From contig JACOEL010000021.1 of NCBI GenBank assembly GCA_024998625.1, forward strand, positions 114 to 64,113: a stretch of DNA of 64,000 nucleotides, in the 5' to 3' direction. The DNA comes from Nitrospira sp. (GTDB taxonomy: Bacteria > Nitrospirota > Nitrospiria > Nitrospirales > Nitrospiraceae). Numbering within the stretch: position 1 is the first letter of the stretch; every line of letters starts with the position of its first letter. Made by a program: the position numbers and the translations under genes. Shown here piece by piece: positions 1 through 64,000 of the stretch. Under the pieces are notes generated by a model. That model was not told the DNA's origin. It was given only the letters and a program-made list of their open reading frames with translations, and searched no databases.

Positions 1-1
1 G

Positions 2-37
2 CCTGACCTTGTCAAGAGGGTCAGGATTTATTTTTTT
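2..37 (+). terminator. Rho-independent terminator of an upstream gene outside the window
   Basis: CCTGACC (2-8) / GGTCAGG (19-25) stem followed by ATTTATTTTTTT. Confidence 0.6.
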
Positions 38-159
38 GATCTGGGGTTCCTGAGAATCCGTCGCAGGTCTTACAACCGCATCGGCCACTAGGCTGGATCA
101 AACGTGCATCCTTATACCAATCTGGGTTTTGAGAGTCAAGCCTTGCAAAGATCTTTTTA

Positions 160-1206
160 TTGTCGCAGAGTATTTCTATGGAAAACTGGCTCACGCTAAA
201 ACGACGAAGCCTCCTAAAGCTCACTGGAATTGCGGCTACCGCCCTCCTCACTGGTGGCTGCGATGCAGTCGGATCTGTATTCGGGCGCATGTTCGCCATG
301 CCTCCGCGCGAAACAAATTATTTCACAGAAAACAAAAAATTCTACGTCGTGAACTATTCCGACTCACCTTTTAACGTTTCCCGTGACCTTCGACAGGATG
401 AATGGAAGCTGACAGTCAAAGGGGAAGTCAAGAAACCCCTCTCCCTAAGCTGGCGCGAGCTGTTGAACAGGGATAATTTCGAGCAGATCTCCACCCTCAT
501 GTGCATCGATACATTACCCGGAGGCGATAGCCTCGGGAACGCACGCTGGCGAGGGATTTCGCTCAAGAAACTGTTACAGGAAGCGGAGATTGATGAAGAA
601 ACCACGCGTGACATTGTCTTCCGCGGGGCGGACGCCTACGACGACAGCATTCCGCTGACACGCGCCATGCAGGATGATGTGATGCTTGCGTTCCTAATGA
701 ACGGGGAGAAGTTGCCGAAGGAACACGGCTTCCCATTGCGCCTATTGGTCCCAGGACTCTACGGCATCAAGAATGTGAAATGGATTGTGGAAATCGAGGC
801 ATACGCCGGGGATTATCGAGGCTATTGGCAGCGAAAGGGGTGGACTGATGATGCCACCATCAAGACATTTTCACGCATAGACTCCCCCGGACACTACCAG
901 ACGTTACGCGGCCCCGAGCAGCGATTCCGCGGAATTGCCTTTGGCGGCCCACACTCCATCAGCCGAGTGGAAATCAGCCTGGATGCCACGAGAACGTGGG
1001 ATTCCTGTGAGCTTGAAACGCCGATGTCGCCCTATTCATGGGTCATTTGGAACTACACCTGGCGTCCACCGAAACGCGGCAAGTACCAAGTCGCCGTTCG
1101 CGCGATCGATAGCAAAGGGCAGCCTCAGATCGCCGAACTCATTCGACCGCAGCCGGCGGGGTCGAGCGGACTGCACACGATTATTGCGGACGTGGAAAGC
1201 CTCTGA
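160..1206 (+). CDS. Sulfite-oxidase-family molybdopterin oxidoreductase, Tat lipoprotein (likely start 178)
   Basis: RRSLLK Tat motif and LTGGC lipobox; Mo-binding Cys (LMCID), EHGFPLR, GIKNVKW motifs; C-terminal Ig-like dimerisation domain (VRAID...Q). Confidence 0.85.
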   Translation: MSQSISMENWLTLKRRSLLKLTGIAATALLTGGCDAVGSVFGRMFAMPPRETNYFTENKKFYVVNYSDSPFNVSRDLRQDEWKLTVKGEVKKPLSLSWRELLNRDNFEQISTLMCIDTLPGGDSLGNARWRGISLKKLLQEAEIDEETTRDIVFRGADAYDDSIPLTRAMQDDVMLAFLMNGEKLPKEHGFPLRLLVPGLYGIKNVKWIVEIEAYAGDYRGYWQRKGWTDDATIKTFSRIDSPGHYQTLRGPEQRFRGIAFGGPHSISRVEISLDATRTWDSCELETPMSPYSWVIWNYTWRPPKRGKYQVAVRAIDSKGQPQIAELIRPQPAGSSGLHTIIADVESL

Positions 1207-1272
1207 TCGGGCGACAGTTCGAATACGTATTTGCCCAGCCACACACTCGCCTAACTCCTGACATCGGTGGAC

Positions 1273-1779
1273 TTACGGCGCACGCGATAGCCCAAGACCA
1301 GGGCGGTCGTGAAAGAGGATATCCGTAAGGAATCCGCCCCTGCCGAACATGAGCGGCGACTCGCACAGATCAAATTCGAGCAGATGCGTCCCGAAGGCTC
1401 CCTCCTGCGCAATCACGATGTCGCGATACCGGTCGACCACAGCCAGCGCCACTCTGGTAAAGATGCTGGTTTCCCCTACTTGAGCCCCGACAACGATTGA
1501 AATACCTGCCGCCTTCGCACGCGCGGCGACCGTGCATGCTCTCAGCAGACCGCCCATCTTGGATACACGAATATTCACGGCCCAGAACGAAGGCTCACCT
1601 TCAATCAACGGAAATTGACCGACTCTCACAAAACTCTCGCTCAGAATGATCGGCACGCCACAGCGCCGAGAGAGTGCCCGACACCCCTCGTAATCGCCGC
1701 CCCGCAACGGTTCTTCCAGTGCGATGAACAAGCCATGTAAACTCTGAATATACTCGCAGGCTTCCTCTGAGAACATCAA
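1273..1779 (-). pseudogene. C-terminal fragment of an enolase-superfamily (MR/MLE, dipeptide epimerase-like) protein
   Basis: LEEP, LSES, NIRVSKMGG, GAQVGETS motifs; N-terminal capping domain and first barrel strands are absent. Confidence 0.7.
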
Positions 1780-2053
1780 CGATCACAAACACCGACCACG
1801 CCGCCAAGGCCTTCGGCAGTCCAACATGCACCGATGCCAGAAAGGTCGAATCCTGAACGACCTCAACCCGCGACGGCCGCCAGTCAGATCGATAGGGTAA
1901 CGTGGCCTCGAGCGCCATGATCAGCAAGGTCCCAAGCGTGATCGGCAGATAGGTCGCCGGCAGCACCCCCGTGCCCATATGAAACAGCACCAGATTGCCG
2001 ATTACGCAGGCCAACGGGATTGAGGGATAGGCCCCGTATCGAAGCGGAACCAT
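1780..2053 (-). pseudogene. N-terminal fragment (~90 codons) of a sterol desaturase/fatty-acid hydroxylase-type membrane protein
   Basis: LEATLPYRSDWRP...DSTFLASVHVGLPK resembles the N-terminus of this family; no His boxes follow; runs out of frame into the enolase fragment; start overlaps the upstream stop (TGATG at 2051-2055). Confidence 0.5.
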
Positions 2054-2530
2054 CACACCGCACCCCCTGAGACTGGTGCAACCGAACAGGCTCCTCCCGT
2101 TGCATGAAAGGAGCCACTGACGAGCAGAAAACAAGCCAGCACCAGATGAAATAGCGTCGGCACAATGGCCTCGAGCCAATAGTGATCCGAGCCACGGTGA
2201 GTCCGATCAACAGCCGCAGCCCCATTGCGATGAAATAGACCCAACTAAAGATCAGAAGGAGCCGCCCCTTCTTGACTGAAGGGACACGGTCCCGGACAGA
2301 AAACTCCACACGGCACGACCCCAAGCAGCAAGAATGGTCAATTACAACGAGACGAGCAGGGGATACGGAAGCGCTCCGCTCTGCCAGGTTTCGAATGGCG
2401 GCAGCGAAGTAACCGGCGAGTACACCTGAATCAGCTGTGCCGCCACACGGAAAAAGAACAGGAGCAGCAACCCAAGCGGCAGCAAGCCATAGGGTTGAGA
2501 GATTGGCCGGCCTGACGATGCCTCAGCCAT
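2053..2530 (-). pseudogene. Disrupted small membrane protein
   Basis: Hydrophobic segments spread over three frames: LFFFRVAAQLIQ...PYPLLVSL, then in-frame TAA at 2342-2344, then GRLLLIFSWVYFIAMGLRLLIGLTVA, then a frameshift near 2190 into DHYWLEAIVPTLFHLVLA. Confidence 0.6.
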
Positions 2531-2747
2531 AGCCCCCTTTATTCTATGTCGCATCCCGGTGCAGACAAGAAAAAGTGGATTCGTTAAGGGCTCAGCGCAG
2601 GCGTTCTGATAAATCGGTGAGCGCTCGAAGCCACTACAGGAACATCAGGTCCATGGGGCAGAAGCGAGATGGTCGAAGCGGGAGATGGCGTACTCTCAGT
2701 TGTTCACGTCAATGAAGCAAAATGCAGCGTACCTGAATACGCCGGCC

Positions 2748-3290
2748 CTACCGGCCGGCGTCCATGCGAACATTAGCAAAAGTGTTCGCGAAGAGCTCTA
2801 CCATTGCACGCACCCCTTTTCGGACGGCATCGGAGACTTCGTCTCTCGGCCCATACCCGAGAATGGCTTGATTCCACAGGCTTCCCGGCGTTTTTTGTGC
2901 AGTGTACGACCCCGCATTACAGTCCACGTGATAGGCGGCTATATATTGTTCGCCGACGGTCCAGACCTCACAGGTAAAAAATCCGAGTTGGTTGAGCCGT
3001 TCGGGAGCATCGGAGGAAGGCCCACTCGACGATTCGAGCGCAATCCCCGGCACTTTATTGAGTAACGTCACCCTTGTCACATCGGTCAACTCCGCCCCAT
3101 TGATACCAAGCTTCTCAGCCGTTCCCTGGGTTTGCACTTCGACCGCCACGAACTTTTTAATGTGTCGCATATCAGACAATGGCACGGACTCCGGATTGGC
3201 ACCCAGCGCGGATACGGTCGGCAAAAGACCAATCCCACACAGCACCAGCAACAAGGACACCCTGCGTACGGCGCTTGCCTGTGACCTCAT
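2748..3290 (-). CDS. Secreted hypothetical protein
   Basis: AGGAGAG RBS before ATG 3290; signal peptide (RRVSLLLVLCGIGLLPTVSALG). Confidence 0.75.
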   Translation of the reverse strand: MRSQASAVRRVSLLLVLCGIGLLPTVSALGANPESVPLSDMRHIKKFVAVEVQTQGTAEKLGINGAELTDVTRVTLLNKVPGIALESSSGPSSDAPERLNQLGFFTCEVWTVGEQYIAAYHVDCNAGSYTAQKTPGSLWNQAILGYGPRDEVSDAVRKGVRAMVELFANTFANVRMDAGR

Positions 3291-3469
3291 CGTCACTCTC
3301 CTCGTTCGGTAAAGACGACTCAATGGTTTTACTATTTCGCGCTCTCAGATAACTTCAGCAACCAGGCGTACTCCACGAGCCTGGGCATGGCTACATGACA
3401 ACGCTGACATGCGCGCCATCTTAATCCTCTTCAGGGTTTTTTCCAACGCACAGCATACACCTACCGTCA

Positions 3470-3930
3470 TTAGTCCACGGCGCGCTCCAGCCATGCCCCA
3501 CCGGATCGAGTCTGACCGCCAACGCTGCCGCCAATCCATGCCGCACCGACAAGAGCACAGGAGCATTGTACGTGAGCCATACCCGCCAGGCCTGGTCTTG
3601 CCAGGCCAAGGCCTTCATCGGCAAATCGATGACCACCGTCGGAGCCGCCAACATGAACGGCCTGCCGCCTTTAGGATTACCAAAGATCAGTAACTCCGTA
3701 GGGAGGCATTTCCAACCCGACCTTCCGCGCCTCGTCCGCATGATTGGGCGAGCAAACAGCAGCATTCCCTTGCCGGTGACAGCCCGCACGATCCGATCGA
3801 TCGTCTCAGCGACCGTATAGTGACTGTGCGTTGTCACAAGCGTGTCGTCGGCCTGAGCCGGGGAAACAAGAACCGACAGTCCCGGCAGCTCACCACACAG
3901 ACTGACGATGATCCGATCAAGAGTATTCAT
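3470..3930 (-). pseudogene. DUF302-family protein with frameshifts
   Basis: AAGGAGG RBS; PTELLIFGNPKGG and IDLPMKALAWQD motifs; the expected NHADEARKVGLEMPP segment and the terminal LERAVD-TAA lie in another frame. Confidence 0.65.
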
Positions 3931-4147
3931 GTGAGCTGCCTCCTTACCTCGAACTATTCCTGAACACCAGCTCCGGCGTCCGATCCTCTTGCCCGGCGAG
4001 GCTGTTCTCGTTCGGCCTCCTCGACGGACTGCCAGTACGCCTGCGTCGGCCTCACATGCGAGAAGCCTCAGCGGCTTCCGTCTCGAACGCTTCTCGACCG
4101 CATTCATGAATAATCCGGGTGAAACCCCTGCCATCAGGTACGCCCTC

Positions 4148-4735
4148 TCAGGAATAACCATAAATCTCAGCCGTCTCTGCTCTGGTAAGTTCCCGCCACT
4201 GACCGGGCAGGAGCGCCCCCAAGGTAACCGGACCGATCGCGACCCGTACCAATCGCAGGGTCGGATGGCCCACGGCTGCCGTCATCCGTCGAACCTGGCG
4301 ATTCATGCCTTCGCGCAGGGTGAGTTCCAACCATGCAGTGGACACATGCTTCCGGAATCGAATGGGCACCGGCCGCTCCGGGATCGGAGGCGCTTCCAGC
4401 AACAGACGAGCCAGAGCAGGCTTCGTGCATCTCCCGCCGACCACGACGCCCTGTTGCAGCCGCTCCACGGCAGCCGCATCGGGGATACGCTCAACCTGCA
4501 CAAGATAGATTTTGGGAAGATGGTGCTCGGGATCGGTAATGCGGTGGGCCAACGCTCCGTCCGAAGTCAGAAGCAGGAGACCTTCGCTATCCCGATCCAA
4601 TCGACCGGCAGCATAGACGCCAGGCACATCAATGTAGTCGCCCAGGGTCGGACGCCCCTCCGGATCGGTAAAGCAGGGCAGCACATCGTAGGGCTTGTTG
4701 AACACCAGCGTGCGGGCAGCGCGGTGAACCGTCAT
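4148..4735 (-). CDS. rluE: 23S rRNA pseudouridine synthase E (RsuA family, no S4 domain)
   Basis: FNKPYDVL, AGRLDRDSEGLLLLT, EGMNRQVRRMTAAVGHPTLRLVR. Confidence 0.85.
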   Translation of the reverse strand: MTVHRAARTLVFNKPYDVLPCFTDPEGRPTLGDYIDVPGVYAAGRLDRDSEGLLLLTSDGALAHRITDPEHHLPKIYLVQVERIPDAAAVERLQQGVVVGGRCTKPALARLLLEAPPIPERPVPIRFRKHVSTAWLELTLREGMNRQVRRMTAAVGHPTLRLVRVAIGPVTLGALLPGQWRELTRAETAEIYGYS

Positions 4736-4864
4736 CAGAACGGGACTCTCCGTATCGCCGCAGCCCTCCTGCTCGTCACAGGGGTGGACCGGCAACAGCA
4801 CAACATGATGAGGGAGCTCTTGGGACGAATGAGCCGTAACGAGAGAACTATCGCGGCACCGCGA

Positions 4865-5482
4865 CTAATCAAGCCGCCGGAAGCGCGCGGAGTATTCCTC
4901 ATGAGGAACCGGTGTGCTGAAGAAGGCGGATTTACTCTGATTCATGATGCGGGTCTTGACGAGCAGACTTCCGTCCCCTTCCAAGGTCAATTCCTGCGCG
5001 ATATCGGAAATGTTGCGGAGGGGCTCCTCGGCCACCCCACCTTCCGAACGTGTACGATGGATCCGGATCTGATTGCGATCACAGGTAACCCGATCCTCCG
5101 GCTGTAGATCGAGTTGATGGGCCGTGATGGCCCCATCGAACCGATTGACCAATTCCAGGGTGTCCTCATGCACCAATTCCACACGCACGGCCTCCTGGGC
5201 AACATCGGGGGGCACCGCGACACCGAGCATGGCATTCAACGTCAGTTTGTTATCCCGGTTGCGGTAAAAACTCATCGTGCCAGGGAGAGGTTCTCCTTGC
5301 AGCTCATAGGTTCCACCGATCTTCGGACAATCGGGCCATGCCAAACTCGGCTTCAAGGTCGGAGGCAACGGCGTGCCCGGTGACTGACAACCGGAGAGGC
5401 CGAGAAACCCCGCCAGCGCCAGCACAACGACACGCGCCCCAGTTGGAGCCTGTCGATGCATTGGGTTGGTCACAGCGCTCAT
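4865..5482 (-). CDS. Hypothetical lipoprotein
   Basis: Hydrophobic stretch ending in lipobox LSGC. Confidence 0.7.
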   Translation of the reverse strand: MSAVTNPMHRQAPTGARVVVLALAGFLGLSGCQSPGTPLPPTLKPSLAWPDCPKIGGTYELQGEPLPGTMSFYRNRDNKLTLNAMLGVAVPPDVAQEAVRVELVHEDTLELVNRFDGAITAHQLDLQPEDRVTCDRNQIRIHRTRSEGGVAEEPLRNISDIAQELTLEGDGSLLVKTRIMNQSKSAFFSTPVPHEEYSARFRRLD

Positions 5483-5779
5483 GGAATGAGTCTAGCGAAG
5501 GGACCGTTAGCCTGTCTAGTCCGATTATGCAGGCTCTTCCGGGCAACCCATCCGATGCGTCAACGTGAGACAGTCCACTCATCGGGCAGCACAGAAGCGC
5601 TGGCTGAGGCCCTGCACTCACGCCCACGGATAGCACTGCATTCTCCGAACGACTTGTGAGTATTGCGTGCTAGGGACCCCTCAGGCTTGCTCAAGTATGG
5701 CAAATATGGTTCCATCAGCGTGCCCTCATATTCCCCAACGAGACGTGACGAACCCGGATATTCAACAAGGAGTTCTGCC

Positions 5780-6646
5780 ATGCGATGGGAAGGTCAACGC
5801 GAGAGCCGGAACATCGACGATCGTCGAGGGATGGGCCCGGTCCGGTCCGGTATGGGTCTTGGACTGGGCGGTATCGCCCTAATCCTCGTCGTGAGTTTCC
5901 TGACAGGGACAAACCCCCTGACGCTGCTCAATATGCTCAACGGCGTGCAGGAGATGACCGTCCCCTCGGTTCCGGACAGCTCCGGCCCCATCGGCGCGCC
6001 AAACGACAAGCTCGGGAAATTTGCGTCAGTCGTCCTCGCCGACACGGAAGACACCTGGCGCGCACTCCTCCCCCAAATGGGCCGCGCCTATGAAGATCCC
6101 CGGATGGTATTGTTCACCGGCGCCGTGCGCTCTGCCTGCGGCACAGCCTCATCCGCCGTGGGCCCGTTCTACTGTCCCGGCGATCAGAAGGTCTATTTGG
6201 ATCTCTCCTTCTTCAACGAAATGGCCCAGCGGCTCGGCGCGCCCGGCGACTTCGCGCAAGCCTATGTCATCGCGCACGAAATCGGACATCATGTCCAAAA
6301 CCTGCTCGGTATCGCCGAGAAAGTCACCCGGCTCCAACAACGTGCTTCGACCCCTGAGCGAAATGCCCTCTCCGTGCGCATGGAACTGCAGGCCGATTGT
6401 TTTGCCGGAGTGTGGGGCTACCATGCCCGACACAACCGGAACCTGATCGAACCCGGCGATTTCGAGGAAGGGCTGCGAGCTGCCGCGGCAATCGGTGATG
6501 ATCGGCTTCAGAAGATGGGGCAAGGCCACGTACAGCCTGAAAGTTGGACCCACGGCTCATCCGAACAACGGATGACGTGGTTGCGGCGCGGCCTTCAGTC
6601 CGGCGATCCCAGCACCTGCGACACCTTTTCAGGCGGGCGCGCCTAG
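5780..6646 (+). CDS. ypfJ: Neutral zinc metallopeptidase (YpfJ family)
   Basis: AAGGAG RBS; MRWEGQRES.N.DDRRG, GPFYCPGD, AHEIGHH, ELQADC, THGSSEQR. Confidence 0.9.
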   Translation: MRWEGQRESRNIDDRRGMGPVRSGMGLGLGGIALILVVSFLTGTNPLTLLNMLNGVQEMTVPSVPDSSGPIGAPNDKLGKFASVVLADTEDTWRALLPQMGRAYEDPRMVLFTGAVRSACGTASSAVGPFYCPGDQKVYLDLSFFNEMAQRLGAPGDFAQAYVIAHEIGHHVQNLLGIAEKVTRLQQRASTPERNALSVRMELQADCFAGVWGYHARHNRNLIEPGDFEEGLRAAAAIGDDRLQKMGQGHVQPESWTHGSSEQRMTWLRRGLQSGDPSTCDTFSGGRA

Positions 6647-6764
6647 TACCAGCCCCCTGCATGACGCTGGTCCTCGTCATCGAACCTTGCTCATGACCGG
6701 CATCGCCTTATTGAAAAACGCCGAGGGGTGAACAGTTGGGAATCCGAAAAAAACCGGCTGGTCA

Positions 6765-7322
6765 TCAAAACCCGATACTGATCCCCCCACCCGACCGGCT
6801 TCCGCCTCCGAAACCGACGCCCCCGAACACGCTCCACCAAGGACCGGGCGCTCGACGGTCATCCACCCGCGTGGAATCCCAGCGATGCAGATGCTTTACA
6901 TCCAGTGTCGGAAAACGATAATCCGCCTCATCAATTTTTTCGACCGACGCACCAGTAATTTCGCCGACAATCGTCACCCTGGTCCCATCCGTCATCGTGG
7001 CCGGATCGAGAAACTCATGCTGGAGCGCCAGGAACCGCCCTTTCGACTCCATGCGGTCGGTCACCGGCCCCTGCTCGTCATCGAGCGGGAGCTGCAGTAC
7101 CTCCAGTTGCGTGCCACCCTTCATGCCCTTCGCCTTGAGCACTTCACCGCCCCACATAACGACCTTTCCGCGATACGAGTCAGGGGCTTCCAAGACCTGA
7201 CTGAAGGTCACGGCCTTATCTACCTGTGGTTCAAGCGATTCGGGAATGACCGAGGTTGACGCACAACCGGCGGTCACAGCGAGCAGCCCTATCACCAGAG
7301 ATTGTCTTGCACATAACAGCAT
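6765..7322 (-). CDS. Slp-family outer-membrane lipoprotein
   Basis: TAGC lipobox; WGGEV, LEVLQLPL, GRFLA, VTIVGEI, Y.FP motifs; Gly-rich C-terminal tail. Confidence 0.85.
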   Translation of the reverse strand: MLLCARQSLVIGLLAVTAGCASTSVIPESLEPQVDKAVTFSQVLEAPDSYRGKVVMWGGEVLKAKGMKGGTQLEVLQLPLDDEQGPVTDRMESKGRFLALQHEFLDPATMTDGTRVTIVGEITGASVEKIDEADYRFPTLDVKHLHRWDSTRVDDRRAPGPWWSVFGGVGFGGGSRSGGGISIGF

Positions 7323-7477
7323 GAGGTCAGTATAGCCATGCGGACGCGAGGATGCCACGCTAGAATCTCTGCGCAGCCACCCGTTCATCGCACTGACGCA
7401 CGACCACATTTCATCCGCTCCCGCCTCTGAGCTATACTGCGGCTCTGACGACATCCTCACGAAAGGAACGGTTTCTT

Positions 7478-8512
7478 ATGTCGCGTTCGTCACTTGATTA
7501 CGTCACACGGATTGTGCGTGGTTCGATGGGCATGATGGCCGCCGTAAGTCTGGCCACAGGCATCTTCACGAACGAGGCGGCAGCCATCGAGGCCACGATG
7601 CTGGATCGCGCCAAACTGGCGACCATCGGTGTCCTGGAGGACACGCAAGACCAGCGCACGCCGGACAAACCGGGCAAGATTCTGGTGCGCGGAACCGGCT
7701 TTCATCTTCGCGACGGCTATATTGTCACGGCCCGCCACGCAGCGGAGAAGCACGATGTCACGACCGGCAGCGTCATTCAAAAACAGATCCGTATCCTGAC
7801 CACCGACCTCCATGAAATCCCCGCCGATCTTGTCGGCGACAGCGCATTCATGGACGTCGTGGTCTATCGCGTCGCCGAAGCCCATCGCGCCAAGTTGAGT
7901 GCAACTGTCTCGTTTGCCCTCGGCGACGTGCAACCGGGCCAGGAAGTCTTCACTGTGGGTTACCCCATGGGCTGGGGCCCGACCATGTCGTTCGGACACC
8001 TTGGCAATACGAACACCTTCCTCCAGACCGTGGACACCAGGTTGATTCAAGCCGATGTGGCCGCGTGCAGCGGCAACTCTGGCGGCGGCCTCTTCAACGA
8101 CAAGGGTGAAGTGGTCGGCATCATGCACGCCATCATCCAGACCGAACGGGACGACTCGACCGCACATTGCAGCCGGATGGCCTTTGCCATTCCCGCCATG
8201 CTGGCTGAACGGATCGTCACCGCCGCGCTGGACGGAAAGCCCATGACCTTCTCGAAGATGGGCATTCATATGGTCGCAGTGAAGGACGGCACAAGGTGGC
8301 GCATGGCGGTGAAAGACGTGATGGAACCGGCCAAGTCAGCCGGTATTGAGAAACACGACATCATCATTGCCGTGGATGGCACCGATATTCAGGATGCCGC
8401 ACATTTGAAGAACTATTTGATCGAACGAACCAAGCCCGGCCAACAAGTCAGTGTCAAGGTCCGCCGCATCGATACCAACCTGACGTTTACGGTGACGCTG
8501 GCGGGTGGATAA
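7478..8512 (+). CDS. HtrA/DegS-like S1C serine protease with one PDZ domain
   Basis: VTARH, D and GNSGG triad; C-terminal PDZ (DIIIAVDG..I); signal peptide. Confidence 0.9.
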   Translation: MSRSSLDYVTRIVRGSMGMMAAVSLATGIFTNEAAAIEATMLDRAKLATIGVLEDTQDQRTPDKPGKILVRGTGFHLRDGYIVTARHAAEKHDVTTGSVIQKQIRILTTDLHEIPADLVGDSAFMDVVVYRVAEAHRAKLSATVSFALGDVQPGQEVFTVGYPMGWGPTMSFGHLGNTNTFLQTVDTRLIQADVAACSGNSGGGLFNDKGEVVGIMHAIIQTERDDSTAHCSRMAFAIPAMLAERIVTAALDGKPMTFSKMGIHMVAVKDGTRWRMAVKDVMEPAKSAGIEKHDIIIAVDGTDIQDAAHLKNYLIERTKPGQQVSVKVRRIDTNLTFTVTLAGG

Positions 8513-8521
8513 TCCGACCTG

Positions 8522-9319
8522 TTACGACAGGCCCGGCAGCGCCTGATACCAGCCGTTGGCTTGGGCGAGCATGATGGGACGGTCAAAGAGGGTACTGATG
8601 TGGTCGTTGCACAGGAGTGCAGATTTCCGACTGTCGGCCACAACTTTCCCTCCTTTGAGAAAGATCACTCGATCGATCTCCGGCGGAATTTCGTGCAGAT
8701 GGTGGGTGACGAGGACGACGGTCTTGCCCTTGTGAATTTGCGCGCGCACGAGGTCTAAGTATTGGAAGCAGGATTTGAGATCGAGCCCGCTGGTCGGTTC
8801 ATCCAGGACAAGAACCGGCGGGTCATAAACCAAAGCTCGCCCAAGAAGAAACCGCCGCTGCTCCCCTGTCGAGAGATGCCCGAAGACACGCGTGGCGAAC
8901 GATTCAATGCCTAGCTCCCGCATCACCTCATCGGCCCGGCCTACCTGGTCTCGCGTAAACGCCTGATGGTCGTAGGTGTCGTTGCTGGCGTAGAAACCTG
9001 AGAGGACGACGGTGCGCCCCTCGGCACAGATCAGGTAGTCCCGCTGAAGGTCGTAGGAAACGATCCCGAGTTTCTTGCGCACATCCCAGACATTCCAGCA
9101 TTCCTTACCGAAGAGCCGCATGCGCGTCTCATCCAACGCAAGGGGATGGACTTCACCCGTTAACACCTTGAGTAGGGTCGACTTGCCCGCCCCGTTGGGA
9201 CCGACTATGGCGGCATGTTCTCCCCCCTGGAGGACGAAGGAGAAGTCAGAGAAAACGAGGCTGTCGCCCCGGTAGACCGTGGCATGTTGAATGTCGAGAA
9301 TGGGAGGAGGGAGCGTCAT
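8522..9319 (-). CDS. ABC ATP-binding protein (ModF/YlmA-like), no adjacent permease
   Basis: GPNGAGKST, LSTGEQRR, LDEPT, VTHH. Confidence 0.85.
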   Translation of the reverse strand: MTLPPPILDIQHATVYRGDSLVFSDFSFVLQGGEHAAIVGPNGAGKSTLLKVLTGEVHPLALDETRMRLFGKECWNVWDVRKKLGIVSYDLQRDYLICAEGRTVVLSGFYASNDTYDHQAFTRDQVGRADEVMRELGIESFATRVFGHLSTGEQRRFLLGRALVYDPPVLVLDEPTSGLDLKSCFQYLDLVRAQIHKGKTVVLVTHHLHEIPPEIDRVIFLKGGKVVADSRKSALLCNDHISTLFDRPIMLAQANGWYQALPGLS

Positions 9320-9361
9320 ACAGCAGGTGAGACGGTCACTGCGTAACGTATCGCCTATGGA

Positions 9362-9832
9362 TCAAAACAATCCTGGCCGCATACCGCCGATGGTCTTCCC
9401 AGCCCGGCGAGACTGTTCGAGACCGGCCCGTGCCAGTGCATCCACCCGTTCGTTCTCCGGGTGACCGTTGTGCCCCCGCACCCAGTGCCATTGCAGCTTG
9501 TGGCCGGAGGCGAGCGTGTCGAGACGACGCCACAAATCCTCATTCTTCACCGGCTCCTTGCCGGCGGTTTTCCACCCGCGCCGCTTCCAGCTATGAATCC
9601 ACTCACTGATACCCTTTTGCACGTACTGCGAATCGGTGTAGACACGCGCCTCCACCGGCTGCGTGAGCGACTGCAACGCCTCAATGACGGCGAGCAGTTC
9701 CATGCGGTTGTTTGTCGTGGCGGGATCTCCGCCGCACATTTCCGTTTCGGCGTTGTCTATGCGCAGTAGAGCCCCCCAGCCACCAGGTCCTGGATTTCCG
9801 CTGCAGGCTCCGTCGGTATAAATTTCGATCAT
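9362..9832 (-). CDS. rnhA: Ribonuclease HI
   Basis: [44 protein letters not shown]. Confidence 0.97.
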
Positions 9833-9944
9833 CGGCTCACAGTCCTCTTTCGTTCATCATCAAGTATAACGAACGCCCCCTACCCGCCAATCAAACACGC
9901 GAGGTAAACCGAAGACGACTCGGCGTCACAGGATCAGGCTTGAT

Positions 9945-11081
9945 CTATGCGTTTGGTTTCTTACTCACCGGAGCAGCACCATACGGTGAAGAACCCGGAA
10001 TCTTTGGCGTCGCCGTCTGCACGTCAGCGTTTTGCGCACGATGCAAGAGTGCCTGATCCATCAGCACCAGGGCCATCATGGCTTCAGCAATCGGCGTGGC
10101 CCGGATACCGACGCAAGGATCGTGACGCCCATTGGTTTCGACGGTCACCGGGTTGCCTTGCTTGTCGATGGAACGTCGCGGAATACGGATGCTTGAGGTC
10201 GGCTTGATGGCGATGGTCACGACCACATCCTGCCCGGTGGAAATACCGCCGAGAATGCCGCCGGCATGATTCGTCACAAACCCTTCAGGCGTCAGTTCAT
10301 CGCCATGCTCCGAACCCCGCTGCGCGACCGAAGCGAACCCTGCGCCGATCTCCACCGCCTTGACCGCATTGATGCTCATCATGGCGCCGGCCAGGTCAGC
10401 ATCCAGCTTGGCATAGACCGGGGCGCCCCACCCGACCGGCACCTGCTCGGCCACGGTGGTAATCTTTGCGCCCACGGAATCGCCAGCCTTCCGCAACTCG
10501 TCCATGAACGATTCAAGCCTCTCTACCACCTCGGCGTTCGCCGAAAAGAATGGATTGGTGTCCACCGTTTCCCAGCTCTGAAAGGGAGCTTCGATCGGCC
10601 CGAGTTGGCTGAGGTAGCCACGGATGACAACCCCGTGCTTTTCCTGCAACCACTTCCTGGCAATCGCCGCCGCGGCCACTCGCACGGCCGTTTCCCGCGC
10701 CGAGGATCGCCCCCCGCCGCGATGGTCGCGGATCCCGTACTTCTGCCAATAGGTGTAGTCGGCGTGGCCCGGTCGAAAGGTGTCGATGAGGTTGCCGTAA
10801 TCACGGCTGCGCTGGTCTTCGTTCCGGATCAAAAGGGCGATGGGCGTACCGGTCGTCTTGCCCTCGAACACCCCGGAAAGGATTTCAACGGTATCGGATT
10901 CCTGCCGCTGCGTGACATGGCGTGAGGTGCCCGGCTTGCGCCGGTCGAGATCCCGCTGAATGTCTTCGGCGGATAGCGCTAGGCCAGGCGGACACCCATC
11001 CACCACGCAGCCGATCGCCGGTCCGTGACTTTCGCCGAACGAAGTGACGGTGAAAACTCGGCCCAACGTATTGCCGGCCAT
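9945..11081 (-). CDS. aroC: Chorismate synthase
   Basis: [27 protein letters not shown]. Confidence 0.97.
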
Positions 11082-11099
11082 GGGTTGGATGACTCCTGC

Positions 11100-12863
11100 C
11101 TACTCGACGAGGTCCAACTTGATGCGCAACTCCTTCAGCTGATCGGCACTCACACCGGAAGGCGCCTCGGTGAGCGGACATTGCGCGCGTTGCGTCTTGG
11201 GGAAGGCGATGACATCCCGAATCGAATCGGCACCACCCAGCAGCATGATCAACCGGTCGAGGCCGAACGCAATGCCGCCGTGCGGAGGCGCGCCATACTC
11301 CAGTGCTTCGAGCAGGAAACCGAACTTGGCCTGCGCCTGTTCCTTGCCGATCCCTAACAGATCGAGAATCCGAAACTGGATGTCGCTGCGATGATTGCGA
11401 ATGCTGCCGCCGCCGATTTCGCTTCCATTCAGCACCATATCATAAGCCTTTGCCCTGGCCCGTAGAGGTTCCGTGTCGAGGAATGGCAGATCTTCATCCA
11501 TCGGCGCGGCAAAAGGGTTGTGCATGAAAATATAGCGCTTCTCTTCCGGCGAATAGTCCAACAAGGGAAACTCCGTCACCCATAAAGGCCTCCAGGCCGT
11601 TTTGTCGATGAGATTCAGTTCCTCACCGAGCAACAGACGTATCCGGCCCAAGACATCGTGGACGATGCCGGGCTTGTCCGCGCCGAAAAGCACCAGATCG
11701 CCGGGCTTCGCTTCCGGCAAGGTCTCGGCAAAGGCCTTGGCATCGAGGAATTTGGCGATCACCGATTCCAACTGGCCGTCCCCGGTGACTTTCAACCAAG
11801 CCAGGCCTTTGGCTCCAAAACTTTTCGCCGTTTCACCGAGCGCGTCGATACGGCTCCGCGCAATGGAGGCTCCACCGGACACGATCAGCGCCTTGACGAG
11901 TCCGCCCTTGGTCGCCGCCTCTTTGAACACTTTGAATTCGCTCTTCGCGGCAAACGCCGTGACATCATGCAAGGGCATGTCGAAGCGAAGGTCCGGCTTA
12001 TCCGAACCGTAGCGCCCCATAGCGTCGGCATAGGTCATCCGGGGAAAGGGCGTAGGCAATTGCACTCCGCCGGCATCCTTGAACACCGAGACAATCATCC
12101 GTTCCATGAGCGACATGACCTGCTCACGATCCACAAACGACATTTCGAGATCGATCTGGGTAAATTCCGGCTGACGGTCGTTACGAAGGTCTTCGTCGCG
12201 GAAGCAACGGGCGATCTGGTAATACCGATCCACACCGCTCACCATCAACACCTGCTTGAACAGCTGCGGCGACTGCGGCAGCGCATAAAACATCCCCGGG
12301 TTCACGCGACTGGGTACCAGATAATCACGAGCGCCTTCCGGCGTACTTTTGGTCAATACGGGCGTTTCCACTTCCAGAAACTGCTCCGCATTCAAGAAGG
12401 CCCGCACCGCCTGCATGATCCCATGACGCAACCCCAGCAACCGCTGCATCCTCGGCCGCCTGAGATCCAGATAGCGATACTTCAATCGAAGAGACTCGGT
12501 GATCTCAATATCGTCCTCAATCATGAAGGGCGGTGTCTTGGCTTCGTTGAGAATCTCAACGGCATCCACGAACACTTCGATCTCACCGGTGGGAAGGTTC
12601 GGATTCTTGGACTCATCCGGTCTGGCCATCACCTGTCCGGTGACCGTCACGACACATTCGCTCCGCAGGGTATGCGCCGCCTGATGGACCGCTGCATTCC
12701 GCTCGGCGTTGAATACCACTTGCGTCAACCCTGTTCGATCGCGCAGGTCGATGAACAGCACCATGCCGTGATCCCGGCGACGTTGCACCCATCCGTTCAA
12801 CACCACTTGCTGACCGACTTGCGCCTTGGTCAATTCCCCACACCGATGGGTCCTGATCTTCAT
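11100..12863 (-). CDS. aspS: Aspartate-tRNA ligase, likely non-discriminating (His in RRRDHG)
   Basis: [40 protein letters not shown]; GAD insert. Confidence 0.97.
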
Positions 12864-14122
12864 GCTCTTCTCCGCGTTGAGGGCCGCGATTTTCCAGCAG
12901 GGCCTCGTTGTCCCAGGCGCGAAGCTGATGATCCGCCGCGCCGCTTCTGTTGAAAGTTCTGACCAGCACTCGAGCGCCGAACCGTCATGCCACGACCGGG
13001 GCCTTGAGGTTTCGCGCCGGGCCTGAGTTGCTGAAATCCTGCCCCAGGTTGAGTGCGCTGTGGCTTTTGGTCTGGCCCGGTCGGACGCGAGCCAGGAGCA
13101 CGATCAGCCCCCTGCGGGATCTGGCCGGACTGAGACCGTTGAAATCCAAACCCTTTGGCCGGGCGACGAAATTTCGCACCGGGGCTCAGAGGTCGCCGAG
13201 TGGTCCCGCGACCTGAGCGTGACGGTTTCGCACCTGCCATTGACCGCTGCGACCGCGCCCCCCGCTCGGAACGCTGGGCTTTTGGCCCGCGCCCGGAACG
13301 CTCGGGCTTGGGCGGACGGGGCGGAGCTGGTTCCGTCGGCGGCATCCAGCGAGTCGGCTTTCCCGACGCATCCAATTCCGGACGCTCCGCTCTGGCCACC
13401 CGATCTTCAACCAATTCACGCAACCGATTCGCTTCACGGTCGGTCAGGAATCGATATTCCCGCGGCGCCAAGTCCCCCAAAAGCAACGGCCCCATGCGGA
13501 TACGCACGAGCTTAATCACCGAATGGCCCACCGCTTCGACCATCCGCTTCACTTGATGTTTCCGTCCCTCGTGAATGGTGACCTCAAGCCACGAGTTGCT
13601 TTCCGCCCGGCTGACCTTATTCACCTTCGCCGGTGCCGTGAATCCGTCCTCCAGCTTGACGCCTCGTTCAAGGGCTTCGATTTTCGCATCGTCGAGCACA
13701 CCCTTGACCTTGATCAAATAGGTTTTGGGAACATGGTAGCGCGGATGGAGCAGCGCTTGGGCCAGGTCGCCGTGATTCGTGAGCAACATGAGCCCTTCAC
13801 TGTCAAAATCCAAGCGGCCGACAGGAAATACGCGCACGCTGACCCCGTGCAGGAGGTCCTTCACCGTGGGGCGTCCCTCAGGATCATCCAGCGTGGACAT
13901 GACGTTCTTGGGCTTGTTGAGGATCAAATAGACATAGGGTTGCGCGGCCCGCAGATGTTTGCCGTCGACTTTCACGTGGTCGCGCGCGGGATCGACTTTG
14001 GTGCCGAGTTCCTTCACCACGCTACCGTTGATCGTCACGCGCCCGGACGTGATCAACTCCTCGGCTTTGCGCCGCGAGGCCAGTCCGGTACCGGCGATGA
14101 GTTTTTGTAGTCTGACTTCCAT
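12860..14122 (-). CDS. rluB: 23S rRNA pseudouridine synthase B with long basic repeat tail
   Basis: S4 domain (RLQK..A..G..SRR), [20 protein letters not shown]. Confidence 0.9.
12911..13315 (-). repeat. ~15 degenerate 9-aa (27-bp) tandem units in the RluB tail
   Basis: [72 protein letters not shown] and similar. Confidence 0.7.
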
Positions 14123-14123
14123 A

Positions 14124-14202
14124 TTCGTCAACTGTCATTCGTCATTCGTCATTCGTCAACCGGAAGGAGACCTCTCCGCGTTTGACAGTTGACGTTTGAC
14201 GT
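14124..14202. repeat. Heptamer-periodic imperfect inverted repeat between guaA and rluB
   Basis: TTCGTCA ACTGTCA TTCGTCA TTCGTCA TTCGTCA - spacer - TTTGACA GTTGACG TTTGACG. Confidence 0.8.
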
Positions 14203-14203
14203 C

Positions 14204-15760
14204 TTATTCCCATTCGATTGTTGAGGGTGGCTTGGAACTGATGTCGTAGACGACTCGATTCACGCCCTTCACTTCGTTGATAATCCGGCTCGACATCTTC
14301 CCCAGCACCTCATTCGGGATTTTGGCCCAGTCGGCGGTCATGCCATCGAGGCTCGTGACCGCACGAATCGCAATGACATACTCGTACGTCCGCTGGTCAC
14401 CCATGACACCGACCGTCCGGATCGGCAGCAGAACCGCGAAGGCCTGCCAGATCTCCCGATACAGGCCGGCGGCGCGAATTTCCTGATCGACGATCGTTTC
14501 CGCCCCGCGCAAAATCGCCAACCGTTCCTTGGTGACGGCGCCGAGTACGCGGATCGCCAGGCCGGGACCGGGAAAGGGTTGCCGCCAGATAATCTCATCC
14601 GGCAGGCCGAGCTCCTGACCCAAGACCCGGACTTCGTCCTTAAACAATTCGCGCAGGGGCTCGACCAGCTTCAACTTCATTCTGGTCGGCAATCCCCCGA
14701 CGTTATGATGCGTTTTGATCGTCGCCGAGGGGCCTTTGAAGCTCACGCTTTCGATGACATCGGGATACAACGTGCCTTGCACGAGATATTTGATGCCCTT
14801 CAGCTTTTTGGACTCGACTTCAAAATTCTTAATGAAGAGACGTCCGATAATCTTTCGCTTCCGCTCCGGATCGGTCACGTTCTTCAACCCGGTGAGGAAC
14901 TGGCTCGTGCGATCGAGAATCCGCATATTCAGATGCAGTTGCGACGCGAAGGTCTTCTCGACTTGATCGCGTTCGCCGGCACGCAACACGCCATTGTCGA
15001 CGAAAATGCAGGTCAGCTGATCGCCGACCGCGCGGTGCGTAAGCGCGGCCGCCACAGAGGAATCTACCCCGCCGCTTAAGGCACAGATCACCCGCTCGCG
15101 CCCGACTTGTTGCCTAATCTGTTCCACGGCTGTTTCAACATAGGAGCGCATGGTCCAAGTCGGCTTGCAGCCACAGATATCGTAGACAAAGTTCTTGATG
15201 ATCGTGGCGCCCTCGACGGTATGCGCCACTTCCGGATGAAACTGAAGACAGTAGACGCGCTGCCTGGCGTCGTGCCGCTTCATTGCGGCGATGGGAGAAT
15301 TGTCCGTGTGGGCGATGGAGCGGAACCCCGGCGGCATCCGTTCGATGCGATCCCCGTGCGACATCCACACAACGGTCGGGCCACGAGTCCCGACTCCCTT
15401 GAACAGATCCGACCGGTCATCGAGGGTCAGTTCAGCCCGCCCGAACTCGCGGTGCGGAGCCTTCTCCACTTCGCCGCCCTGCAGATGCGTCACCAGCTGC
15501 ATTCCGTAGCAGATCCCGAGAATGGGAATGCCCTGTTCGAAGAGTTGCTTCGGGACCGAAGGAGCCTTCTTGTCGTACACGCTCGATGGTCCACCGGATA
15601 GCACGATGCCCTTCGGCCGGTAGGCCAATATCGTCGCGAGCGGCACGGTGCACGGCAGGATCTGCGAATAGACCTGCGCCTCACGGATACGCCGCGCGAT
15701 TAACTGTGTGTACTGAGATCCGAAATCAAGAACGAGGATTCTATCGTGCCAGAGTTCCAT
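14204..15760 (-). CDS. guaA: GMP synthase (glutamine-hydrolysing)
   Basis: [45 protein letters not shown]. Confidence 0.98.
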
Positions 15761-15771
15761 AGAGATGTTTC

Positions 15772-15845
15772 CGTGAAGCGTGAATCGTCGTTCGTCTAGT
15801 GAGGGGATCTGAATGCGAGATACGCTTCACAAGAAACGTTTCACG
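15772..15845. repeat. Heptamer-periodic imperfect inverted repeat between guaB and guaA
   Basis: CGTGAAG CGTGAAT CGTCGTT - spacer - CGAGATA CGCTTCA CAAGAAA CGTTTCA CG. Confidence 0.75.
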
Positions 15846-15850
15846 CGAGG

Positions 15851-17317
15851 CTATTCCCAATCGGTGCGATAGTTGGGAGCTTCTTTGGTGATGATGACGT
15901 CGTGCACGTGCCCCTCGCGGAGACCGGCCACTGTCTGGCGGATGAACGTCGCCTTCTGCTGCAAATCCGGGATGGTCTTACAGCCGCAGTAGCCCATGCC
16001 GGACTTCACGCCGCCCACCATCTGGTAGATATGCGGAGCAAGCGTGCCTTTGTAGGGCACTCGGCCCTCAATACCTTCAGGAACCAGCTTTGGTGTCGGT
16101 CGTCCTCCCTGACCGTATCGATCGCCGCCGCCTCGCTCCATGGCCCCGATCGAACCCATACCGCGGTACACTTTGTAGGTGCGTGCCTGGAACAGCACCG
16201 TTTCACCGGGGGCCTCTTCAGTTCCCGCCAGCAGGCTACCCAACATGACCACTGAGGCACCGGCTGCCAGGGCTTTTGTAATATCACCCGAGTACTTGAT
16301 TCCGCCATCGGCGATGACCGGAACACCCGATCCGGCCAATGCCCTGGCGCAGTCTGCAATCGCCGTCAACTGCGGCATGCCGGCGCCGGACACCATCCGA
16401 GTCGTGCAGATCGAACCAGGTCCTACGCCCACTTTCACCGCATCCACACCGGCCTTCACCAAATCCTTAGCCGCCTGGGCCGTCGCGATGTTGCCGGCAA
16501 TGATGTCCAGCTTGGGATGCGCTTTTCTCACCATCTTGACCGTATCCAACACGGCCTGAGAATGCCCATGCGCCGTATCCACGACCACCACGTCCACGCC
16601 GGCCTTCACCAGTAACGCCACCCGGTCTGCGGTATCGGGTCCCACACCCAATGCCGCCCCGACCCGTAAACGACCGTGGGCATCTTTGCAGGCATTGGGA
16701 TACTTGATCCGTTTCTCAATGTCTTTAATCGTGATCAGGCCTTTGAGTTCAAATTGTTTATTGACGACCGGCAGCTTTTCAATTCGATGCTCATGCAGAA
16801 TCTCACGAGCCTTTTCGAGGCTGGTTCCCTCCGGGGCGGTGATGAGCTTATCGCGCTTCATCACCTGCGACACCTTCAGTTCCATTCGCGTCTCAAAACG
16901 CAAGTCTCGGTTCGTAAGGATCCCGACCAATTTACCCGCCTTGGTCACAGGGATACCGGAAATCCGGTATCTGGCCATGAGATCGTGCGCATCACGAATC
17001 GTTTGATCCGGCGAGATCGTAATCGGATCCAGGATCATCCCGCTCTCGGATTTCTTCACCTTATCGATTTCAGCCGCCTGATCGGTAGGCGAGAGCACAC
17101 GGTGCACGATGCCGATTCCACCCTCTTGCGCCATCGCAATGGCCAGTCGCGCCTCGGTCACGGTGTCCATGGCCGCGCTGACGATGGGAATATTCAACTG
17201 AATGTTTCGAGACAGGCGAGTACGGGTATCGACCTCGCTGGGGAGGACCTGTGATTTAGCCGGGACCAAGACGACGTCGTCATAGGTGAGCCCGAGCCGA
17301 ATCTCCTTCTCTAACAT
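15851..17317 (-). CDS. guaB: IMP dehydrogenase
   Basis: LTYDDV, CBS pair, [27 protein letters not shown]. Confidence 0.98.
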
Positions 17318-17355
17318 CAATCGCCACCCTCTCCCGGGCCTTTCGCCCGTTGCCC

Positions 17356-20325
17356 CTACACTCTCGTGGTTTTATCGACCTGCCCCAACTCTGCGGCGGC
17401 CTCCGCCTCTTCCTGCAGCCGCTCGCTGCCCTCATCCGCCGGCATGAATTGCTGCACCCGGGTATTTCCGCTATCAACAGTGAACACACTCCCCCGGGAA
17501 TCCACCACGATGCCGTACGGGAAGTTGAATTGTCCGTCACCACCGCCGAATCCGCCCCACTGAGCGATAAAGTTGCCCTCACGGTCGAACTTCTCGACAC
17601 GGTGGTTGCCGGTATCCGTGACATACACATCGCCCTGCCCATCGACGGCAATACCCCAAGGAGAGCGCAACTGTCCGGCTTCCTGCGCCAACGGACTGCT
17701 GGCGTGGCCGGCCTCGGAACTGCCGCCCCATTTGGTAAGCAACTGCGGCAACACGTTGGTGCTGGTATCGAACTTCTGCACGCGGTGATTGCCCATATCG
17801 ACGACGTACACCGTGCCGTCGGCCTGATCTACGGCGATCCCACGAGGGAAATAAAATTGACCGTCGCCGTTGCCGAAACTGCCCCATGACATGATGAACT
17901 CTCCGCTCATGTCGAACTTCTGCACTCTGAAGTTGGCGCTATCCACGACATAGATGTATCCGCGCACCCGATCGATCGCGATACCCCATGGGGCATTGAA
18001 CTGGCCTTCGCCGTTTCCGCGCGATCCGAACTTCATGATGTAGCCGCCGAGCTTCCCATCGAACTTCTGCACGCGATGATTATTGGTATCCACCACGTAG
18101 ACATCACCCTTGGCATCGCAGGCAATACCCGTCGGATTATGGAAGTTCGCATTGGCGGCGCCGAAATTTCCCCAGAGAATGATGAAATTCCCCGTGCGAT
18201 CGAATTTCTGGATACGGTTGTTCCCGTTGTCCACGACAAAGATCGACCCCTGTTGATCGATGGTCAGCCCGTACATCGGCGCCATGAATTCACCGCCGTG
18301 CAACAACGACGCACCTCGACCAGGCTTGCCCCACTTGGAGACACAAAGATAGCCCGAGGTGTTGACGAGAATAGTCGCGCTCGCCGGCGTGGAGATATTG
18401 TTGCCAAGGTCTTTGAACCAGACGATGACGGTCTTCTGTCCGTCGCCGGGAGACAGAATAAAGGGGATCGTCGCGCCGAACTTGATCGCCGGCGGCACCT
18501 CGACCCAGCCCGGTGTTCCCGCCATCGGGGTCATCGGGTTCTCTGAGATGTAGTAGGCCGCCACGCCGGTGTCGAGGTCGGTGGCGGAAATCGTGACGAC
18601 AATTTCTGGCGAGTTCGTCATAAACGCGCCGTGGTTGATCACCGCATACGGCGTCTGCGGAGCCGTAATATCGATCAGCACCGGCGTAGCAGACACTTCT
18701 TCCGACAATCCGCTCTCGGTGCCGTCCTCATAGACCGCCGTCAGCGCGTAATAGTAGGCCTGATCGTTGGTCAATCCCGAGTGATTGTATGGGCTGGTCA
18801 CGCCCTCGATCTTGGTGCCGCCTTCCTGCGTCAGATTCGCGGAAGTATGGAAGTAGAGGTTATAGGAAACGGCCCCCTGCACATCCATCCAGCTCAAGAA
18901 TGTTTCGGTATCTCCCGGCTTGATCGCCAGATTGCGGGGAATCGGGTACTCACTGACGGCTTGCACCCGTTCACGTTCCGCCTTGCCGCGGTCCAGTTCT
19001 TCATCGGTCGGCACGTATTTGATGACCCGATGGTTACCGCTATCGACGACGTACACCGCCCCTTCCTTGTCCACGGCCACGCCGGACGGGAAGTTCAACT
19101 GCCCCTCCGTCTTTCCACGATTGCCCCAGGCACAGAGAAAGGTCCCGTTTCCGTCGAACTTTTGAATACGGTGGTTGCCCTGATCGACGACGTACACATT
19201 GCCCAAGGCATCGCAGGTCACGCCCCAAGGGGCTTTGAACTGGCCGGGACCGCTTCCTTCACGGCCCCACTTGGTCAAAAAACTTCCGCGGGTATCGAAC
19301 TTCTGAATGCGATTATTTCCTTCATCGGCCACATACGTATTCCCAACGAAGTCCACGGCCACACCGCGGGGGAAGAAAAAGGCTCCGTCGAAACTTCCAT
19401 CCCGTCCCCACTTCAACAACGGGGTTCCATCGCCCTTGAACTTTTGAATACGGGCGTTGTTGGTATCGGTCACGTAGATATTGCCGTCCTGATCGGTGGT
19501 CACGCCCCAAGGCGCGTCAAACTTATTCATGTCGGCCCCGCGCCAGGCAAACCCGAACTTACCCCAGGCCTTCATGGGATTGCCGTCGGTGTCGAGCCGC
19601 TGCACGCGATTGTTGCCGGTATCCGCGACGTATACCTGTCCGTCCGAATTCGTGGTCAGTCCGCGCGGATAGTAGAAACCGCCTTCTGCGCTGCCGGCTT
19701 CGCCGCCCCAGCGACCGAGGAATTTTCCGTCTTTGTCGAATTTCTGGATGGAGTGATTATCGGTATCGGCAACATAGATATTGCCGTCCTTGTCTACCGC
19801 AATACCGGTCGGAGAACTGAATTCGCCGTCCTCCACGCCCTCCTGCCCGATAATCTTGGCAATGAGGTAGGGAGCCGGGATCGCCATGACTTCCTGGGAT
19901 TCGGCACTCTCCCCTTTTTGCGTCACCACGGTCACGACATAGTGGTAGCACGTTCCGTTTGCCAAATCGTCATGCATGAAGGGCGACTGCGCGCCTTCGA
20001 TACATGTCCCCTTTTCCTTGGTCACGCCGATGACGGTCTTAAAATCTTCCGCGCTAGCGATGGGGCGGGTGAGTTCGGAGAATTTAATCTGCACGCCCTT
20101 GGTGGTCATGAAATACAGGTTGTAATACATGGCCTCCGGCACAGCGTCCCAGGTAATCATCACCCGGCCATTTCCGGCTTTGGCGGCCACTCCAGTCGGT
20201 ACAGGAGGCAGGTCTTCCTCCTCGGCAACAGAGTCCCCGGCGCCCCACTCGCTCTGACTTCCCTCCGCCGTGAGATACCGTCGGTCAAACCGAAACATTT
20301 CGTCGAGCAGCCAAGCCTTGATCAT
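17356..20325 (-). CDS. 989-aa protein: FN3 - 6 NHL repeats - FN3/Ig-like - 6 NHL repeats
   Basis: 12 copies of F..P.GI..D..G.(I/V)YV.D..N.R(I/V)QKF; two FN3 motifs (W..V..A..YNLY ... Y.Y.VT.V); no signal peptide. Confidence 0.9.
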
Positions 20326-20628
20326 GGTGTTCCTCGTGGTACGAGATTGGTGAAGATTGGCGGATGTTTCAATAACTTAGATCGGGCAGTCTAACAAAGC
20401 GAAAAGAAGGGAGTCAAGGAAAGACCAGCGTGGTCAGAGGCGCCCTAGAGTCGCTTCCTCTTCTACATCGATAAGGGAGTCACCGCGTCGACCCGAGCGA
20501 ACGAAGCCCCGCATCCATCCCTCCAAAGCTGGATGGACGCATTTCTTCCGAATGTCATAGGCTCTGCACTCTCGACGTTGGATAACAACACACGTCGCCC
20601 GGTAAGATGAACTAATCGGAGGTGTACC

Positions 20629-21195
20629 ATGTGGCCAACACGACTTGTGCTCGCAACCCTCGCCGCGAGTCTGCTCCTTGTTCCCAGCGTGCACGCGGTC
20701 GAGTCATCTCCTGTAGAAATGTGGGAATGCCCAGGGCCAGAGGGAACAATCCTCTACACCAATAAAGAGCGGCCCGATTGCCAGGCCAAGGTCCTCAAAG
20801 CGCTCTCCGTTGTGCCCTCGCTGCCCGATCTGCCACTCACGCCTTCCAGCGGTTCAACCTATCAGCCGACCCCGAAAGCGAAAGATTTCTCATATGACAC
20901 GCCCGTCGGCGCCTTGCGCAATCTCTCCCAGATACCCGAGTCAGGACGCGACTGGTATGCGGGCAACGCTAGCGGCGGGTCTGTGCAGGGCGAAGTTTGC
21001 AGCATGTACATGGAATGGATTCATCTGAATCAGAACAGCCGCGGCGGTCACTTCTTCGGCACCGATCCGTCGTACGGCAGCAATCCGACGGCCCGAAACT
21101 GGTACACCCCGAGTTACTCATTCTATGACAATGCTCGATACCTCACGCTGTCACAGATCTTCGGCGCGGGTTTTGTTCCAATCGGTTGCCACTAG
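20629..21195 (+). CDS. Secreted hypothetical protein (DUF4124-like N-terminus)
   Basis: GGAGG RBS, signal peptide, W.C.G.EG.ILYTN.. Confidence 0.7.
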   Translation: MWPTRLVLATLAASLLLVPSVHAVESSPVEMWECPGPEGTILYTNKERPDCQAKVLKALSVVPSLPDLPLTPSSGSTYQPTPKAKDFSYDTPVGALRNLSQIPESGRDWYAGNASGGSVQGEVCSMYMEWIHLNQNSRGGHFFGTDPSYGSNPTARNWYTPSYSFYDNARYLTLSQIFGAGFVPIGCH

Positions 21196-21201
21196 GTGCT
21201 C

Positions 21202-21219
21202 GCAGCCGCGACCGGCTGC
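21202..21219. terminator. GC-rich hairpin between convergent genes
   Basis: GCAGCCG-CGAC-CGGCTGC; no long U tract. Confidence 0.35.
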
Positions 21220-21355
21220 TGATCGTCAGACACAAAAGACCTTCGGGAAAACCCCCTTCACAGGAGTCTCTCGAAGGCCTTTTTATGCACAACGACTGCG
21301 GAGCGAATCTACCGGAGTTCCTCAGCAGAGATTCAGCAGAGATTGCGAACAGCCG

Positions 21356-22273
21356 TCAGGACTCTTCCGCGATATCGGCGACCACAAGGTCCCCGCCGGC
21401 CTCATTCTCCAGAACAAGTGATTCTGAAGTCTGCCCCGCCTCATCTGCCGGTCCAAGAAGCGCCACAGGCTCGGTCGTGTCTTCAGACAGGCCTTCGCCC
21501 GATGCCTCAGCGACTTGTAGCCGCGGCTCTCCATCCACTGCCACCACATCGTCGATCGGCAACATGGCCTGCTCGGATTCGCCCAACTCTTTGAACTCGC
21601 GAAGCGGCGGCAGCTGAGATAAGTCGCGCAGCCCAAAATGTTCGAGAAAAAACTTGGTCGTCCCATACATGATCGGGCGTCCCGGCTCTTCTTTCCGGCC
21701 AACGATGCGCACGAGTTTTCGCTCCAGCAGCGTCCGAATAACCCCCGAAGTTTCGACTCCTCGAATCTGCTCGACCTCCGCACGAACAATCGGCTGCTTA
21801 TAGGCAATGATCGCCAGGGACTCCAAGGCTGAGCGCGAGAGTTTCGAGGGAGACTTTACCTTCTCCAACCGTTTGAGCCACGGGGCAAATTCGGCCTTGG
21901 TGACGATTCGGTAACCGCCGGCCACTTCAGCCAACTGCAGCCCGCGGCCTTCCTGCTCATAGTCCTGAGCAAGACTCGCGAGCGCCTGATCGACATCCTG
22001 CTTCGTAACCGCTCCGAGCAATGCCAAGAACCGCGTGACCGGAATAGGCTCGGCCGCCACAAAGAGCAAAGCCTCAAGGATGCCCTTCAGGGCTCGCATG
22101 TCGGAAAGCGCAGGATCGGCGGTCGGAGCCGACATTTCGATCCTAACACCTTGGCCAACCTCGGGCTCCACCTCGACAGCATCGAGCAACGCAGTCGGCT
22201 CGTCAACCGGCTCCCGCACCTCGCCGGATTCCTCGATTGACTCCTCCACGCCGGGACTCATAGGTTCTTCCAT
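21356..22273 (-). CDS. scpB: SMC-Scp complex subunit ScpB
   Basis: LEALLFVA, LS..ALESLAIIAYKQPI.RAEVEQIRGV, GRPIMYGTT..FL..FGL..L..LP. Confidence 0.95.
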   Translation of the reverse strand: MEEPMSPGVEESIEESGEVREPVDEPTALLDAVEVEPEVGQGVRIEMSAPTADPALSDMRALKGILEALLFVAAEPIPVTRFLALLGAVTKQDVDQALASLAQDYEQEGRGLQLAEVAGGYRIVTKAEFAPWLKRLEKVKSPSKLSRSALESLAIIAYKQPIVRAEVEQIRGVETSGVIRTLLERKLVRIVGRKEEPGRPIMYGTTKFFLEHFGLRDLSQLPPLREFKELGESEQAMLPIDDVVAVDGEPRLQVAEASGEGLSEDTTEPVALLGPADEAGQTSESLVLENEAGGDLVVADIAEES

Positions 22274-23037
22274 TCAGACTCCTCCACTAGATCCCCCTCT
22301 GCAACCGCCGAAAAGGTACGCGACACAAGAATCGCTCCAAAGGTTTCGCTCTGAAACACACGCACGACCCTGATTCGAATCAGTTCGAGCAAGGCCAAGA
22401 ACGTCACTATCACCACAAGCCGATGACTCGACTCCTCGAACAGCGCCGTAAAGGTCATGGATTCATGCAGTTCCAGCGCCTCAATAATGGCGCTCATACG
22501 GGTGCGGACCGTGAGGTTGTCCGGGATAATTTCAACAAGTCGCTTGCCCGGATGGCGGGACAAGACCCCTTGCAGCGCATCAACCAGATCAAAGAGGGAA
22601 ATCTCGTCGAGCAGACTCTCGTCTGTCGTGACCTCAACCGGCGGACCGGGCTCGCGCAAAAACACGTCCCGCCACAAACGTTCTTTATAGTCCAGCTGCG
22701 AAGCCGCCTCTTTGAACTGCTTATATTCAAGCAGTCGCCGGACGAGTTCTTCGCGTGGATCAGGGCCGTCCTCCTCGTCCACCGACACCTCGTCGACCGG
22801 CAACAACATCCGTGACTTGATATGCAGCAACGTCGCCGCCATCACGAGGAATTCACCGGCCACAGCCAGATTCAATTCCTTCATCACCGACAAATAGTCC
22901 AAGTACTGCTGAGCGATCAGCGCAATCGGAATATCGTAGATGTTGATTTCGTTTTTCTTGATGAGGTGCAAGAGGAGATCGAGAGGACCTTCGAAATTCT
23001 CGATCTTGACTTGGTAGGGCAGTTCAGGTTGGTCCAT
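22258..23037 (-). CDS. scpA: Segregation/condensation protein ScpA
   Basis: FEGPLDLLLHLI, EFLVMAATLLHIKSRMLLP, TFLALLEL, Q.ETFG.I. Confidence 0.95.
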   Translation of the reverse strand: MDQPELPYQVKIENFEGPLDLLLHLIKKNEINIYDIPIALIAQQYLDYLSVMKELNLAVAGEFLVMAATLLHIKSRMLLPVDEVSVDEEDGPDPREELVRRLLEYKQFKEAASQLDYKERLWRDVFLREPGPPVEVTTDESLLDEISLFDLVDALQGVLSRHPGKRLVEIIPDNLTVRTRMSAIIEALELHESMTFTALFEESSHRLVVIVTFLALLELIRIRVVRVFQSETFGAILVSRTFSAVAEGDLVEESEWKNL

Positions 23038-23135
23038 CAGGTACGCAGTACTCCCTTGGCCAAATTTTCAATCTTATACCAATTTATGGGGGGATCGGGC
23101 AAGACCAAAACTATATGTTGTGGGTTCAGCCAGGG

Positions 23136-24245
23136 CTACTTGGCCCTGATGATATAGAGCAACAGCCCCAGCGCCATCACAAACAGGACGATCGTGACAG
23201 CCTGGGAAAATGGAGCCGAGGCGGGAGCCGTAGGACTCGGCACCGTTGTGCTGACACGAGCGGTTCTGGTCAGCAGCGGTGCGCGTGCGAAAGTCGCCTG
23301 CGCGAGATCATCGGCCTGTTTAAATGCGGCATCCGAAAAGTCGGCCTGCGATCCGAACCGCGCGGAGGCAAAAGTAGCTGGACGGTCGAAGATGGCGAAT
23401 AGAAAAAAGGCCTCCCGATCGAACTGAGACGAAGAGAAGTCGCACTTCGCACGGCAATGCGCGCCGGAGAATCCTGTGCCGAGATGAAATGCCGCGCGCG
23501 AAAAATTCGCATCCTGCTCAAACACCACTTCCAGAAACTCAGTCAATCCCTGAAAGGTCGCCCCGCGAAAAATCGCCGGGCCGGAGAACATCGAGCGGTG
23601 AAATCGAGCGTGCGGACCGAAATGCGTCTCGGAAAACATAGCCCCCTGCGTAAATCGATCCTGGACAAAATAACTCTCCTGATGGAAGGTCGCATTCGAT
23701 CCATCGACCAGGCCGAGAAACACGGTGCGCGAAAGGTCGACGAATCCGGCGAAGTCCGTGTGCGCCAGAACCACCGGTCCGGTGATCAACAGAAATCCGC
23801 TCTTGAGCCGGTTGACAATCCGTCCTTTCACCTTTGACTGCCTGATGACGAATGGCCCGCGGATGACATGCACCTCCTCGTCATTCAGCCCCTCAAGCAC
23901 TCGACGATCCTCGGGTGCCAGGTCGCCCACTGCACTCACCTTCTGAGCCGGCAGCTCATCAAGCACCAGGTCGCCCTGAATCACAACCCCGGATAAATCC
24001 AGCCCCTTCCCCGCCGCCAGGGCCCGCAGCAATTCCTGCGCAGATACGGCACGCGCCTCCCGCTCGGCCTCAGTACAGGTATTCGGTAAATGCAGGGTGA
24101 ACACAGCCGCTGCGTTTTTCACGCCCGTCTCCGCAGCACATTCTGCGCGCAACATCCCAGGGAGCAGCACCACTCCACACAGCACCGCTATTGCGGCCCA
24201 GATGTGAAATCCACTAGGTCGAGTGGATAGGGGTGATGATTCCAT
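23136..24245 (-). CDS. Exported pentapeptide-repeat protein with C-terminal membrane anchor
   Basis: Signal peptide; repeated A.F/..F units (ATFHQESYF, ARFHRSMF, ANFSRAAF); Pro/Thr linker, TM helix, RAK tail. Confidence 0.8.
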   Translation of the reverse strand: MESSPLSTRPSGFHIWAAIAVLCGVVLLPGMLRAECAAETGVKNAAAVFTLHLPNTCTEAEREARAVSAQELLRALAAGKGLDLSGVVIQGDLVLDELPAQKVSAVGDLAPEDRRVLEGLNDEEVHVIRGPFVIRQSKVKGRIVNRLKSGFLLITGPVVLAHTDFAGFVDLSRTVFLGLVDGSNATFHQESYFVQDRFTQGAMFSETHFGPHARFHRSMFSGPAIFRGATFQGLTEFLEVVFEQDANFSRAAFHLGTGFSGAHCRAKCDFSSSQFDREAFFLFAIFDRPATFASARFGSQADFSDAAFKQADDLAQATFARAPLLTRTARVSTTVPSPTAPASAPFSQAVTIVLFVMALGLLLYIIRAK

Positions 24246-24327
24246 ACACACTCTCCGAACCAACCGAGAAACACGTAAACGTGCGAACGCTTTACTCCCC
24301 CAATGCCTTTGCTACACTTCGACTCAT

Positions 24328-25008
24328 ATGTCCGCCGTTACACCGGAGGTTCGCACCAGCAGAGGCCGGCGCTTCCTATGCATGGTCTTTGTCTGCACCG
24401 CTTTGCTACTCGCAACTATCCCGCTCGTCGGTGCGGAATCGGTGGTCGAAGTCCCGATGCTCGCGGCGATCCAAGCGAATAACCTCGGCGTATTCGAAGT
24501 GCTCCTGTTGCGTTGGGATCACCGGCCAAGCCCCTCTCCCATGGAACTGCAATGGCAAGGCGGCAACATCCGGCCCGGACAGACCAACCTCAGCTCCATG
24601 GTCCTTGCTTTTCAATATGCGCTCGACCACACGCCACAGATCGATCATGCGGGCACAGTCAGTGCCATGGGCATCGCATACGCCGCAACTGGGACAGACG
24701 GCCCAAGCGCCGGGGCAGTAATGACGGTCGGATTTGCGGCACTATTGAAAGGAGATCACATCCGGCGAGGGATCGCCTTAACCGGCACGATGACCAAGGA
24801 TGGCACCATCGGACCCGTGGGCGGCATCCCTGATAAGATCCGTGCGGCAGCCCGTGAGGGTTATCGCACGATCCTGATCCCCCAAGGCCAGCAGGACGAT
24901 CCGCGCTGGAACCTCAGCCGGCTCGCCTGGGAGCTCAACGTTGAAGTCACAGAGGTCGCCACAGTCGAGGAGGCCTACCGCCTCATGACCGGAGGCACAC
25001 TCGACTAG
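24328..25008 (+). CDS. Stand-alone Lon/S16 protease domain with signal peptide
   Basis: DGPSAG (Ser), TGTM...G.IGPVGGIPDKI (Lys), V.EV.TVEEA; no AAA+ domain. Confidence 0.85.
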   Translation: MSAVTPEVRTSRGRRFLCMVFVCTALLLATIPLVGAESVVEVPMLAAIQANNLGVFEVLLLRWDHRPSPSPMELQWQGGNIRPGQTNLSSMVLAFQYALDHTPQIDHAGTVSAMGIAYAATGTDGPSAGAVMTVGFAALLKGDHIRRGIALTGTMTKDGTIGPVGGIPDKIRAAAREGYRTILIPQGQQDDPRWNLSRLAWELNVEVTEVATVEEAYRLMTGGTLD

Positions 25009-25036
25009 GAACTCCGCGGCGGGCGCACGTGGTCCG

Positions 25037-25489
25037 CTACGCCTCCACTCCCAACCCTTCGACGATTGCCCGAAACTCCTTATCCGTGAGTCGATGCATC
25101 CCGAGGCCAAGCCTGCGACTCAACTCGGCCTGCTCCTCGATGCCCAACACCCGCTGAAGCAGGGCGTGACAGTCCGGCGCATGAACCTGCCAACGCCTGA
25201 GCGGCGTAATCTGAACAAATCCATATCGGGTTTCTGTTCGCACCTCGTCCTTGAGCAATTCATCCAGGGCTTGAAACGGCCGGACCGGCGACGTAATCGC
25301 AAATTCTGCTCGAATGCCCTCCTTCAGTACATACACCAGTCCGTGGGAGTCAGGCATCAAAAACTTCTGGAGATTGTCGCGAATCAAGGCCGTGCAGAGG
25401 CCCCAAATCCCGGCGCCAAGCTGCAGCTCGGCACTCTCCTGGGAAGTCCGTTCACGAAGGGCTCCGGCGATAAACAAAAAATGGCTCAT
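25037..25489 (-). CDS. Hypothetical protein, possibly EVE/PUA-like
   Basis: WG near the N-terminus and GMHRLTDKEFRAI at the C-terminus recall EVE domains; weak. Confidence 0.55.
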   Translation of the reverse strand: MSHFLFIAGALRERTSQESAELQLGAGIWGLCTALIRDNLQKFLMPDSHGLVYVLKEGIRAEFAITSPVRPFQALDELLKDEVRTETRYGFVQITPLRRWQVHAPDCHALLQRVLGIEEQAELSRRLGLGMHRLTDKEFRAIVEGLGVEA

Positions 25490-25665
25490 GAAATCTACAG
25501 GATCAGGATGATGGCCAGAAATCACTACCAGCAGAGCACCACAGTGACGGGCTGGAGGACTCTCCTCAAGACAGCCCCCGGCCTGTTCAGTGGAGCCTTC
25601 ACAGGCTGGGGAGCACGTGAGGCATCGACCGGGCACAACCCGGCATGCCACGCCACCAACGTGGG

Positions 25666-26253
25666 CTAATTGTTGCGATACTCGTCTGCGTCGTCGAGGA
25701 GATCTTCCGACTTTTCCAGATAGTCCACGTCGTCGTCTTCACCATCGAGGCCGAGTTCTTCTTCGATCTCTTCCTCGATTTCTTCCGACACATCATCAAG
25801 GTCTTCCGCCATTTCCTCTTCGTCGTCGAGCTCCACCTGTTGCGGTTCAGGTTCCACCTTCGACGCCTTGCTGACCTCCGGCACTGGAGGCTTCGCAGGT
25901 TTCGATTCAGGAATCACGGCCGAGGGCTCGACCGGGGATTTGACCTTGGGGGGCGCAGGCTTCGGTTTGGGCTTCGCCGCAGGCTTGACCGCTTTCGGCG
26001 CCGGCTTCACCGCTTTGGGGACAGGTTTGGCCTTGGAGGGACGTTTAGCCGCTGCAGCGGACTTTTGGGCCACTGTTCTTGCAGGCTTGACGGCTTTCTT
26101 CGCGGCAGGTCTCCCCTTCACCGCCTTTTTGGCCTTCACAGGCTTCTTGGCAGTCACGGCTTTCTTCGGTTTCGTCGCCTTTTTCACCGCGACTTTTTTC
26201 GGCCGCGAGGTTTTGGCAGCAACGCTTTTCTTTTTCACGACTTTCTTCGCCAT
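25666..26253 (-). CDS. Histone-H1-like Lys/Ala/Pro-rich protein with acidic C-terminus
   Basis: GAGGAGG RBS; KKAVK/PAKK repeats, then D/E-rich tail. Confidence 0.8.
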   Translation of the reverse strand: MAKKVVKKKSVAAKTSRPKKVAVKKATKPKKAVTAKKPVKAKKAVKGRPAAKKAVKPARTVAQKSAAAAKRPSKAKPVPKAVKPAPKAVKPAAKPKPKPAPPKVKSPVEPSAVIPESKPAKPPVPEVSKASKVEPEPQQVELDDEEEMAEDLDDVSEEIEEEIEEELGLDGEDDDVDYLEKSEDLLDDADEYRNN

Positions 26254-26504
26254 TCCACGTCCTCCTCTCAGGTCTTCAGCATGGCACGTCGGTGGTAAAG
26301 CGGCCTCCATCTAGCATGAACAACCAGGTTCTTGCAACCATCCTGCACCTATGGCTGACTGTGTCAGACTGCAACGCTGTCGCCTCCCTCCAAGCATTCA
26401 CATTCGTGATATCGGCGCCGCCCCAGAGGCCGACTGAATCCTTCCGTCAAGAACCTGTCTCTATGTATAATAGACGTATATTTATTCACCGGAATGACGA
26501 CGCT

Positions 26505-26879
26505 ATGAGCTGGCGACTGCTCCTCTTCGTATTGGCGACAAGCACCCTGATGGCCTGGCCAACCTCTGCGACGCCGCCGGCCACGCAAGTCCTGATGGAC
26601 AGCGGATCACCCTATTATGTGCCTGCCGCCGTGACCGTCACCGCTGGCGGGGCCATCCGTTGGGAAAATCCAACGCCCACCCACCATACCGTGACCCACG
26701 ATGCATGCCTCGAAGAAAGCGGCCGTTGCGCCTTCGACTCAGGAGCCGTCGAACCGGGAGGAGCCTATACCATCCCTAGCCTGCCGCCTGGCCGTTACCC
26801 CTACCAATGTCGCATTCACCCTATTATGCGCGGCATAATCATCGTAACGGATTCACCATTGCTTCCCTCGCAGACGTAG
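26505..26879 (+). CDS. Periplasmic type-1 copper cupredoxin (plastocyanin/amicyanin-like)
   Basis: Signal peptide; HTV and C-x2-H-x2-M (CRIHPIM) ligands. Confidence 0.9.
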   Translation: MSWRLLLFVLATSTLMAWPTSATPPATQVLMDSGSPYYVPAAVTVTAGGAIRWENPTPTHHTVTHDACLEESGRCAFDSGAVEPGGAYTIPSLPPGRYPYQCRIHPIMRGIIIVTDSPLLPSQT

Positions 26880-26960
26880 CCACTCCTCTTCGTCGAGGTT
26901 CTTGCACGTCAGCGCCGCGCTCGTGTAGGCTGCGGCTTTTCGTGCCCAGGACCTAACCAG

Positions 26961-28454
26961 ATGAAAGCTGCCGCAGCCATCCAAGAGCCACTCACATTGA
27001 GCGGCGACACCTTGAGCCTGCTTGCCTGGCGTATTCCCGACCTCGTGGCCTACCAGCACGCCTTCGACGAATGGTGGCTGGCGCCGCTCGACGACGACTT
27101 CCCGCTCGTCCGGCTCAATGCCGTCGGGATTGAAATGCTCACCTCGATGAACGGTCACATTACGGTGGGCGCGCTCTTGGAGAAGTACGGCAATAAGATC
27201 TGCGGCCCGGACGGCCAGCCAGGTTCCTGGCACCTGGCGCGGTGGTCCACGCCCAATTATTCACTGTGTTACTTCGGCACGGAGCCACCCGGGGGCCATC
27301 GCCACAAGGCCAAATGGGACCTGCTCCTGCAGCAAATCCGGGAAGGCTGGTCGGGGCAGCAGGAGTTCGAAGGCGAGGAACACCTCGAAGACTTCCATGT
27401 CCACGAGTTGAAGGAAAGCGACTTGGAGGATGGCCACTTCGATCTGATCGAAACCACCGTCTCCCACCTTTTCCGGGAACCCTGCGAAGCCCTGGGCGGC
27501 ACGACTTATGGCCGCCTGCTCATGCGCCAGCTACGCCGGCTCGGCTGGTTCAAACCGAAGCCAAAAGTCATTGTCGAGATCGGTGGTGGATTGGGTTATG
27601 TCGCCCGCGAGCTAGGACAGGAACTGCTGCCGTTCGAGAAACAAGGAATCCACTACATTTCGCTGGATGTCACCCGCCCGTTCTTGCAGCTGCAAACCAA
27701 ACGCGCCAAGGCCGGCGGCTGGACCGGCACCGGCACCCATGCCAACGGTGAATGCCTGCCCTTTAGAGACAACTCCGTCGACCTCATCATCGACAACGAA
27801 AATATGGCCGACATGACGCCGGTGAAGCTCAGCCGCAAGGAACTCACGGAAGGCACAGGCGAGACCGCACAACATCAAGAAGCGCTAGATTGGATCAGGC
27901 GGCTGCGGTTGCCGCTTGAGAAGGAATTGCCCGAAGAAGTGATCTTCAATCTGGGACCGATGCGGTTCGTGGCCGAAGTCTGGCGGGTACTCAAGCCGGG
28001 TGGTCGGGCATTTCTCACGGAGTTTGGCGTCGAAGAAGGTTGGCCCGCCGCCGTGAAGCTCCCCCACCACACGGAATACGAGGTGCAGTACAACCACCTG
28101 CGACAAGCGGTACGTTGGCTTGGCTTTCAGGAGCGGTACCTGTCACTCCCGCAGTTTTTACAGATCAAACCGGACACGAAAGTCCTCTGCACCGGCGCAG
28201 CCTATACGATTCAACGATTCTGTCAGGGACTGGGGCAGAGCTTTTCTGTGCGAGCCTACACGGAAAGGGAGCTCACCAAAACCCTGGGCGACATCCTCCC
28301 CAAGCTCCAAGGCTGCCACTACCACGACATCGCCGACCCGGCCTGGTTCGGCCTCATCGACTTCAAAGTGCTGCTGCTCGAAAAGCCGGGCGGTACCCCG
28401 CAACCGACCTTCACCGAACAAAAGAGCGGCCTCCGCTGGTATTCGCAGCGGTAA
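26961..28454 (+). CDS. Class I SAM-dependent methyltransferase (MidA/NDUFAF7-like) with RRE-like N-terminus
   Basis: VEIGGGLG motif I, YISLDV, IIDNENMAD; N-terminal LNAVGIEMLTSMNGHITVGALL. Confidence 0.75.
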   Translation: MKAAAAIQEPLTLSGDTLSLLAWRIPDLVAYQHAFDEWWLAPLDDDFPLVRLNAVGIEMLTSMNGHITVGALLEKYGNKICGPDGQPGSWHLARWSTPNYSLCYFGTEPPGGHRHKAKWDLLLQQIREGWSGQQEFEGEEHLEDFHVHELKESDLEDGHFDLIETTVSHLFREPCEALGGTTYGRLLMRQLRRLGWFKPKPKVIVEIGGGLGYVARELGQELLPFEKQGIHYISLDVTRPFLQLQTKRAKAGGWTGTGTHANGECLPFRDNSVDLIIDNENMADMTPVKLSRKELTEGTGETAQHQEALDWIRRLRLPLEKELPEEVIFNLGPMRFVAEVWRVLKPGGRAFLTEFGVEEGWPAAVKLPHHTEYEVQYNHLRQAVRWLGFQERYLSLPQFLQIKPDTKVLCTGAAYTIQRFCQGLGQSFSVRAYTERELTKTLGDILPKLQGCHYHDIADPAWFGLIDFKVLLLEKPGGTPQPTFTEQKSGLRWYSQR

Positions 28455-28616
28455 GAAGAGGCACAGGGCGACCAGACCGCCCTCGAAGAATAGAGAAGGA
28501 AGGAGACCCTCGTTGCACCGTGTAGCGGAGAGTAGTCCGATCACGCTACTGAGGAGTTAAAACGAAATACGGAATTCGCATCGACTGGATCGCATATTTT
28601 CTTCAAGATAATATCT

Positions 28617-29207
28617 TTACCGACTGTTGAGAAAATACGTGAAATTGCCGACTTCGCCCCAGAACACTCGATCTGTTTTGAAGGGCATCCCTAACCTGAG
28701 CATAACGGGATTGGGCATAAGTTCTCCTGCCTCTGCCTGCTTCCGATACAAGAAGAGCAGGAGCAGGAATAAACCACAGACTGAATTTAGGGTGTTCTTC
28801 AGATTCGCTTCCGAATAACGTTCATGTCGTTGATGTTTCACAGCATTATAGGCTCGCCACCAATCGGGGCTTCTATTTTCACGCCAATTGTCCCATGGTC
28901 TAAGCATGAGGCCATAACGAGGAATTTCAACCTCTGTGTCGCCCAAGATCGGTTTAGCCCCTATAATAGTACACCTATAACCATCCATGTTTTCCATACG
29001 ACAACCTGGATCTAGATTCTCGCATAACTGTTGGGCCACGATAGCGACTTCTGCAGATGAGGCGAGCAGTATGCGAACTAGCTCGATTGAGTATGTCTGA
29101 AAGTTGTCGGCAGAGAATTCGATGAAACGTGAAAGTCGATGTAGGTCCGCTTCAACAGCAAGAAAATATTGCCAGTGATGCAGCTTCTTCGACTCAATGA
29201 TTGCCAT
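28617..29207 (-). CDS. Low-GC hypothetical protein (WW..YN.VKH.R motif)
   Basis: 196-aa ORF; two sampled 60-nt lines are 45-47% GC, well below the flanks. Confidence 0.8.
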   Translation of the reverse strand: MAIIESKKLHHWQYFLAVEADLHRLSRFIEFSADNFQTYSIELVRILLASSAEVAIVAQQLCENLDPGCRMENMDGYRCTIIGAKPILGDTEVEIPRYGLMLRPWDNWRENRSPDWWRAYNAVKHQRHERYSEANLKNTLNSVCGLFLLLLFLYRKQAEAGELMPNPVMLRLGMPFKTDRVFWGEVGNFTYFLNSR

Positions 29208-29256
29208 ATATCACTATTGGTTTTTGTAACCCACCTTGCACCAAGGGACTGTCAAT

Positions 29257-30210
29257 TCAGACTATTCTTTGGTTCAAATCTATAAGCACCCCCTCCCTCA
29301 ACCCCAAATCACTGACCAGACATTCCCTCTTTCCCAGCGCCTCCATCACTGTTCGCAGAATGATCGCGCCGGCGGCGATGACTTCTTCCCGGCCTTGTTC
29401 CAGGCCGGGCATGCCTTCTCGTTGAGCCTTCGATCTGCTGAGAAGCCGGGATTCCAGGTCTTTAACTGTTTCCAGGTTCAATATGTAACTGTGAATCCTG
29501 GCCGGTTCATAGGCAGGCAACTGCTGAGCCATTGCGGCTAGGGACGTGATCGTTCCGGCGGTACCAACAAATGTGGGCCCGGACGGCCGTAGCATGTCAG
29601 CGACAGCCACAGCCATTTCATTCCGCACCCAGTCCCGCGCTTCTTGTACCTCCTCCGCGGTCGGCGGATCACCATGCAGAATCCGTTCGCACAACCGCAC
29701 CACACCGATATCGATGGATCTCGCCAGCGTCGCCTGGCCGGGCCGGTCCAGAATAAACTCGGTGCTCCCTCCCCCGATATCCAGGGCCAGAAGATCAGTC
29801 ACGCCAGGGGGCAGGCCGGAACGGATACCGAGCATCGTGCGACGCGCTTCTTCTTCACCGGAAATGATCTCAACCTGGAAACCGGATTCCCTCCGCACCA
29901 GGTCCAGGAACTCATCACGATTAGCGGCGTCGCGCACGGCGCTCGTAGCTACAGCTGTTGCCGCGTCAACATGATAGCTCTCGATGACCTGACGCCATTC
30001 CTTCAACGTGGCCACCACCCGCTCCATGGCATCGGGACGGAGCACACGATCTCGATCCACCCCTTGGCCGAGCCGAAGTATGCGCCGGTCAGATCGGAGT
30101 TCCCGCAGCCCTCCGACAAGGGTTAGTTCTGCTATGAGCAAACGACAGGTGAGCGTCCCGATATCGATACCAGCGAAAATTCGAGGAGAGGCCGTTGTCT
30201 GGCTGGTCAT
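29257..30210 (-). CDS. ppx: Ppx/GppA exopolyphosphatase
   Basis: DIGT..CRL, ATSAVRDAAN, ISGEEEA, DIGGGSTE, GLREG. Confidence 0.92.
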   Translation of the reverse strand: MTSQTTASPRIFAGIDIGTLTCRLLIAELTLVGGLRELRSDRRILRLGQGVDRDRVLRPDAMERVVATLKEWRQVIESYHVDAATAVATSAVRDAANRDEFLDLVRRESGFQVEIISGEEEARRTMLGIRSGLPPGVTDLLALDIGGGSTEFILDRPGQATLARSIDIGVVRLCERILHGDPPTAEEVQEARDWVRNEMAVAVADMLRPSGPTFVGTAGTITSLAAMAQQLPAYEPARIHSYILNLETVKDLESRLLSRSKAQREGMPGLEQGREEVIAAGAIILRTVMEALGKRECLVSDLGLREGVLIDLNQRIV

Positions 30211-30220
30211 CGGCTGAGGC

Positions 30221-30547
30221 TCACTGTCCTTCGACCGTGATGTCGTTCATTTCCAGCAGCAACTTGGTGCGTTCATCCTGTAGCGTTCGCACCTGTTGCA
30301 TCAGGCGGGTGATTTCAGAATCGGACAGGATACGGTCTGCCGATTCACCACGATCGTGCAACGCAATCGTCCGTTCGCCGATGTCCCCGTGGAGATCATC
30401 AAGCTGCTGATCCACCTTTCGCAATTCCAAGCGGTAGCGCAGTAGTTCGCCCTCTTCCAGCGCGCGCGTGGCGGCCTTGGCCGTGCCGTGCCGCAAGGTC
30501 ACCCAGCCCGCCCGCAAATCGTGACTCAAGCGCTGCAACATTCCCAT
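30221..30547 (-). CDS. Hypothetical coiled-coil protein
   Basis: 108-aa ORF between recG and ppx, helical heptad character. Confidence 0.75.
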   Translation of the reverse strand: MGMLQRLSHDLRAGWVTLRHGTAKAATRALEEGELLRYRLELRKVDQQLDDLHGDIGERTIALHDRGESADRILSDSEITRLMQQVRTLQDERTKLLLEMNDITVEGQ

Positions 30548-30584
30548 CGATCACCCTCCACCCAACCGGCAGTGTCCCAGCTGC

Positions 30585-33152
30585 TTAGCTCACATCTCCC
30601 AAGGCCAGCCTGCCCCGCCAGCGACGAAACATCGCGGCCTTGAACGCCTGGTGCTGAGGTAACATCAGGCCCGGATCCTCTTCCAACAACGTCACGGCTT
30701 CCTGCCTGGCCTGCTCCAACAATTGCGCGTCCCGCACCAGATTCGCAGCTCGAAACTCCGGCACCCCCCACTGACGCAGCCCCAGAAATTCACCGGGGCC
30801 TCTGATTCGGAGATCTTCTTCGGCAATGACAAATCCATCGTTCGAGTTCACGAGCGCGGCCAACCGTTGTTGCGTTTTGGAGGCATTCTGCTCCGGCCGG
30901 CCGTCACGGCTGACCCGCGTCCTGGCCGCTCGCGCGAGGTATGTGGCCATCAAAATACAGAGCGATTGATGTGCCCCACGCCCAACACGCCCTCGCAATT
31001 GATGTAACTGCGCCAACCCGAATCGTTCGGCATGCTCGATGACCATGACCGTTGCATTCGGCACGTCTACCCCGACCTCGATCACTGTGGTCGCAACGAG
31101 AACCTGAATTGTCCCGGCCTTGAACGCCGCCATGGTACGCTCTTTTTCCGCGGTCGGAAGCCGGCCGTGCAGCAATCCAACCCGCGCCTGAGGAAAAACC
31201 TCGCGCTGCAGATGTTCCGCACCCTGAATGGCCGCCTTGAGATCCACCTTCTCGGATTCCTCGACCAGCGGATAGACGATATACACCTGACGCCCGGCCT
31301 TCAACTCATCTCCCACCAGCTGCCAGGTCTTCTGACGTTGCCCGTCGGTATAGAGCAAGGTTCGCACCGGCTTACGGCCCGGCGGCAACATATCGATCAC
31401 CGATACATCCAAGTCTCCATAAACGGTCATGGCCAGGGTTCTCGGAATCGGCGTCGCCGTCATCACCAGCACGTCCGGTCGATACCCTTTCTCCAGCAAC
31501 GTCTTCCTTTGCAAGACGCCGAACTTGTGCTGTTCATCGACAATCACCAGGCCAAGCTTCGCGAACCGCACTTTCTTTTGAATCAATGCATGGGTGCCGA
31601 TCGCGACCTGCGTAGCGCCGGACTCCAACTGCATCAGCGTCTCGTTTCGGTCTTTTGCCTTACCCCCGCTGGTCAGCAGCACTGCCTTCAATCCCACGGC
31701 CTCCAGCAAGGGGGCGAGATTCAGATAGTGCTGTTCGGCCAGAATTTCGGTAGGGACCATCAACGCCGTCTGGCAGCCCGATCCACAAGCCATCACCAGG
31801 GCATGCAGCGCCACCACGGTTTTCCCGGACCCGACATCCCCCTGCACCAGGCGATTCATCGGCCGAGAACTCACCATATCAGCTTGAATCTCGCGAAACA
31901 CGCGTTCCTGCGCGGAAGTCAGCGTAAAGGGCAGAACCTTCGCCAATTGCTTCAGCTGCGGCACGTGAGGATTGAACCGAATTGCTTTGGGCTCTTCCTT
32001 CATCTCCCGCTGGCGAAGCACTATGGCTGCCTGCAACAGCAACAGTTCTTCGAATGCCAATCGTCGGTGGGCAGACGTCACCCCCTGATCCAGAACGGCC
32101 AGATCCGTCTTCGGCAGAGGAAAATGCACCTGCTGAATCGCCTCGCCAATAGGCGGTAACCGATGGCGCGCACGGACAGACAGCGGCAGTACCTCCTCCA
32201 TGTCAGCCCCATACTCCGCCAGCAACCCCTGCATCAAAACTCGCATCTGACGTGACGTCCACCCCTTCGTTTCGTGGTAGATCGGAACGATGCGCCCCAC
32301 ATGGAGTAACTCATCCTCGCCGCCGCTCAAGACCTCAAACTGCGTCGCTTCCAACCGCACATCGGTCCACCCACCCCGACCGGCCACCACCCGCCCGGAC
32401 ATCATGACCCGCAGACCTTCCTTCAATACATCTTCCAAGTATGGTTGGTTAAAAAACACCGCATGCACAGTCCCCGTTGCGTCCTGAACCGCCACATCGA
32501 AAATCGACAGCCGGCGAACGCGCGCACGCGTTGCCTCTGCCCGAGTGATCACGCCGCAAACGCTCCGTGTAGCCCCCAACACAAGCTCGGCCACCGGCGT
32601 GATGACCGAACGATCTTCATAGCGCCATGGTAACGTCCACAAGGCCTGCTCGACAGTGCGCGCGCCCAGCCGCTCCAGCAAGAGGGTTCGTTTGGGACCA
32701 ACTCCTTTTGCATATTGAATCGATAGCTCCCACAGCGGTCTGGCAGGACTGGACCGAACTGGTGGAGGTTGTACTTGGTTCTCCTTCGGAGACCCCGCCG
32801 GCTGACTCACCGCTCGCGCGTCCCCTTGTAGGCGGCTGAGCAGCGCCAGCGCTTTCGTGAGCCGATCCTGCTGTTCGAGGGGTGTGAGCCGAGTGTGAAA
32901 GTCGACAAACAGGTTGCGTAGTGCGATCAGTTCCGTCTCCAGCGCTCGCGGATAGACTCGCTCGCCAAGAGTGCCAATCACCTGTTGCGACACAAAACGG
33001 TCAAGATTCCTGACCGCCGAGAGATGGGCGTAGGCATCGCGACAAGCAAATTCAATCGGTCTGGTTACACGATGCAGGAAGGCTTGGAACGGATCGTGAG
33101 AGTCGGCGGATTCAGGACGTGGCATCCTGGAGCGGGATCGTACCACAGCCAC
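30585..33152 (-). CDS. recG: ATP-dependent DNA helicase RecG
   Basis: QGDVGSGKT, DEQHKFG, MTATPIPRTL, QLHQLRGRVGRG, DL.IRGPGE..G..Q.G. Confidence 0.97.
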   Translation of the reverse strand: MAVVRSRSRMPRPESADSHDPFQAFLHRVTRPIEFACRDAYAHLSAVRNLDRFVSQQVIGTLGERVYPRALETELIALRNLFVDFHTRLTPLEQQDRLTKALALLSRLQGDARAVSQPAGSPKENQVQPPPVRSSPARPLWELSIQYAKGVGPKRTLLLERLGARTVEQALWTLPWRYEDRSVITPVAELVLGATRSVCGVITRAEATRARVRRLSIFDVAVQDATGTVHAVFFNQPYLEDVLKEGLRVMMSGRVVAGRGGWTDVRLEATQFEVLSGGEDELLHVGRIVPIYHETKGWTSRQMRVLMQGLLAEYGADMEEVLPLSVRARHRLPPIGEAIQQVHFPLPKTDLAVLDQGVTSAHRRLAFEELLLLQAAIVLRQREMKEEPKAIRFNPHVPQLKQLAKVLPFTLTSAQERVFREIQADMVSSRPMNRLVQGDVGSGKTVVALHALVMACGSGCQTALMVPTEILAEQHYLNLAPLLEAVGLKAVLLTSGGKAKDRNETLMQLESGATQVAIGTHALIQKKVRFAKLGLVIVDEQHKFGVLQRKTLLEKGYRPDVLVMTATPIPRTLAMTVYGDLDVSVIDMLPPGRKPVRTLLYTDGQRQKTWQLVGDELKAGRQVYIVYPLVEESEKVDLKAAIQGAEHLQREVFPQARVGLLHGRLPTAEKERTMAAFKAGTIQVLVATTVIEVGVDVPNATVMVIEHAERFGLAQLHQLRGRVGRGAHQSLCILMATYLARAARTRVSRDGRPEQNASKTQQRLAALVNSNDGFVIAEEDLRIRGPGEFLGLRQWGVPEFRAANLVRDAQLLEQARQEAVTLLEEDPGLMLPQHQAFKAAMFRRWRGRLALGDVS

Positions 33153-33287
33153 CTTGACGGCTCAACGAGAGGGCTTCTGCCGAATGGTAGCCAGTCGCAC
33201 AGACCCCGGCTGCTTTTTCAACTTCCCTTTGTCCGCTCCCAGCTCGGTGGTACAGTGAATTCGCGTAGGATTCACGGAAGGACACCT

Positions 33288-34730
33288 ATGTATCGACGCA
33301 ATATCAAACATATTCTCGGGCCTCTAGCCGTGTTGATCGGCATCTTTATTTTCTATCAAACCTGGCTGAAGCCTCGCTATTTCCACGACACACCGGCTCC
33401 ATCACCGCAGATCATTGTCGAGGAGCCCCCCCCTGCGTCGAACGCTCCTGTAGCCCCGTCACTGGAACGTACCGTCCCGGAGACCAAACGGTCGAGGACC
33501 ATCGATCCAGTCAGCATTCCCGTTCCGAGACACTCCGAATTGCTCGCAGCCATTCACGAAGAACTCGAGAAGCACAATATTGCCTTAGCAGAGACGAAAC
33601 TGGAGGAATTGCCGACGTCCATCCTGACGGAATCCGCCACCAAGCGGCATATTGCCATCTTGTGGAATAACCTCGGAATCCTCCAAGAAAGAAGCGGGGG
33701 GACCGAATTTTCCGTGAAGGCATTTAAGAAAGCGGTCGCGCTCGACCCTCAAAATCCGATTGCCCACCTCAATCTCGCCCATGCTTACTGGGGGTTGCGG
33801 GACCCCGCACTCACGGAAGATTTCCTCCGGAAAGTCGTGACACTGTCTCCGGACGAGCCATTCCCCCATGTTGCCTTGGCAGACCTACTACAGGAGAAGG
33901 ATCACCTCCCGGAGGCTGGCAGACACCTCGCGCAGGCCAAGGAGCGAATTAAGAAAGACCCCGGCCTTCAGTCTTACCTGAAGGCGGTCACGACGAAAGT
34001 ACATCGCGCCGAGAAAGTTGAAGATAAATTCTCGACGCACAGCAGCGTCCACTTTACCGTCAAATACGACGGGGGTGACGACCCGGACACGTGGACAACC
34101 GTGCTGGATATTCTTGAAGAGGCCTATCGGGAAATCGGTCAGAAATTCAATTTTTTCCCGTCAAAGCCAATCATCGTCGTCCTGCACACAAAGAATCAGT
34201 TTCAAGGCGCCACGGGAAGCCCCGGTTGGGCGGATGGCCTGTTTGATCCCGTCCTTGGGCGCATTCAAATCCCAACCCAAGGCGCTGCAACGGATCGAGC
34301 TTGGTTGACTCGAGTGCTTCGTCACGAATTTGTACATGCCCTGATTCACGAGGAATTGGGGGCAACCGGCGGAATGATTCCAACCTGGCTGAATGAAGGT
34401 TTGGCAATGCAACTGGCCGGTGATCCCTGGCAGGAGGTGACCGGCGTCACGTCCAGTGAACACAGCCTGGTTCCTTTGACGGCGCTTGAGGGTAGTTGGG
34501 AAAGTCTGCCTGCGGAGAAGGTCGGTCTCGCTTATAGAGAGGCCAATGCCGCCGCTCACTATCTCATCGAACGGTTCGGCATGCACAAGGTTCACGAGGT
34601 GCTGCTCCACCTGAAGGCCCGACAGACAATTGCCGCCGCCATGCAGGATAGGCTGCTGCTGTCCTACGATCACTTCCAGCAGCAATGGGCGGACAGCTTG
34701 GGCACCACACCGGTTCAGCCAAAATCCTAA
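33288..34730 (+). CDS. Membrane-anchored TPR + peptidase-MA-like (gluzincin) protein
   Basis: N-terminal TM, TPR (WNNLG, A.LNLA), LRHEFVHA...WLNEGLA. Confidence 0.85.
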   Translation: MYRRNIKHILGPLAVLIGIFIFYQTWLKPRYFHDTPAPSPQIIVEEPPPASNAPVAPSLERTVPETKRSRTIDPVSIPVPRHSELLAAIHEELEKHNIALAETKLEELPTSILTESATKRHIAILWNNLGILQERSGGTEFSVKAFKKAVALDPQNPIAHLNLAHAYWGLRDPALTEDFLRKVVTLSPDEPFPHVALADLLQEKDHLPEAGRHLAQAKERIKKDPGLQSYLKAVTTKVHRAEKVEDKFSTHSSVHFTVKYDGGDDPDTWTTVLDILEEAYREIGQKFNFFPSKPIIVVLHTKNQFQGATGSPGWADGLFDPVLGRIQIPTQGAATDRAWLTRVLRHEFVHALIHEELGATGGMIPTWLNEGLAMQLAGDPWQEVTGVTSSEHSLVPLTALEGSWESLPAEKVGLAYREANAAAHYLIERFGMHKVHEVLLHLKARQTIAAAMQDRLLLSYDHFQQQWADSLGTTPVQPKS

Positions 34731-34733
34731 AAG

Positions 34734-35690
34734 CTATCGCAGCTTCGTCTGATAAGCCTGACGCCCCAGCGAAGCGCTAGGACTCCAAGATGGAATGGCC
34801 TGAGGATGCGCACGAAGCTCAGGCTCGATCGAAGGCTCCTCAATGCGCTCTACTTGCTCGAACGAATCCTCCCACAAGAGCGTTCCGGATGTGCGATCGT
34901 AGGTCCGTACAACCAAATCAAAAATATGTCCGATGGGATCGCCGACCGACCTGACGAACAGCCCACCGAATAACACCCCTTCGACACGGGCGCGCTTCCG
35001 AACCCCTGGAGCGAACTGATCCTGCCAGACAAGTCCACCCGTGAAAGGATTGACGGCGCGAACCGAGAAGAGGGTCTGAAGCGGAGTGGTGCTGGAAACC
35101 GATACTTGTAGCACCGATGTGCAACTCGGGATGATCGTCGCGCTGGCTCTCGTCAGGCCACCTTCCCCCACTTTGAGCAAATTTAACTGCCCTTCCCAGA
35201 GAAACCTTCCCGTTTCTGCGTCATACACTCTCAACATGAAGGCTGATTTCCCTTTGGAGTCAGTTCCAATGCCGCCGGCAAAAATGCGCCCTCTATTCCC
35301 ATCATGCTCGGCGGCGCCCTCTTCCTTCACGTTCACATCGAACGAATCCTCCGACAGGATGGCGCCTGACGGCGCATCGTACGTCCGGACCGTAATCATT
35401 GAGGATCCGGCCGCCTGAAAACCAAACCCGGCCGCCAACACGTCTGAATGATCGGCAGGCGCTTGGGCCACGACCTTCCCGCTAAATCCAGGAGCGACTA
35501 CGCTGCCCGGAGATACATGCGAGGGGGCAGCTGAAGAAAGGCCGGAAATGAGCACGAGCACACTCGTCGCCCACAAAGCTAACGCCAATCGTCGCTCCGT
35601 TGGTAGACGACCGAGCCTTCTCGACCTTCTGTTTAATCGCGTTCCAAGAAGCCACCCAGCGATGTTCTCTGAAAATAGATGTAGGGCCAC
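34734..35690 (-). CDS. Exported hypothetical protein with four PQQ-like blade motifs
   Basis: AGGGAGG RBS, GTG start; RTYDAPSGAIL, RVYDAETGRFLW, RAVNPFTGGLVW, RTYDRTSGTLLW. Confidence 0.7.
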   Translation of the reverse strand: MALHLFSENIAGWLLGTRLNRRSRRLGRLPTERRLALALWATSVLVLISGLSSAAPSHVSPGSVVAPGFSGKVVAQAPADHSDVLAAGFGFQAAGSSMITVRTYDAPSGAILSEDSFDVNVKEEGAAEHDGNRGRIFAGGIGTDSKGKSAFMLRVYDAETGRFLWEGQLNLLKVGEGGLTRASATIIPSCTSVLQVSVSSTTPLQTLFSVRAVNPFTGGLVWQDQFAPGVRKRARVEGVLFGGLFVRSVGDPIGHIFDLVVRTYDRTSGTLLWEDSFEQVERIEEPSIEPELRAHPQAIPSWSPSASLGRQAYQTKLR

Positions 35691-35884
35691 GTGTGCCTCC
35701 CTGTGAGAGGCGGATTCTCACTCGAATACCCACACGCGGTAAATCACACAGCGGGCCGGGAAGGCCCCTCAAAGGTTGGGTGCATGATCGCATCTTGAGG
35801 TGAACTTGATGGGACAAAGAGATCCCTGCTAGCAAGCCCCCGATAAATCGCCTGGCCTGAGAAACAGGGCCAGGGAATCTTGCG

Positions 35885-36385
35885 ATGGGCAATCGCGGCA
35901 GCTATAGTGCCTCCATGAAGGCATCTCGTCCGGTCATCGCTCTGCTCGTTGCTCTGGTCATGCTGGAAGGCCTGCTTTTTGAGGCAGGATCGGCCACCTC
36001 GCTGGCCACGATCCGGGGTGGCATTTTGTTAGGGTTTCTGTTCGTGGTTCCGATACTACTGGTGGCGGGGACTCTCCTACTCCGTCAACGTTGGGTCATA
36101 ATGGCAGCCGTTATGTACAGCACGATTGCCCTGGCACTTGATCTCGCTACAATCGTCCAGGAAGCAAGCCAGGCTTCCCCCCGCCCTCTGATCCTGGCAC
36201 TGACTCTTGGAAGCAGCCTGCTTAATTTTCTCATCATGATCTTCGGGGGCCGGTGCGCGCTTTCCTTCCGGACAGGCGAATCGCCGCTAACACCCTCCAT
36301 CCCAATCTTCAGTCCCCTTCTTCATCCTAAGCGGCCTGATCCGCCCCCCACTCGAAGCCACTCGGCTGGTTCACTGAATGAATAA
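35885..36385 (+). CDS. Hypothetical 4-TM membrane protein (alternative start 35915)
   Basis: Four hydrophobic helices. Confidence 0.7.
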   Translation: MGNRGSYSASMKASRPVIALLVALVMLEGLLFEAGSATSLATIRGGILLGFLFVVPILLVAGTLLLRQRWVIMAAVMYSTIALALDLATIVQEASQASPRPLILALTLGSSLLNFLIMIFGGRCALSFRTGESPLTPSIPIFSPLLHPKRPDPPPTRSHSAGSLNE

Positions 36386-36390
36386 GTATT

Positions 36391-36672
36391 TCAAGCAGGT
36401 GTACTCCGCAGCCTGCTCACGGCGAATAGGCTGGCTTCTTCGGGATAGGAGCCTTCTCGGTCGTGAAGAAATGCATCCTGACTGATCAGTCGTTCGCCGG
36501 GGGATAACACGGAATACAATCGCAGAAAAAGCGCTTGGCTCACATCGAGAGTCTGAGCCAGCTTCGGGATAAACCCGTTCCCCAACCCCATTACGGCAAA
36601 GAGATTCTGCTCAAGCGCCGTGACAATCACACACAGCAATCGTAGGCAGCCAGGACACGACGAAGGCTTCAA
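36391..36672 (-). CDS. Doubtful small hypothetical protein
   Basis: Fills the gap after the operon, TTG start, no recognisable motif. Confidence 0.3.
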   Translation of the reverse strand: MKPSSCPGCLRLLCVIVTALEQNLFAVMGLGNGFIPKLAQTLDVSQALFLRLYSVLSPGERLISQDAFLHDREGSYPEEASLFAVSRLRSTPA

Positions 36673-36720
36673 TGCTTGTGGTGGGGGGCCTACGAGGTAA
36701 CCCTACTAAATTGTCTCGTG

Positions 36721-37158
36721 CTATGGCTGAATCTTGAAGAGATTCTGGCACCAGCGCACGGCAGCTAGGACCTCATCAAACCGATCAAAGTCGACTGTCT
36801 TGTGGAACGTAATGGCGACATACTCATCATTCATATCCGTCTGCTCCGAGAATCCCGCCTTGAGGAGGGCCGGCCGTTTCTTGGACACCGCAGGACCCAG
36901 GAAATACTTGGCCTGTTTCGCCACTTCATCGGTTCCCAGATCTTCAGTTGTCCCATCGCACATCAGACTCTTCACATCGTCCATGGCGATTCCGTGCTGA
37001 CAGAGAAGTTGTCCATCAGACCGCACCTCCAACAACCACCCATCTTCCCCCAGATCAAGCGTCAGGGCTCCACCGGGCTCCAGCTCATAAAATTGCGGAA
37101 CCGTGCTCACTAGCCGTGTTCGAGCCTGTTCCCATGATGGAAGCGCGACGATATTCAT
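36721..37158 (-). CDS. Hypothetical protein
   Basis: 145 aa, start overlaps the stop of the upstream TPR gene. Confidence 0.75.
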   Translation of the reverse strand: MNIVALPSWEQARTRLVSTVPQFYELEPGGALTLDLGEDGWLLEVRSDGQLLCQHGIAMDDVKSLMCDGTTEDLGTDEVAKQAKYFLGPAVSKKRPALLKAGFSEQTDMNDEYVAITFHKTVDFDRFDEVLAAVRWCQNLFKIQP

Positions 37159-37979
37159 GCGCGTGACTCCCGCGGCTGGGGAGTCGGGTCTTCGGCGTCT
37201 AAACGAGCACGAAGCCGTTCGAGGCGAGTCACATTCTCGGCCAATTTAGGGAGATCGTACTTACGGTCCATACGCACAACCTGCTCCAGTAACTGAATGG
37301 CCATCTGCAGCTGACCCAAATCTTCGTAGCATTGGGCGAGAACGTAACGGGCACCGCCTGTACGCAGTTCATCTCGACTCCGTTCCGCGATTGATTGACT
37401 GGTATGGCAACAAGCGATGGCGTCATCATAGCGCTTTTGGATGGCAAAGGTCCGCCCCATCATCCGCCAGGCATCGGCGACGCCTCCTTGATTGTTGAGA
37501 CGGCGCATGAGCACCAGCGACTGCTCATAGTACCGTAACGCCTCTTCGAACTGGCCTGTTTCACGCGCCACCAAGCCGAGATCGGAAAACAGCACCGCCT
37601 TTCCCAGCTCGTCATGTACCCGCGTCATGATATCGAGCGCCTCAAGGTAATAGGCTCTCGCACGATCCCACTCCCCGGCGTCAGCACGGAGATTCCCCAG
37701 ATTGGCCAGAGTCGTCCCAATGCCCTTCTCGTCTCCCAAAACCTTCTGCAACTCCAGCACTTCCTGATAATAGCTCTGAGCCGACTCCCGGCGACCACTG
37801 ACCGCGCAAATGTTGCCAAGATTGCCCAACGTCGCGCTCAAAGCGCGATGATCACCGGTCAATCGATCACATTCCAGGGCCTTTGCATAACAAGCGTAGG
37901 CATCCGTATAGTGCCCGCGCGCAAAATGCTCGTTGCCCTGACGGTTGAGTTTCTCTGAGAGTCCGTTTCGAAGGGCCAT
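37155..37979 (-). CDS. Tetratricopeptide-repeat protein
   Basis: ~40-aa repeats (LGNLGNI, LANLGNL, FSDLGLV; A..YY...L). Confidence 0.9.
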   Translation of the reverse strand: MALRNGLSEKLNRQGNEHFARGHYTDAYACYAKALECDRLTGDHRALSATLGNLGNICAVSGRRESAQSYYQEVLELQKVLGDEKGIGTTLANLGNLRADAGEWDRARAYYLEALDIMTRVHDELGKAVLFSDLGLVARETGQFEEALRYYEQSLVLMRRLNNQGGVADAWRMMGRTFAIQKRYDDAIACCHTSQSIAERSRDELRTGGARYVLAQCYEDLGQLQMAIQLLEQVVRMDRKYDLPKLAENVTRLERLRARLDAEDPTPQPRESRA

Positions 37980-37985
37980 TGTTTC

Positions 37986-38582
37986 TTACACCTGAAGCGC
38001 CTGCTCAACAGCCTGCTTGGCTCCGAATACGATGCTAGCGCCATCGCCCACAAGAATCGAGTCGAAGTTATATTTCAACAAACGCCGAAGCCCGTCTCTA
38101 GCCTTCGTGATATCGCCATATTTTTCTGGAGCCAGGAGGCTCAAGCTTCCCGCCGGTTTGCCAATTAACGCATCGCCGACGATCAACACGCCCTTCCCCT
38201 GCTGAATGTACAATGCCGACTCACCCGGAGATTTTTGATCACTCAGGTGAATGACCCAAATACCGCCGGGCAACAACTCGCCGTCCTTGAATGTCTTGGA
38301 CGGCGTCACATCCATCTGCGCGACATCGGCCTCAGGCACCTGTAGCTGGCAACGAAAATCAGCCTGGTACGTCGCCGCCTCACGGACATGATCACGGTTG
38401 GTGAGAATGATGTAATCCAGGGCGCCCTGGCGCCGAACAAATGTGTGGGCGGCGGTCGTCATGGGCGGCGGATCAACCAGAATCTTATGTTCCCCCACAT
38501 TAAGAAACAGGCCGTTAAAATCGAGCTGCTTGTCTTCTGAAAACCAGGACCATTGCCAAATTCCGGGAAGGAGTTGTTTCAC
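37986..38582 (-). CDS. Metallo-beta-lactamase-fold hydrolase-like protein
   Basis: LVDPP, LTNRDH.R, SPG, VGDAL, LVGDG (degenerate metal motifs). Confidence 0.8.
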   Translation of the reverse strand: MKQLLPGIWQWSWFSEDKQLDFNGLFLNVGEHKILVDPPPMTTAAHTFVRRQGALDYIILTNRDHVREAATYQADFRCQLQVPEADVAQMDVTPSKTFKDGELLPGGIWVIHLSDQKSPGESALYIQQGKGVLIVGDALIGKPAGSLSLLAPEKYGDITKARDGLRRLLKYNFDSILVGDGASIVFGAKQAVEQALQV

Positions 38583-38606
38583 AGATATCGCCTCACGTGG
38601 ATGGGA

Positions 38607-38846
38607 TTACAACGCTGCCACCGCATCCTGGAGGGTCTTCGTGACCTTCGCACAGATGCCGGCTTCGCTGGGAAGATCGATGATATCGTCTTCCGAGAGG
38701 GTAATGAACTTCCGATTCGGCCCCTTCGTGAGGGAAATAAGGAACATGCTGTTTGTGGGCTTCGTCGGAATCACCACCTGAACGGTCTGATCAATACCCT
38801 GCACGACTTCCAGAAACTTCTGCTTTCCCTCTTCCCATTCGTCCAT
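38607..38846 (-). CDS. Small hypothetical protein (79 aa)
   Basis: AAAGAGG RBS, tight packing in operon. Confidence 0.7.
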   Translation of the reverse strand: MDEWEEGKQKFLEVVQGIDQTVQVVIPTKPTNSMFLISLTKGPNRKFITLSEDDIIDLPSEAGICAKVTKTLQDAVAAL

Positions 38847-38865
38847 GAATGATCCTCTTTTCCTG

Positions 38866-39411
38866 CTACATGGCTCCTGCGCCGGCTGGAGTCGAAGCTG
38901 CCAACAGCTTTTCCACTTCCTGGATGATGACCTCGGCACCTGCCAATTCCATATTGCCCACCCGCTGCCACCTGATCACACCGCGCTGATCGATGACATA
39001 CACATTGGGAATGAACTTCCCGCCTCCATACAGTTTGTCGGTGGTCTTATTCGGATCGAGCAAATAGGGGTAGGTTACCTTCACGGGAAAGGCACTCAAG
39101 AATTCGCCCACGCCCCGTTTGGAATCCCCCGACGAATTGACCCCGACGACGGCCACATTTTTCCCAGCCATCGCCTCATGGACCTTTTGCAGATTGGTTC
39201 CTTGGGTCATACAGGGGTCACAAATATGAAACAGCCCGAGGACCACCACTTTCCCCTTTAACTGCTCAAGCGAAACCGCATCGCCTGTTACGGACGTCAA
39301 CGAGAAGGCCGGCGCCGGCTCGCCGACCTTAAAAAACCCGGCGGCGACTACAAGGTGGGCAGCCCACAGGTGGACGAATATGATCGCAACCGCTATGAGA
39401 ACTCGCTTCAT
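38866..39411 (-). CDS. Exported TlpA/AhpC-TSA thioredoxin-like protein
   Basis: Signal peptide, G..APAFSL, CxxC (CDPC), P.VYVID..G.IR. Confidence 0.85.
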   Translation of the reverse strand: MKRVLIAVAIIFVHLWAAHLVVAAGFFKVGEPAPAFSLTSVTGDAVSLEQLKGKVVVLGLFHICDPCMTQGTNLQKVHEAMAGKNVAVVGVNSSGDSKRGVGEFLSAFPVKVTYPYLLDPNKTTDKLYGGGKFIPNVYVIDQRGVIRWQRVGNMELAGAEVIIQEVEKLLAASTPAGAGAM

Positions 39412-39601
39412 CAGAGCCTCCTTCCTGAAATCAAGCCGATGATGGAAGCCAATACTCCCTCTGTTGGTTCTCAGCAGTCAACAATCACTGCTGGAGATGC
39501 AGGCATCCTAGCATGCGTTTTTTTTCAGGAGCAACCACTTAGGCAGGAGGGCTATTTATGTATTGACGAAGAAGCAGCTCTTCGCACATGAAAATCCGTG
39601 A

Positions 39602-40897
39602 TCAACCGGAGCTCTGCAACCACCGCACGACTGCTTCACGCATCCGGACAGAAAGAATCCATTTGGCGATAGTCCGATGAAACGGCTTCAAACAAGTGGC
39701 CAGGATACGAAGTCGTCGTTGAAACCGGAACCAGGGCAACGAACGGGTGAGCACTTCTGCTTCCGCACGACAGAGCGCGACCCCAAGTTTCCACCGCTCA
39801 AGCCAGGAATCCTTGAGAGTCATGTACAGAGCCTCCGCACAATCTTCATCAATCCCATAACGAGGATTCTTCAGCAGCAGCTTAGGCATCTTTCGAACGA
39901 GGACGGGGATGTCGCCATCTGCCTCGATCTCCTGAAGTATCGTCCGTGGGACTGCGGTATCGAACAGGCTGTGAGCCATCGCCAGGCCGAGCAGGACCAA
40001 CCGTCGACATCTCCACTCGCCTGCCTGAAACAACACACGACTCCAATCTAACGCCGGCCGCCGACGCACGAGCTCCGCCACATCGCACACCCACTTCAAC
40101 TGCTCCCACGCATGTTTTGCCCCATGCACGCAGAGAAGGATCAACAGATCCTCAGGGCAGAGCCCCATCACCGACTTTGTTGGTAAGTGAACGGGTTTCA
40201 GTCTTCCCCAAAACGCGCTCCGATCAAGCCGAAATCCGAAATGTCGGCGAACCATCACCGACTGAAGATCGACCGCAACGATGCCGTTTCGTCTTTGGAA
40301 AAAGTGATACGGCTCCCCTGACTCCTCCCTGCCACCCATGTCCTGGCTGGTCAGTTGATACCCCTGAGACCATAAGACTTTCCGAGCTTGGGGAATCGCT
40401 CCCTGCTCAACAATCAAATCAATATCTGCACATTCCCGTAAACCTAGGTCGCCATACGCCGTCTGTGCAAGCGTGACGCCTTTAAAGGGAATCGCCATCA
40501 CTCCCTTCGCTGCCAACGCGTCGAGTAGCGACACGAGTTCTTTCGCCAGCAACGTATTGAGAAGCGCATTCGCCTGATTGTGACGGCGGAAGGCTTCGTG
40601 GATAGCCGAAGGCACCGCAGCAGGACAAATCGCAACCAGATTGCGGTACACCAGTGGCGCCACTCCATGGGCTCTGGACAGCCGCCAGACCAGTCCCCAA
40701 TCAATTCCATCACAGGCCAGATCCGCCACTTCGACTCGAACAAACTCATCCACCGTCGTTCGCGCACAGAGTACGAGTAAGCGCCCCTCCGCACGCATGA
40801 GGGACAAACCTGGCGCCGGTGTTGTCCCCTTACGCGAAATACCTCCCAGGCGAGAGGAGTTCCATTGTGCGATGGTGGACCCAGGACGCCGCCCCAT
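39602..40897 (-). CDS. Nucleotidyltransferase (NTP_transf_5-like, lasso-cluster type)
   Basis: IPFKG..LA..AYGD.GLR...DIDLIV, VDLQ, LCVHGAKH.W..LKW.CD. Confidence 0.88.
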   Translation of the reverse strand: MGRRPGSTIAQWNSSRLGGISRKGTTPAPGLSLMRAEGRLLVLCARTTVDEFVRVEVADLACDGIDWGLVWRLSRAHGVAPLVYRNLVAICPAAVPSAIHEAFRRHNQANALLNTLLAKELVSLLDALAAKGVMAIPFKGVTLAQTAYGDLGLRECADIDLIVEQGAIPQARKVLWSQGYQLTSQDMGGREESGEPYHFFQRRNGIVAVDLQSVMVRRHFGFRLDRSAFWGRLKPVHLPTKSVMGLCPEDLLILLCVHGAKHAWEQLKWVCDVAELVRRRPALDWSRVLFQAGEWRCRRLVLLGLAMAHSLFDTAVPRTILQEIEADGDIPVLVRKMPKLLLKNPRYGIDEDCAEALYMTLKDSWLERWKLGVALCRAEAEVLTRSLPWFRFQRRLRILATCLKPFHRTIAKWILSVRMREAVVRWLQSSG

Positions 40898-40898
40898 G

Positions 40899-41939
40899 TC
40901 AGTTCTCTCTCCTTCCTTGCCGCATCCCCAGAAGAGGTGTTACCAGCCATGGCAACTCCAAGACATCGCGTCCGAAGTGGAGTCGGTAACAGTCTGCCTG
41001 CTCGACCAATCGCACAAGCGCTTGAAACTCCAGGCGCGCCACCTCGGCGTCATACACCAGCAAGGAATGCGGAAGAATCATTTCCAATGCTACCTTCTTG
41101 GACAAGGGCTCCAGGCAACTATGCGAGGAATTGACCACCTCGGGAAAGAGGATCACGCTTGGCTCGCAAGGCTGACCTAATGGCCCCGGATACATATCCT
41201 CGACATTGAAATAGCGCTTGGGGACACCTGCATGCAGGACAGATGGCGGAGCCTCTCGCAATTCGGGAAAGAACGATACGGTGTGATCGGTCACGTTGAT
41301 CTTCAGCGGATACGGGAGGATCTCCACGCGTGTGCCGCTGATCCGAAAAAATGGGTGGTCATCGGAGAGGTAACGATACCCTGATCTCAGTAGTGATAGG
41401 AACGAGGTGGTTTTCCCTTGCCCACTGAAACCAGGAATCAGCACCCCCCGCCCCATGTGCTCCAGGGCGGTGGCATGAAACGTATACAATCCTCGCCGCT
41501 TCAGTAGTTCCGTCATGGCGAAATGGACAAAACTCACTCGGATATCCGGTGCCATAGTCTCCGGTTTCACCAAATACCCCTGGACAGATGGCGAAGCCCC
41601 ATCGATGACGACCAGGCCTTCTTCATGAAAGTCAGCAATCAACAGTCCCTGTTCTGAGTAGATGTCGCACAGCCATGTCGTCCGTCGATCAGGACCAATC
41701 ACGAGGCCAGAACCGCTGTACAACAGTTTCGCCGAACCAGAAACCCTAACAGGAACATCCCCTCGTCGCTCGACCGCGTCGAATTCCATCAGCATCGGTT
41801 GAGCCACAGTGGTGGCGAGTTGAAAGTGATGGAATAACGCCTCAACGGAATGTGCCAGCTCGGACGAATTGGTGGTGAATTTCATCTCTATGCCATGGAC
41901 AGAGAGTAGAAGTTCTTTCGTTATCGACGTCATGAACAT
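40899..41939 (-). CDS. HPr-kinase-like P-loop kinase (lasso-cluster type)
   Basis: FHATAL, GVLIPGFSGQGKTT (Walker A), YLSDD. Confidence 0.85.
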   Translation of the reverse strand: MFMTSITKELLLSVHGIEMKFTTNSSELAHSVEALFHHFQLATTVAQPMLMEFDAVERRGDVPVRVSGSAKLLYSGSGLVIGPDRRTTWLCDIYSEQGLLIADFHEEGLVVIDGASPSVQGYLVKPETMAPDIRVSFVHFAMTELLKRRGLYTFHATALEHMGRGVLIPGFSGQGKTTSFLSLLRSGYRYLSDDHPFFRISGTRVEILPYPLKINVTDHTVSFFPELREAPPSVLHAGVPKRYFNVEDMYPGPLGQPCEPSVILFPEVVNSSHSCLEPLSKKVALEMILPHSLLVYDAEVARLEFQALVRLVEQADCYRLHFGRDVLELPWLVTPLLGMRQGRREN

Positions 41940-41995
41940 TCACGCGTCTCCTTTTCAACCTTTCGTCCACCGCCATCGCCTTACCGCTCTAGAAC

Positions 41996-42026
41996 GAGCT
42001 GGCCGGTCTGATTCACCGGCCAGCTC
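41996..42026. terminator. Perfect 12-bp stem-loop downstream of the precursor gene
   Basis: GAGCTGGCCGGT-CTGATTC-ACCGGCCAGCTC; no U tract on the minus strand. Confidence 0.65.
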
Positions 42027-42053
42027 CGCTGCTCTCACGGGAGCATTCGACAA

Positions 42054-42167
42054 CTAGCTGATTCTTTGATCCACCACGCGGGACAGCTGAATAGCCGTCA
42101 CGTCGCGCAGCAACTCATGCTTCACGAGCGCCGGCTTGACGTACACGATTTTCTTCTGTTGCTCCAT
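42054..42167 (-). CDS. RiPP precursor, lasso-type leader: MEQQKKIVYVKPALVKHELLRDVTAIQLSRVVDQRIS
   Basis: Translated by hand; AAAGGAGGTGA RBS overlapping the RRE stop; YxxPxL(x9)T leader spacing; sits between RRE and kinase. Confidence 0.88.
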   Translation of the reverse strand: MEQQKKIVYVKPALVKHELLRDVTAIQLSRVVDQRIS

Positions 42168-42173
42168 TCTGAC

Positions 42174-42491
42174 TCACCTCCTTTCAATCTGAAGTAATCC
42201 CTCCTGCTCCAAATGCACGATCAAATCCAACACATCGTCCTGAGCCTGCTGTGCAGACACGTCAAATCTGGCACAGATTGCTGAGTGAATCTGCCGCAAC
42301 GACTGCTCCCCTCTGCACAAATCCCAAATGGTTGATCCGACGACATTGAGCGTGTAATAGCGGCCGGAGTTCAGATTCAACAGCACACTTTCACCATCGA
42401 GAACCGTGCTGTGGACCTGTTCATCCTGCCTGGGAAATACTTCGGATAATTCGAACTGACGCTCACTCCACAGATGCACAGTGGCAGGCAT
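42174..42491 (-). CDS. PqqD-family RiPP recognition element (lasso B1/E protein)
   Basis: CAGGAG RBS; VLLNLNSGRYYTLNVVGSTIWDLC.G..SL.QI...ICARFDV....A..DV..LI..L.QEGLL. Confidence 0.92.
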   Translation of the reverse strand: MPATVHLWSERQFELSEVFPRQDEQVHSTVLDGESVLLNLNSGRYYTLNVVGSTIWDLCRGEQSLRQIHSAICARFDVSAQQAQDDVLDLIVHLEQEGLLQIERR

Positions 42492-42863
42492 ATAGATGCT
42501 CCTGGTTCAGATTGTTGGGGATTTGTGACTGCTCCGATAGCACCATTCGTTCTAAAACTGATTCTTCCTCGAAGTCTTGGTCTCCCCACAAGCAAGACGT
42601 GTACATCACTGCAAGACAAGGGCGAAACTATCGTCATCACGTCCGTTTCTCTATCCCCAGTGAGATTGGGCTCCACCTCCCTTTGGGGGATCCGGATTTT
42701 GCTTTTATGGAAACGGATGAAAAAAGCGTGCAGATGAGGCCGCTGACGAGTTTCAAAGCCGAACTTGTCAGCTTGATTCACGCAGACGCACAGGAAAGAC
42801 TCAATTCTCTCAGGCCCGCCATGTCCAGCCGACCCCAAAAGACGGTAATGTGCAGAGGAGATC

Positions 42864-43304
42864 TCAGGAGATGCGAGATGATTGAGTACTTGAAGAAAGC
42901 AGGGATTGGGGGAAGGTAACCGTCACCGTAAACGATTGCCAGTGGGAGGACGGCTCAAGAAACTCATGACCATGCAGCACCAGCCATGCGTGTCCCTCCA
43001 GCTGCTGATTGAGCTTCATCACTCCACATTTGAATTGAACGGGGAGGCCGGCACGGCGGGCGAAAAAAAACAGCGCTAACGCTCGAGGAAAACAATTTCC
43101 CTTCGGATTGTATGGAAACAGCGCAAGCCACCGATCCACATAATAGGCCACATTTTCCATCGCGTGCTCATCAGGACCGGCTGAAATCTCACATGATAAC
43201 CAGCCGAGCAATCGTCTGAGACTCGTCAGGCGGGACACGATGCGAACTCCAACGACCACAACACCAGTGGCAACGATCAGTCGATATTTCCGAACCGACG
43301 ACAT
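42864..43304 (-). CDS. Lasso-peptide B2 leader protease (transglutaminase-like Cys protease)
   Basis: NCFPRALAL (Cys), V.FKCGV, GHAWL (His) followed by Glu. Confidence 0.9.
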   Translation of the reverse strand: MSSVRKYRLIVATGVVVVGVRIVSRLTSLRRLLGWLSCEISAGPDEHAMENVAYYVDRWLALFPYNPKGNCFPRALALFFFARRAGLPVQFKCGVMKLNQQLEGHAWLVLHGHEFLEPSSHWQSFTVTVTFPQSLLSSSTQSSRIS

Positions 43305-43371
43305 GCCAATCAGTCTAGCAAGGCGCAGGAGAAAGTCCAGACGATCCTATGAACCGGCGAGGAGAAGGAGG

Positions 43372-44802
43372 TCAGCGTGGAGCTTCAAAGAGCCCAAGTT
43401 GAAGTTCTTCTGCCCTGGTAAAGGAGATAGGATATTGTTCGGTAAAGCAAGCATCGCAGTAGTGCCCCGGAATGCCGGGAGCCGCCTTCACCATGCCGTC
43501 CAGGCTCAAATAGGCGAGGCTATCCGCGGTGATGTATTTACGAATCTCTTCGGTGGTGTGACTGGACGCGATCAATTCCTTCTTGGTCGGGGTATCGATA
43601 CCATAAAAACAGGGCGACACGATCGGCGGAGAACTAATCCGCATATGTACTTCTTTGGCTCCGGCATGACGCAGCATCTTGACGATTTTTCGGCTAGTCG
43701 TTCCTCGAACCAACGAATCGTCTACTACGACGACGCGTTTCCCTTCGAGGACTTCGGGAACGGCATTGAGTTTTACCTTCACACCAAAGTGGCGAATTGA
43801 CTGTTCAGGCTCGATGAAGGTGCGACCCACATAATGATTTCGAATCAGCCCCGTCTCGAACGGAAACCCAGATCCTTCGGAATACCCCAACGCCGCCGGC
43901 ACCCCGGAATCCGGCACGGGAATCACGATGTCCGCATCAACCCGCGATTCTTTCGCCAATTGTCGCCCGAATGCTTTCCGGATGGAATAGACGGCTTTGC
44001 CTCCAAAAATGCGGCTGTCAGGACGGGCAAAGTAGACATATTCAAACACACACATGGCCGGCTTGGTTTGAGCAAATGGCTTATAACTGGTGACGCCCTG
44101 ATGATCCAGTACCACCAACTCTCCCGGTTCGATCTCCCTTACATATTCGGCATCCAACAGATCGAACGCGCAACTTTCGGAGGCCACTATCCAGGCGTCA
44201 CGAAACCGTCCCAGGCACAGGGGGCGGAATCCATAGGGATCGCGCGCGGCGACAATGCCCTGATCGGTCATCAGAACTACTGAAAATGCACCGCGAACCT
44301 GGGTGAGCGAATCGATGACCCGGTCCAGCAGCGTATCCGCCCGCGAATGCGCGATGAGATGGATTATGACTTCCGTATCGGACGTCGATTGAAAAATAGC
44401 GCCATAGGCTTCCAGTTCACTGCGAAGCATGGTGGCATTGATCAAATTCCCATTGTGCGCCACGGCCAAGTTACCGAAGGCAAAATTGACGCTCAAGGGT
44501 TGCACATTCTTGAGGCCCGCCCCGCCCGCGGTGGAATAGCGGTTGTGCCCAATCGCCATCGTACCGGGCAAACGCGCCAAGGCCTGTTGCGAAAAGATAT
44601 CGGCGACAAGGCCCTGGCCCTTTTCGACATAAAACTGTTCGCCGTCGTTGGAGACAATGCCGGAAGCTTCCTGTCCGCGATGTTGCAAGGCATAGAGGCC
44701 GAGGTAGGCGAGGTTCGAGGCCTCTTTATGGCCGTAGATTCCGAACACGGCGCATTCGTCGTGGAACTTATCGGGAGAAATCAGCGGTAATTCGTTGGCC
44801 AT
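43372..44802 (-). CDS. purF: Amidophosphoribosyltransferase
   Basis: [45 protein letters not shown]. Confidence 0.98.
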
Positions 44803-44814
44803 GACGCCCGTATC

Positions 44815-47070
44815 CTAGTCCTGACCTAATGCACGAGGGATTGCCAACCCCCAATGGTCATACAGCGCCGTCAATTCGAGATCGATTTTGCAGCCAGCCG
44901 CCCGCTGATCACCGTCTACCTGAATCACCAACCGGTCACCTCCGACAGTACCGATCCGAGCGGCATGAACACCGGCATCCCAGGCCACATTCAAGACCCG
45001 CTCGGCCACTTCCGCTTTCACGGAAAGCAGAATTCGCGATTGGCTTTCCCCAAAGAGCAACGCGTCTCGACGAAGACCGTCAAGCGGCAATTGTACCACA
45101 GCCCCCAGTCGTTGAGCGGATCCCGAGATGCAGCACTCCGTCAGCGCCACCGCCAATCCGCCATCGGAACAGTCATGCGCCGACTGCACCAACCCCTCGC
45201 GGATGAGTCGAATCGTGCAAGCCTGCACGGCTTTTTCGGTTTCCAAACTCAGCAACGGCGGCGAACCCTGCTCCCGATGGTGCACTACTTTCAGATATTC
45301 CGTTCCACCGAGATCTTCACGAGTCTGGCCAAGGAGAATGATCGCATCGCCGGACTGTTTGAACCACTGCGTGACCGCGCGATCGGCCTCTTCGATCAAC
45401 CCGACCATCCCGATCATCGGCGTGGGATAAATCGACAGGTCGTTTGTCTCATTGTACAAACTCACATTGCCGCTCACGATGGGCACATTCAACGCCTCGC
45501 ACGCATCCTTGAGCCCTTCAATCGCAAGTACGAACTGCCACATGACCTCGGGGCGCTGCGGATTGCCGAAATTCAGGCAGTCGGTCACGCCGATCGGCTC
45601 AGCTCCCGAGCAAGCAAGGTTTCGCGCACATTCCGCAATGGCGATCTTGGCCCCCTCATAAGGATTCAAGAGACAATAGCGTCCGTTGCAATCAACGGAC
45701 AACGCCAACGCCTTATTCGTCCCCTTCACCCGCAGCACCGCCGCATCCGACCCTGGACGCACCATCGTATTTGTTCGCACCATGTGGTCATACTGCTCGT
45801 AGACCCACCGCTTACTGGCAATGGTCGGCGAATCCAGGAGTGCGAGCAATGCGGCATTGGCGTCTTTGACGTCGGGCAGGGCATCATGATTCAGCGCCTG
45901 CAACATCTCTTGATAGGCAGGCGGCGAACTAGGCCGATCATACCGGGGCCCCTCGTCGGCCAGAGCCTTGGCCGGAATCTCTGCAACCACTTGGCCATGC
46001 TCTTTGAGGACCACCTTGCCCGTATCCGTCACCCGGCCGATCACCGCCACATCCAGATCCCACTTACGGCAGATCTTGATCACCTCGTCTTCACGACCGG
46101 CCTTCGCCACCATCAACATCCGCTCTTGGGATTCCGAGAGCATGATCTCGTAGGGCGTCATCCTCGGTTCACGACGCGGCACATCTGCCAACTCCAACTC
46201 CACGCCCGTGCCTTCACGCGAGGCCATTTCGCAGGCCGAACTCGTCAAACCGGCAGCACCCATGTCTTGAATGCCGACCAGGCAATCACCGGCCATCAGC
46301 TCCAAACAGGCTTCCAGCAACAGCTTCTCAGTAAATGGGTCACCGACCTGCACCGTCGGCCGCTTCTGTCCCGCTTGTTCATCGAACGAGTCCGAGGCCA
46401 TCGTCGCGCCATGAATCCCGTCACGCCCCGTCTTCGAACCGAAATAGATCACCGGATTACCGACGCCTGCGGCCTTGCCCAGAAAAATCTTATCCTTCTT
46501 GGCGATTCCCAGACAGAACACGTTCACCAGAGGATTCAGGGCATAGATGTCGTTGAAGACGATTTCTCCGCCGACGGTGGGCACTCCCATGCAGTTGCCG
46601 TAACCGGCAATGCCCGACACAACCCCCTTGAGCAGATGGCGGGTATTCGCATTGTCCAATCCGCCGAACCGCAGCGAGTTCAGCAACGCAATCGGCCGAG
46701 CGCCCATCGTAAAAATATCGCGTAGAATTCCGCCCACCCCCGTCGCCGCACCCTGGTAGGGCTCGATGAAAGAAGGATGGTTGTGAGACTCCATCTTGAA
46801 CACCGCGCACAGACCATCCCCGATATCCACCGCGCCGGCATTTTCGCCGGGCCCCTGAACCACGCGCGGCCCCGTCGTCGGCAACTTCTTCAAGTGGATG
46901 CGGGAGCTCTTGTACGAGCAATGTTCGCTCCACATGGCCGAGAACATGCCCAGTTCGGTCCAGTTGGGTTCTCGCCCCAATATCTCCAGGATCTTCTTAT
47001 ATTCGTCATCGCTCAGCTTATGCTGTTCAAGGAGGGCTTTGGTAATCACCAGTGCGTTCATGAATGACAC
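44815..47070 (-). CDS. purL: FGAM synthase subunit PurL (small type)
   Basis: [44 protein letters not shown]. Confidence 0.98.
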
Positions 47071-47129
47071 ATTCTCAATCGTAGGGGGTTACCGATAGTT
47101 CCAGGATCGCTGCTCACGCGAACCGGCCG

Positions 47130-47852
47130 TCATACTCCGATCAACCTGGACTGCAATTCGGGCTTGCCGAACGAGCTCAACATCGACTGAAAGATCAGCC
47201 GACCATCTTCATTACCCAATATCGATTCCGCACTGCGCTCGGGATGCGGCATCATGCCCAGCACATTTCCATCCGCATTCATGATTCCGGCGATGTTATC
47301 CAGCGAACCGTTCGGGTTGGCATCGGGCGTCACCTTGCCGTCTGCCGTGCAGTACCGAAAGAGCACTTGTGCATTGGCTTTAATGCCGCCGAGCGTGACC
47401 GGGTCGGTGTAATAGTTGCCGTCGGCATGCGCGATGGGAATCTTCAACACCTGGCCGGATTCGCATTGATTCGTAAACCGGGTCGCCGCGTTTTCCACCT
47501 TCACATAGACATCCTTGCAGATAAAATTGAGCGAGGTGTTCCGCAACATCACACCTGGCAGGAGACCAGCCTCCAGCAGAATCTGAAACCCATTGCAGAT
47601 GCCGATGACCAGTCCACCCTTACTCGCAAAGGCCTTCACCGCTCCCATCACCGGAGAAAACCTCGCGATGGCGCCCGTCCGCAGGTAGTCTCCATAAGAA
47701 AACCCGCCTGGCAGTACGACCGCATCGAGTCCCGCGAGCAGAGTTTCCTTGTGCCAAATCATCTCCACATACTGGCCCAGCACATCCTGAAAGATATACT
47801 GGCAATCATGATCGCAATTACTGCCGGGAAATACCACCACGCCGATTTTCAT
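47130..47852 (-). CDS. purQ: FGAM synthase subunit PurQ
   Basis: [32 protein letters not shown]. Confidence 0.98.
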
Positions 47853-47899
47853 TTCACTCACCCTCACCTATCGCAGTGCGATGGTAGGATCTGGTTTTA

Positions 47900-47976
47900 C
47901 TGCGCGCGTCCAACGAGGGCCTTCCGAGGCCGCGCGTTGCGCGAGCACAAAGCAGGTCCTGCCGTCGCGCGGCCTC
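47900..47976. repeat. GC-rich palindromic intergenic element between purS and purQ
   Basis: 11-bp inverted repeat GAGGCCGCGCG (47926-36) / CGCGCGGCCTC (47966-76) enclosing a GCAGG-T-CCTGC palindrome; only one copy in the window. Confidence 0.55.
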
Positions 47977-48214
47977 ACTGCAACTCGTAACGATAATCCT
48001 CGATCACCGTATTCGCCAGCAACTTTTCACACATCTGCTTCACCTGGACGTCCGCCTTGGCGCAGTCCGGTTCGTTCACGTCCACTTCCATGTACTTGCC
48101 GACTCGCACGTTTCCTGCATTCTTAAACCCGAGGGAGTCCAGCGCATGTTCGATCGCCTTTCCCTGCGGATCGAGAATTCCCTGCTTCAGCGTCACATGA
48201 ATCTTAGCTTTCAT
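47975..48214 (-). CDS. purS: FGAM synthase subunit PurS
   Basis: LDPQGKAI, VRVGKY, MCEKLLANTVIEDY. Confidence 0.97.
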   Translation of the reverse strand: MKAKIHVTLKQGILDPQGKAIEHALDSLGFKNAGNVRVGKYMEVDVNEPDCAKADVQVKQMCEKLLANTVIEDYRYELQ

Positions 48215-48438
48215 TGTGCTTTTCCCACTTCCTGCTGTGCTTTGCCGACCCGCTGCACGTATTTCCTGATCCAAAAGATCACACCGATGGTCCCGAGCCC
48301 TGCCAGCGACATCAGGACGAACGCCCAGCGCCAGGGCGATTCCTTGAGGTGATAGGCCATCAACGCCACTGTGGCCGCCCACACCAGAATCGCCGCCACC
48401 AGGCCATAGTTCAAAAACAACTGGAGAAACCGGTTCAT
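48211..48438 (-). CDS. Small 2-TM membrane protein in the pur operon
   Basis: GGCGG RBS, two hydrophobic helices, stop overlaps purS start. Confidence 0.75.
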   Translation of the reverse strand: MNRFLQLFLNYGLVAAILVWAATVALMAYHLKESPWRWAFVLMSLAGLGTIGVIFWIRKYVQRVGKAQQEVGKAQ

Positions 48439-48445
48439 GCCGCCC

Positions 48446-49159
48446 CTATTCGCACACCCGCCTCAACACTTCCTGATACGCCTCTTCGATTTTCCCCAAA
48501 TCCTTCCGGAACCGGTCCTTGTCCATCGACTCTTTGGTCGTCTGGTCCCAAAACCGGCAGGTATCGGGAGAAATTTCGTCGGCGAGGATGAGTCGATTGT
48601 GGAAGACGCCGAACTCTAGCTTGAAATCGACGAGCATCATCCGCCGTTCTTTGAAGAACGGCAGCAACACGCCATTGATCTTGTGCCCCAACTCTCGCAT
48701 CTCCCGCATCACAGCCGGAGTCGCTATATTCAGCAGGCGCAGGTGATCGTCGTTCACCAGCGGATCGCCCAAGGCATCGTCTTTATAATAAAACTCGATG
48801 AGCGCCGGGTCGATGGCCGCGCCTTCTTTAAGGCCCAACCGCTTGGCAAGGCTCCCGGCGACGACATTCCTGACCACCACTTCCACCGGCACAATCGTCA
48901 CCCGCTTGGTGAGCATCTCACGGTCACTGATGCGTTCGATGAAGTGCGTCGAGATCCCCTGCTGCTCGAGAAGCCGGAACAGCCGCTCCGATACCTTGTT
49001 GTTGACCACCCCTTTATCGACGATGGTTCCGCGTTTCTGGGCATTGAACGCCGTGGCGTCATCCTTGAAATAGTGCAACACCTGGTCAGCTCGGTCAGTC
49101 GTGAAAATCTTCTTGGCCTTGCCCTCGTAGATCATCGTGCCTGCTGGTTCGGCGGTCAT
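48446..49159 (-). CDS. purC: SAICAR synthetase
   Basis: YEGKAK, FKDDATAFN, DFKLEFG, LADEISPDTCR.WD, DKDRFR. Confidence 0.98.
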   Translation of the reverse strand: MTAEPAGTMIYEGKAKKIFTTDRADQVLHYFKDDATAFNAQKRGTIVDKGVVNNKVSERLFRLLEQQGISTHFIERISDREMLTKRVTIVPVEVVVRNVVAGSLAKRLGLKEGAAIDPALIEFYYKDDALGDPLVNDDHLRLLNIATPAVMREMRELGHKINGVLLPFFKERRMMLVDFKLEFGVFHNRLILADEISPDTCRFWDQTTKESMDKDRFRKDLGKIEEAYQEVLRRVCE

Positions 49160-49174
49160 CCCTCTCTCCTTCGG

Positions 49175-49969
49175 CTACTGTGCAAACTTTTCCAAAATCT
49201 CATCCAGCGGACTCATCGTACCCAACAAGGTCGGATGCCCGAAACGTCGATTGTGGCGGAACTCCTTCACCTGCTGCAGCGCCCGCACGAGACTGTGGAA
49301 ATCCTCTAACGTTTCGGTCTCAAAATAGGTGATGAAATCGACATCGTCGAGGCCGGTGGAATGATACAGTTTCCGTTTCACCGTCTTTAGATAGGGAAGC
49401 GCCGCCTGCGTGTGCTCCTGCATTAGAGCGGTCCGTGCTTCCTGGTCCAGCCCCCACCATTCCGCATCCTTCTTGATCGGAATTACAATCGCGTACGGCC
49501 TCGACCCGGCTTCGGCTTTCACCTGTAACTCCGTCTTTATGGATTCCGAGAAACCGGCAACGTAGGTGGGCTTCTTGCTTAGACCATGGAGCACTCCTCC
49601 CGGGGTGAGATGGCGCCCCAATCGAGTGCCCATGAAGGTCGAGAGAAACTGTTGGGTGTCCGAGAGCGTGCGGGCATGTATCCGAAACATGAGATCGGCA
49701 TGGTCGGATAATCCACGAAGCAGATAGGACTCGATCAGAATCTTGCCGGACCATTGTTCGACTAGTCCCTTGACCTCCGCCACCGAAATAACGCGCGACT
49801 CGCCGGGGAGGTCCCACCAATCATGATCCATCTGGAAGGTTGCAAACGTCCCGTATACCCCGGGTTCTGTCAGCAGCTTTTCCCCTTCGGCTGCCGAAGC
49901 TGACCAAACCGCAATCAACAACAACACACCGGCCAACAGCCCGGTCCGTCCTGCTGCTCGTATGTTCAT
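49175..49969 (-). CDS. cld: Chlorite dismutase, periplasmic long type
   Basis: Signal peptide; IPIKKDAEWW, MQEH (proximal His), VKRKLYHSTG (distal Arg), DFITYFET; start overlaps purB stop (ATGA). Confidence 0.95.
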   Translation of the reverse strand: MNIRAAGRTGLLAGVLLLIAVWSASAAEGEKLLTEPGVYGTFATFQMDHDWWDLPGESRVISVAEVKGLVEQWSGKILIESYLLRGLSDHADLMFRIHARTLSDTQQFLSTFMGTRLGRHLTPGGVLHGLSKKPTYVAGFSESIKTELQVKAEAGSRPYAIVIPIKKDAEWWGLDQEARTALMQEHTQAALPYLKTVKRKLYHSTGLDDVDFITYFETETLEDFHSLVRALQQVKEFRHNRRFGHPTLLGTMSPLDEILEKFAQ

Positions 49970-51297
49970 GCCCGTTTCCTCCGTTTCGCCGACGAGGCGG
50001 CACTCGACCCGAACACCCGGCGGAAGACCTGGTCCAAATGTCGCAGGTAATAGGCCGGGTCGAAGCAGGCAGTAATTTCGTGCTGTTTCAAGTGGGTGGT
50101 GATGAACGGATCGCGAGCGACCAGTTCCTGAAACCCGCCCCCGCCTTTCCACGCAGTCATTGCATTGCGCTGAACCGCCTCGTATGACTCTTTGCGCTGG
50201 GCGCCCTTGTCGATCAAGGCCAGCAGCAGTCGCTGCGAATAGACCAGGCCGCCGGTCAAATCGAGGTTTCGCTGCATCCGCTCGGGATACACAATCAGAT
50301 TCTTTACCAGGTCGGTCACGCGGGCCAACATATAATCGACCAGAATGGTGCTGTCCGGCATGATCACTCGTTCCACCGAAGAATGGCTGATGTCGCGCTC
50401 ATGCCACAGGGCCACGTTCTCTAATGCGGCCAGGCTATTACCGCGTACCAGGCGCGCCAGGCCGCACAGGTTTTCCGACGCAATCGGGTTGCGCTTGTGC
50501 GGCATCGCCGATGAGCCCTTCTGTCCGGGGGAGAAATATTCTTCCGCCTCCAGCACCTCCGTGCGCTGCAGGTGACGAATTTCGGTGGCGATTTTTTCAA
50601 TGGTCGCCGCCAATAACGCAAGCGCCGACGCATAGGCAGCATGCCGGTCACGCTGCACGATCTGGTTGGACACCGGATCCGACGCGAGGCCCAGCTTGGC
50701 GCAGACATATTCTTCGATTTCAGGGCCTTGATGTGCAAATGTGCCCATCGCACCCGAGAGCTTGCCCACCGCAATATCCTTCCGTGCGGCTTCAAGGCGC
50801 GTCCGGTGCCGGCAGGCCTCCTCATACCAGATCGCCAACTTGAACCCGAACGACACCGGCTCGCCATGAATGCCGTGCGACCGGCCCACCATCACGGTAT
50901 GGCGATGCTCGAGCGCACGTTTCTTCAGCACTGTGATCAACTCATTAAGGTCCTCGAGAATCAGATCGAGCGCTTCGGTCATTTGCACCGCCAGCGAGGT
51001 ATCGACGATGTCCGATGAGGTGAGTCCCATATGGAGGAACCGGTGCTCAGGTCCGACGGAATCCATCAGTGATTCGAGGAAGGCGATCACATCGTGTTTC
51101 GTGACCTTTTCGATTTCGGCAATGCGCGCCACATCGATCTTGGCTTTCTTGCGAATCCGGGCGCTGGTCCCGCGAGGGATCTGTCCGCCGCGCTCGAACG
51201 CAGCGCAGGCCTGCAACTCCACTTCCAGCCAAATTTCATATTTATGTTGAAGGTCCCAGATGGCACTCATCTGCGGACGGGTATATCGATCGATCAT
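49966..51297 (-). CDS. purB: Adenylosuccinate lyase
   Basis: MIDRY, HDVIAF, GRSHG.H, GSSAMPHKRNP, WHERDISHSS.ER. Confidence 0.98.
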   Translation of the reverse strand: MIDRYTRPQMSAIWDLQHKYEIWLEVELQACAAFERGGQIPRGTSARIRKKAKIDVARIAEIEKVTKHDVIAFLESLMDSVGPEHRFLHMGLTSSDIVDTSLAVQMTEALDLILEDLNELITVLKKRALEHRHTVMVGRSHGIHGEPVSFGFKLAIWYEEACRHRTRLEAARKDIAVGKLSGAMGTFAHQGPEIEEYVCAKLGLASDPVSNQIVQRDRHAAYASALALLAATIEKIATEIRHLQRTEVLEAEEYFSPGQKGSSAMPHKRNPIASENLCGLARLVRGNSLAALENVALWHERDISHSSVERVIMPDSTILVDYMLARVTDLVKNLIVYPERMQRNLDLTGGLVYSQRLLLALIDKGAQRKESYEAVQRNAMTAWKGGGGFQELVARDPFITTHLKQHEITACFDPAYYLRHLDQVFRRVFGSSAASSAKRRKRA

Positions 51298-51303
51298 TTC
51301 CCC

Positions 51304-51365
51304 TCGTCTTTCATCACTCGCATCGCGTCATCCAGGGAAACAGAGCGCATGGCCAACGGCGTATG
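51304..51365. repeat. Degenerate heptamer-periodic element between nusB and purB
   Basis: TCGTCTT TCATCAC TCGCATC ... GCGCATG GCCAACG GCGTATG. Confidence 0.4.
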
Positions 51366-51413
51366 GTAACAACCAGGGTTAACTTTGGATCTCTTGCCAT
51401 GAGCTATAGGCTC

Positions 51414-51866
51414 TTATTCGGAGCCCACCACCGGCAATTCGGGAAAGGCGCGCTTCCGTTCCAACCGTGCATCCGACCCGAGCACCTTGTCGAGAATGCC
51501 GTTCACGAACTTGGAAGCCTCCTCGTCGCCGAAACTCTTGGCCAGCTCGATCGCTTCGTTCAGCGTGACCTTGGCCGGCACCTCCGGCACGTGCAGCAAT
51601 TCAAAACAACCCATGCGGAGAATATTGCGGTCGATGATCGGCATTCGGCTGACCTTCCAATTGGTCGCATAGGTCCCGATTAGCGCATCCAATTCCTTTT
51701 TGTTGGCCCGGACGCCGGCGACCAATCGCTCCGCGAACACCCGCAACTCCTCAGCCAAGGGATACTGAATCCAGAAATCGTCCAGCCAAGGACCCGCCTG
51801 GCCATGAATATCGTATTGAAAGAGAATCTGTACCGCCCGTTCACGGGCTTGATGTCGGGAGGCCAT
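51414..51866 (-). CDS. nusB: Transcription antitermination factor NusB
   Basis: [37 protein letters not shown]. Confidence 0.96.
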
Positions 51867-51878
51867 AGTCTACGCCGG

Positions 51879-52421
51879 TCAGCGCTTCGGCCTCGCTGCC
51901 GATCGCCCGGCTCGTCGTGACGGAGTGGCCGGCTGCGGCGCCTCTCCGCTTCCTTCCTTTTTGAGCAGTCGCATCACATTGACCATTTCGATCGCCGTTT
52001 TCGCCGCATCGGCACCGCGATTCAACTTGTCGGGGTCGGCGCGCTCAATCGCCTGAGCCACGGTATCGGTGGTGAGGACGCCGAAGATGACCGGGATATT
52101 CGAGTCCATCGAGGCTTGTAGAATCCCTCGACTAACCTCGGCGCTGATATACTCAAAATGCGGCGTATCACCACGGATCACTGCGCCGAGACAGATCACC
52201 GCATCGAATCGACCGGACCGGGCAAGTTGGCGGGCCACGAGGGGAATTTCAAACGCGCCCGGCACTCGCACGACCTCGATCGCCTCGTCCGTTACGCCGG
52301 CCTTCGTCAGCGCCTTCACGCACTCCGTCAGCAACCGGCTGGTGACAAACTTATTAAATTTGCTCGCCACGATGCCGAACGTCAGCCCCGTCGCGTCTTG
52401 GGAACCTTTGCGAAGCTTCAT
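51879..52421 (-). CDS. ribH: 6,7-dimethyl-8-ribityllumazine synthase
   Basis: VPGAFEIP, LGAVIRGDTPHFEY, FGVLT, QAIERA. Confidence 0.96.
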   Translation of the reverse strand: MKLRKGSQDATGLTFGIVASKFNKFVTSRLLTECVKALTKAGVTDEAIEVVRVPGAFEIPLVARQLARSGRFDAVICLGAVIRGDTPHFEYISAEVSRGILQASMDSNIPVIFGVLTTDTVAQAIERADPDKLNRGADAAKTAIEMVNVMRLLKKEGSGEAPQPATPSRRAGRSAARPKR

Positions 52422-52580
52422 GGGATGAGATAACGAGTCAGACGTCTCATGGACTGTGTGCGCCGAAGAAAGAGGGCGATCATACCTGGAAACGCCCTCA
52501 AATGGCTACACGTTTCAGGCCGTCTGCGCACGCATCCTTCCCATACGAGGAGGACTCAGGATTGAGACCAGCGCGCGACG

Positions 52581-53789
52581 CTAGACCTTCTTCAGCAGAT
52601 GGCCGAGCTTGGCTTTTTTGGTGCGGAGATATTTTTCGTTGTCGGCACGGGGAGCGATCTCGATCGGCACCCGTTCGACCACCTTCAATCCGTAGCCTTC
52701 GATGCCGACGATCTTGCGCGGATTGTTGGTAATCAACCGGATTCGATGCAGCCCGAGCTGCACGAGGATCTGTGCGCCGACCCCATAGTCGCGCAGATCG
52801 GCCTTGAATCCGAGTTGGAGATTCGCTTCGACGGTATCGCTGCCAGAATCCTGCAAACCATAGGCACGGATCTTATTCAGCAAGCCGATCCCGCGCCCCT
52901 CTTGATTCAGGTAGAGCAACACGCCCCGACCGTCCTTCTGGATGATCTCCATCGCCCGGTGGAGCTGCTCACGGCAGTCGCAGCGCAACGATCCCAGCAC
53001 ATCCGCCGTCAAACAACCGGAATGGACCCGGACCAGCATCGGGGTCTCGGCATCCACCTGGCCCTTCACCAGCGCAATGTGAGTCGCGCCGTCGATATCG
53101 TTCTCGAACGCAATCGCTTCGAAATCGCCGAAGGTGGTGGGCAGCAAGGCACTGGCCGCTCGCCGCACGAACGTCTCACGATGCATGCGGTACTCGATCA
53201 ACGCCTTGATCGTGACCATTTTCAGCTTGTGCCGCTTGGCAAACTTGGTCAGTTCCGGTACGCGAGCCATCGTGCCGTCTTCGTTCATGATCTCGCAGAT
53301 GACACTGGCCGGATAGAGTCCGGCCAATCGCGCCAGGTCCACCGACCCTTCCGTCTGCCCAGCGCGCCTGAGCACCCCGCCGACTTGTGACTTCAGGGGA
53401 AAGATGTGACCGGGGCGCGCCAGATCGGCCGGAGTAGAACGGGGATCGATTGCGACATGAATGGTCGTGGCACGATCGGCCGCTGAGATACCGGTGGTGA
53501 TCCCTTTGCGAGCATCGATGGAGACCGTAAACGCGGTGCCGAACGTGGCCGTATTCTCGGCCGCCTGCGGCGTCAATTGTAATTCCTCAACACGCTCCGG
53601 AGTCAGCGCCAGACAGATGAGGCCACGGGCATGTTTGGCCATGAAGTTGACGGCATGCGGCGTAACCTTGCTGGCCGCCATCACAAGATCGCCCTCGTTT
53701 TCGCGATCTTCGTCATCGACGAGGATGATGAACTTCCCTTTCTTGATATCCTTGATCGCGTCTTCGATCGAATTAAACGGTGTCGCCAT
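52581..53789 (-). CDS. ribBA: Bifunctional DHBP synthase / GTP cyclohydrolase II
   Basis: [43 protein letters not shown]. Confidence 0.97.
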
Positions 53790-53854
53790 AATCCCTCGAT
53801 GGTGCAGGCCGGCCTGCTTCGGTGGCCCAGCTAACTCTTTTTAAAGCACCCCTG

Positions 53855-55096
53855 TCAACGGGAAAAACCGCCGGGGGTCGTGACCTGCGCAATGGCTTGT
53901 GAACGCCACCGCAGGGCCGGAACCACCGTCATCGCCGCGGCGATACTCACGACCGCCAATGCCACAAACCCGAACAGAAACGTGCCCGTACTTTCCCGCA
54001 GGAACCCGAACCCGATGGGCACCAGGAACCCGCCGATCCCGCCGGCAGCGCCAACCAGGCCGGAGGCCAGACCGATATCCCTCGGAAACCACTCGGAGAC
54101 GATCTGAAAAATCACCCCGTTCCCGACCCCCATCACCGCAACCGTCACGACCAATAGTCCGACGGCCCAGGGTAGCGCCGGAAGCGACCCTGCCAGTGCC
54201 GTCGTCGAAGCGAGGGCAACAAACACCCCGACCAGCACAGGCAGCCCGCCCCATCGATCCGCCACATATCCGCCGACCGGACGAATCAGGCTCCCCATGA
54301 ACCCGCAGAGCGCAGCGATGGAACCGCCGGCGATCGGATCGCTGCCATAATGATCGTGCAACAACACCGGCAGAAAACTCGTCAGCCCGACGAATCCGCC
54401 GAATGTGATGCCATACACCATACAGAGCCAATAGACCGACGGCACCCGCGCCATCTCCCAGGCCGCCTGCCACCAGGCCCCCTCCCCTGCGGCGCGGATA
54501 ATAGGCTCGTTCCGCACCACGGTGGCAAAGAGACCGATCGTGATCAGAATGGGGACGGCCATGAGTCCGCAAGCCCAGTGCCACCCGATGGCCACTTCCC
54601 ACCGTGGAGCGAACAGCAGCACAAGGACGGTCCCGATATTCCCCGAGGCCACCAGGCCCAACACCAGACCTTGATGGGTCGCGGGATACGCCCGGCTGGC
54701 CACCGGCATCGCCACCGCAAAACTCGCCCCTCCGGCACCAAGCAGGAGCGCAATGCCGAGGAGTTCCACATAACTCCGCCCTCCGAGCGCCGCCCAGATG
54801 ACCGCGAGCAGTTGAAGCCCCAACACCAGCAAACCGGTCCACTTCGCCCCATACCAGTCACAGGCCCAACCGGCGGCAATTCGCAGCCCCGCGCCTCCCA
54901 GCAACGGCAGCGCCACCAGTACGCTCTGTTGGGTCGCGGCCAGCCCCAGTTCCTGTCCGATCGCCACGGCCAAGGCTCCGAGCAACAGCCACACCATGAA
55001 ACTCACGGTGAGATGCAACCAGGCTCCGGCCAGAGTCGGCCAATGCCCGCTCCGCAGGGCTACCCCCAGCATGCTGAGACTCATCAACGACTTCAT
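53855..55096 (-). CDS. NarK/NNP-family MFS nitrate/nitrite transporter
   Basis: GHWPTL, GASFAVA, GNIG, FGGFVG, RP.GG..AD..GG, GNG.IFQ, GAAGG.GGF. Confidence 0.82.
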   Translation of the reverse strand: MKSLMSLSMLGVALRSGHWPTLAGAWLHLTVSFMVWLLLGALAVAIGQELGLAATQQSVLVALPLLGGAGLRIAAGWACDWYGAKWTGLLVLGLQLLAVIWAALGGRSYVELLGIALLLGAGGASFAVAMPVASRAYPATHQGLVLGLVASGNIGTVLVLLFAPRWEVAIGWHWACGLMAVPILITIGLFATVVRNEPIIRAAGEGAWWQAAWEMARVPSVYWLCMVYGITFGGFVGLTSFLPVLLHDHYGSDPIAGGSIAALCGFMGSLIRPVGGYVADRWGGLPVLVGVFVALASTTALAGSLPALPWAVGLLVVTVAVMGVGNGVIFQIVSEWFPRDIGLASGLVGAAGGIGGFLVPIGFGFLRESTGTFLFGFVALAVVSIAAAMTVVPALRWRSQAIAQVTTPGGFSR

Positions 55097-55307
55097 TTCG
55101 CGACGGCTTCGTTCATGTCATCCGTTTGGCTGTTCAGCATCAGCATCACTCAGACACTATACGAGGCGCGATTTCAGAGACGCAAGGGACGCACGGACAA
55201 GCCGCCGCATCACGTTGTTGCCTGGCACCTGACATCTGGTATAGTCAGCCCTTGCCAGGACGATTCACGATGAACGGCCTGGCTGGTAGCCCATAGTTTC
55301 GACCCCT

Positions 55308-56330
55308 ATGACACAGCGCAAACACACACACGACTCGGATTCTCACGCAAACCTGGACGAAGACATCGACGCCATCGAACCCGAGGCTCTGGAGCCGACG
55401 GACGAAGAGGTTACGGAGGAACATGAGGCAGCCGACCGCCAGCCGGCGAAAGAGCCGCAGGAGGCTCCGCTTTCGACCTCTCTGGTCCCGGTCACCACAC
55501 TCCAACAATACCTGACAGAAATCCGCCGATATCCCTACCTCAGCAAGGAAGAAGAACTCCGGCTCTTCGAGGAATATCAGCTCCGGGGCAGTCGTGATGC
55601 GGCCATGAAGCTCATCCTGGCCAATCTGCGAGTCTCCGTCTCCATTGCGTCGGAGTACCTGCATACCGGCGCCGACCACATGGATTTGATTCAGGAGGGC
55701 AACGTCGGCCTGCTCCAGGCAATCAAGAAATTCGACCCCACAAAGAATGTCCGCTTTTATGCCTACGCGGCCTGGTGGGCGAGGGCTTACATTCTTCGGT
55801 ACCTGCTGAACACGTACCGCCTCATCAAGGTCGGCACGACCCAGGACCAGCGCAAGCTCTTCTACAACCTGAAGAAAGAAAAGGCCAAACTCGAACGGGA
55901 AGGCTTCGCGCCCGACAGCAAACTCCTGGCGGATCGCCTCAACGTGCGCGAACGCGATGTCATCGAAATGGATCAACGGCTGGGCAGCTGGGAACTGTCG
56001 CTCGACCAGCCCATCGGCCAGGAAAACGACGGCACGCTCATGGATATCCTGCCCGCGCATGAGCAGCCGGCGGACGAAAAGCTGGCCGATACCCAACTTA
56101 AAGCGCTATTCCGGAAGAAGCTGGCCGAATTCACAAAGACTCTCGATGAGCGCGAAGAAGATATCTTGCGTAACCGCATCCTCTCCGAGACACCTTTGAC
56201 CCTTGAAGACATGGGCGACAAATACGGCATCACCAAAGAACGTACCAGGCAGCTGGAAGCGCGGATCATCAAACGCCTCCGTGACTACATCAAAAAGGAT
56301 GTAAAGGACTTTGACCGCCTGCGGATGTAG
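55308..56330 (+). CDS. rpoH: RpoH/sigma-32-family RNA polymerase sigma factor
   Basis: LILANLR, DLIQEGN.GL, RpoH box QRKLFYNL, T.ER.RQLE. Confidence 0.85.
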   Translation: MTQRKHTHDSDSHANLDEDIDAIEPEALEPTDEEVTEEHEAADRQPAKEPQEAPLSTSLVPVTTLQQYLTEIRRYPYLSKEEELRLFEEYQLRGSRDAAMKLILANLRVSVSIASEYLHTGADHMDLIQEGNVGLLQAIKKFDPTKNVRFYAYAAWWARAYILRYLLNTYRLIKVGTTQDQRKLFYNLKKEKAKLEREGFAPDSKLLADRLNVRERDVIEMDQRLGSWELSLDQPIGQENDGTLMDILPAHEQPADEKLADTQLKALFRKKLAEFTKTLDEREEDILRNRILSETPLTLEDMGDKYGITKERTRQLEARIIKRLRDYIKKDVKDFDRLRM

Positions 56331-57870
56331 GACGGCGACCTTCTTCAGAATCGCCATCGCCGGCTTCCTACTGGCGGCGGTCGGCGAAACCGTTTCACCC
56401 GTCCGCTCACTCGCCGACTCTCCCATCACCCGGGAAAATGCCCGACCAGGCGATGCCGGCTGGGTACTCACCGACCCGGCCGAACGTGAGGTTGAAGGAT
56501 ATGCCTCAGCCACCAGCATCCAGCGCGGGGACACACTCCACTTCTACATCCACAGCACCGACCCACGTATCACTGTCGCCATCTACCGGATGGGTTGGTA
56601 TGCGGGTGCCGGAGCCCGGTTGGTCCAAGGCGGCATTTCGCTTCCAGGAGTTCGACAACCGATGCCCACGGCAGACCCGGTCACCGGACTCATCGAATGT
56701 CAGTGGCAGGTGTCGTTCACGCTCAGCACGAAAACGGAGGAGCCCGGCGAATGGCTGAGCGGCATCTACCTCGCCAAGTTGACTGGCACGAGCAGCGGCA
56801 AACAAAGCTACATTATCTTCGTCGTCAGGGAAGATGACCGGCCGGCCGACTTTTTGTTTCAGTCCAGCGTCACGACCTTCCAGGCGTACAACAACTGGGG
56901 CGGCAAATCGACCTACCCCTCGAACAGCCGCGATGAACAATGGGCGCGGAAAGTCTCGTTCAACCGTCCCTATGCCGCCAGCCAACACCCGCGGGGCGCT
57001 AGCGGAACCGGAGCGGGAGAGTTCCTGACCGCCATGTCGATCCACCCGACCCGCTCCCTCTCGACCGCCGGGTGGGAATACAACATGGTGCGGTGGCTGG
57101 AACGTAATGGCTACGACGTCACCTACAGCACCGATATCGACACCCATAGCCGACCCGGTTTCTGGAAACAGCACAAGGCTTGGCTGTCGGTCGGCCACGA
57201 TGAATACTGGTCCGATGCCATGCGACGCCATATAGAGGCGGCCCGCGACCAGGGCCTGGGACTCGGCTTCTTTTCCGCCAATACCTGTTACTGGCAGATC
57301 AGGCTCGAACCCAGCCCATTCACGGGTGAACCAAATCGGACCTTGGTATCCTATAAGGAAGTCGCCCTGGCGGAAGACCCCTATGCCCTGGATGGCGATC
57401 CGTCCAACGACCACCTGATCACCGTTCAATGGCGCGACCAGCCGCTGAACCGACCCGAACACAAGCTACTCGGCGTGATGTTTGAGACCGTCCCGGTGGA
57501 CGGAGACCTGATCATCACCCAGCCATCCCATTCGCTGTTTAATGGTGTCCCGCTGCCTTCGGATCATCGCCTGCCCGGCCTGCTAGGATACGAGATCGAC
57601 CGGGCATTCCCAGACGGGCCGGCGGAGCTGGAGATCCTTGGCCATTCTCCCCACCAGCGGAATGGACAGGTCGTGTATGGTGATATGACCCTCTACCAAG
57701 CCCCGAGCGGGGCCCACGTGTTCGCGACAGGAACCATGCAGTGGAGTTGGGGGCTGGATGACTACAATGCGCCGGCGCTGCGAACCGCTCGCACCAGTGA
57801 AGCCGCTCAACAGATTACCCGCAATGTCCTGGAACTCCTGACTCGGAAGACGCCCCCGTCTGCTCAATAA
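56311..57870 (+). CDS. Exported N,N-dimethylformamidase beta-subunit-like (DUF6605-like) protein; start uncertain
   Basis: ENARPG, EGYASA.S, QAYNNWGG.S.Y, VSFNRPY, SVGHDEYWS, GNT-like SANT, FATGTMQWSWGLD. Confidence 0.8.
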   Translation: MTACGCRTATFFRIAIAGFLLAAVGETVSPVRSLADSPITRENARPGDAGWVLTDPAEREVEGYASATSIQRGDTLHFYIHSTDPRITVAIYRMGWYAGAGARLVQGGISLPGVRQPMPTADPVTGLIECQWQVSFTLSTKTEEPGEWLSGIYLAKLTGTSSGKQSYIIFVVREDDRPADFLFQSSVTTFQAYNNWGGKSTYPSNSRDEQWARKVSFNRPYAASQHPRGASGTGAGEFLTAMSIHPTRSLSTAGWEYNMVRWLERNGYDVTYSTDIDTHSRPGFWKQHKAWLSVGHDEYWSDAMRRHIEAARDQGLGLGFFSANTCYWQIRLEPSPFTGEPNRTLVSYKEVALAEDPYALDGDPSNDHLITVQWRDQPLNRPEHKLLGVMFETVPVDGDLIITQPSHSLFNGVPLPSDHRLPGLLGYEIDRAFPDGPAELEILGHSPHQRNGQVVYGDMTLYQAPSGAHVFATGTMQWSWGLDDYNAPALRTARTSEAAQQITRNVLELLTRKTPPSAQ

Positions 57871-58038
57871 TCCAGATTTCGCCCTCCCAATGACTCCAAC
57901 TTGAGCTCGTAACCCAATCTTGTGGCGGCCATTTCAAAAACCCATCGGGGAGCTTCACGCACATACTAAGGAGAATCAATAGTTTAGGGCCCATAATCTG
58001 ATTGCATCTGTTCAAAGAATAATTTTATAGTTCATCCA

Positions 58039-58066
58039 TTGACTTGCCCCGCGCTAGCGCTATCTA
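58039..58066 (+). promoter_or_regulatory. Possible sigma70-type promoter of groESL
   Basis: TTGACT-16 nt-TATCTA after an AT-rich UP-like tract. Confidence 0.3.
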
Positions 58067-58180
58067 TGTTTCGAGTTTTCTGCAGGTCGCCCTTGCAGTA
58101 ACACGTCAGAGCTGAATTTCCAGCTTTTACACAACTGTACATTAGGGCCTAGACGCTCATTACCAGAAGGAGGATTGGGT

Positions 58181-58483
58181 ATGGCTACGGAAGCGAAAGA
58201 CAAGAAATCCACTGCTGCGAAAAATTTCCAGCCGCTCGGTGACCGGTTGTTCGTCACCTACACCGAGGAGATGGAGCGGACATCCGGCGGTATCTATGTC
58301 CCTGACTCTGCGAAGGAAAAGCCGCAGCGGGGTATCGTGCAGGCCATCGGGAAGAAGGTCGAGAACATCAAGGTCGGTGACCAGGTGTTGTTCGACAAGT
58401 ATTCCGGTAGCAAGCTTCGGATCGAAGACGAAGAATGCCTCATCCTTAAGGAAGAGGACATCCTCGGCATCTTCACCAACTAA
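58181..58483 (+). CDS. groES: Co-chaperonin GroES
   Basis: AGGAGG RBS; QPLGDR, T.GGIY.PDSAKEKPQ.G, KVGD.VLF.KY.G. Confidence 0.95.
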   Translation: MATEAKDKKSTAAKNFQPLGDRLFVTYTEEMERTSGGIYVPDSAKEKPQRGIVQAIGKKVENIKVGDQVLFDKYSGSKLRIEDEECLILKEEDILGIFTN

Positions 58484-58530
58484 TTCTGATTGACCCCAAA
58501 ACACCTGAAACACGACTACTAGACGATTAA

Positions 58531-61994
<3,464 letters not shown>

Positions 61995-62064
61995 GGCGCC
62001 GCATTATACTGGCGCAATTCTTCCGGTACAACGCGACCACCTTCGGGTATACTCCAGCGGAATC

Positions 62065-64000
62065 ATGCTGCACGCGAACCCAGACCGCGACCAGCTCCTT
62101 GCCACCTTGACTCCCCTCTGTCAGGGCATCGACCGCGACATCCTGCAAGACTTCGTCACGCGGATGGACCCGGATTATTTCTCCGCCTTTCCGCCGAAGA
62201 CATTCGCCGCGCACGTCAAGCAGGCCGCCATCCTTACACCGGACCACCCCTGTGACGTGTCGATTCAAGCAACCGCAGGAGGCCACTTCATCATCACCAT
62301 CGTGGCCTACGATTACTTCTCGGAATTCGCCACGATCTGCGGGCTCCTGTCTGCCTTCGGTCTCAACATCGAGGAAGGTCGCATCTTTACTTCGGCAGAA
62401 AGTGAGCAACCCAGCCGTAGCCGATCTGCCGATCCGTACCCGATCAGGACAAGGCCGCAAGGTCGCCCAGGACTCACCCGGAAGAAGATCGTGGACGTGT
62501 TCACGGTGAGCCCCATCGAGGGGCAGACGTTCGCCGCCGCAGATCGCAAACGCCTGACCGACCAACTCGCCCGCATGATCATGCTGCTTGACGAAGGGCA
62601 ACTGGACGAGGCCCGGCAACAGGTTAACCGCCAATTGGTCGAACACCTGGGCAAACGCCGGAGTTCCTTCAGCGGCCTGCTCCACACCGTCCAGATCACC
62701 TTCGACAACAGCCAGTCGGCAACCGATACGATCATGGACATCCGATCCGACGACACGCCGGCGTTTCTCTACGCGTTCGCGAACGCGCTCGCGATGCGCA
62801 ACGTCTACATCAGCAAGGCGCTGTTCGCGATCGAAGACGGCAAGCTGCACGACCGTTTCTATATCCGCAACCGCTTCGGGCAGAAACTGCTCGACCCGGG
62901 CGACCTGGAGCAGCTGCGCCTCACCGCCGTGCTCATCAAACAGTTCACCCATGCCCTCACCTGGGCGCCCGATCCGGCCAAGGCGCTGGAAGCCTTTGAC
63001 CAGTTCCTGGACCTCGTGCTCGAAAGCTCGCGTCAGGCGGGACGAAAACAGGCCTGGGCCTTCGTGAAAGACAAAAACACCTTTCCGCTCCTCGCGCGGC
63101 TGCTCGGCGCCAGTGATTTTCTCTGGGAAGACTTCCTCCGCCGGCAACATGTCAACCTGTTGCCGTTGCTGAAGGACTATCGCGACGCGCCGCTCATCAA
63201 ATCCCAGGCAACATTACGAAGGGAATTGAGCCGCGCCATCGCCAAAGCGAAGACCGACGAGGCGAGGAAGGAAGCCCTCAACCGCTTCAAGGACCAGGAA
63301 CTCTTCCGCATCGACATGAAACATATCGTCGAACCGGAGACGAGCCTGCCCGACTTCTCGCTCGCCATCTCAGAACTGGCTGAAGTCATCGTCGAACGCA
63401 GCCTCGTCGACTGCCAGGCCAAGCTGACGAAGCTCTACGGCAGCCCCCGCTTGATCAACAAAAAACCCTGTCCCTTTGCGATCCTGGGCGCGGGCAAATT
63501 CGGCGGCAAGGAAATGGGCTACGCCTCCGACATCGAGGTGCTCTTCGTCTATGACGGGCCCGGACGGACCAGCGGCAAACAGGGCATCGAGAACAGCGAA
63601 TACTTCGAGCGCCTCGCGCAGGAATTTTTGCAATGGATCGAAGCCAAACAGGAAGGCATCTTTCACATCGATGTGCGGCTGCGGCCTCATGGCGGCAAGG
63701 GATCCCTCGCCAATGCCTTTGATGAAGTCTGCAAATATTACAGCGCGGAGGGGCAGGCCGCTCCCTTCGAGCGGCAGGCGCTCATCAAGCTACGCCATAT
63801 CGCAGGAGACGCCGCCCTCGGGAAGAAGGTCGAAGGCCTTCGCGACAGCTTCGTCTACAGCGGCGCCCCCTGGGACCTGTCGATCGCGCTCGACCTGCGG
63901 CGTCAACAGCTCAAACAGCTCGTCGAGCCGGGCCAGATCAATCTCAAACACAGCCATGGCGGTATCGTCACGCTGGAATACGCCATCCAGTACCTGCAGG
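62065..64000 (+). CDS. Tandem-ACT + GlnE adenylyltransferase-type module fusion, truncated by the window end
   Basis: Read by hand from ATG 62065 to the edge: two GlnD-like ACT units (AYDYFSEFATICGLLSAFGLNI; SDDTPAFLYAFANALAMRNVYI), then GAGKFGGKEMGYASDIE, DVRLRPHG, FERQAL, NLKH..GG. Confidence 0.88.
   Translation, partial: MLHANPDRDQLLATLTPLCQGIDRDILQDFVTRMDPDYFSAFPPKTFAAHVKQAAILTPDHPCDVSIQATAGGHFIITIVAYDYFSEFATICGLLSAFGLNIEEGRIFTSAESEQPSRSRSADPYPIRTRPQGRPGLTRKKIVDVFTVSPIEGQTFAAADRKRLTDQLARMIMLLDEGQLDEARQQVNRQLVEHLGKRRSSFSGLLHTVQITFDNSQSATDTIMDIRSDDTPAFLYAFANALAMRNVYISKALFAIEDGKLHDRFYIRNRFGQKLLDPGDLEQLRLTAVLIKQFTHALTWAPDPAKALEAFDQFLDLVLESSRQAGRKQAWAFVKDKNTFPLLARLLGASDFLWEDFLRRQHVNLLPLLKDYRDAPLIKSQATLRRELSRAIAKAKTDEARKEALNRFKDQELFRIDMKHIVEPETSLPDFSLAISELAEVIVERSLVDCQAKLTKLYGSPRLINKKPCPFAILGAGKFGGKEMGYASDIEVLFVYDGPGRTSGKQGIENSEYFERLAQEFLQWIEAKQEGIFHIDVRLRPHGGKGSLANAFDEVCKYYSAEGQAAPFERQALIKLRHIAGDAALGKKVEGLRDSFVYSGAPWDLSIALDLRRQQLKQLVEPGQINLKHSHGGIVTLEYAIQYLQ

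Follow-up and report, generated by a model that had tools for sequence, protein, structure and literature searches.

The gene cluster downstream of purF

The window analysed here, a 64-kb stretch of Nitrospira DNA, carries on its minus strand, downstream of purF, a group of five genes that encode a B2 protease, a PqqD-family RiPP recognition element (RRE), a 37-aa precursor peptide, a kinase and an NTP_transf_5 nucleotidyltransferase. All five same-strand open reading frames (ORFs), in the order proposed by a sequence-only reading of this DNA, were recovered. The features of the locus, from the purF side, were as follows.

43372-44802: purF, in the upstream flank together with purL
42864..43304, minus strand: B2-type leader peptidase (transglutaminase-like Cys protease), 146 aa; PF13471, E 6e-19
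42492..42863, minus strand: non-coding B2-PqqD spacer; aligned with two further reduced-type loci
42174..42491, minus strand: PqqD-family RiPP recognition element (lasso B1-like), 105 aa; PF05402, E 1e-19
42054-42167, minus strand: precursor gene, 37 aa, MEQQKKIVYVKPALVKHELLRDVTAIQLSRVVDQRIS; homologous peptides and leader motif
42093-42167, minus strand: precursor leader, M1-A25
42057-42092, minus strand: precursor core, IQLSRVVDQRIS
42054-42056, minus strand: precursor stop codon
41996..42026, minus strand: GC-rich RNA hairpin with a 12-bp stem, GAGCUGGCCGGU / ACCGGCCAGCUC; fold z = -3.5 against shuffles
40899..41939, minus strand: HPr-kinase/PEPCK-superfamily P-loop kinase (ScmC-like), 346 aa; predicted precursor Ser kinase
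39602..40897, minus strand: NTP_transf_5 (PF14907) nucleotidyltransferase-fold enzyme, 431 aa; E 2e-66
38866-39411: redoxin gene, in the downstream flank

Both leader-handling components of a lasso cluster, a B1-type RRE and a B2 Cys protease, were present. The B2 protein passed the curated cut-off of NF033537, lasso_biosyn_B2 (53.5 bits, cut-off 33), and its GxCxPR (Cys71) and GHAWL (His105) motifs were kept in 47 homologues. The best NCBIfam match of the PqqD protein was lasso_PqqD_Bac, at 63 bits and under the cut-off of 80; its GRYYxLN core was kept in 67 homologues.

The kinase reached the curated cut-off of no named family in the libraries scanned, in which the Pfam copy lacked PF27840. 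Matches to Hpr_kinase_C, HprK_rel_A and HprK_rel_B were weak and all under their cut-offs, and homologues of the kinase were annotated as PF27840 (ScmC) in precomputed tables. The Walker-A motif (LIPGFSGQGKTT), the DD motif and the fold nevertheless place the protein in the HPr kinase/PEPCK-like superfamily: LIPGxSGxGKTT, HATALE and RYLSDD were invariant in 70 homologues, the AF2 model (pLDDT 90) had its best fold matches with ATP-dependent PEPCK (E 2.5e-9, TM ~0.5), and PDB sequence matches to HprK covered the P-loop region only (E 2e-3). An HPr-kinase-like P-loop protein is likewise paired with a PqqD-family chaperone in the gene-context families of Haft (TIGR04352, TIGR04355, TIGR04249/TIGR04248 and PF27840), but the window kinase scored far too low for them (TIGR04352, 54.8 with a curated cut-off of 200; TIGR04355, 48.4 with 200; TIGR04249, 14.6 with 125). 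Radical-SAM maturases, around which the SynChlorMet cassette is organised, are missing from the window cluster.

The nucleotidyltransferase scored 224.9 bits against PF14907 (gathering threshold 31.2) and carried the hG[GS]...DxD signature of the Pol-beta fold as a conserved G140...D158xD160; its true start may be Met34, which would give a protein of 398 aa. The AF2 model (pLDDT 87) contained a Pol-beta nucleotidyltransferase core similar to those of MenT1, FKRP, LnuA and ANT(2''); these fold matches were weak (E ~1e-4, TM 0.2-0.3 on the query) and identified no donor substrate.

The AGGAGG ribosome-binding site of the precursor gene overlaps the end of the PqqD gene. The spacer between B2 and PqqD was 316-370 bp long in the reduced-type loci examined and was poorly conserved, except for one block of ~45 nt at roughly 42647-42689 (two-locus alignment); the promoter of an operon that comprises the PqqD, precursor, kinase and nucleotidyltransferase genes probably lies here. 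A 153-aa ORF at 42377-42838, which overlaps PqqD in another frame and lies within this poorly conserved spacer, was judged on the alignment with two reduced-type loci and was treated as spurious. The hairpin begins 28 nt past the precursor stop codon. Almost every locus, whatever its architecture, had a homologous hairpin 3' of its final precursor gene, and in L018, L019 and L023 the stems differed in sequence with the pairing kept. The hairpin probably acts as an attenuator or stabilises the mRNA, and in this way would set the amount of precursor relative to the enzymes.

The place of the cluster beside purF and the redoxin gene was fixed across the genus; the link to purine biosynthesis that had been suggested from the neighbourhood extends no further than this fixed synteny. 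The lower GC content remarked upon earlier corresponded to a slight dip (0.50-0.59, against a window mean of 0.578), but the dip continued into purF. Given that synteny at this locus is kept throughout the genus, the dip does not point to foreign DNA, and neither GC content nor genus-wide synteny gave any hint of horizontal acquisition.

Leader and core of the precursor

In lasso pathways with B1 and B2 proteins the leader carries YxxPxL at -17 to -12 and Thr (rarely Ile/Val) at -2 (PMC10368454). The window precursor has this type of leader, with Tyr(-17), Pro(-14), Leu(-12) and Thr(-2) corresponding to Y9, P12, L14 and T24 and the cut falling after A25. Homologues of the precursor occupied the same position in 76 loci, and 98 unique peptides were collected across related loci. 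These positional homologues, the presence of Tyr at exactly -17 in 105/105 family peptides and a median dN/dS of 0.14 establish that the small ORF is real. The precursor gene was present in one to three copies per locus, with hypervariable cores behind a constant leader, a combination that is a hallmark of RiPP precursors.

The cores shared a hydroxyl residue near their N-terminus. Ser4 was invariant in the lineage-I (N. defluvii-group) cores (22/22, the window core included), Ser or Thr was found at position 3 in 38 of the 39 cores of module 1, the PqqD-A-K-N-B2-ABC arrangement of other Nitrospira, and Tyr3 occurred among module-2 cores; overall, one or other of these two positions was occupied by Ser, Thr or Tyr in 97/98 cores. 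It is this residue, and not the C-terminal Ser proposed earlier as the phosphorylation target, that is conserved: although the window peptide ends in Ser, as expected of a paeninodin-type substrate, a C-terminal Ser was present in only 6/22 lineage-I cores and 11/98 cores overall.

Relatives, selection and the missing cyclase

The five-gene order was syntenic in at least 13 Nitrospira lineage-I species-representative genomes, as well as in L005, L006 and a JGI contig. Median dN/dS values for the five cluster genes ranged from 0.08 to 0.23, compared with 0.018 for purF; they were ~0.08 for the nucleotidyltransferase, ~0.11 for the kinase, ~0.18 for PqqD and ~0.23 for B2, and these sequence comparisons indicate that all five genes are under purifying selection, with their catalytic motifs kept. 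Contigs from wastewater metatranscriptomes covered parts of the B2, PqqD, kinase and nucleotidyltransferase genes; the contigs stem from related strains, and contaminating DNA is possible.

In most other Nitrospira this module includes an ABC exporter gene adjacent to B2 and its cores are hypervariable; module 1 often lies beside a second module with ATP-grasp and FA_hydroxylase genes. In the phylogeny the window kinase clustered with the module-1 kinases. The window cluster is a reduced form that descended from module 1, without its exporter. The additional ABC, ATP-grasp and FA_hydroxylase genes at the locus of the relatives had been missed by the sequence-only reading.

No exporter was found within 10 kb either side of the cluster in lineage-I loci. 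The earlier statement that a transporter was lacking held for the cluster but not for the whole window, in which a lone ABC ATPase is encoded 30 kb away (8522-9319). The absence of a transporter from the cluster is a peculiarity of lineage I, and the idea that the peptide acts as an intracellular signal is weakened for the family as a whole by the ABC exporter of most other Nitrospira.

The reported lack of a lasso cyclase was borne out, since the sole PP-loop ORF with an SGGxDS motif in the 64 kb was GuaA (14204-15760). A cyclase at this locus in relatives, which had been named beforehand as an observation that would overturn the cyclase-free reading, was also sought; no SGGxDS ORF of at least 300 aa was found in 1.02 Mb around the 76 related loci, within 10 kb either side. 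Two more distant loci, L083 (core AQSLSASPKDR) and L082 (cores of 6-9 aa), likewise contained PqqD, kinase, B2 and nucleotidyltransferase genes without a lasso cyclase.

A proposed linear peptide pathway

The reading that we favour, with a probability of about 0.6, is that the cluster is the lineage-I version of a Nitrospira-wide, cyclase-free RiPP pathway, derived from lasso biosynthesis and built from lasso leader-handling parts and a kinase/nucleotidyltransferase pair, which makes a linear 12-mer decorated at Ser4. The PqqD/B1 element would bind the 37-aa precursor through its YxxPxL...T leader, as suggested by the identity of the motif and its exact spacing. By analogy with BsfK, the HPr-kinase-like enzyme would then phosphorylate core Ser4 with the leader still attached. 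More tentatively, the NTP_transf_5 enzyme might extend the Ser4 phosphate or hydroxyl with a hexose, the sugar type found in pseudomycoidin, or else with a nucleotidyl or phospho-alcohol moiety. The B2 cysteine protease, with its conserved Cys/His, is predicted to cut after Ala25, where Thr stands at -2, and the product would be the linear 12-residue IQL-S*-RVVDQRIS, with no macrolactam. Judged from sequence, the product is most likely a short, linear peptide with a phosphate-based decoration, of a type not described before, and the pathway probably represents a new functional RiPP type; no prior description of a cyclase-free cluster of this type was found in the literature. Leader removal and tailoring without macrolactam formation, as first proposed, agrees with the absence of a cyclase at the 76 loci, the acid-free cores and the selection on the genes; what had to be given up was the C-terminal Ser as the target.

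The bsf cluster of Bradymonas sediminis (bsfA/B1/B2/C/D/K/N), which makes a phosphorylated lasso peptide (Duan et al. 2023, PMC10368454), resembles the window cluster in its separate B1 RRE and B2, HPr-kinase-like K, nucleotidyltransferase N and YxxPxL leader at -17 to -12, K and N being likened to BsfK and BsfN by gene type and description and not by sequence score. Phosphorylation of core Ser3 by BsfK depends on the leader and on B1; the enzyme was strictly selective for position 3 and did not act on Tyr (PMC10368454). Module-1 relatives share the Ser/Thr at position 3, whereas the window lineage has its Ser at position 4; the analogy with BsfK is imperfect, above all for the Tyr3 cores of module 2. 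The bsf cluster differs further in its cyclase C, its ABC exporter D and its Gly1...Asp8 core, none of which is a conserved feature of the window cluster, and in a leader with Ile at -2 where the window leader has Thr.

In the paeninodin and pseudomycoidin systems an HPr-kinase homologue also acts on the leader-bearing precursor, followed by decoration by a nucleotidyltransferase-family enzyme (PadeK/ThcoK; PsmK/PsmN). PsmK works on the linear leader-bearing precursor, and PsmN adds one or two hexoses to the phosphate (PMC8498205). In contrast to the window cluster, however, these kinases target a C-terminal Ser and the clusters include a cyclase, which leads to threaded lassos. A likeness to graspetide pathways was confined to module 2 (KM1-type and tandem loci), in which a RimK-type ATP-grasp gene lies beside Lys/Glu/Asp/Ser/Thr-rich cores; the window cluster has no ATP-grasp gene. 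To our knowledge, graspetide pathways normally have no lasso-type leader, B1/B2 proteins or kinase/nucleotidyltransferase pair.

If the phosphate were not retained in the final product, phosphorylation by the kinase could prepare Ser3/Ser4 for conversion to dehydroalanine, a reaction known from class III/IV lanthipeptides, perhaps with a Cys thioether formed afterwards. Established RiPP routes include elimination after phosphorylation (PMC10604976), and a Cys was present a few residues after Ser3 in 23/39 module-1 cores. This route is nevertheless unlikely here: only 2/22 lineage-I cores contained any Cys and the window core contained none, no lyase or cyclase domain was detected among the cluster proteins, and the phosphate of the related bsf, paeninodin and pseudomycoidin systems is retained or decorated further.

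It is quite improbable that the cluster is the decaying remnant of a larger one, which has lost the ABC exporter, ATP-grasp and FA_hydroxylase genes and makes no product. Larger clusters do occupy the same locus in relatives, lineage I has no exporter, and real decay was seen in L073, L079 and L081, which retained only a kinase homologue, with a degenerate P-loop in L079. The five ORFs were, however, intact in 13 or more species, the catalytic Cys/His, P-loop, DD and DxD motifs were conserved, the precursor leader and Ser4 were invariant, and the ribosome-binding site and downstream hairpin were kept. From the synteny, selection, motifs and transcript-derived contigs taken together, the cluster is not a decayed lasso cluster.

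A true lasso cluster with its cyclase encoded elsewhere in the genome would yield an Ile1-Asp8 macrolactam with a four-residue tail. The window core has Asp8, so its sequence leaves room for such a lactam, which may form in this one peptide; the leader, B1 and B2 are all of the canonical lasso kind, and some lasso pathways have tailoring genes located away from the main cluster (PMC8498205). Across the orthologues, however, Asp/Glu was absent from 8/22 lineage-I cores, only 9/22 had an acidic residue at positions 7-9, and the core length of 9-14 aa leaves a tail too short for threading, so that many orthologous cores would be unable to form a lasso. Core residue 1 was Ile, Leu, Gln or Thr, whereas Gly, Ala, Ser or Cys is usual in lasso peptides. 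With the still shorter cores of the distant relatives and no cyclase near any of the 76 loci, this explanation is very unlikely.

Hardly credible is a non-RiPP function, in which the kinase and nucleotidyltransferase act on a non-peptide substrate of the purine/redox genes and the small ORF is incidental: the cluster's place beside purF and the redoxin gene is fixed, and PF14907, itself uncharacterised, has a kinase as its neighbour in a phosphonate gene family (PMC8942020), but the small ORF had a canonical lasso leader and adjoined PqqD in 105/105 cases, B2 scored above its family cut-off, precursor copies and cores varied behind the constant leader, and the cassettes of L082 and L083 sit away from purF.

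Gene content of the window cluster

A conserved RiPP pathway that descends from lasso machinery but has no cyclase is present in the window in its smallest form. Five minus-strand genes had been proposed by the sequence-only reading, and ORF positions confirmed all five. The gene order was purF, B2, a spacer, PqqD, the precursor, the kinase, NTP5 and a redoxin gene.

Features of the cluster (window coordinates)
42864-43304, minus strand: B2 protease; PF13471, E 6e-19; passes NF033537, the "lasso peptide biosynthesis B2 protein" model, at 53.5 bits against a curated cut-off of 33
42174-42491, minus strand: PqqD-family protein; PF05402, E 1e-19
between PqqD and the kinase, minus strand: precursor ORF of 37 codons, encoding MEQQKKIVYVKPALVKHELLRDVTAIQLSRVVDQRIS
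40899-41939, minus strand: kinase, 346 aa; weak HPr-kinase-type matches only
39602-40897, minus strand: NTP5, 431 aa; clear member of PF14907 (NTP_transf_5)
flanks: purF and purL upstream; redoxin gene downstream

The best NCBIfam match of the PqqD-family protein was the lasso B1 chaperone model, with a score under the model cut-off. The precursor ORF has an AGGAGG ribosome-binding site, and its 12-residue core peptide is IQLSRVLDRTPA. At the start of NTP5 (40798-40897), many homologues are 398 aa long and pLDDT stays under 50 for model residues 1-26; Met34 may be the true start in place of the ATG abutting the kinase stop codon.

The claim that the 64 kb hold no lasso cyclase stood, since the only ORF with a PP-loop (SGGxDS) encodes GMP synthase. 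No transporter was present in the cluster either, although the earlier statement does not strictly hold for the whole window, where a lone ABC ATPase gene lies 30 kb away. The reduced GC content was real but small, and the dip runs on into purF. Horizontal transfer, or a low-GC island, was rejected on two grounds: the dip is minor, and synteny of the locus extends across the genus.

Conservation and modular architecture in Nitrospira

A scan of species-representative genomes yielded 75 loci, on which all cluster components were placed by tblastn. The kinase homologues from this search were all from Nitrospira or Nitrospiraceae, with identities from 100% down to about 46%; the nearest named genome was Ca. 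Nitrospira defluvii (kinase 87% and PurF 99% identical). The window gene order was found in 13 species representatives (loci L007-L009, L011-L015, L017, L019, L022, L023 and L047), and also at L005, L006 and on a JGI contig with just 61% kinase identity. No Asn-synthase-type PP-loop ORF was found at 76 related loci (1.02 Mb including flanks), and the few unexplained ORFs within clusters encoded a GMC oxidoreductase, gluconate-dehydrogenase subunit 3 and PhoD.

Two modules occupy the locus in other Nitrospira. Module 1 comprises PqqD, one or two precursors, the kinase, NTP5, B2 and a fused ABC exporter. Module 2 comprises a 330-aa protein (no family named), a RimK-type ATP-grasp protein, a longer PqqD (152 aa), one to three precursors, a kinase paralogue and one or two FA_hydroxylase genes; NTP5 is an optional member (assignments by Pfam). 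Some genomes have module 1 alone, some have B2 and the ABC gene with module 2 (for example, strain KM1), and many have both modules in tandem.

Module loci
module 2: L001, 5474-12080; L050 (the same stretch as L003), 5167-12424
tandem modules: L027, L034, L041, L044, L045, L049, L062

Module 2 joins a lasso-type leader to a graspetide-like enzyme, a combination for which no description was found in the literature. In a neighbour-joining tree the window-type kinases grouped with those of module 1, and the module-2 kinases formed the other branch; the window leader, ...KPxLVKHELLRDVTA, also resembles module-1 leaders. Together, the tree and the leader resemblance point to the window cluster being a derivative of module 1 without the exporter and with B2 placed upstream. 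Downstream, the window region 36721-39411 encodes the redoxin, a 79-aa ORF, a Lactamase_B_5 protein, a TPR protein and a 145-aa protein, and synteny with this region was retained in every architecture.

At the loci with the window gene order, evolution is several-fold faster in all five genes than in the neighbouring housekeeping genes, yet purifying selection is clear. Median dN/dS was 0.23 for B2, 0.18 for PqqD, 0.14 for the precursor, 0.11 for the kinase and 0.08 for NTP5, compared with 0.018 for purF and 0.04 for the redoxin gene. Catalytic signatures were kept across every architecture: GxCxPR and GHAWL in B2, LIPGxSGxGKTT, HATALE and RYLSDD in the kinase, and G...DxD in NTP5. Contigs from wastewater metatranscriptomes, derived from closely related strains, span parts of B2, PqqD, the kinase and NTP5; they are weak evidence of expression, because contig depth measures expression poorly and contaminating DNA may be present. 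Decay was seen elsewhere: at L073, L079 and L081 the only cluster gene left between purF and the redoxin gene is a kinase homologue, whose P-loop is degenerate at L079 (927-2066), LIAGHRGCGRTT. The L079-type state represents real cluster decay, and the window cluster is unlike these three loci.

Precursor family and candidate chemistry

A pattern search returned 105 peptides, 98 of them unique. A Tyr precedes the end of a D[IV]T[AG] motif by exactly 17 residues in every one of the 105; the leaders further share Pro (-14), Thr (-2) and, at -12, Leu or a similar residue, a pattern that matches the lasso B1/B2 recognition rule as summarised in Duan et al. (PMC10368454). Module-1 cores are hypervariable, with Cys pairs, Gly/Asn-rich tails, His/Arg-rich tails and GNW repeats. 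The module-2 cores are also variable (for example, QKYREKTSDK...), whereas those of the window lineage have 9-14 residues and a conserved start, [ILQT]-x-x-S-[RC]-[VIF]. The family cores behave as RiPP cores do. Two tandem precursor genes with differing core tails were observed in lineage-I relatives of the window, at L012, L013, L014, L015, L019, L021 and L023; the window has one. At L027, L057, L058, L062, L067 and L074, long Gly/Asn-rich module-1 cores end in F[QSH]D[IV][TAL]R, echoing the RDIT of the leader, and this end may act as another site for recognition or cleavage.

A hydroxyl residue was present at core position 3 or 4 in 97 of the 98 unique cores: Ser4 in 22/22 cores of lineage I (the N. 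defluvii group, which includes the window), Ser or Thr at position 3 in 38/39 module-1 cores, and Tyr3 or Ser3 in module 2. Cores without any Asp or Glu numbered 14/98 overall and 8/22 in lineage I, where an acidic residue occurs at positions 7-9 in only nine. On these core statistics a lasso macrolactam cannot be the conserved product of the family, because many cores have no acid and fewer than half of those in lineage I have one at positions 7-9. The C-terminal phospho-Ser suggested by the sequence-only reading, a paeninodin-type modification, likewise cannot be the conserved one, because only 11/98 cores (6/22 in lineage I) end in Ser.

In paeninodin-type clusters an HPr-kinase homologue phosphorylates the C-terminal Ser on the linear precursor, and in pseudomycoidin the nucleotidyltransferase puts one or two hexoses onto that phosphate (PMC8498205). 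The bsf cluster of Bradymonas, which encodes A, B1, B2, C, D, K and N, differs in that its kinase, BsfK, phosphorylates Ser3 of the core, with the leader required and B1 stimulatory, and is less than 21% identical to the C-terminal-Ser kinases (PMC10368454). The hydroxyl at position 3 or 4 in Nitrospira fits the BsfK type better than the C-terminal-Ser type; the fit is imperfect, however, as BsfK is strictly selective for position 3 and does not accept Tyr (PMC10368454).

The kinase model (pLDDT 90) matched ATP-dependent PEP carboxykinases over its full length (E 2.5e-9, TM approximately 0.5). The catalytic domain of HprK/P belongs to the same P-loop superfamily as the PEP carboxykinases. The NTP5 model (pLDDT 87) has a Pol-beta-type nucleotidyltransferase core, and its nearest solved relatives (E approximately 1e-4) were MenT1, the O-nucleotidylyltransferases LnuA and ANT(2''), and FKRP. 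FKRP, a ribitol-phosphate transferase, was listed in complex with CDP-ribitol and a sugar acceptor. The modelled fold supports a transferase whose acceptor is a hydroxyl or phosphate group, and it does not point to a particular donor. A sequence search of the PDB was uninformative for NTP5 and matched the kinase over the P-loop only.

In the most likely order of steps, the leader would be bound by PqqD, Ser4 would be phosphorylated by the kinase, the phosphate would be decorated by NTP5 and B2 would cleave after Ala25, giving a linear modified 12-mer. The target residue, the order of these steps and the NTP5 chemistry are inferences; gene content, conservation, selection, the lack of a cyclase and the peptide statistics are direct results. 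We assign a probability of roughly 0.45, somewhat under even odds, to a joint reading in which a new RiPP class is defined by the chemistry of its kinase and nucleotidyltransferase pair instead of by a cyclase. Its members would be linear peptides in which Ser, Thr or Tyr at core position 3 or 4 bears a phospho-linked glycosyl, nucleotidyl or similar group, their leader-handling parts would be borrowed from lasso pathways, and vertical inheritance would have kept the class at a single fixed position in the chromosome of essentially all Nitrospira. Under the same joint reading, hypervariable cores that are exported in most lineages suggest competition or kin recognition, and the short conserved lineage-I core (IQLSRV...) without an exporter suggests a possibly intracellular or otherwise-exported role. 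The cyclase-free system could become a new RiPP class once its product is established. Literature searches covering Nitrospira RiPPs, the function of PF14907 and cyclase-free systems of B1/B2 with a kinase turned up no description of such a system, a result that is only suggestive given thin coverage of subscription papers.

If this reading is correct, lasso B1/B2 leader recognition and cleavage have been reused by a pathway that never makes a lasso, with broader meaning for hits treated as "false positives" in lasso genome mining; RRE-Finder recorded thousands of lasso-type RREs without a cyclase (PMC7470986). The uncharacterised PF14907 nucleotidyltransferases and the ScmC-like kinases would gain an experimentally accessible peptide substrate in which the target residue is defined, and Nitrospira a genus-wide, diversifying peptide family. 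Nitrospira, the principal nitrite-oxidising and comammox bacteria, control the oxidation of nitrite in wastewater plants and in soils and are hard to grow; to our knowledge, their chemical ecology is almost unknown. The window version, the smallest member, would be the easiest to reconstitute because it has five genes and a 12-residue core.

Regulatory features and relatives beyond Nitrospira

A GC-rich 12-bp hairpin (window 41996-42026, minus strand; z = -3.5) begins 28 nt past the precursor stop codon. A homologous hairpin follows the last precursor gene at nearly all loci of all three module types, and at some loci the two arms differ in sequence but their pairing is preserved. Its probable role, by analogy with RiPP operons elsewhere, is to keep the precursor mRNA more abundant than the enzyme mRNA. 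Within the otherwise unconserved B2-PqqD spacer, a conserved block of about 45 nt (window approximately 42647-42689, minus strand; consensus CCTCACTGGTGATAGAGAAGCC) may be a promoter or operator. A scan of the cluster for sigma-70 promoters and terminators gave nothing above chance, and a sigma-54-like match noted on visual inspection of the spacer in relatives was dropped for its wrong spacing. A hidden gene in the spacer (an ABC or ATP-grasp remnant, or a longer PqqD) was rejected because the spacer, in which the 153-aa overlapping ORF also lies, is poorly conserved.

A kinase profile matched 279 clusters (50% identity) with E <1e-30, and two distant family members, L083 and L082, were read in their genomic context. 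L083 has PqqD, a precursor, the kinase, B2, NTP5 and an ABC gene, with no Asn_synthase; its precursor has a leader ending in HEPLLDVTA and the core AQSLSASPKDR, with Ser3, and the cassette adjoins radical-SAM, 2OG-oxygenase, ADI and FA_hydroxylase genes. L082 has PqqD, B2, the kinase and NTP5, and three of its precursors have cores of only six to nine residues (GNGTHPPVL, GNGTHPEG and GITPPP). Since both loci carry it, the cyclase-free cassette is not restricted to one genus.

The Asn_synthase protein of L082 was considered as a lasso cyclase and rejected on its N-terminus, MCGILG, and the shortness of the neighbouring cores; because it starts with MCGILG, it is a true glutamine amidotransferase. 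This AsnB gene is divergent from the three precursor genes and lies beside PqqD-B2-kinase-NTP5 and a B12-radical-SAM gene (L082, 9691-12340), and its product might amidate the peptide.

Follow-up and report, generated by a model that had tools for sequence, protein, structure and literature searches.

A kinase and nucleotidyltransferase pair in a predicted cyclase-less RiPP module of Nitrospira lineage I

The DNA analysed here, a stretch of 64,000 nucleotides from Nitrospira sp. that will be referred to as the window, carries on the downstream side of purF a five-gene module that is conserved in Nitrospira lineage I, and that is formed by B2, a B1/PqqD-type RiPP recognition element (RRE), a precursor peptide A, a kinase K and a nucleotidyltransferase-fold enzyme N (Table 1). 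From the gene content and the conservation patterns described below, it seems fairly likely that K and N serve as tailoring enzymes in a RiPP system that derives from lasso machinery but is devoid of a cyclase, and that its product would be a linear peptide phosphorylated on Ser29 and further decorated by N. Pairs of K and N and, since 2026, cyclase-less linear phosphopeptides were already known; judging from the sequences, the new aspects are the host phylum, Nitrospirota, and the presence of B2.

Table 1. Position of the module, its flank and its non-coding elements in the window
Feature	Position	Strand	Basis
purF, conserved upstream flank, outside the module	43372..44802	-	TIGR01134, 555 bits
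B2 leader peptidase (transglutaminase-like Cys protease), 146 aa	42864..43304	-	PF13471, NF033537
B2/B1 gap, 372 bp, non-coding	42492..42863	-	no conserved ORF
Conserved block of ~70 nt, candidate promoter or operator	roughly 42622-42689		seen in 7 lineage I loci
B1, discrete PqqD-type RiPP recognition element, 105 aa	42174..42491	-	PF05402, lasso_PqqD_Bac
Precursor peptide A, 37 aa	42054..42167	-	small ORF and ribosome-binding site
Leader of A	42093-42167
Predicted core of A	42057-42092
Ser29 codon (core Ser4)	42081-42083
Ser37 codon	42057-42059
GC-rich stem-loop, directly 3' of the A stop codon	41996..42026	-	fold z-score -3.0
K, HprK-like P-loop peptide kinase, 346 aa	40899..41939	-	motifs, fold
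N, PF14907 nucleotidyltransferase-fold enzyme, 431 aa	39602..40897	-	PF14907

The precursor peptide and its acceptor residue

The precursor consists of the leader MEQQKKIVYVKPALVKHELLRDVTA followed by the predicted core IQLSRVVDQRIS. The sequence YVKPAL of the leader fits the YxxPxL motif of lasso precursors, and a Thr is found at position -2 (T24-A25). The leader also resembles the consensus YxxPxVLxHQxIxFET of the linear polyphosphorylated peptides (LPPs), which are encoded by lppAKBSDN in Paenibacillus alginolyticus (Popov et al., Nat Commun 2026, PMC13381572). A comparison of 20 precursors revealed that Y9, P12, V15-K16-H17, L20-R21-D22 and T24-A25 are invariant. The core is short, with 10 to 14 residues (12 in the window), and close to its N-terminus it includes an xQLSR motif, IQLSR in the window, whose Ser occupies core position 4. 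This Ser is present in 16/16 lineage I precursors and is the sole invariant hydroxyl residue. Its conservation, together with the reports that BsfK (PMC10368454) and LppK (PMC13381572) phosphorylate Ser3, suggests that the acceptor is probably core Ser4, near the front end of the core, rather than the C-terminal Ser. The conserved Ser of lineage I is at core position 4, versus position 3 for BsfK and LppK.

The first-pass annotation had proposed a C-terminal modification, in which K would phosphorylate Ser37, as PadeK, ThcoK and PsmK phosphorylate their C-terminal Ser, and N would decorate the resulting phosphate. The precursor of the window does end in Ser, so that a paeninodin-type site is possible in this strain, and a C-terminal Ser is used in paeninodin and pseudomycoidin by kinases that tolerate variation in the remaining peptide (PMC8498205, PMC6993621). 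However, the window's precursor is one of only three, among the 16 of lineage I, that have this residue; the other 13 end in V, A, R, Y, Q, F or T, despite the fact that K is 73-87% identical across the relatives whose precursors end otherwise than in Ser. Likewise, the lineage II cores carry Ser3 and none of them ends in Ser. Modification of Ser37 is, for these reasons, rather unlikely, and a phosphate on core Ser4 is preferred.

The kinase and the nucleotidyltransferase

In a profile search K matched Hpr_kinase_C and TIGR04352/TIGR04355 solely below the cut-offs, and it is thus considered a relative of the HprK-like RiPP kinases and not an equivalog. In agreement with the His, Walker A and DD motifs that had been recognised initially, all of the 17 Nitrospira orthologues compared retain H155, the P-loop G170-x-S-G-x-G-K-T-T178 and S192-D193-D194, and the predicted model adopts the PEPCK/HprK fold. 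K therefore shares with HprK/P the PEPCK-like P-loop kinase fold and the three motifs, but the resemblance in sequence is weak (profile E-value 4e-4), the N-terminal domain differs, and the substrate, which is HPr for HprK/P, is predicted to be a RiPP precursor in this case. When K was modelled together with the precursor, ATP and Mg, the complex scored 0.03, versus a mark of 0.32, a value that speaks neither for nor against an interaction.

The assignment of N is based on a score of 224.9 bits against PF14907 (cut-off 31.2). The KG...D.D metal site that had been attributed to this protein is well conserved: G140 and D158 never vary, and 17 of 18 sequences retain K139 and D160. The model of N shows a Pol-beta-type nucleotidyltransferase fold with the acidic residues intact, and it is structurally close to ANT(2'')-Ia, LnuA, the MenT toxins and FKRP, the last of which is a CDP-ribitol phosphotransferase. 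The pseudomycoidin precedent had been quoted correctly in the first reading, since PsmK phosphorylates the peptide and PsmN is needed for the appearance of hexose on the phosphate; a PsmN D134A/D136A double mutant is inactive, and it has been considered that PsmN may act indirectly (PMC6993621). LppN was silent in heterologous expression (PMC13381572).

Several observations suggest that K and N act on the peptide. Both reading frames exist as first described, with the TGA stop codon of K followed by a single base and then by the ATG of N, and GGAAGGAGAG just upstream of this start. K abuts or overlaps N in 29 of the 32 related loci with enough upstream sequence, which, taken with the conserved motifs, the folds and the low dN/dS of both genes (0.04-0.22), is far beyond chance, and the pair stands, as had been proposed, as a coupled unit inside a RiPP operon in which an RRE and a precursor adjoin it. 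One representative of the N family, P0175, is fused to a PqqD RRE. In addition, at locus L028, where A, K and B2 have disappeared, N accumulates 14 of the 36 single-sequence deviations found at near-invariant columns, including K139H, D160E, K261L and E265K. Fusions were also seen in P0127 and P0210, which, like P0175, are distant PF14907 representatives from outside Nitrospirota.

It could be argued that K, N or both mainly modify something else, for example a small molecule, a protein or a polymer of the cell envelope, and that the peptide genes are mere neighbours. PF14907 is a very large family, with 36,755 representatives at E <= 1e-3, and from this number most of its members are probably outside RiPP clusters; moreover, the N frame is still open in three loci without K (pairwise dN/dS 0.07-0.21), which may leave room for a K-independent role of N. 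Against this possibility, B1, A, K and N follow each other in a tight and translationally coupled order, the ATG of A being located 6 nt past the B1 stop codon and preceded by the ribosome-binding site GAAAGGAGG; the adjacency of K and N, the fusion of N with PqqD and the eroded motifs of the orphan N of L028 point in the same direction. A substrate other than the peptide is accordingly deemed unlikely. Among the matches listed for the N protein (at least 120), Nitrospira is the only source of homologues.

Leader recognition and removal

B2 scores 68.5 bits against PF13471 and 53.5 bits against NF033537 (lasso_biosyn_B2, cut-off 33), and its residues C71, H105 and E117 show no variation among 12 orthologues. 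No signal-peptidase domain was detected in any ORF from purF to the TPR gene; B2 is found there instead. B1 scores 70.6 bits against PF05402 and 63.4 bits against lasso_PqqD_Bac; the matches to PF05402, PF13471 and NF033537 all exceed the respective cut-offs. In pairwise scores against solved structures, B1 comes closest to two lasso RREs, PbaB1 (9x90, 41 bits) and TbiB1 (40 bits), versus only 18.8 bits for LppB (9x8z).

Conservation and integrity of the module

The B2 gene starts 67 bp past the purF stop codon. purL and purF lie upstream of the module in every locus with that flank sequenced, and this synteny with the purine operon is inherited across Nitrospira. The speculative link to purine metabolism through the nucleotide donor, raised in the first reading, would draw on this synteny. 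In the genome to which the window belongs, with a completeness score of 100%, B2, PqqD (B1), A, K and N are each present as a single copy. The five genes are intact in the 11 complete lineage I loci (the window, L012-L016, L019, L020, L023, L026 and one survey locus), and the four enzyme genes are under purifying selection out to saturated dS, with dN/dS values of 0.04-0.33 (B2, 0.08-0.33; K, 0.08-0.22; N, 0.04-0.17). From these values, the retained ribosome-binding sites, the 1-nt coupling of K and N, and a hairpin located after A, the module appears to be functional and not decaying. An N orthologue occurs in the 9 sampled genomes of the genus; the presence of the module throughout this sample suggests that its product may matter to Nitrospira.

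A different interpretation would be that the module is the remnant of a larger cluster that lost an exporter, ATP-grasp enzymes or a cyclase, and whose product is no longer made. The cyclase, the exporter and the ATP-grasp gene are all absent: the lineage I module has no dedicated exporter, the best matches in the genome to the lineage II exporter are generic ABC proteins, ~30% identical, on other contigs, and no ATP-grasp maturase is found in the window or its genome. Besides, four lineage I loci (L018, L025, L028 and L052) are visibly eroded, indicating that the module is dispensable. Nevertheless, the 11 intact loci with their low dN/dS, the persistence of the hairpin, of the ribosome-binding sites and, within the precursor, of the leader and the QLSR motif, and the recurrence of N in every sampled genome make it quite improbable that a mere remnant is being observed.

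Non-coding elements

The GC-rich stem that follows A is kept in the window and in the nine relatives examined, 10 lineage I loci in all, and both of its arms are altered in L023 and L024; this stem-loop is likely an attenuator or an mRNA-stabilising element between A and K-N. The conserved block within the B2/B1 gap is a candidate promoter or operator for B1-A-K-N. The reading frames of this gap are interrupted by stop codons in L016 and L019, and a tblastn search of it found no remnant of an Asn synthase, ABC exporter or ATP-grasp gene. Rfam gave zero matches over positions 41900-43400, and a promoter and terminator scan returned fewer sites than shuffled sequence. An ORF of 153 aa at 42377-42838 was rejected as a gene because it has no family match, overlaps B1, and its frame is broken in relatives.

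Absence of a lasso cyclase

No lasso cyclase was found at the locus or elsewhere in the genome. Furthermore, an Asn-synthase-like gene was absent from the purF-linked locus in the 43 Nitrospira loci that were collected through N and in three additional loci from a phylum survey. The genome encodes five Asn-synthase-like (PF00733) proteins, all on other contigs; these score above the TIGR01536 cut-off and below the lasso-cyclase cut-offs, and all of them begin with MCGI, like true amidotransferases, so they are regarded as asparagine synthases and not as lasso cyclases. Hence, the ring-forming enzyme was either lost from the cluster or never part of it, and its initial description as a lasso system does not hold, a linear product being expected.

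A lasso ring is not known to be threaded when the tail behind it is as short as four residues, and a ring closed on Asp8 of the window core would leave a tail of just this size. Although Asp8 could be a ring acceptor and five Asn-synthase homologues exist, a true lasso peptide closed by a cyclase encoded elsewhere in the genome is highly implausible, given that the five homologues are MCGI-type glutamine amidotransferases scoring as asparagine synthase, that Asp8 varies among orthologues (about half of the lineage I cores have no acidic residue at positions 7-9), and that in the Nitrospirota loci that do bear a lasso cyclase (L063, L065 and L068) this gene sits inside the cluster.

A proposed pathway

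On the basis of the domains and motifs described above, we propose that B1 would bind the YVKPAL motif of the 37-residue precursor, and that K, using ATP, would then phosphorylate Ser29 (core Ser4), perhaps repeatedly. N would attach a further group to the Ser phosphate through a phosphodiester or pyrophosphate bond; this group could be a hexose, following the precedent of PsmN, or an NMP or a phospho-alcohol, as its fold would suggest. Finally, B2 together with B1 would cleave after Ala25. The product would be a linear decorated phosphopeptide of 12 residues, as expected from a module with neither a macrolactam synthetase nor a dedicated exporter. The order of these steps, the acceptor and cleavage sites and the nature of the group added by N are all put forward as predictions.

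Comparison with known systems

The closest parallel is found in the LPPs, which were reported as restricted to Bacillota and to use a SpI-type leader peptidase (PMC13381572). Both systems combine an RRE, an HprK-like kinase and an NTP transferase without a cyclase; they share the leader pattern Y-x-x-P-x-[VL]-[LV]-x-H-[QE]-x-[IL] with a Thr at the end, and an acceptor Ser, predicted in the case of Nitrospira, three or four residues into a core whose C-terminus is variable. In contrast, the module described here belongs to Nitrospirota, uses the lasso-type Cys protease B2 instead of a SpI/SipW-like serine peptidase (archaeal-type signal peptidase I), and lacks, in lineage I, the MsbA-like exporter of the LPP core cluster. 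Its B1 scores higher against the B1 proteins of lasso systems than against LppB (41 versus 18.8 bits), and its core is much shorter than the 45 residues of the characterised LppA (LPP precursors have 35-200 aa). An LPP-like outcome obtained from lasso-type machinery in Nitrospirota would imply that the cyclase has been lost or replaced more than once.

The pseudomycoidin cluster of Bacillus pseudomycoides (psmCAKB1B2ND; PMC6993621) also associates a K/N tailoring pair with B1 and B2, and the DD of K and the D-x-D of N correspond to positions at which mutation abolishes the activity of PsmK and PsmN. However, it includes the cyclase PsmC and the exporter PsmD, and its peptide, which is cyclised, bears the phosphate and hexoses on the C-terminal Ser. 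The bsf cluster of Bradymonas sediminis (PMC10368454) is similar in that BsfK modifies a Ser close to the start of the core; it has an N gene (BsfN), and its B1 aids both phosphorylation and cleavage by B2. Unlike the Nitrospira module, it includes genes for a cyclase and an ABC transporter, and Ile occupies position -2 of its leader. Lasso clusters in general share with the module the YxxPxL leader, the Thr at -2, B1 and B2, but not its lack of the cyclase C.

What the PF14907 enzymes add to a peptidyl phosphate is a question left over from the studies of pseudomycoidin, Bsf and the LPPs, and the five-gene module offers a compact system to work it out. Since Nitrospira are key nitrite oxidisers in wastewater and soil, its product may be relevant to their physiology or interactions.

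A broader proposal, which we advance tentatively as a possibility, is that the purF-linked Nitrospira locus represents a RiPP family of its own that joins lasso-type leader recognition and cleavage by B1/B2 with phospho-decoration by K/N, and in which a lasso cyclase never occurs. A second K/N set, oxygenases of the fatty-acid-hydroxylase type and paired ATP-grasp maturases would stand in for the cyclase in lineage II and sister genera, and lineage I would have been pared down to the exporterless five-gene module, whose 12-residue linear phospho-adduct peptide might act intracellularly or at the cell envelope in this major nitrite oxidiser. The likeness to graspetide clusters belongs, not to the window or its genome, but to the lineage II loci alone, which encode two TIGR04187-like ATP-grasp peptide maturases and an exporter.

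Organisation of the K-N operon

The window belongs to a lineage I Nitrospira near Ca. N. defluvii. The two minus-strand ORFs described in the first-pass annotation, an HprK-like kinase (K) and a PF14907 nucleotidyltransferase (N) separated by 1 nt, were confirmed by ORF calls and by the junction sequence, in which the TGA of K is followed by one base and the ATG of N; a ribosome-binding site (GGAAGGAGAG) sits within the 3' end of K. The minus-strand order is purL, purF, the leader peptidase gene B2, a 372-bp gap, the RRE gene B1, the precursor gene A, K, N, and genes for a thioredoxin-like protein, a metallo-beta-lactamase-fold protein and a TPR protein. The genome has one copy each of B1, B2, A, K and N, and B1 was the sole PF05402 match in a whole-genome search. 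From the sequence comparisons described here, we consider it fairly probable that K and N are part of a RiPP module derived from lasso machinery and devoid of cyclase and exporter, whose product would most likely be a linear 12-residue peptide with a decorated phosphate on a conserved Ser close to the N-terminus of the core.

Coordinates of the module genes and of related loci, with pairwise dN/dS of the window against seven lineage I loci
Feature	Location	Strand	Description	dN/dS
B2	42864-43304	-	transglutaminase-like leader peptidase	0.08-0.33
Conserved block	42622-42689	-	in B2-B1 gap	
B1	42174-42491	-	PqqD RRE	0.11-0.25
A	42054-42167	-	37-aa ORF	
K	40899-41939	-	ORF, 346 aa	0.08-0.22
N	39602-40897	-	ORF, 431 aa	0.04-0.17
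Chlorite-dismutase-family gene	49175-50152	-	PF06778, 149 bits	
L063	4400-10500		canonical lasso cluster, B1-B2-C-K-N	
L065	6600-14200		canonical lasso cluster, B1-B2-C-K-N	
L068	4500-10700		canonical lasso cluster, B1-B2-C-K-N	
L061	9500-14400		canonical lasso cluster (B1, B2, cyclase, K, N)	
L028	6972-9270		eroded locus, N open	
L018	8600-10000		eroded locus, N open	
L025	9070-9870		eroded locus, N open	
L033	7300-21242		lineage II hybrid cluster	
L069	1500-10600		sister-genus ATP-grasp locus	
L070	9400-17700		sister-genus ATP-grasp locus	
L071	3900-10600		sister-genus ATP-grasp locus	

The A gene product reads MEQQKKIVYVKPALVKHELLRDVTA followed by IQLSRVVDQRIS, and contains a YxxPxL motif of lasso type whose Tyr is at -17, together with Thr at -2. 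The B1 stop codon and the ATG of A are 6 nt apart, and a strong ribosome-binding site precedes the ATG. A GC-rich hairpin (z = -3.0) follows the stop codon of A; it was kept in 10/10 lineage I loci checked, with both arms changed in two of them. A block of approx. 70 nt in the B2-B1 gap, which includes TCTCACTGGGAATAGAGAAAC, is also kept across lineage I. Since its frames are disrupted in related loci it is non-coding; it gave no Rfam match and may serve as a promoter or operator.

The matches of K to Hpr_kinase_C and to the HprK-related NCBIfam models were all below cut-off; its alignment profile had HprK/P as the sole match among solved structures, and its AlphaFold model (pLDDT 87) shows the PEPCK/HprK fold. 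The His, Walker A and DD motifs noticed in the first pass correspond to H155, the P-loop G170-x-S-G-x-G-K-T-T178 and S192-D193-D194, invariant in an alignment of 17 Nitrospira orthologues. N matches PF14907 with 224.9 bits and retains the KG...D.D site, with G140 and D158 invariant, and K139 and D160 present in 17 of the 18 orthologues aligned. Its model (pLDDT 80) adopts the nucleotidyltransferase fold of Pol-beta type and is structurally closest to MenT toxins, ANT(2'')-Ia, LnuA and FKRP, a CDP-ribitol phosphotransferase. PF14907 is also found in fusion proteins: P0127, of 941 aa, contains two PF14907 stretches and a methyltransferase domain, and P0210 consists of N plus an unassigned 175-aa N-terminal extension.

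Action of K and N on the peptide is suggested by the translationally coupled order B1-A-K-N; by K genes that adjoin or overlap N in 29 of the 32 loci whose upstream sequence is long enough, the other three loci being eroded; by a PF14907 representative (P0175) fused to a PqqD RRE; and by the degraded motifs in the orphan N of the eroded locus L028. The group added by N could be a hexose, following the PsmN precedent, or, judging from its fold neighbours, an NMP or a phospho-alcohol from a CDP-alcohol.

Absence of a lasso cyclase

A lasso cluster requires an Asn-synthetase-like macrolactam synthetase, and none is present at the window locus. The genome, with a completeness score of 100%, contains five PF00733 genes, all on contigs other than that of K-N; all five are above the TIGR01536 asparagine-synthase cut-off and well below the lasso-cyclase cut-offs, and their products begin with the MCGI amidotransferase nucleophile. 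Likewise, the purF-linked locus contained no Asn-synthase-like gene in any of the 43 Nitrospira examples retrieved through N, nor in three from sister genera (L069-L071). This absence is not due to a general lack of lasso cyclases in Nitrospirota, since canonical clusters occur elsewhere in the phylum, one of them as a second locus of a lineage II Nitrospira genome. The precursors of these clusters have the form KKPYxxPxLxEYG...LT, and identity between their N proteins and that of the window is only 24-30%.

The probable acceptor serine

In paeninodin and pseudomycoidin the kinase phosphorylates the C-terminal Ser (PMC8498205, PMC6993621), and in the latter the addition of one or two hexoses to this phosphate needs PsmN (PMC6993621). 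The first-pass annotation had proposed a C-terminal modification of this kind. The window precursor does end in Ser; however, this is the case in only 3 of 16 lineage I precursors (the rest end in V, A, R, Y, Q, F or T), whereas all 16 contain the Ser of the core motif xQLSR[VI]. The cores of the lineage II K-N modules start with GQSGY, GTSGQ, KRSGH and the like, with Ser at position 3, and none has a terminal Ser. Ser3 is also the residue phosphorylated in BsfA by BsfK (PMC10368454) and polyphosphorylated in the linear peptide LppA by LppK (PMC13381572). Given the conservation in lineage I, the lineage II Ser3 and the residue used by these two kinases, core Ser4 (precursor Ser29) would be a likelier acceptor than the C-terminal Ser. 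The initial interpretation is therefore partly supported: a K/N tailoring pair in a RiPP module is retained, but the C-terminal site is not. Core Asp8 is not conserved, a pattern consistent with a product that forms no ring.

Comparison with linear polyphosphorylated peptides

Linear polyphosphorylated peptides (LPPs) were recently reported from Bacillota (Popov et al., Nat Commun 2026; PMC13381572) and stated to be confined to that phylum; their leader consensus is YxxPxVLxHQxIxFETxxS, and LppN had no detectable effect in a heterologous host. The Nitrospira leader, Y-V-K-P-A-L-V-K-H-E-L-L-R-D-V-T, closely tracks this consensus. Four features set the Nitrospira module apart from LPPs. Its leader peptidase is B2, with invariant Cys, His and Glu; the lineage I form lacks an exporter; its core is much shorter; and B1 is nearer to lasso RREs, with 41 bits for the paeninodin-type PbaB1 and 40 bits for TbiB1 compared with only 18.8 bits for LppB. 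Because the leader matches and these four features differ, we read the Nitrospira module as LPP-like in its working but as probably lying outside the LPP clade; lasso-type machinery without the cyclase probably gave rise to it independently.

Conservation and erosion of the module

The dN/dS ranges of B2, B1, K and N hold out to saturated dS, and all 9 genomes sampled within the genus contain an N orthologue. Four lineage I loci (L018, L025, L028 and L052) are eroded and therefore the module is dispensable; three of them lack K, B2 and apparently the precursor, with N still open. Columns otherwise invariant contain 36 single-sequence deviations, and 14 of these are in the N of L028, where A, K and B2 are gone. 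They include K139H, D160E, K261L and E265K, with substitutions in both the KG and the D-x-D motif. These deviations fit relaxed constraint after loss of the partners, but are suggestive and not decisive, because the pairwise dN/dS of this N is still low.

Forms of the purF-linked locus

The lineage I form is purF-B2-B1-A(x1-2)-K-N, and some lineage II genomes show B1-A-K-N-B2 with an MsbA-like ABC exporter. A much larger hybrid cluster occupies this site in others (L033, and also L031, L037, L038, L044, L047 and L051), where several B1-precursor pairs, K1, N1, B2 and the ABC exporter are followed by two TIGR04187-like ATP-grasp peptide maturases, a third RRE, a second kinase (K2), two fatty-acid-hydroxylase-like genes and a second N, without a lasso cyclase; no description of this combination was found in the searchable literature. 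Neither an ATP-grasp maturase homologue nor an orthologue of the lineage II exporter was found in the genome of the window. The survey genera g4 and g6 have the ATP-grasp version alone. The sister-genus loci contain B2, with or without an exporter, two ATP-grasp genes, B1, precursors, K, a hydroxylase and N; their IKYREKTSDK-like cores have the look of graspetide cores and lack Ser3.

The adjacency to purF is old and inherited, since purL-purF precedes every form of the locus with flanking sequence; in lineage II, purF and the module are separated by 1-3 kb containing other ORFs. No terminator-like site was detected in the 67-bp purF-B2 spacer, in a scan that was uninformative as a whole. The purine operon of the window also contains a chlorite-dismutase-family gene, located between purB and purC.

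Follow-up and report, generated by a model that had tools for sequence, protein, structure and literature searches.

A conserved precursor peptide gene of Nitrospira, encoded with lasso-type leader-processing enzymes and a predicted peptide kinase but without a lasso cyclase

Introduction

What is made by a gene cluster that combines the leader-processing enzymes of lasso peptide biosynthesis with a kinase, a nucleotidyltransferase and an unusually short candidate precursor? The question is raised by a 37-codon open reading frame (ORF) in a 64-kb stretch of Nitrospira DNA, referred to below as the window. Nitrospira are the main nitrite oxidisers of wastewater treatment and soils and include complete ammonia oxidisers. 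To our knowledge, peptide signals and antagonism in these bacteria are almost unexplored. The organism from which the window derives can be placed in Nitrospira lineage I, since its kinase shares 87% identity with the enzyme of Ca. N. defluvii. We have analysed the ORF, its neighbours and their homologues to ask whether the gene is real, whether its product could be a lasso peptide and which residue the associated enzymes might modify.

Results and Discussion

The peptide gene and its leader

The ORF is part of an operon in which all genes are on the minus strand, in the order B2 peptidase, PqqD-type RRE, peptide, HprK-like kinase and NTP_transf_5 nucleotidyltransferase (Table 1). Re-reading of the minus strand returned the coordinates, the length of 37 aa and the translation exactly as given in the initial annotation, and the placement between the RRE and kinase genes that had been described there was found as well. 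The ORF starts 6 nt past the stop of the RRE gene. As the Shine-Dalgarno sequence AGGAGG abuts, and runs into, the TGA stop of that gene (42174-42176), translation of the peptide gene is probably coupled to that of the RRE gene. The ribosome-binding site had been called strong, and GAAAGGAGGTGAG is conserved 5' of the first peptide gene across the lineage-I loci. The description of the peptide as unannotated applies to its function; as a gene call it was already present in public collections, where the exact peptide and its orthologues always appear as "hypothetical protein" (e.g. WP_255458538.1, Nitrospira sp. KM1).

Table 1. Features of the peptide locus, in coordinates of the window
Feature	Position	Strand	Details
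B2-type leader peptidase	42864..43304	-	146 aa, transglutaminase-like Cys protease; Pfam Transglut_core3 6e-19
Intergenic gap	42492..42863	-	probable start of the RRE-peptide transcript near 42500, placed from coverage
PqqD-family RRE, B1-like	42174..42491	-	105 aa; Pfam PqqD PF05402 1.4e-19
Shine-Dalgarno AGGAGG	42177-42182	-	9 nt 5' of the ATG, within the last codons of the PqqD gene
Precursor peptide gene	42054-42167	-	ATG...TAG, 37 aa, translation MEQQKKIVYVKPALVKHELLRDVTAIQLSRVVDQRIS
Leader region, residues 1-25	42093..42167	-	MEQQKKIVYVKPALVKHELLRDVTA
Predicted core, residues 26-37	42057..42092	-	IQLSRVVDQRIS; stop codon 42054-42056
Ser29 codon (core Ser4), proposed modification site	42081..42083	-	motif QLSR; predicted site
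GC-rich 12-bp stem-loop past the peptide gene	41996..42026	-	GAGCUGGCCGGU-N7-ACCGGCCAGCUC
HprK/PEPCK-fold P-loop kinase	40899..41939	-	346 aa; precomputed Pfam PF27840 'ScmC'
NTP_transf_5 nucleotidyltransferase	39602..40897	-	431 aa (longest ORF); Pfam PF14907 1.6e-66, 225 bits

The leader had been recognised as lasso-type with Glu in place of the usual Gly, and its spacing, Y9-x2-P12-x-L14-x3-E18-x5-T24-A25, indeed matches the lasso pattern YxxPxLx3Gx5Tx with this single exchange. Cleavage after Ala25 sets Tyr, Pro and Leu at -17, -14 and -12 and T24 at -2, which is exactly the lasso-leader register, and the alternative cut after Thr that had been considered is therefore disfavoured.

Conservation of the gene

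The leader motif alone is not sufficient to establish the gene. The bare pattern Y..P.L.{9}T was not significant, as translation of the window in all six frames gave one occurrence where shuffled sequences led us to expect 0.68, and small ORFs are abundant, with about 170 of at least 30 aa overlapping the surrounding 16 kb. It is its context and its conservation that show the gene to be real. A locus scan with the kinase alignment over species-representative genomes gave 75 loci, which belong to Nitrospira, Nitrospiraceae or Nitrospirota except for one Nitrospinota MAG and one unclassified bin; the addition of Nitrospira sp. KM1 brought the series to 76. Homologous peptides were then collected from these loci by tblastn and a motif scan (regex), the initial annotation having proposed such a collection of small ORFs. 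The result was 108 homologous small ORFs, encoding 102 distinct peptides, that adjoin the kinase gene in the 76 loci, with 1 to 5 per locus.

The leader is conserved throughout the collection. Y-17, P-14, L-12, H-9 and T-2 are near-invariant among the 102 peptides, with the family consensus M..(Q)KKE.Y..P.L..HELLRD(I/V)T(A/G), and the sequence past the leader is hypervariable. A fixed leader followed by a hypervariable core is the classic RiPP pattern. The cores of lineage I (24 peptides) are 9-14 aa long and have x-Q-L-S-R-V-(V/L/I) in common, after which 3-7 variable residues form the tail, and across the whole series the cores span 3 to 40 residues. Codon-position entropy, summed over the columns of 17 leader codons in 25 distinct lineage-I genes, was 3.1, 1.7 and 16.6 for positions 1, 2 and 3, respectively. 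Variation is thus nearly confined to third codon positions, showing that purifying selection acts strongly on the reading frame. The 37 codons thus form a genuine and conserved precursor peptide gene, which is transcribed in relatives (see below).

Enzymes encoded with the peptide

The B2 protein of the window passed the NCBIfam profile NF033537 (lasso_biosyn_B2) with 53.5 bits against a cutoff of 33, and its Cys71 (GNCFPRA) and His105 (GHAWL) are at least 95% conserved among 49 homologues. The best NCBIfam match of the RRE was lasso_PqqD_Bac, at 63 bits and so under the cutoff of 80; it reached 33 of 100 for ScmD and gave no match to TIGR04353 at E <=0.01.

The kinase scored 21.9 bits for Pfam Hpr_kinase_C, under the cutoff, and stayed under the curated cutoffs of HprK_rel_A (54.8 of 200) and HprK_rel_B (48.4 of 200). 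In fact, all the kinases tested fell below the curated HprK_rel_A, HprK_rel_B and ScmC cutoffs, those of the outgroup loci described below reaching 21-33 of 125 for ScmC. In a profile search of the PDB, matches were confined to the HPr kinase active-site stretch, and the top Foldseek matches of the AF2 model (pLDDT 78.5) were PEPCK and HPrK/P. Residues H155, G170, G173, G175, K176, T177, D193 and D194 align with the motif H...GxxGxGK[ST]...DD of BsfK, the residues of which were described as conserved and catalytically important (PMC10368454). Across 78 homologues each of the eight is conserved to at least 95%, and all but H155 and T177 are invariant. The kinase family is very large: 10,084 representative clusters were counted at E <=1e-3, and 282 at the stricter limit of E <=1e-30.

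In the nucleotidyltransferase, conservation begins near residue 38, and K139-G140 and D158-x-D160 are at least 95% conserved (64 homologues). A profile search of the PDB with this PF14907 protein gave no meaningful match. PsmN of the pseudomycoidin cluster, a nucleotidyltransferase of an uncharacterised family with an essential DxD pair (PMC6993621), is by analogy a likely functional counterpart and the one similar-looking enzyme with functional data, and the PsmN-like enzymes of lasso clusters probably belong to PF14907. Judging from the intact motifs H...GxxGxGK[ST]...DD and KG...DxD, both the kinase and the nucleotidyltransferase look active.

A natural control is provided by three MAGs without the peptide, RRE, B2 and nucleotidyltransferase genes. 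A kinase homologue is still found there between purF and the redoxin gene, and it carries His155 -> Tyr and P-loop Lys176 -> Arg. That the kinase has decayed only where the peptide was lost supports a predicted functional link between the two.

The cluster sits amid housekeeping genes, with purF, purL, purQ, purS and purC upstream and redoxin, MBL-fold and TPR genes downstream. The downstream genes (redoxin, MBL-fold, TPR, a 145-aa protein and an O-methyltransferase) were considered as further cluster members and rejected, because their position does not change with the cluster type and the outgroup cassettes lack them.

Comparison with the bsf cluster

The bsf cluster of Bradymonas sediminis FA350 (BsfA/B1/B2/C/D/K/N; Duan et al. 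2023) resembles the window in its discrete PqqD RRE, B2 protein, HprK-like kinase and nucleotidyltransferase. The precursor BsfA reads ...LIYKKPQLTYHSTLAAIIR up to the cleavage site and GTSGNEVD... after it, with YxxPxL at -17 to -12 and His at -9 (PMC10368454); these leader positions, as well as the kinase motif H...GxxGxGK[S/T]...DD, are common to both systems. The two differ in that bsf encodes a lasso cyclase and an ABC exporter, whereas the window has neither. BsfA also has Ile at -2 and the pair Gly1 and Asp8 for ring closure, in contrast to the Thr at -2 and the conserved Ser at position 4 of the window peptide. Sequence identity is low. The RRE and BsfB1 share 33% identity across 92 aa (E 2e-13), the catalytic stretch of B2 is 40% identical to that of BsfB2, and the window kinase aligns with BsfK over 42 active-site residues only. 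BsfK phosphorylates Ser3 of the BsfA core, not the C-terminus, and requires the leader; it is strongly stimulated by the RRE BsfB1, which also aids leader removal by BsfB2 (PMC10368454). BsfN is uncharacterised (PMC10368454).

Which residue is modified

A hydroxyl residue close to the cleavage site is conserved in the otherwise variable cores. Ser, Thr or Tyr occupies core position 3 or 4 in 101 of the 102 peptides, and the equivalent of Ser29 is present in all 24 lineage-I peptides. Its context is x-x-x-S-R in lineage I, x-x-S-G in type 2 loci and x-K-Y-(R/K) in type 3 loci. Among the other Nitrospira subtypes, Ser3 was found in about 50 of the 102 and Tyr3 in 25 of the 102 (to about a third), and several Nitrospira cores begin with GTSG or GQSG, like that of BsfA. 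This conservation, together with the example of BsfA, suggests that the modification site is probably internal, at Ser29 (core Ser4), with the analogy offset by one residue as the lineage-I Ser is at core position 4 and that of BsfA at position 3.

The tyrosine-containing cores call for some caution as to the chemistry. BsfK did not accept an S3Y substrate (PMC10368454), and the presence of Tyr at the equivalent position in relatives therefore means that the conserved hydroxyl may serve a different chemistry. The NTP_transf_5 enzyme might directly nucleotidylate (e.g. AMPylate) the Ser/Tyr hydroxyl, and the HprK-like protein might then activate a small-molecule donor, serve as a scaffold or phosphorylate some other site. 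Such a division of labour is found in the fosfazinomycin pathway, where kinases activate a small molecule that a nucleotidyltransferase then ligates to a peptide, and the chemistry of PsmN leaves room for it. We nevertheless consider this scheme unlikely, because the only K enzymes of lasso-type clusters that have been tested are peptide kinases and because the Tyr-type cores are confined to the subtype with ATP-grasp and FA_hydroxylase genes, which may follow a chemistry of its own.

The initial annotation had instead proposed the terminal Ser as the kinase target. In that case, an unthreaded peptide would be phosphorylated at Ser37 as in the paeninodin type, and the nucleotidyltransferase would decorate the phosphate as in pseudomycoidin. 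The window peptide itself does end in Ser. PadeK, ThcoK and SyanK act on the C-terminal Ser of the linear precursor (PMC8498205); PsmK also targets a C-terminal Ser, and PsmN is needed to add one to two 162-Da hexoses to the phosphoserine (PMC6993621). The window further shares with the paeninodin and pseudomycoidin clusters the pair of K and N genes, and their kinase acts on the linear precursor before leader removal. However, the C-terminal Ser that is conserved in the substrates of these kinases is not conserved in the Nitrospira peptides. Only 6 of the 24 orthologues from lineage I have it, as do 11 of the 102 peptides of the family, and the N. defluvii orthologue ends in ...DRTPA, i.e. 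in Ala, even though the catalytic residues of the kinase and the nucleotidyltransferase are intact in all those genomes. The paeninodin and pseudomycoidin clusters also contain cyclases and yield macrolactam products, unlike the cyclase-less cluster of the window. The assignment of the terminal Ser is thus not supported, and we regard modification of Ser37 as quite improbable.

Absence of a cyclase

No Asn_synthase/lasso cyclase was found within the 64-kb window, using a PP-loop scan and Pfam searches of ten other large ORFs. The sole SGGxDS PP-loop in the 64 kb is that of guaA. PurF was considered as a disguised Asn-synthetase-like cyclase and rejected, as it is a full-length TIGR01134 purF (555 bits). 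The same result was obtained within about 8-10 kb in 84 related loci, comprising the 76 Nitrospira loci and 8 outgroup loci, where no cyclase was found. The cluster therefore combines the YxxPxL/Thr-2 leader, RRE and B2 protein of lasso biosynthesis with the absence of a cyclase. The window likewise contains no ATP-grasp gene, as would be expected for a graspetide.

The core itself, with Ile1, Asp8 and a 4-residue tail, does not have the combination of a small residue 1, Asp/Glu at 7-9 and a threading tail that marks a lasso core. Ile at position 1 and a tail of 4 residues are atypical for lasso cores. Asp or Glu was present at core positions 7-9 in 9 of the 24 lineage-I cores, and 9 of the 24 have no acidic residue at all, so that Asp8 of the window peptide is not conserved and appears incidental. 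The window peptide is not a lasso peptide, and a cyclase is absent from the locus. Threading had been judged unlikely from the short core; the absence of a cyclase at the 84 related loci and the variability of Asp8 make that case stronger. Since the cluster encodes leader-processing enzymes of lasso type and no lasso-forming enzyme, a short linear peptide, modified at an internal serine, is the most likely product. A genuine lasso, or else a branched-cyclic peptide, with an Ile1-Asp8 ring, closed by a cyclase encoded elsewhere in the genome, would suit Asp8 and the lasso-type leader, B1 and B2, but is very improbable in view of the cyclase searches and the composition of the orthologous cores.

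Transcription and the 3' stem-loop

Contigs from three wastewater metatranscriptomes of one study covered the RRE and peptide genes at a depth of 150-400. Coverage was zero upstream of about 42516. It dipped at 41938-42005, just past the stem-loop that follows the peptide gene, rose over the 5' end of the kinase gene and was 20-70 further inside it. This profile is consistent with an abundant RRE-peptide message and some read-through. As it was obtained from assembled contigs of related strains, it is taken as supporting, not decisive. A sigma-70 promoter scan found no consensus.

The 82-nt region that holds the stem-loop has a folding energy of -40.2 kcal/mol (z = -4.1). The stem-loop is located 3' of the last peptide gene in 18 of 18 lineage-I loci, and its sequence is altered on both arms in three loci (L012, L013 and L017). 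It was not reported by a terminator scan, and a U-tract is absent. The strong stem-loop, the fall of RNA coverage at that place and the lack of a cyclase and an exporter could be explained if the small ORF were not a substrate but the decaying remnant of a lasso cluster that has since been lost, or a regulatory leader peptide/attenuator for the kinase operon, yet this is hardly credible given the strong purifying selection on the leader across the whole genus, the 1 to 5 paralogous copies per locus with diversified cores and the conserved catalytic residues of all four enzymes, with the kinase motif decaying only where the peptide is lost.

Proposed pathway

The model that we favour, and hold to be rather probable, is that the gene encodes the precursor of a linear kinase-modified RiPP, the pathway of which descended from kinase-containing lasso clusters and operates without a cyclase. 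In this model, the 25-residue leader would bind through Tyr-17, Pro-14, Leu-12 and Thr-2 to the PqqD-type RRE encoded just upstream. The RRE would hand the peptide to the HprK/PEPCK-fold kinase, which would phosphorylate the predicted site Ser29, and the NTP_transf_5 enzyme could then add a hexose or a nucleotide to the phosphate or hydroxyl. The leader would be cut off after Ala25 by the B2 cysteine protease, in an RRE-dependent manner. The product would be the 12-residue linear peptide IQL(S*)RVVDQRIS, modified at its serine, with no macrolactam ring and no threading. The order of the steps, the choice of Ser29, the chemistry of the nucleotidyltransferase and the biological role are what we infer from the comparisons above. 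As to the role, the combination of a fixed leader with hypervariable cores suggests a competition factor or a signal specific to the strain.

Locus types and wider distribution

The Nitrospira loci show three architectures, all at one syntenic position flanked by purF and the redoxin gene. Type 1 (lineage I, to which the window and N. defluvii belong) consists of B2, RRE, one or two peptide genes, kinase and nucleotidyltransferase. Type 2 has the order RRE, peptide, kinase, nucleotidyltransferase, B2 and ABC transporter. Type 3 (e.g. KM1) has B2, ABC transporter, a protein of unknown function, ATP-grasp, RRE, peptide, kinase, FA_hydroxylase and nucleotidyltransferase. The lineage of the window has no linked exporter. 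RimK/MvdD-like ATP-grasp genes were confined to the type 3 relatives within Nitrospira and to two outgroup loci, L078 and L081.

The cyclase-less cassette was again seen in the gene context of distant members of the kinase family. Five outgroup loci were examined, three with kinases that group with those of Thermoanaerobaculia/Acidobacteriota and two on unassigned metagenome contigs. An operon of RRE, B2, kinase and NTP_transf_5 was present in three of the five, and the other two have no linked NTP_transf_5 gene. All five encode a small precursor 5' of the kinase gene; where the start codon is clear it is a 24-aa ORF, e.g. MKKTYRKPSLRRLGLLRQITR followed at the cleavage site by FSF. The leader is of the canonical lasso type, with the Gly retained, in four of the five loci and is divergent in L082. 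The lasso B2 cutoff is passed by every B2 protein tested, namely that of the window and those of three outgroup loci. The outgroup core is Phe-Ser-Phe, and with 3 residues lasso formation is impossible. This core again puts a single Ser near the cleavage site.

We see about even chances that the clusters represent a separate, so far undescribed RiPP class, in which lasso B1/B2 have been uncoupled from the cyclase and recruited to a pair of kinase and nucleotidyltransferase, which would install a phosphodiester-linked group on a Ser/Tyr located two to four residues from the new N-terminus. Such a class would be present in most Nitrospira, at a fixed site by purF, and its range would include Acidobacteriota (Thermoanaerobaculia), in which a modified Phe-Ser-Phe tripeptide would make up the entire product.

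Relation to described cassettes

The HPr-rel-A, GeoRSP and SynChlorMet (ScmC/ScmD) cassettes (NCBIfam/TIGRFAMs) also combine a PqqD chaperone with an HprK-fold protein. Unlike the window, they contain radical SAM enzymes or have no B2 peptidase, and a product has been described for none of them. In the RRE-Finder study, about half of the "discrete lasso RRE" hits were without peptidase and cyclase and were regarded as possible false positives (Kloosterman et al. 2020, PMC7470986). As the window cluster has a peptidase but no cyclase, its RRE would probably be counted among these orphans; a cassette of B1, B2, kinase and nucleotidyltransferase, or its precursors, was not described there (PMC7470986). 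A search of the full-text literature found no description of a cyclase-less B1/B2/kinase/nucleotidyltransferase cluster or of RiPP precursors in Nitrospira, although an earlier mention is possible. The system is probably a new RiPP variant built from lasso parts, and there is a fair chance that it will come to be treated as a separate class.

Conclusions

For RiPP enzymology, the cluster indicates that the lasso B1/B2 machinery can operate without a cyclase. The peptides form a natural substrate series, with cores of 3 to 40 residues, for the study of RRE-directed peptide kinases, and the same series could resolve the chemistry of PF14907 (NTP_transf_5). Genome-mining tools that require a cyclase discard such clusters or treat their RREs as false positives. 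For Nitrospira itself, a RiPP locus that is conserved and transcribed, and in which the leader is fixed while the cores vary from strain to strain, offers a concrete candidate for signalling or antagonism.

Window Cassette and Its Neighborhood

The start ATG of the longest NTP_transf_5 nucleotidyltransferase (NTase) ORF of the window overlaps the stop codon of the kinase gene (40897-40901). Because the first ~37 residues of this ORF are not conserved among homologues, the true start of the NTase may be Met34. In all 18 loci of lineage I, the Nitrospira group that includes the window and N. defluvii, a stem-loop (see the table) stands 3' of the last precursor gene, and a dip in RNA coverage was observed downstream of the window copy. 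Acting as an attenuator or as a stabilizer of the 3' end, this element could set how much precursor is made relative to the enzymes.

The redoxin-containing downstream block keeps the same position in essentially all Nitrospira loci, independent of cluster type, and an O-methyltransferase also follows the cluster in most relatives. No family match was obtained for the 145-aa protein of this block. The DMFA2_C protein encoded farther along the window is unrelated to the precursor-peptide finding.

Coordinates of features in the window and in homologous loci (L-numbers)
Feature	Position	Strand	Description
Downstream block	window 36721-39411	minus	redoxin, Lactamase_B_5, 274-aa TPR protein, 145-aa protein
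Stem-loop	window 41996-42026	minus	12-bp, GC-rich, without U-tract, conserved
519-aa protein	window 56311-57870	plus	N,N-dimethylformamidase beta-subunit-like C-terminal domain (DMFA2_C, 7e-118, strong match)
Larger cassette	L076 4990-13342		Nitrospira sp. KM1, AP022671
Lone kinase homologue	L067 152-1288; L073 927-2066; L075 883-1953		between purF and redoxin gene
Outgroup small precursors	L079 8047-8121; L080 8096-8236; L082 ~7848-7910; L084 ~5161-5235; L086 ~5135-5209		upstream of kinase
Second PqqD system	L084 384-2787		ScmC-like protein, PqqD, radical SAM/SPASM enzyme

Enlarged and Reduced Loci in Nitrospira

Larger versions of the cassette were found in strain KM1 and in six further loci (L028, L035, L038, L039, L043, and L056), where the extra genes encode an ABC transporter, a 338-aa protein, a RimK-like ATP-grasp enzyme, and FA_hydroxylase. 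The cores in these loci are of the QKYREKTSDK... type and contain much Lys, Glu, Asp, Ser, and Thr, a type and composition that suggest additional cross-links or hydroxylation. Some Nitrospira genomes carry a tandem pair of cassettes, with up to five precursor genes.

At the other extreme, a kinase homologue is the sole remnant of the cassette in three MAGs. It is full-length and ~46% identical, with the catalytic His replaced by Tyr and the P-loop Lys by Arg, and may be a pseudokinase kept once the peptide, RRE, B2, and NTase genes were lost.

Outgroup Cassettes with a Three-Residue Core

An RRE/B2/kinase cassette with a small precursor 5' of the kinase is present in all five of the outgroup loci listed, three of which group with Thermoanaerobaculia/Acidobacteriota and two of which are unassigned; NTP_transf_5 is also present in three of the five. 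One Acidobacteriota contig (L084) carries a separate second PqqD system 2.5 kb upstream. Four of the five precursors have a canonical lasso leader (e.g., MKKTYRKPSLRRLGLLRQITR), that of L082 being divergent, and none of the five loci contains a cyclase. The core that follows the leader consists of three residues only, FSF, and the product of the outgroup cassette would be a modified tripeptide.
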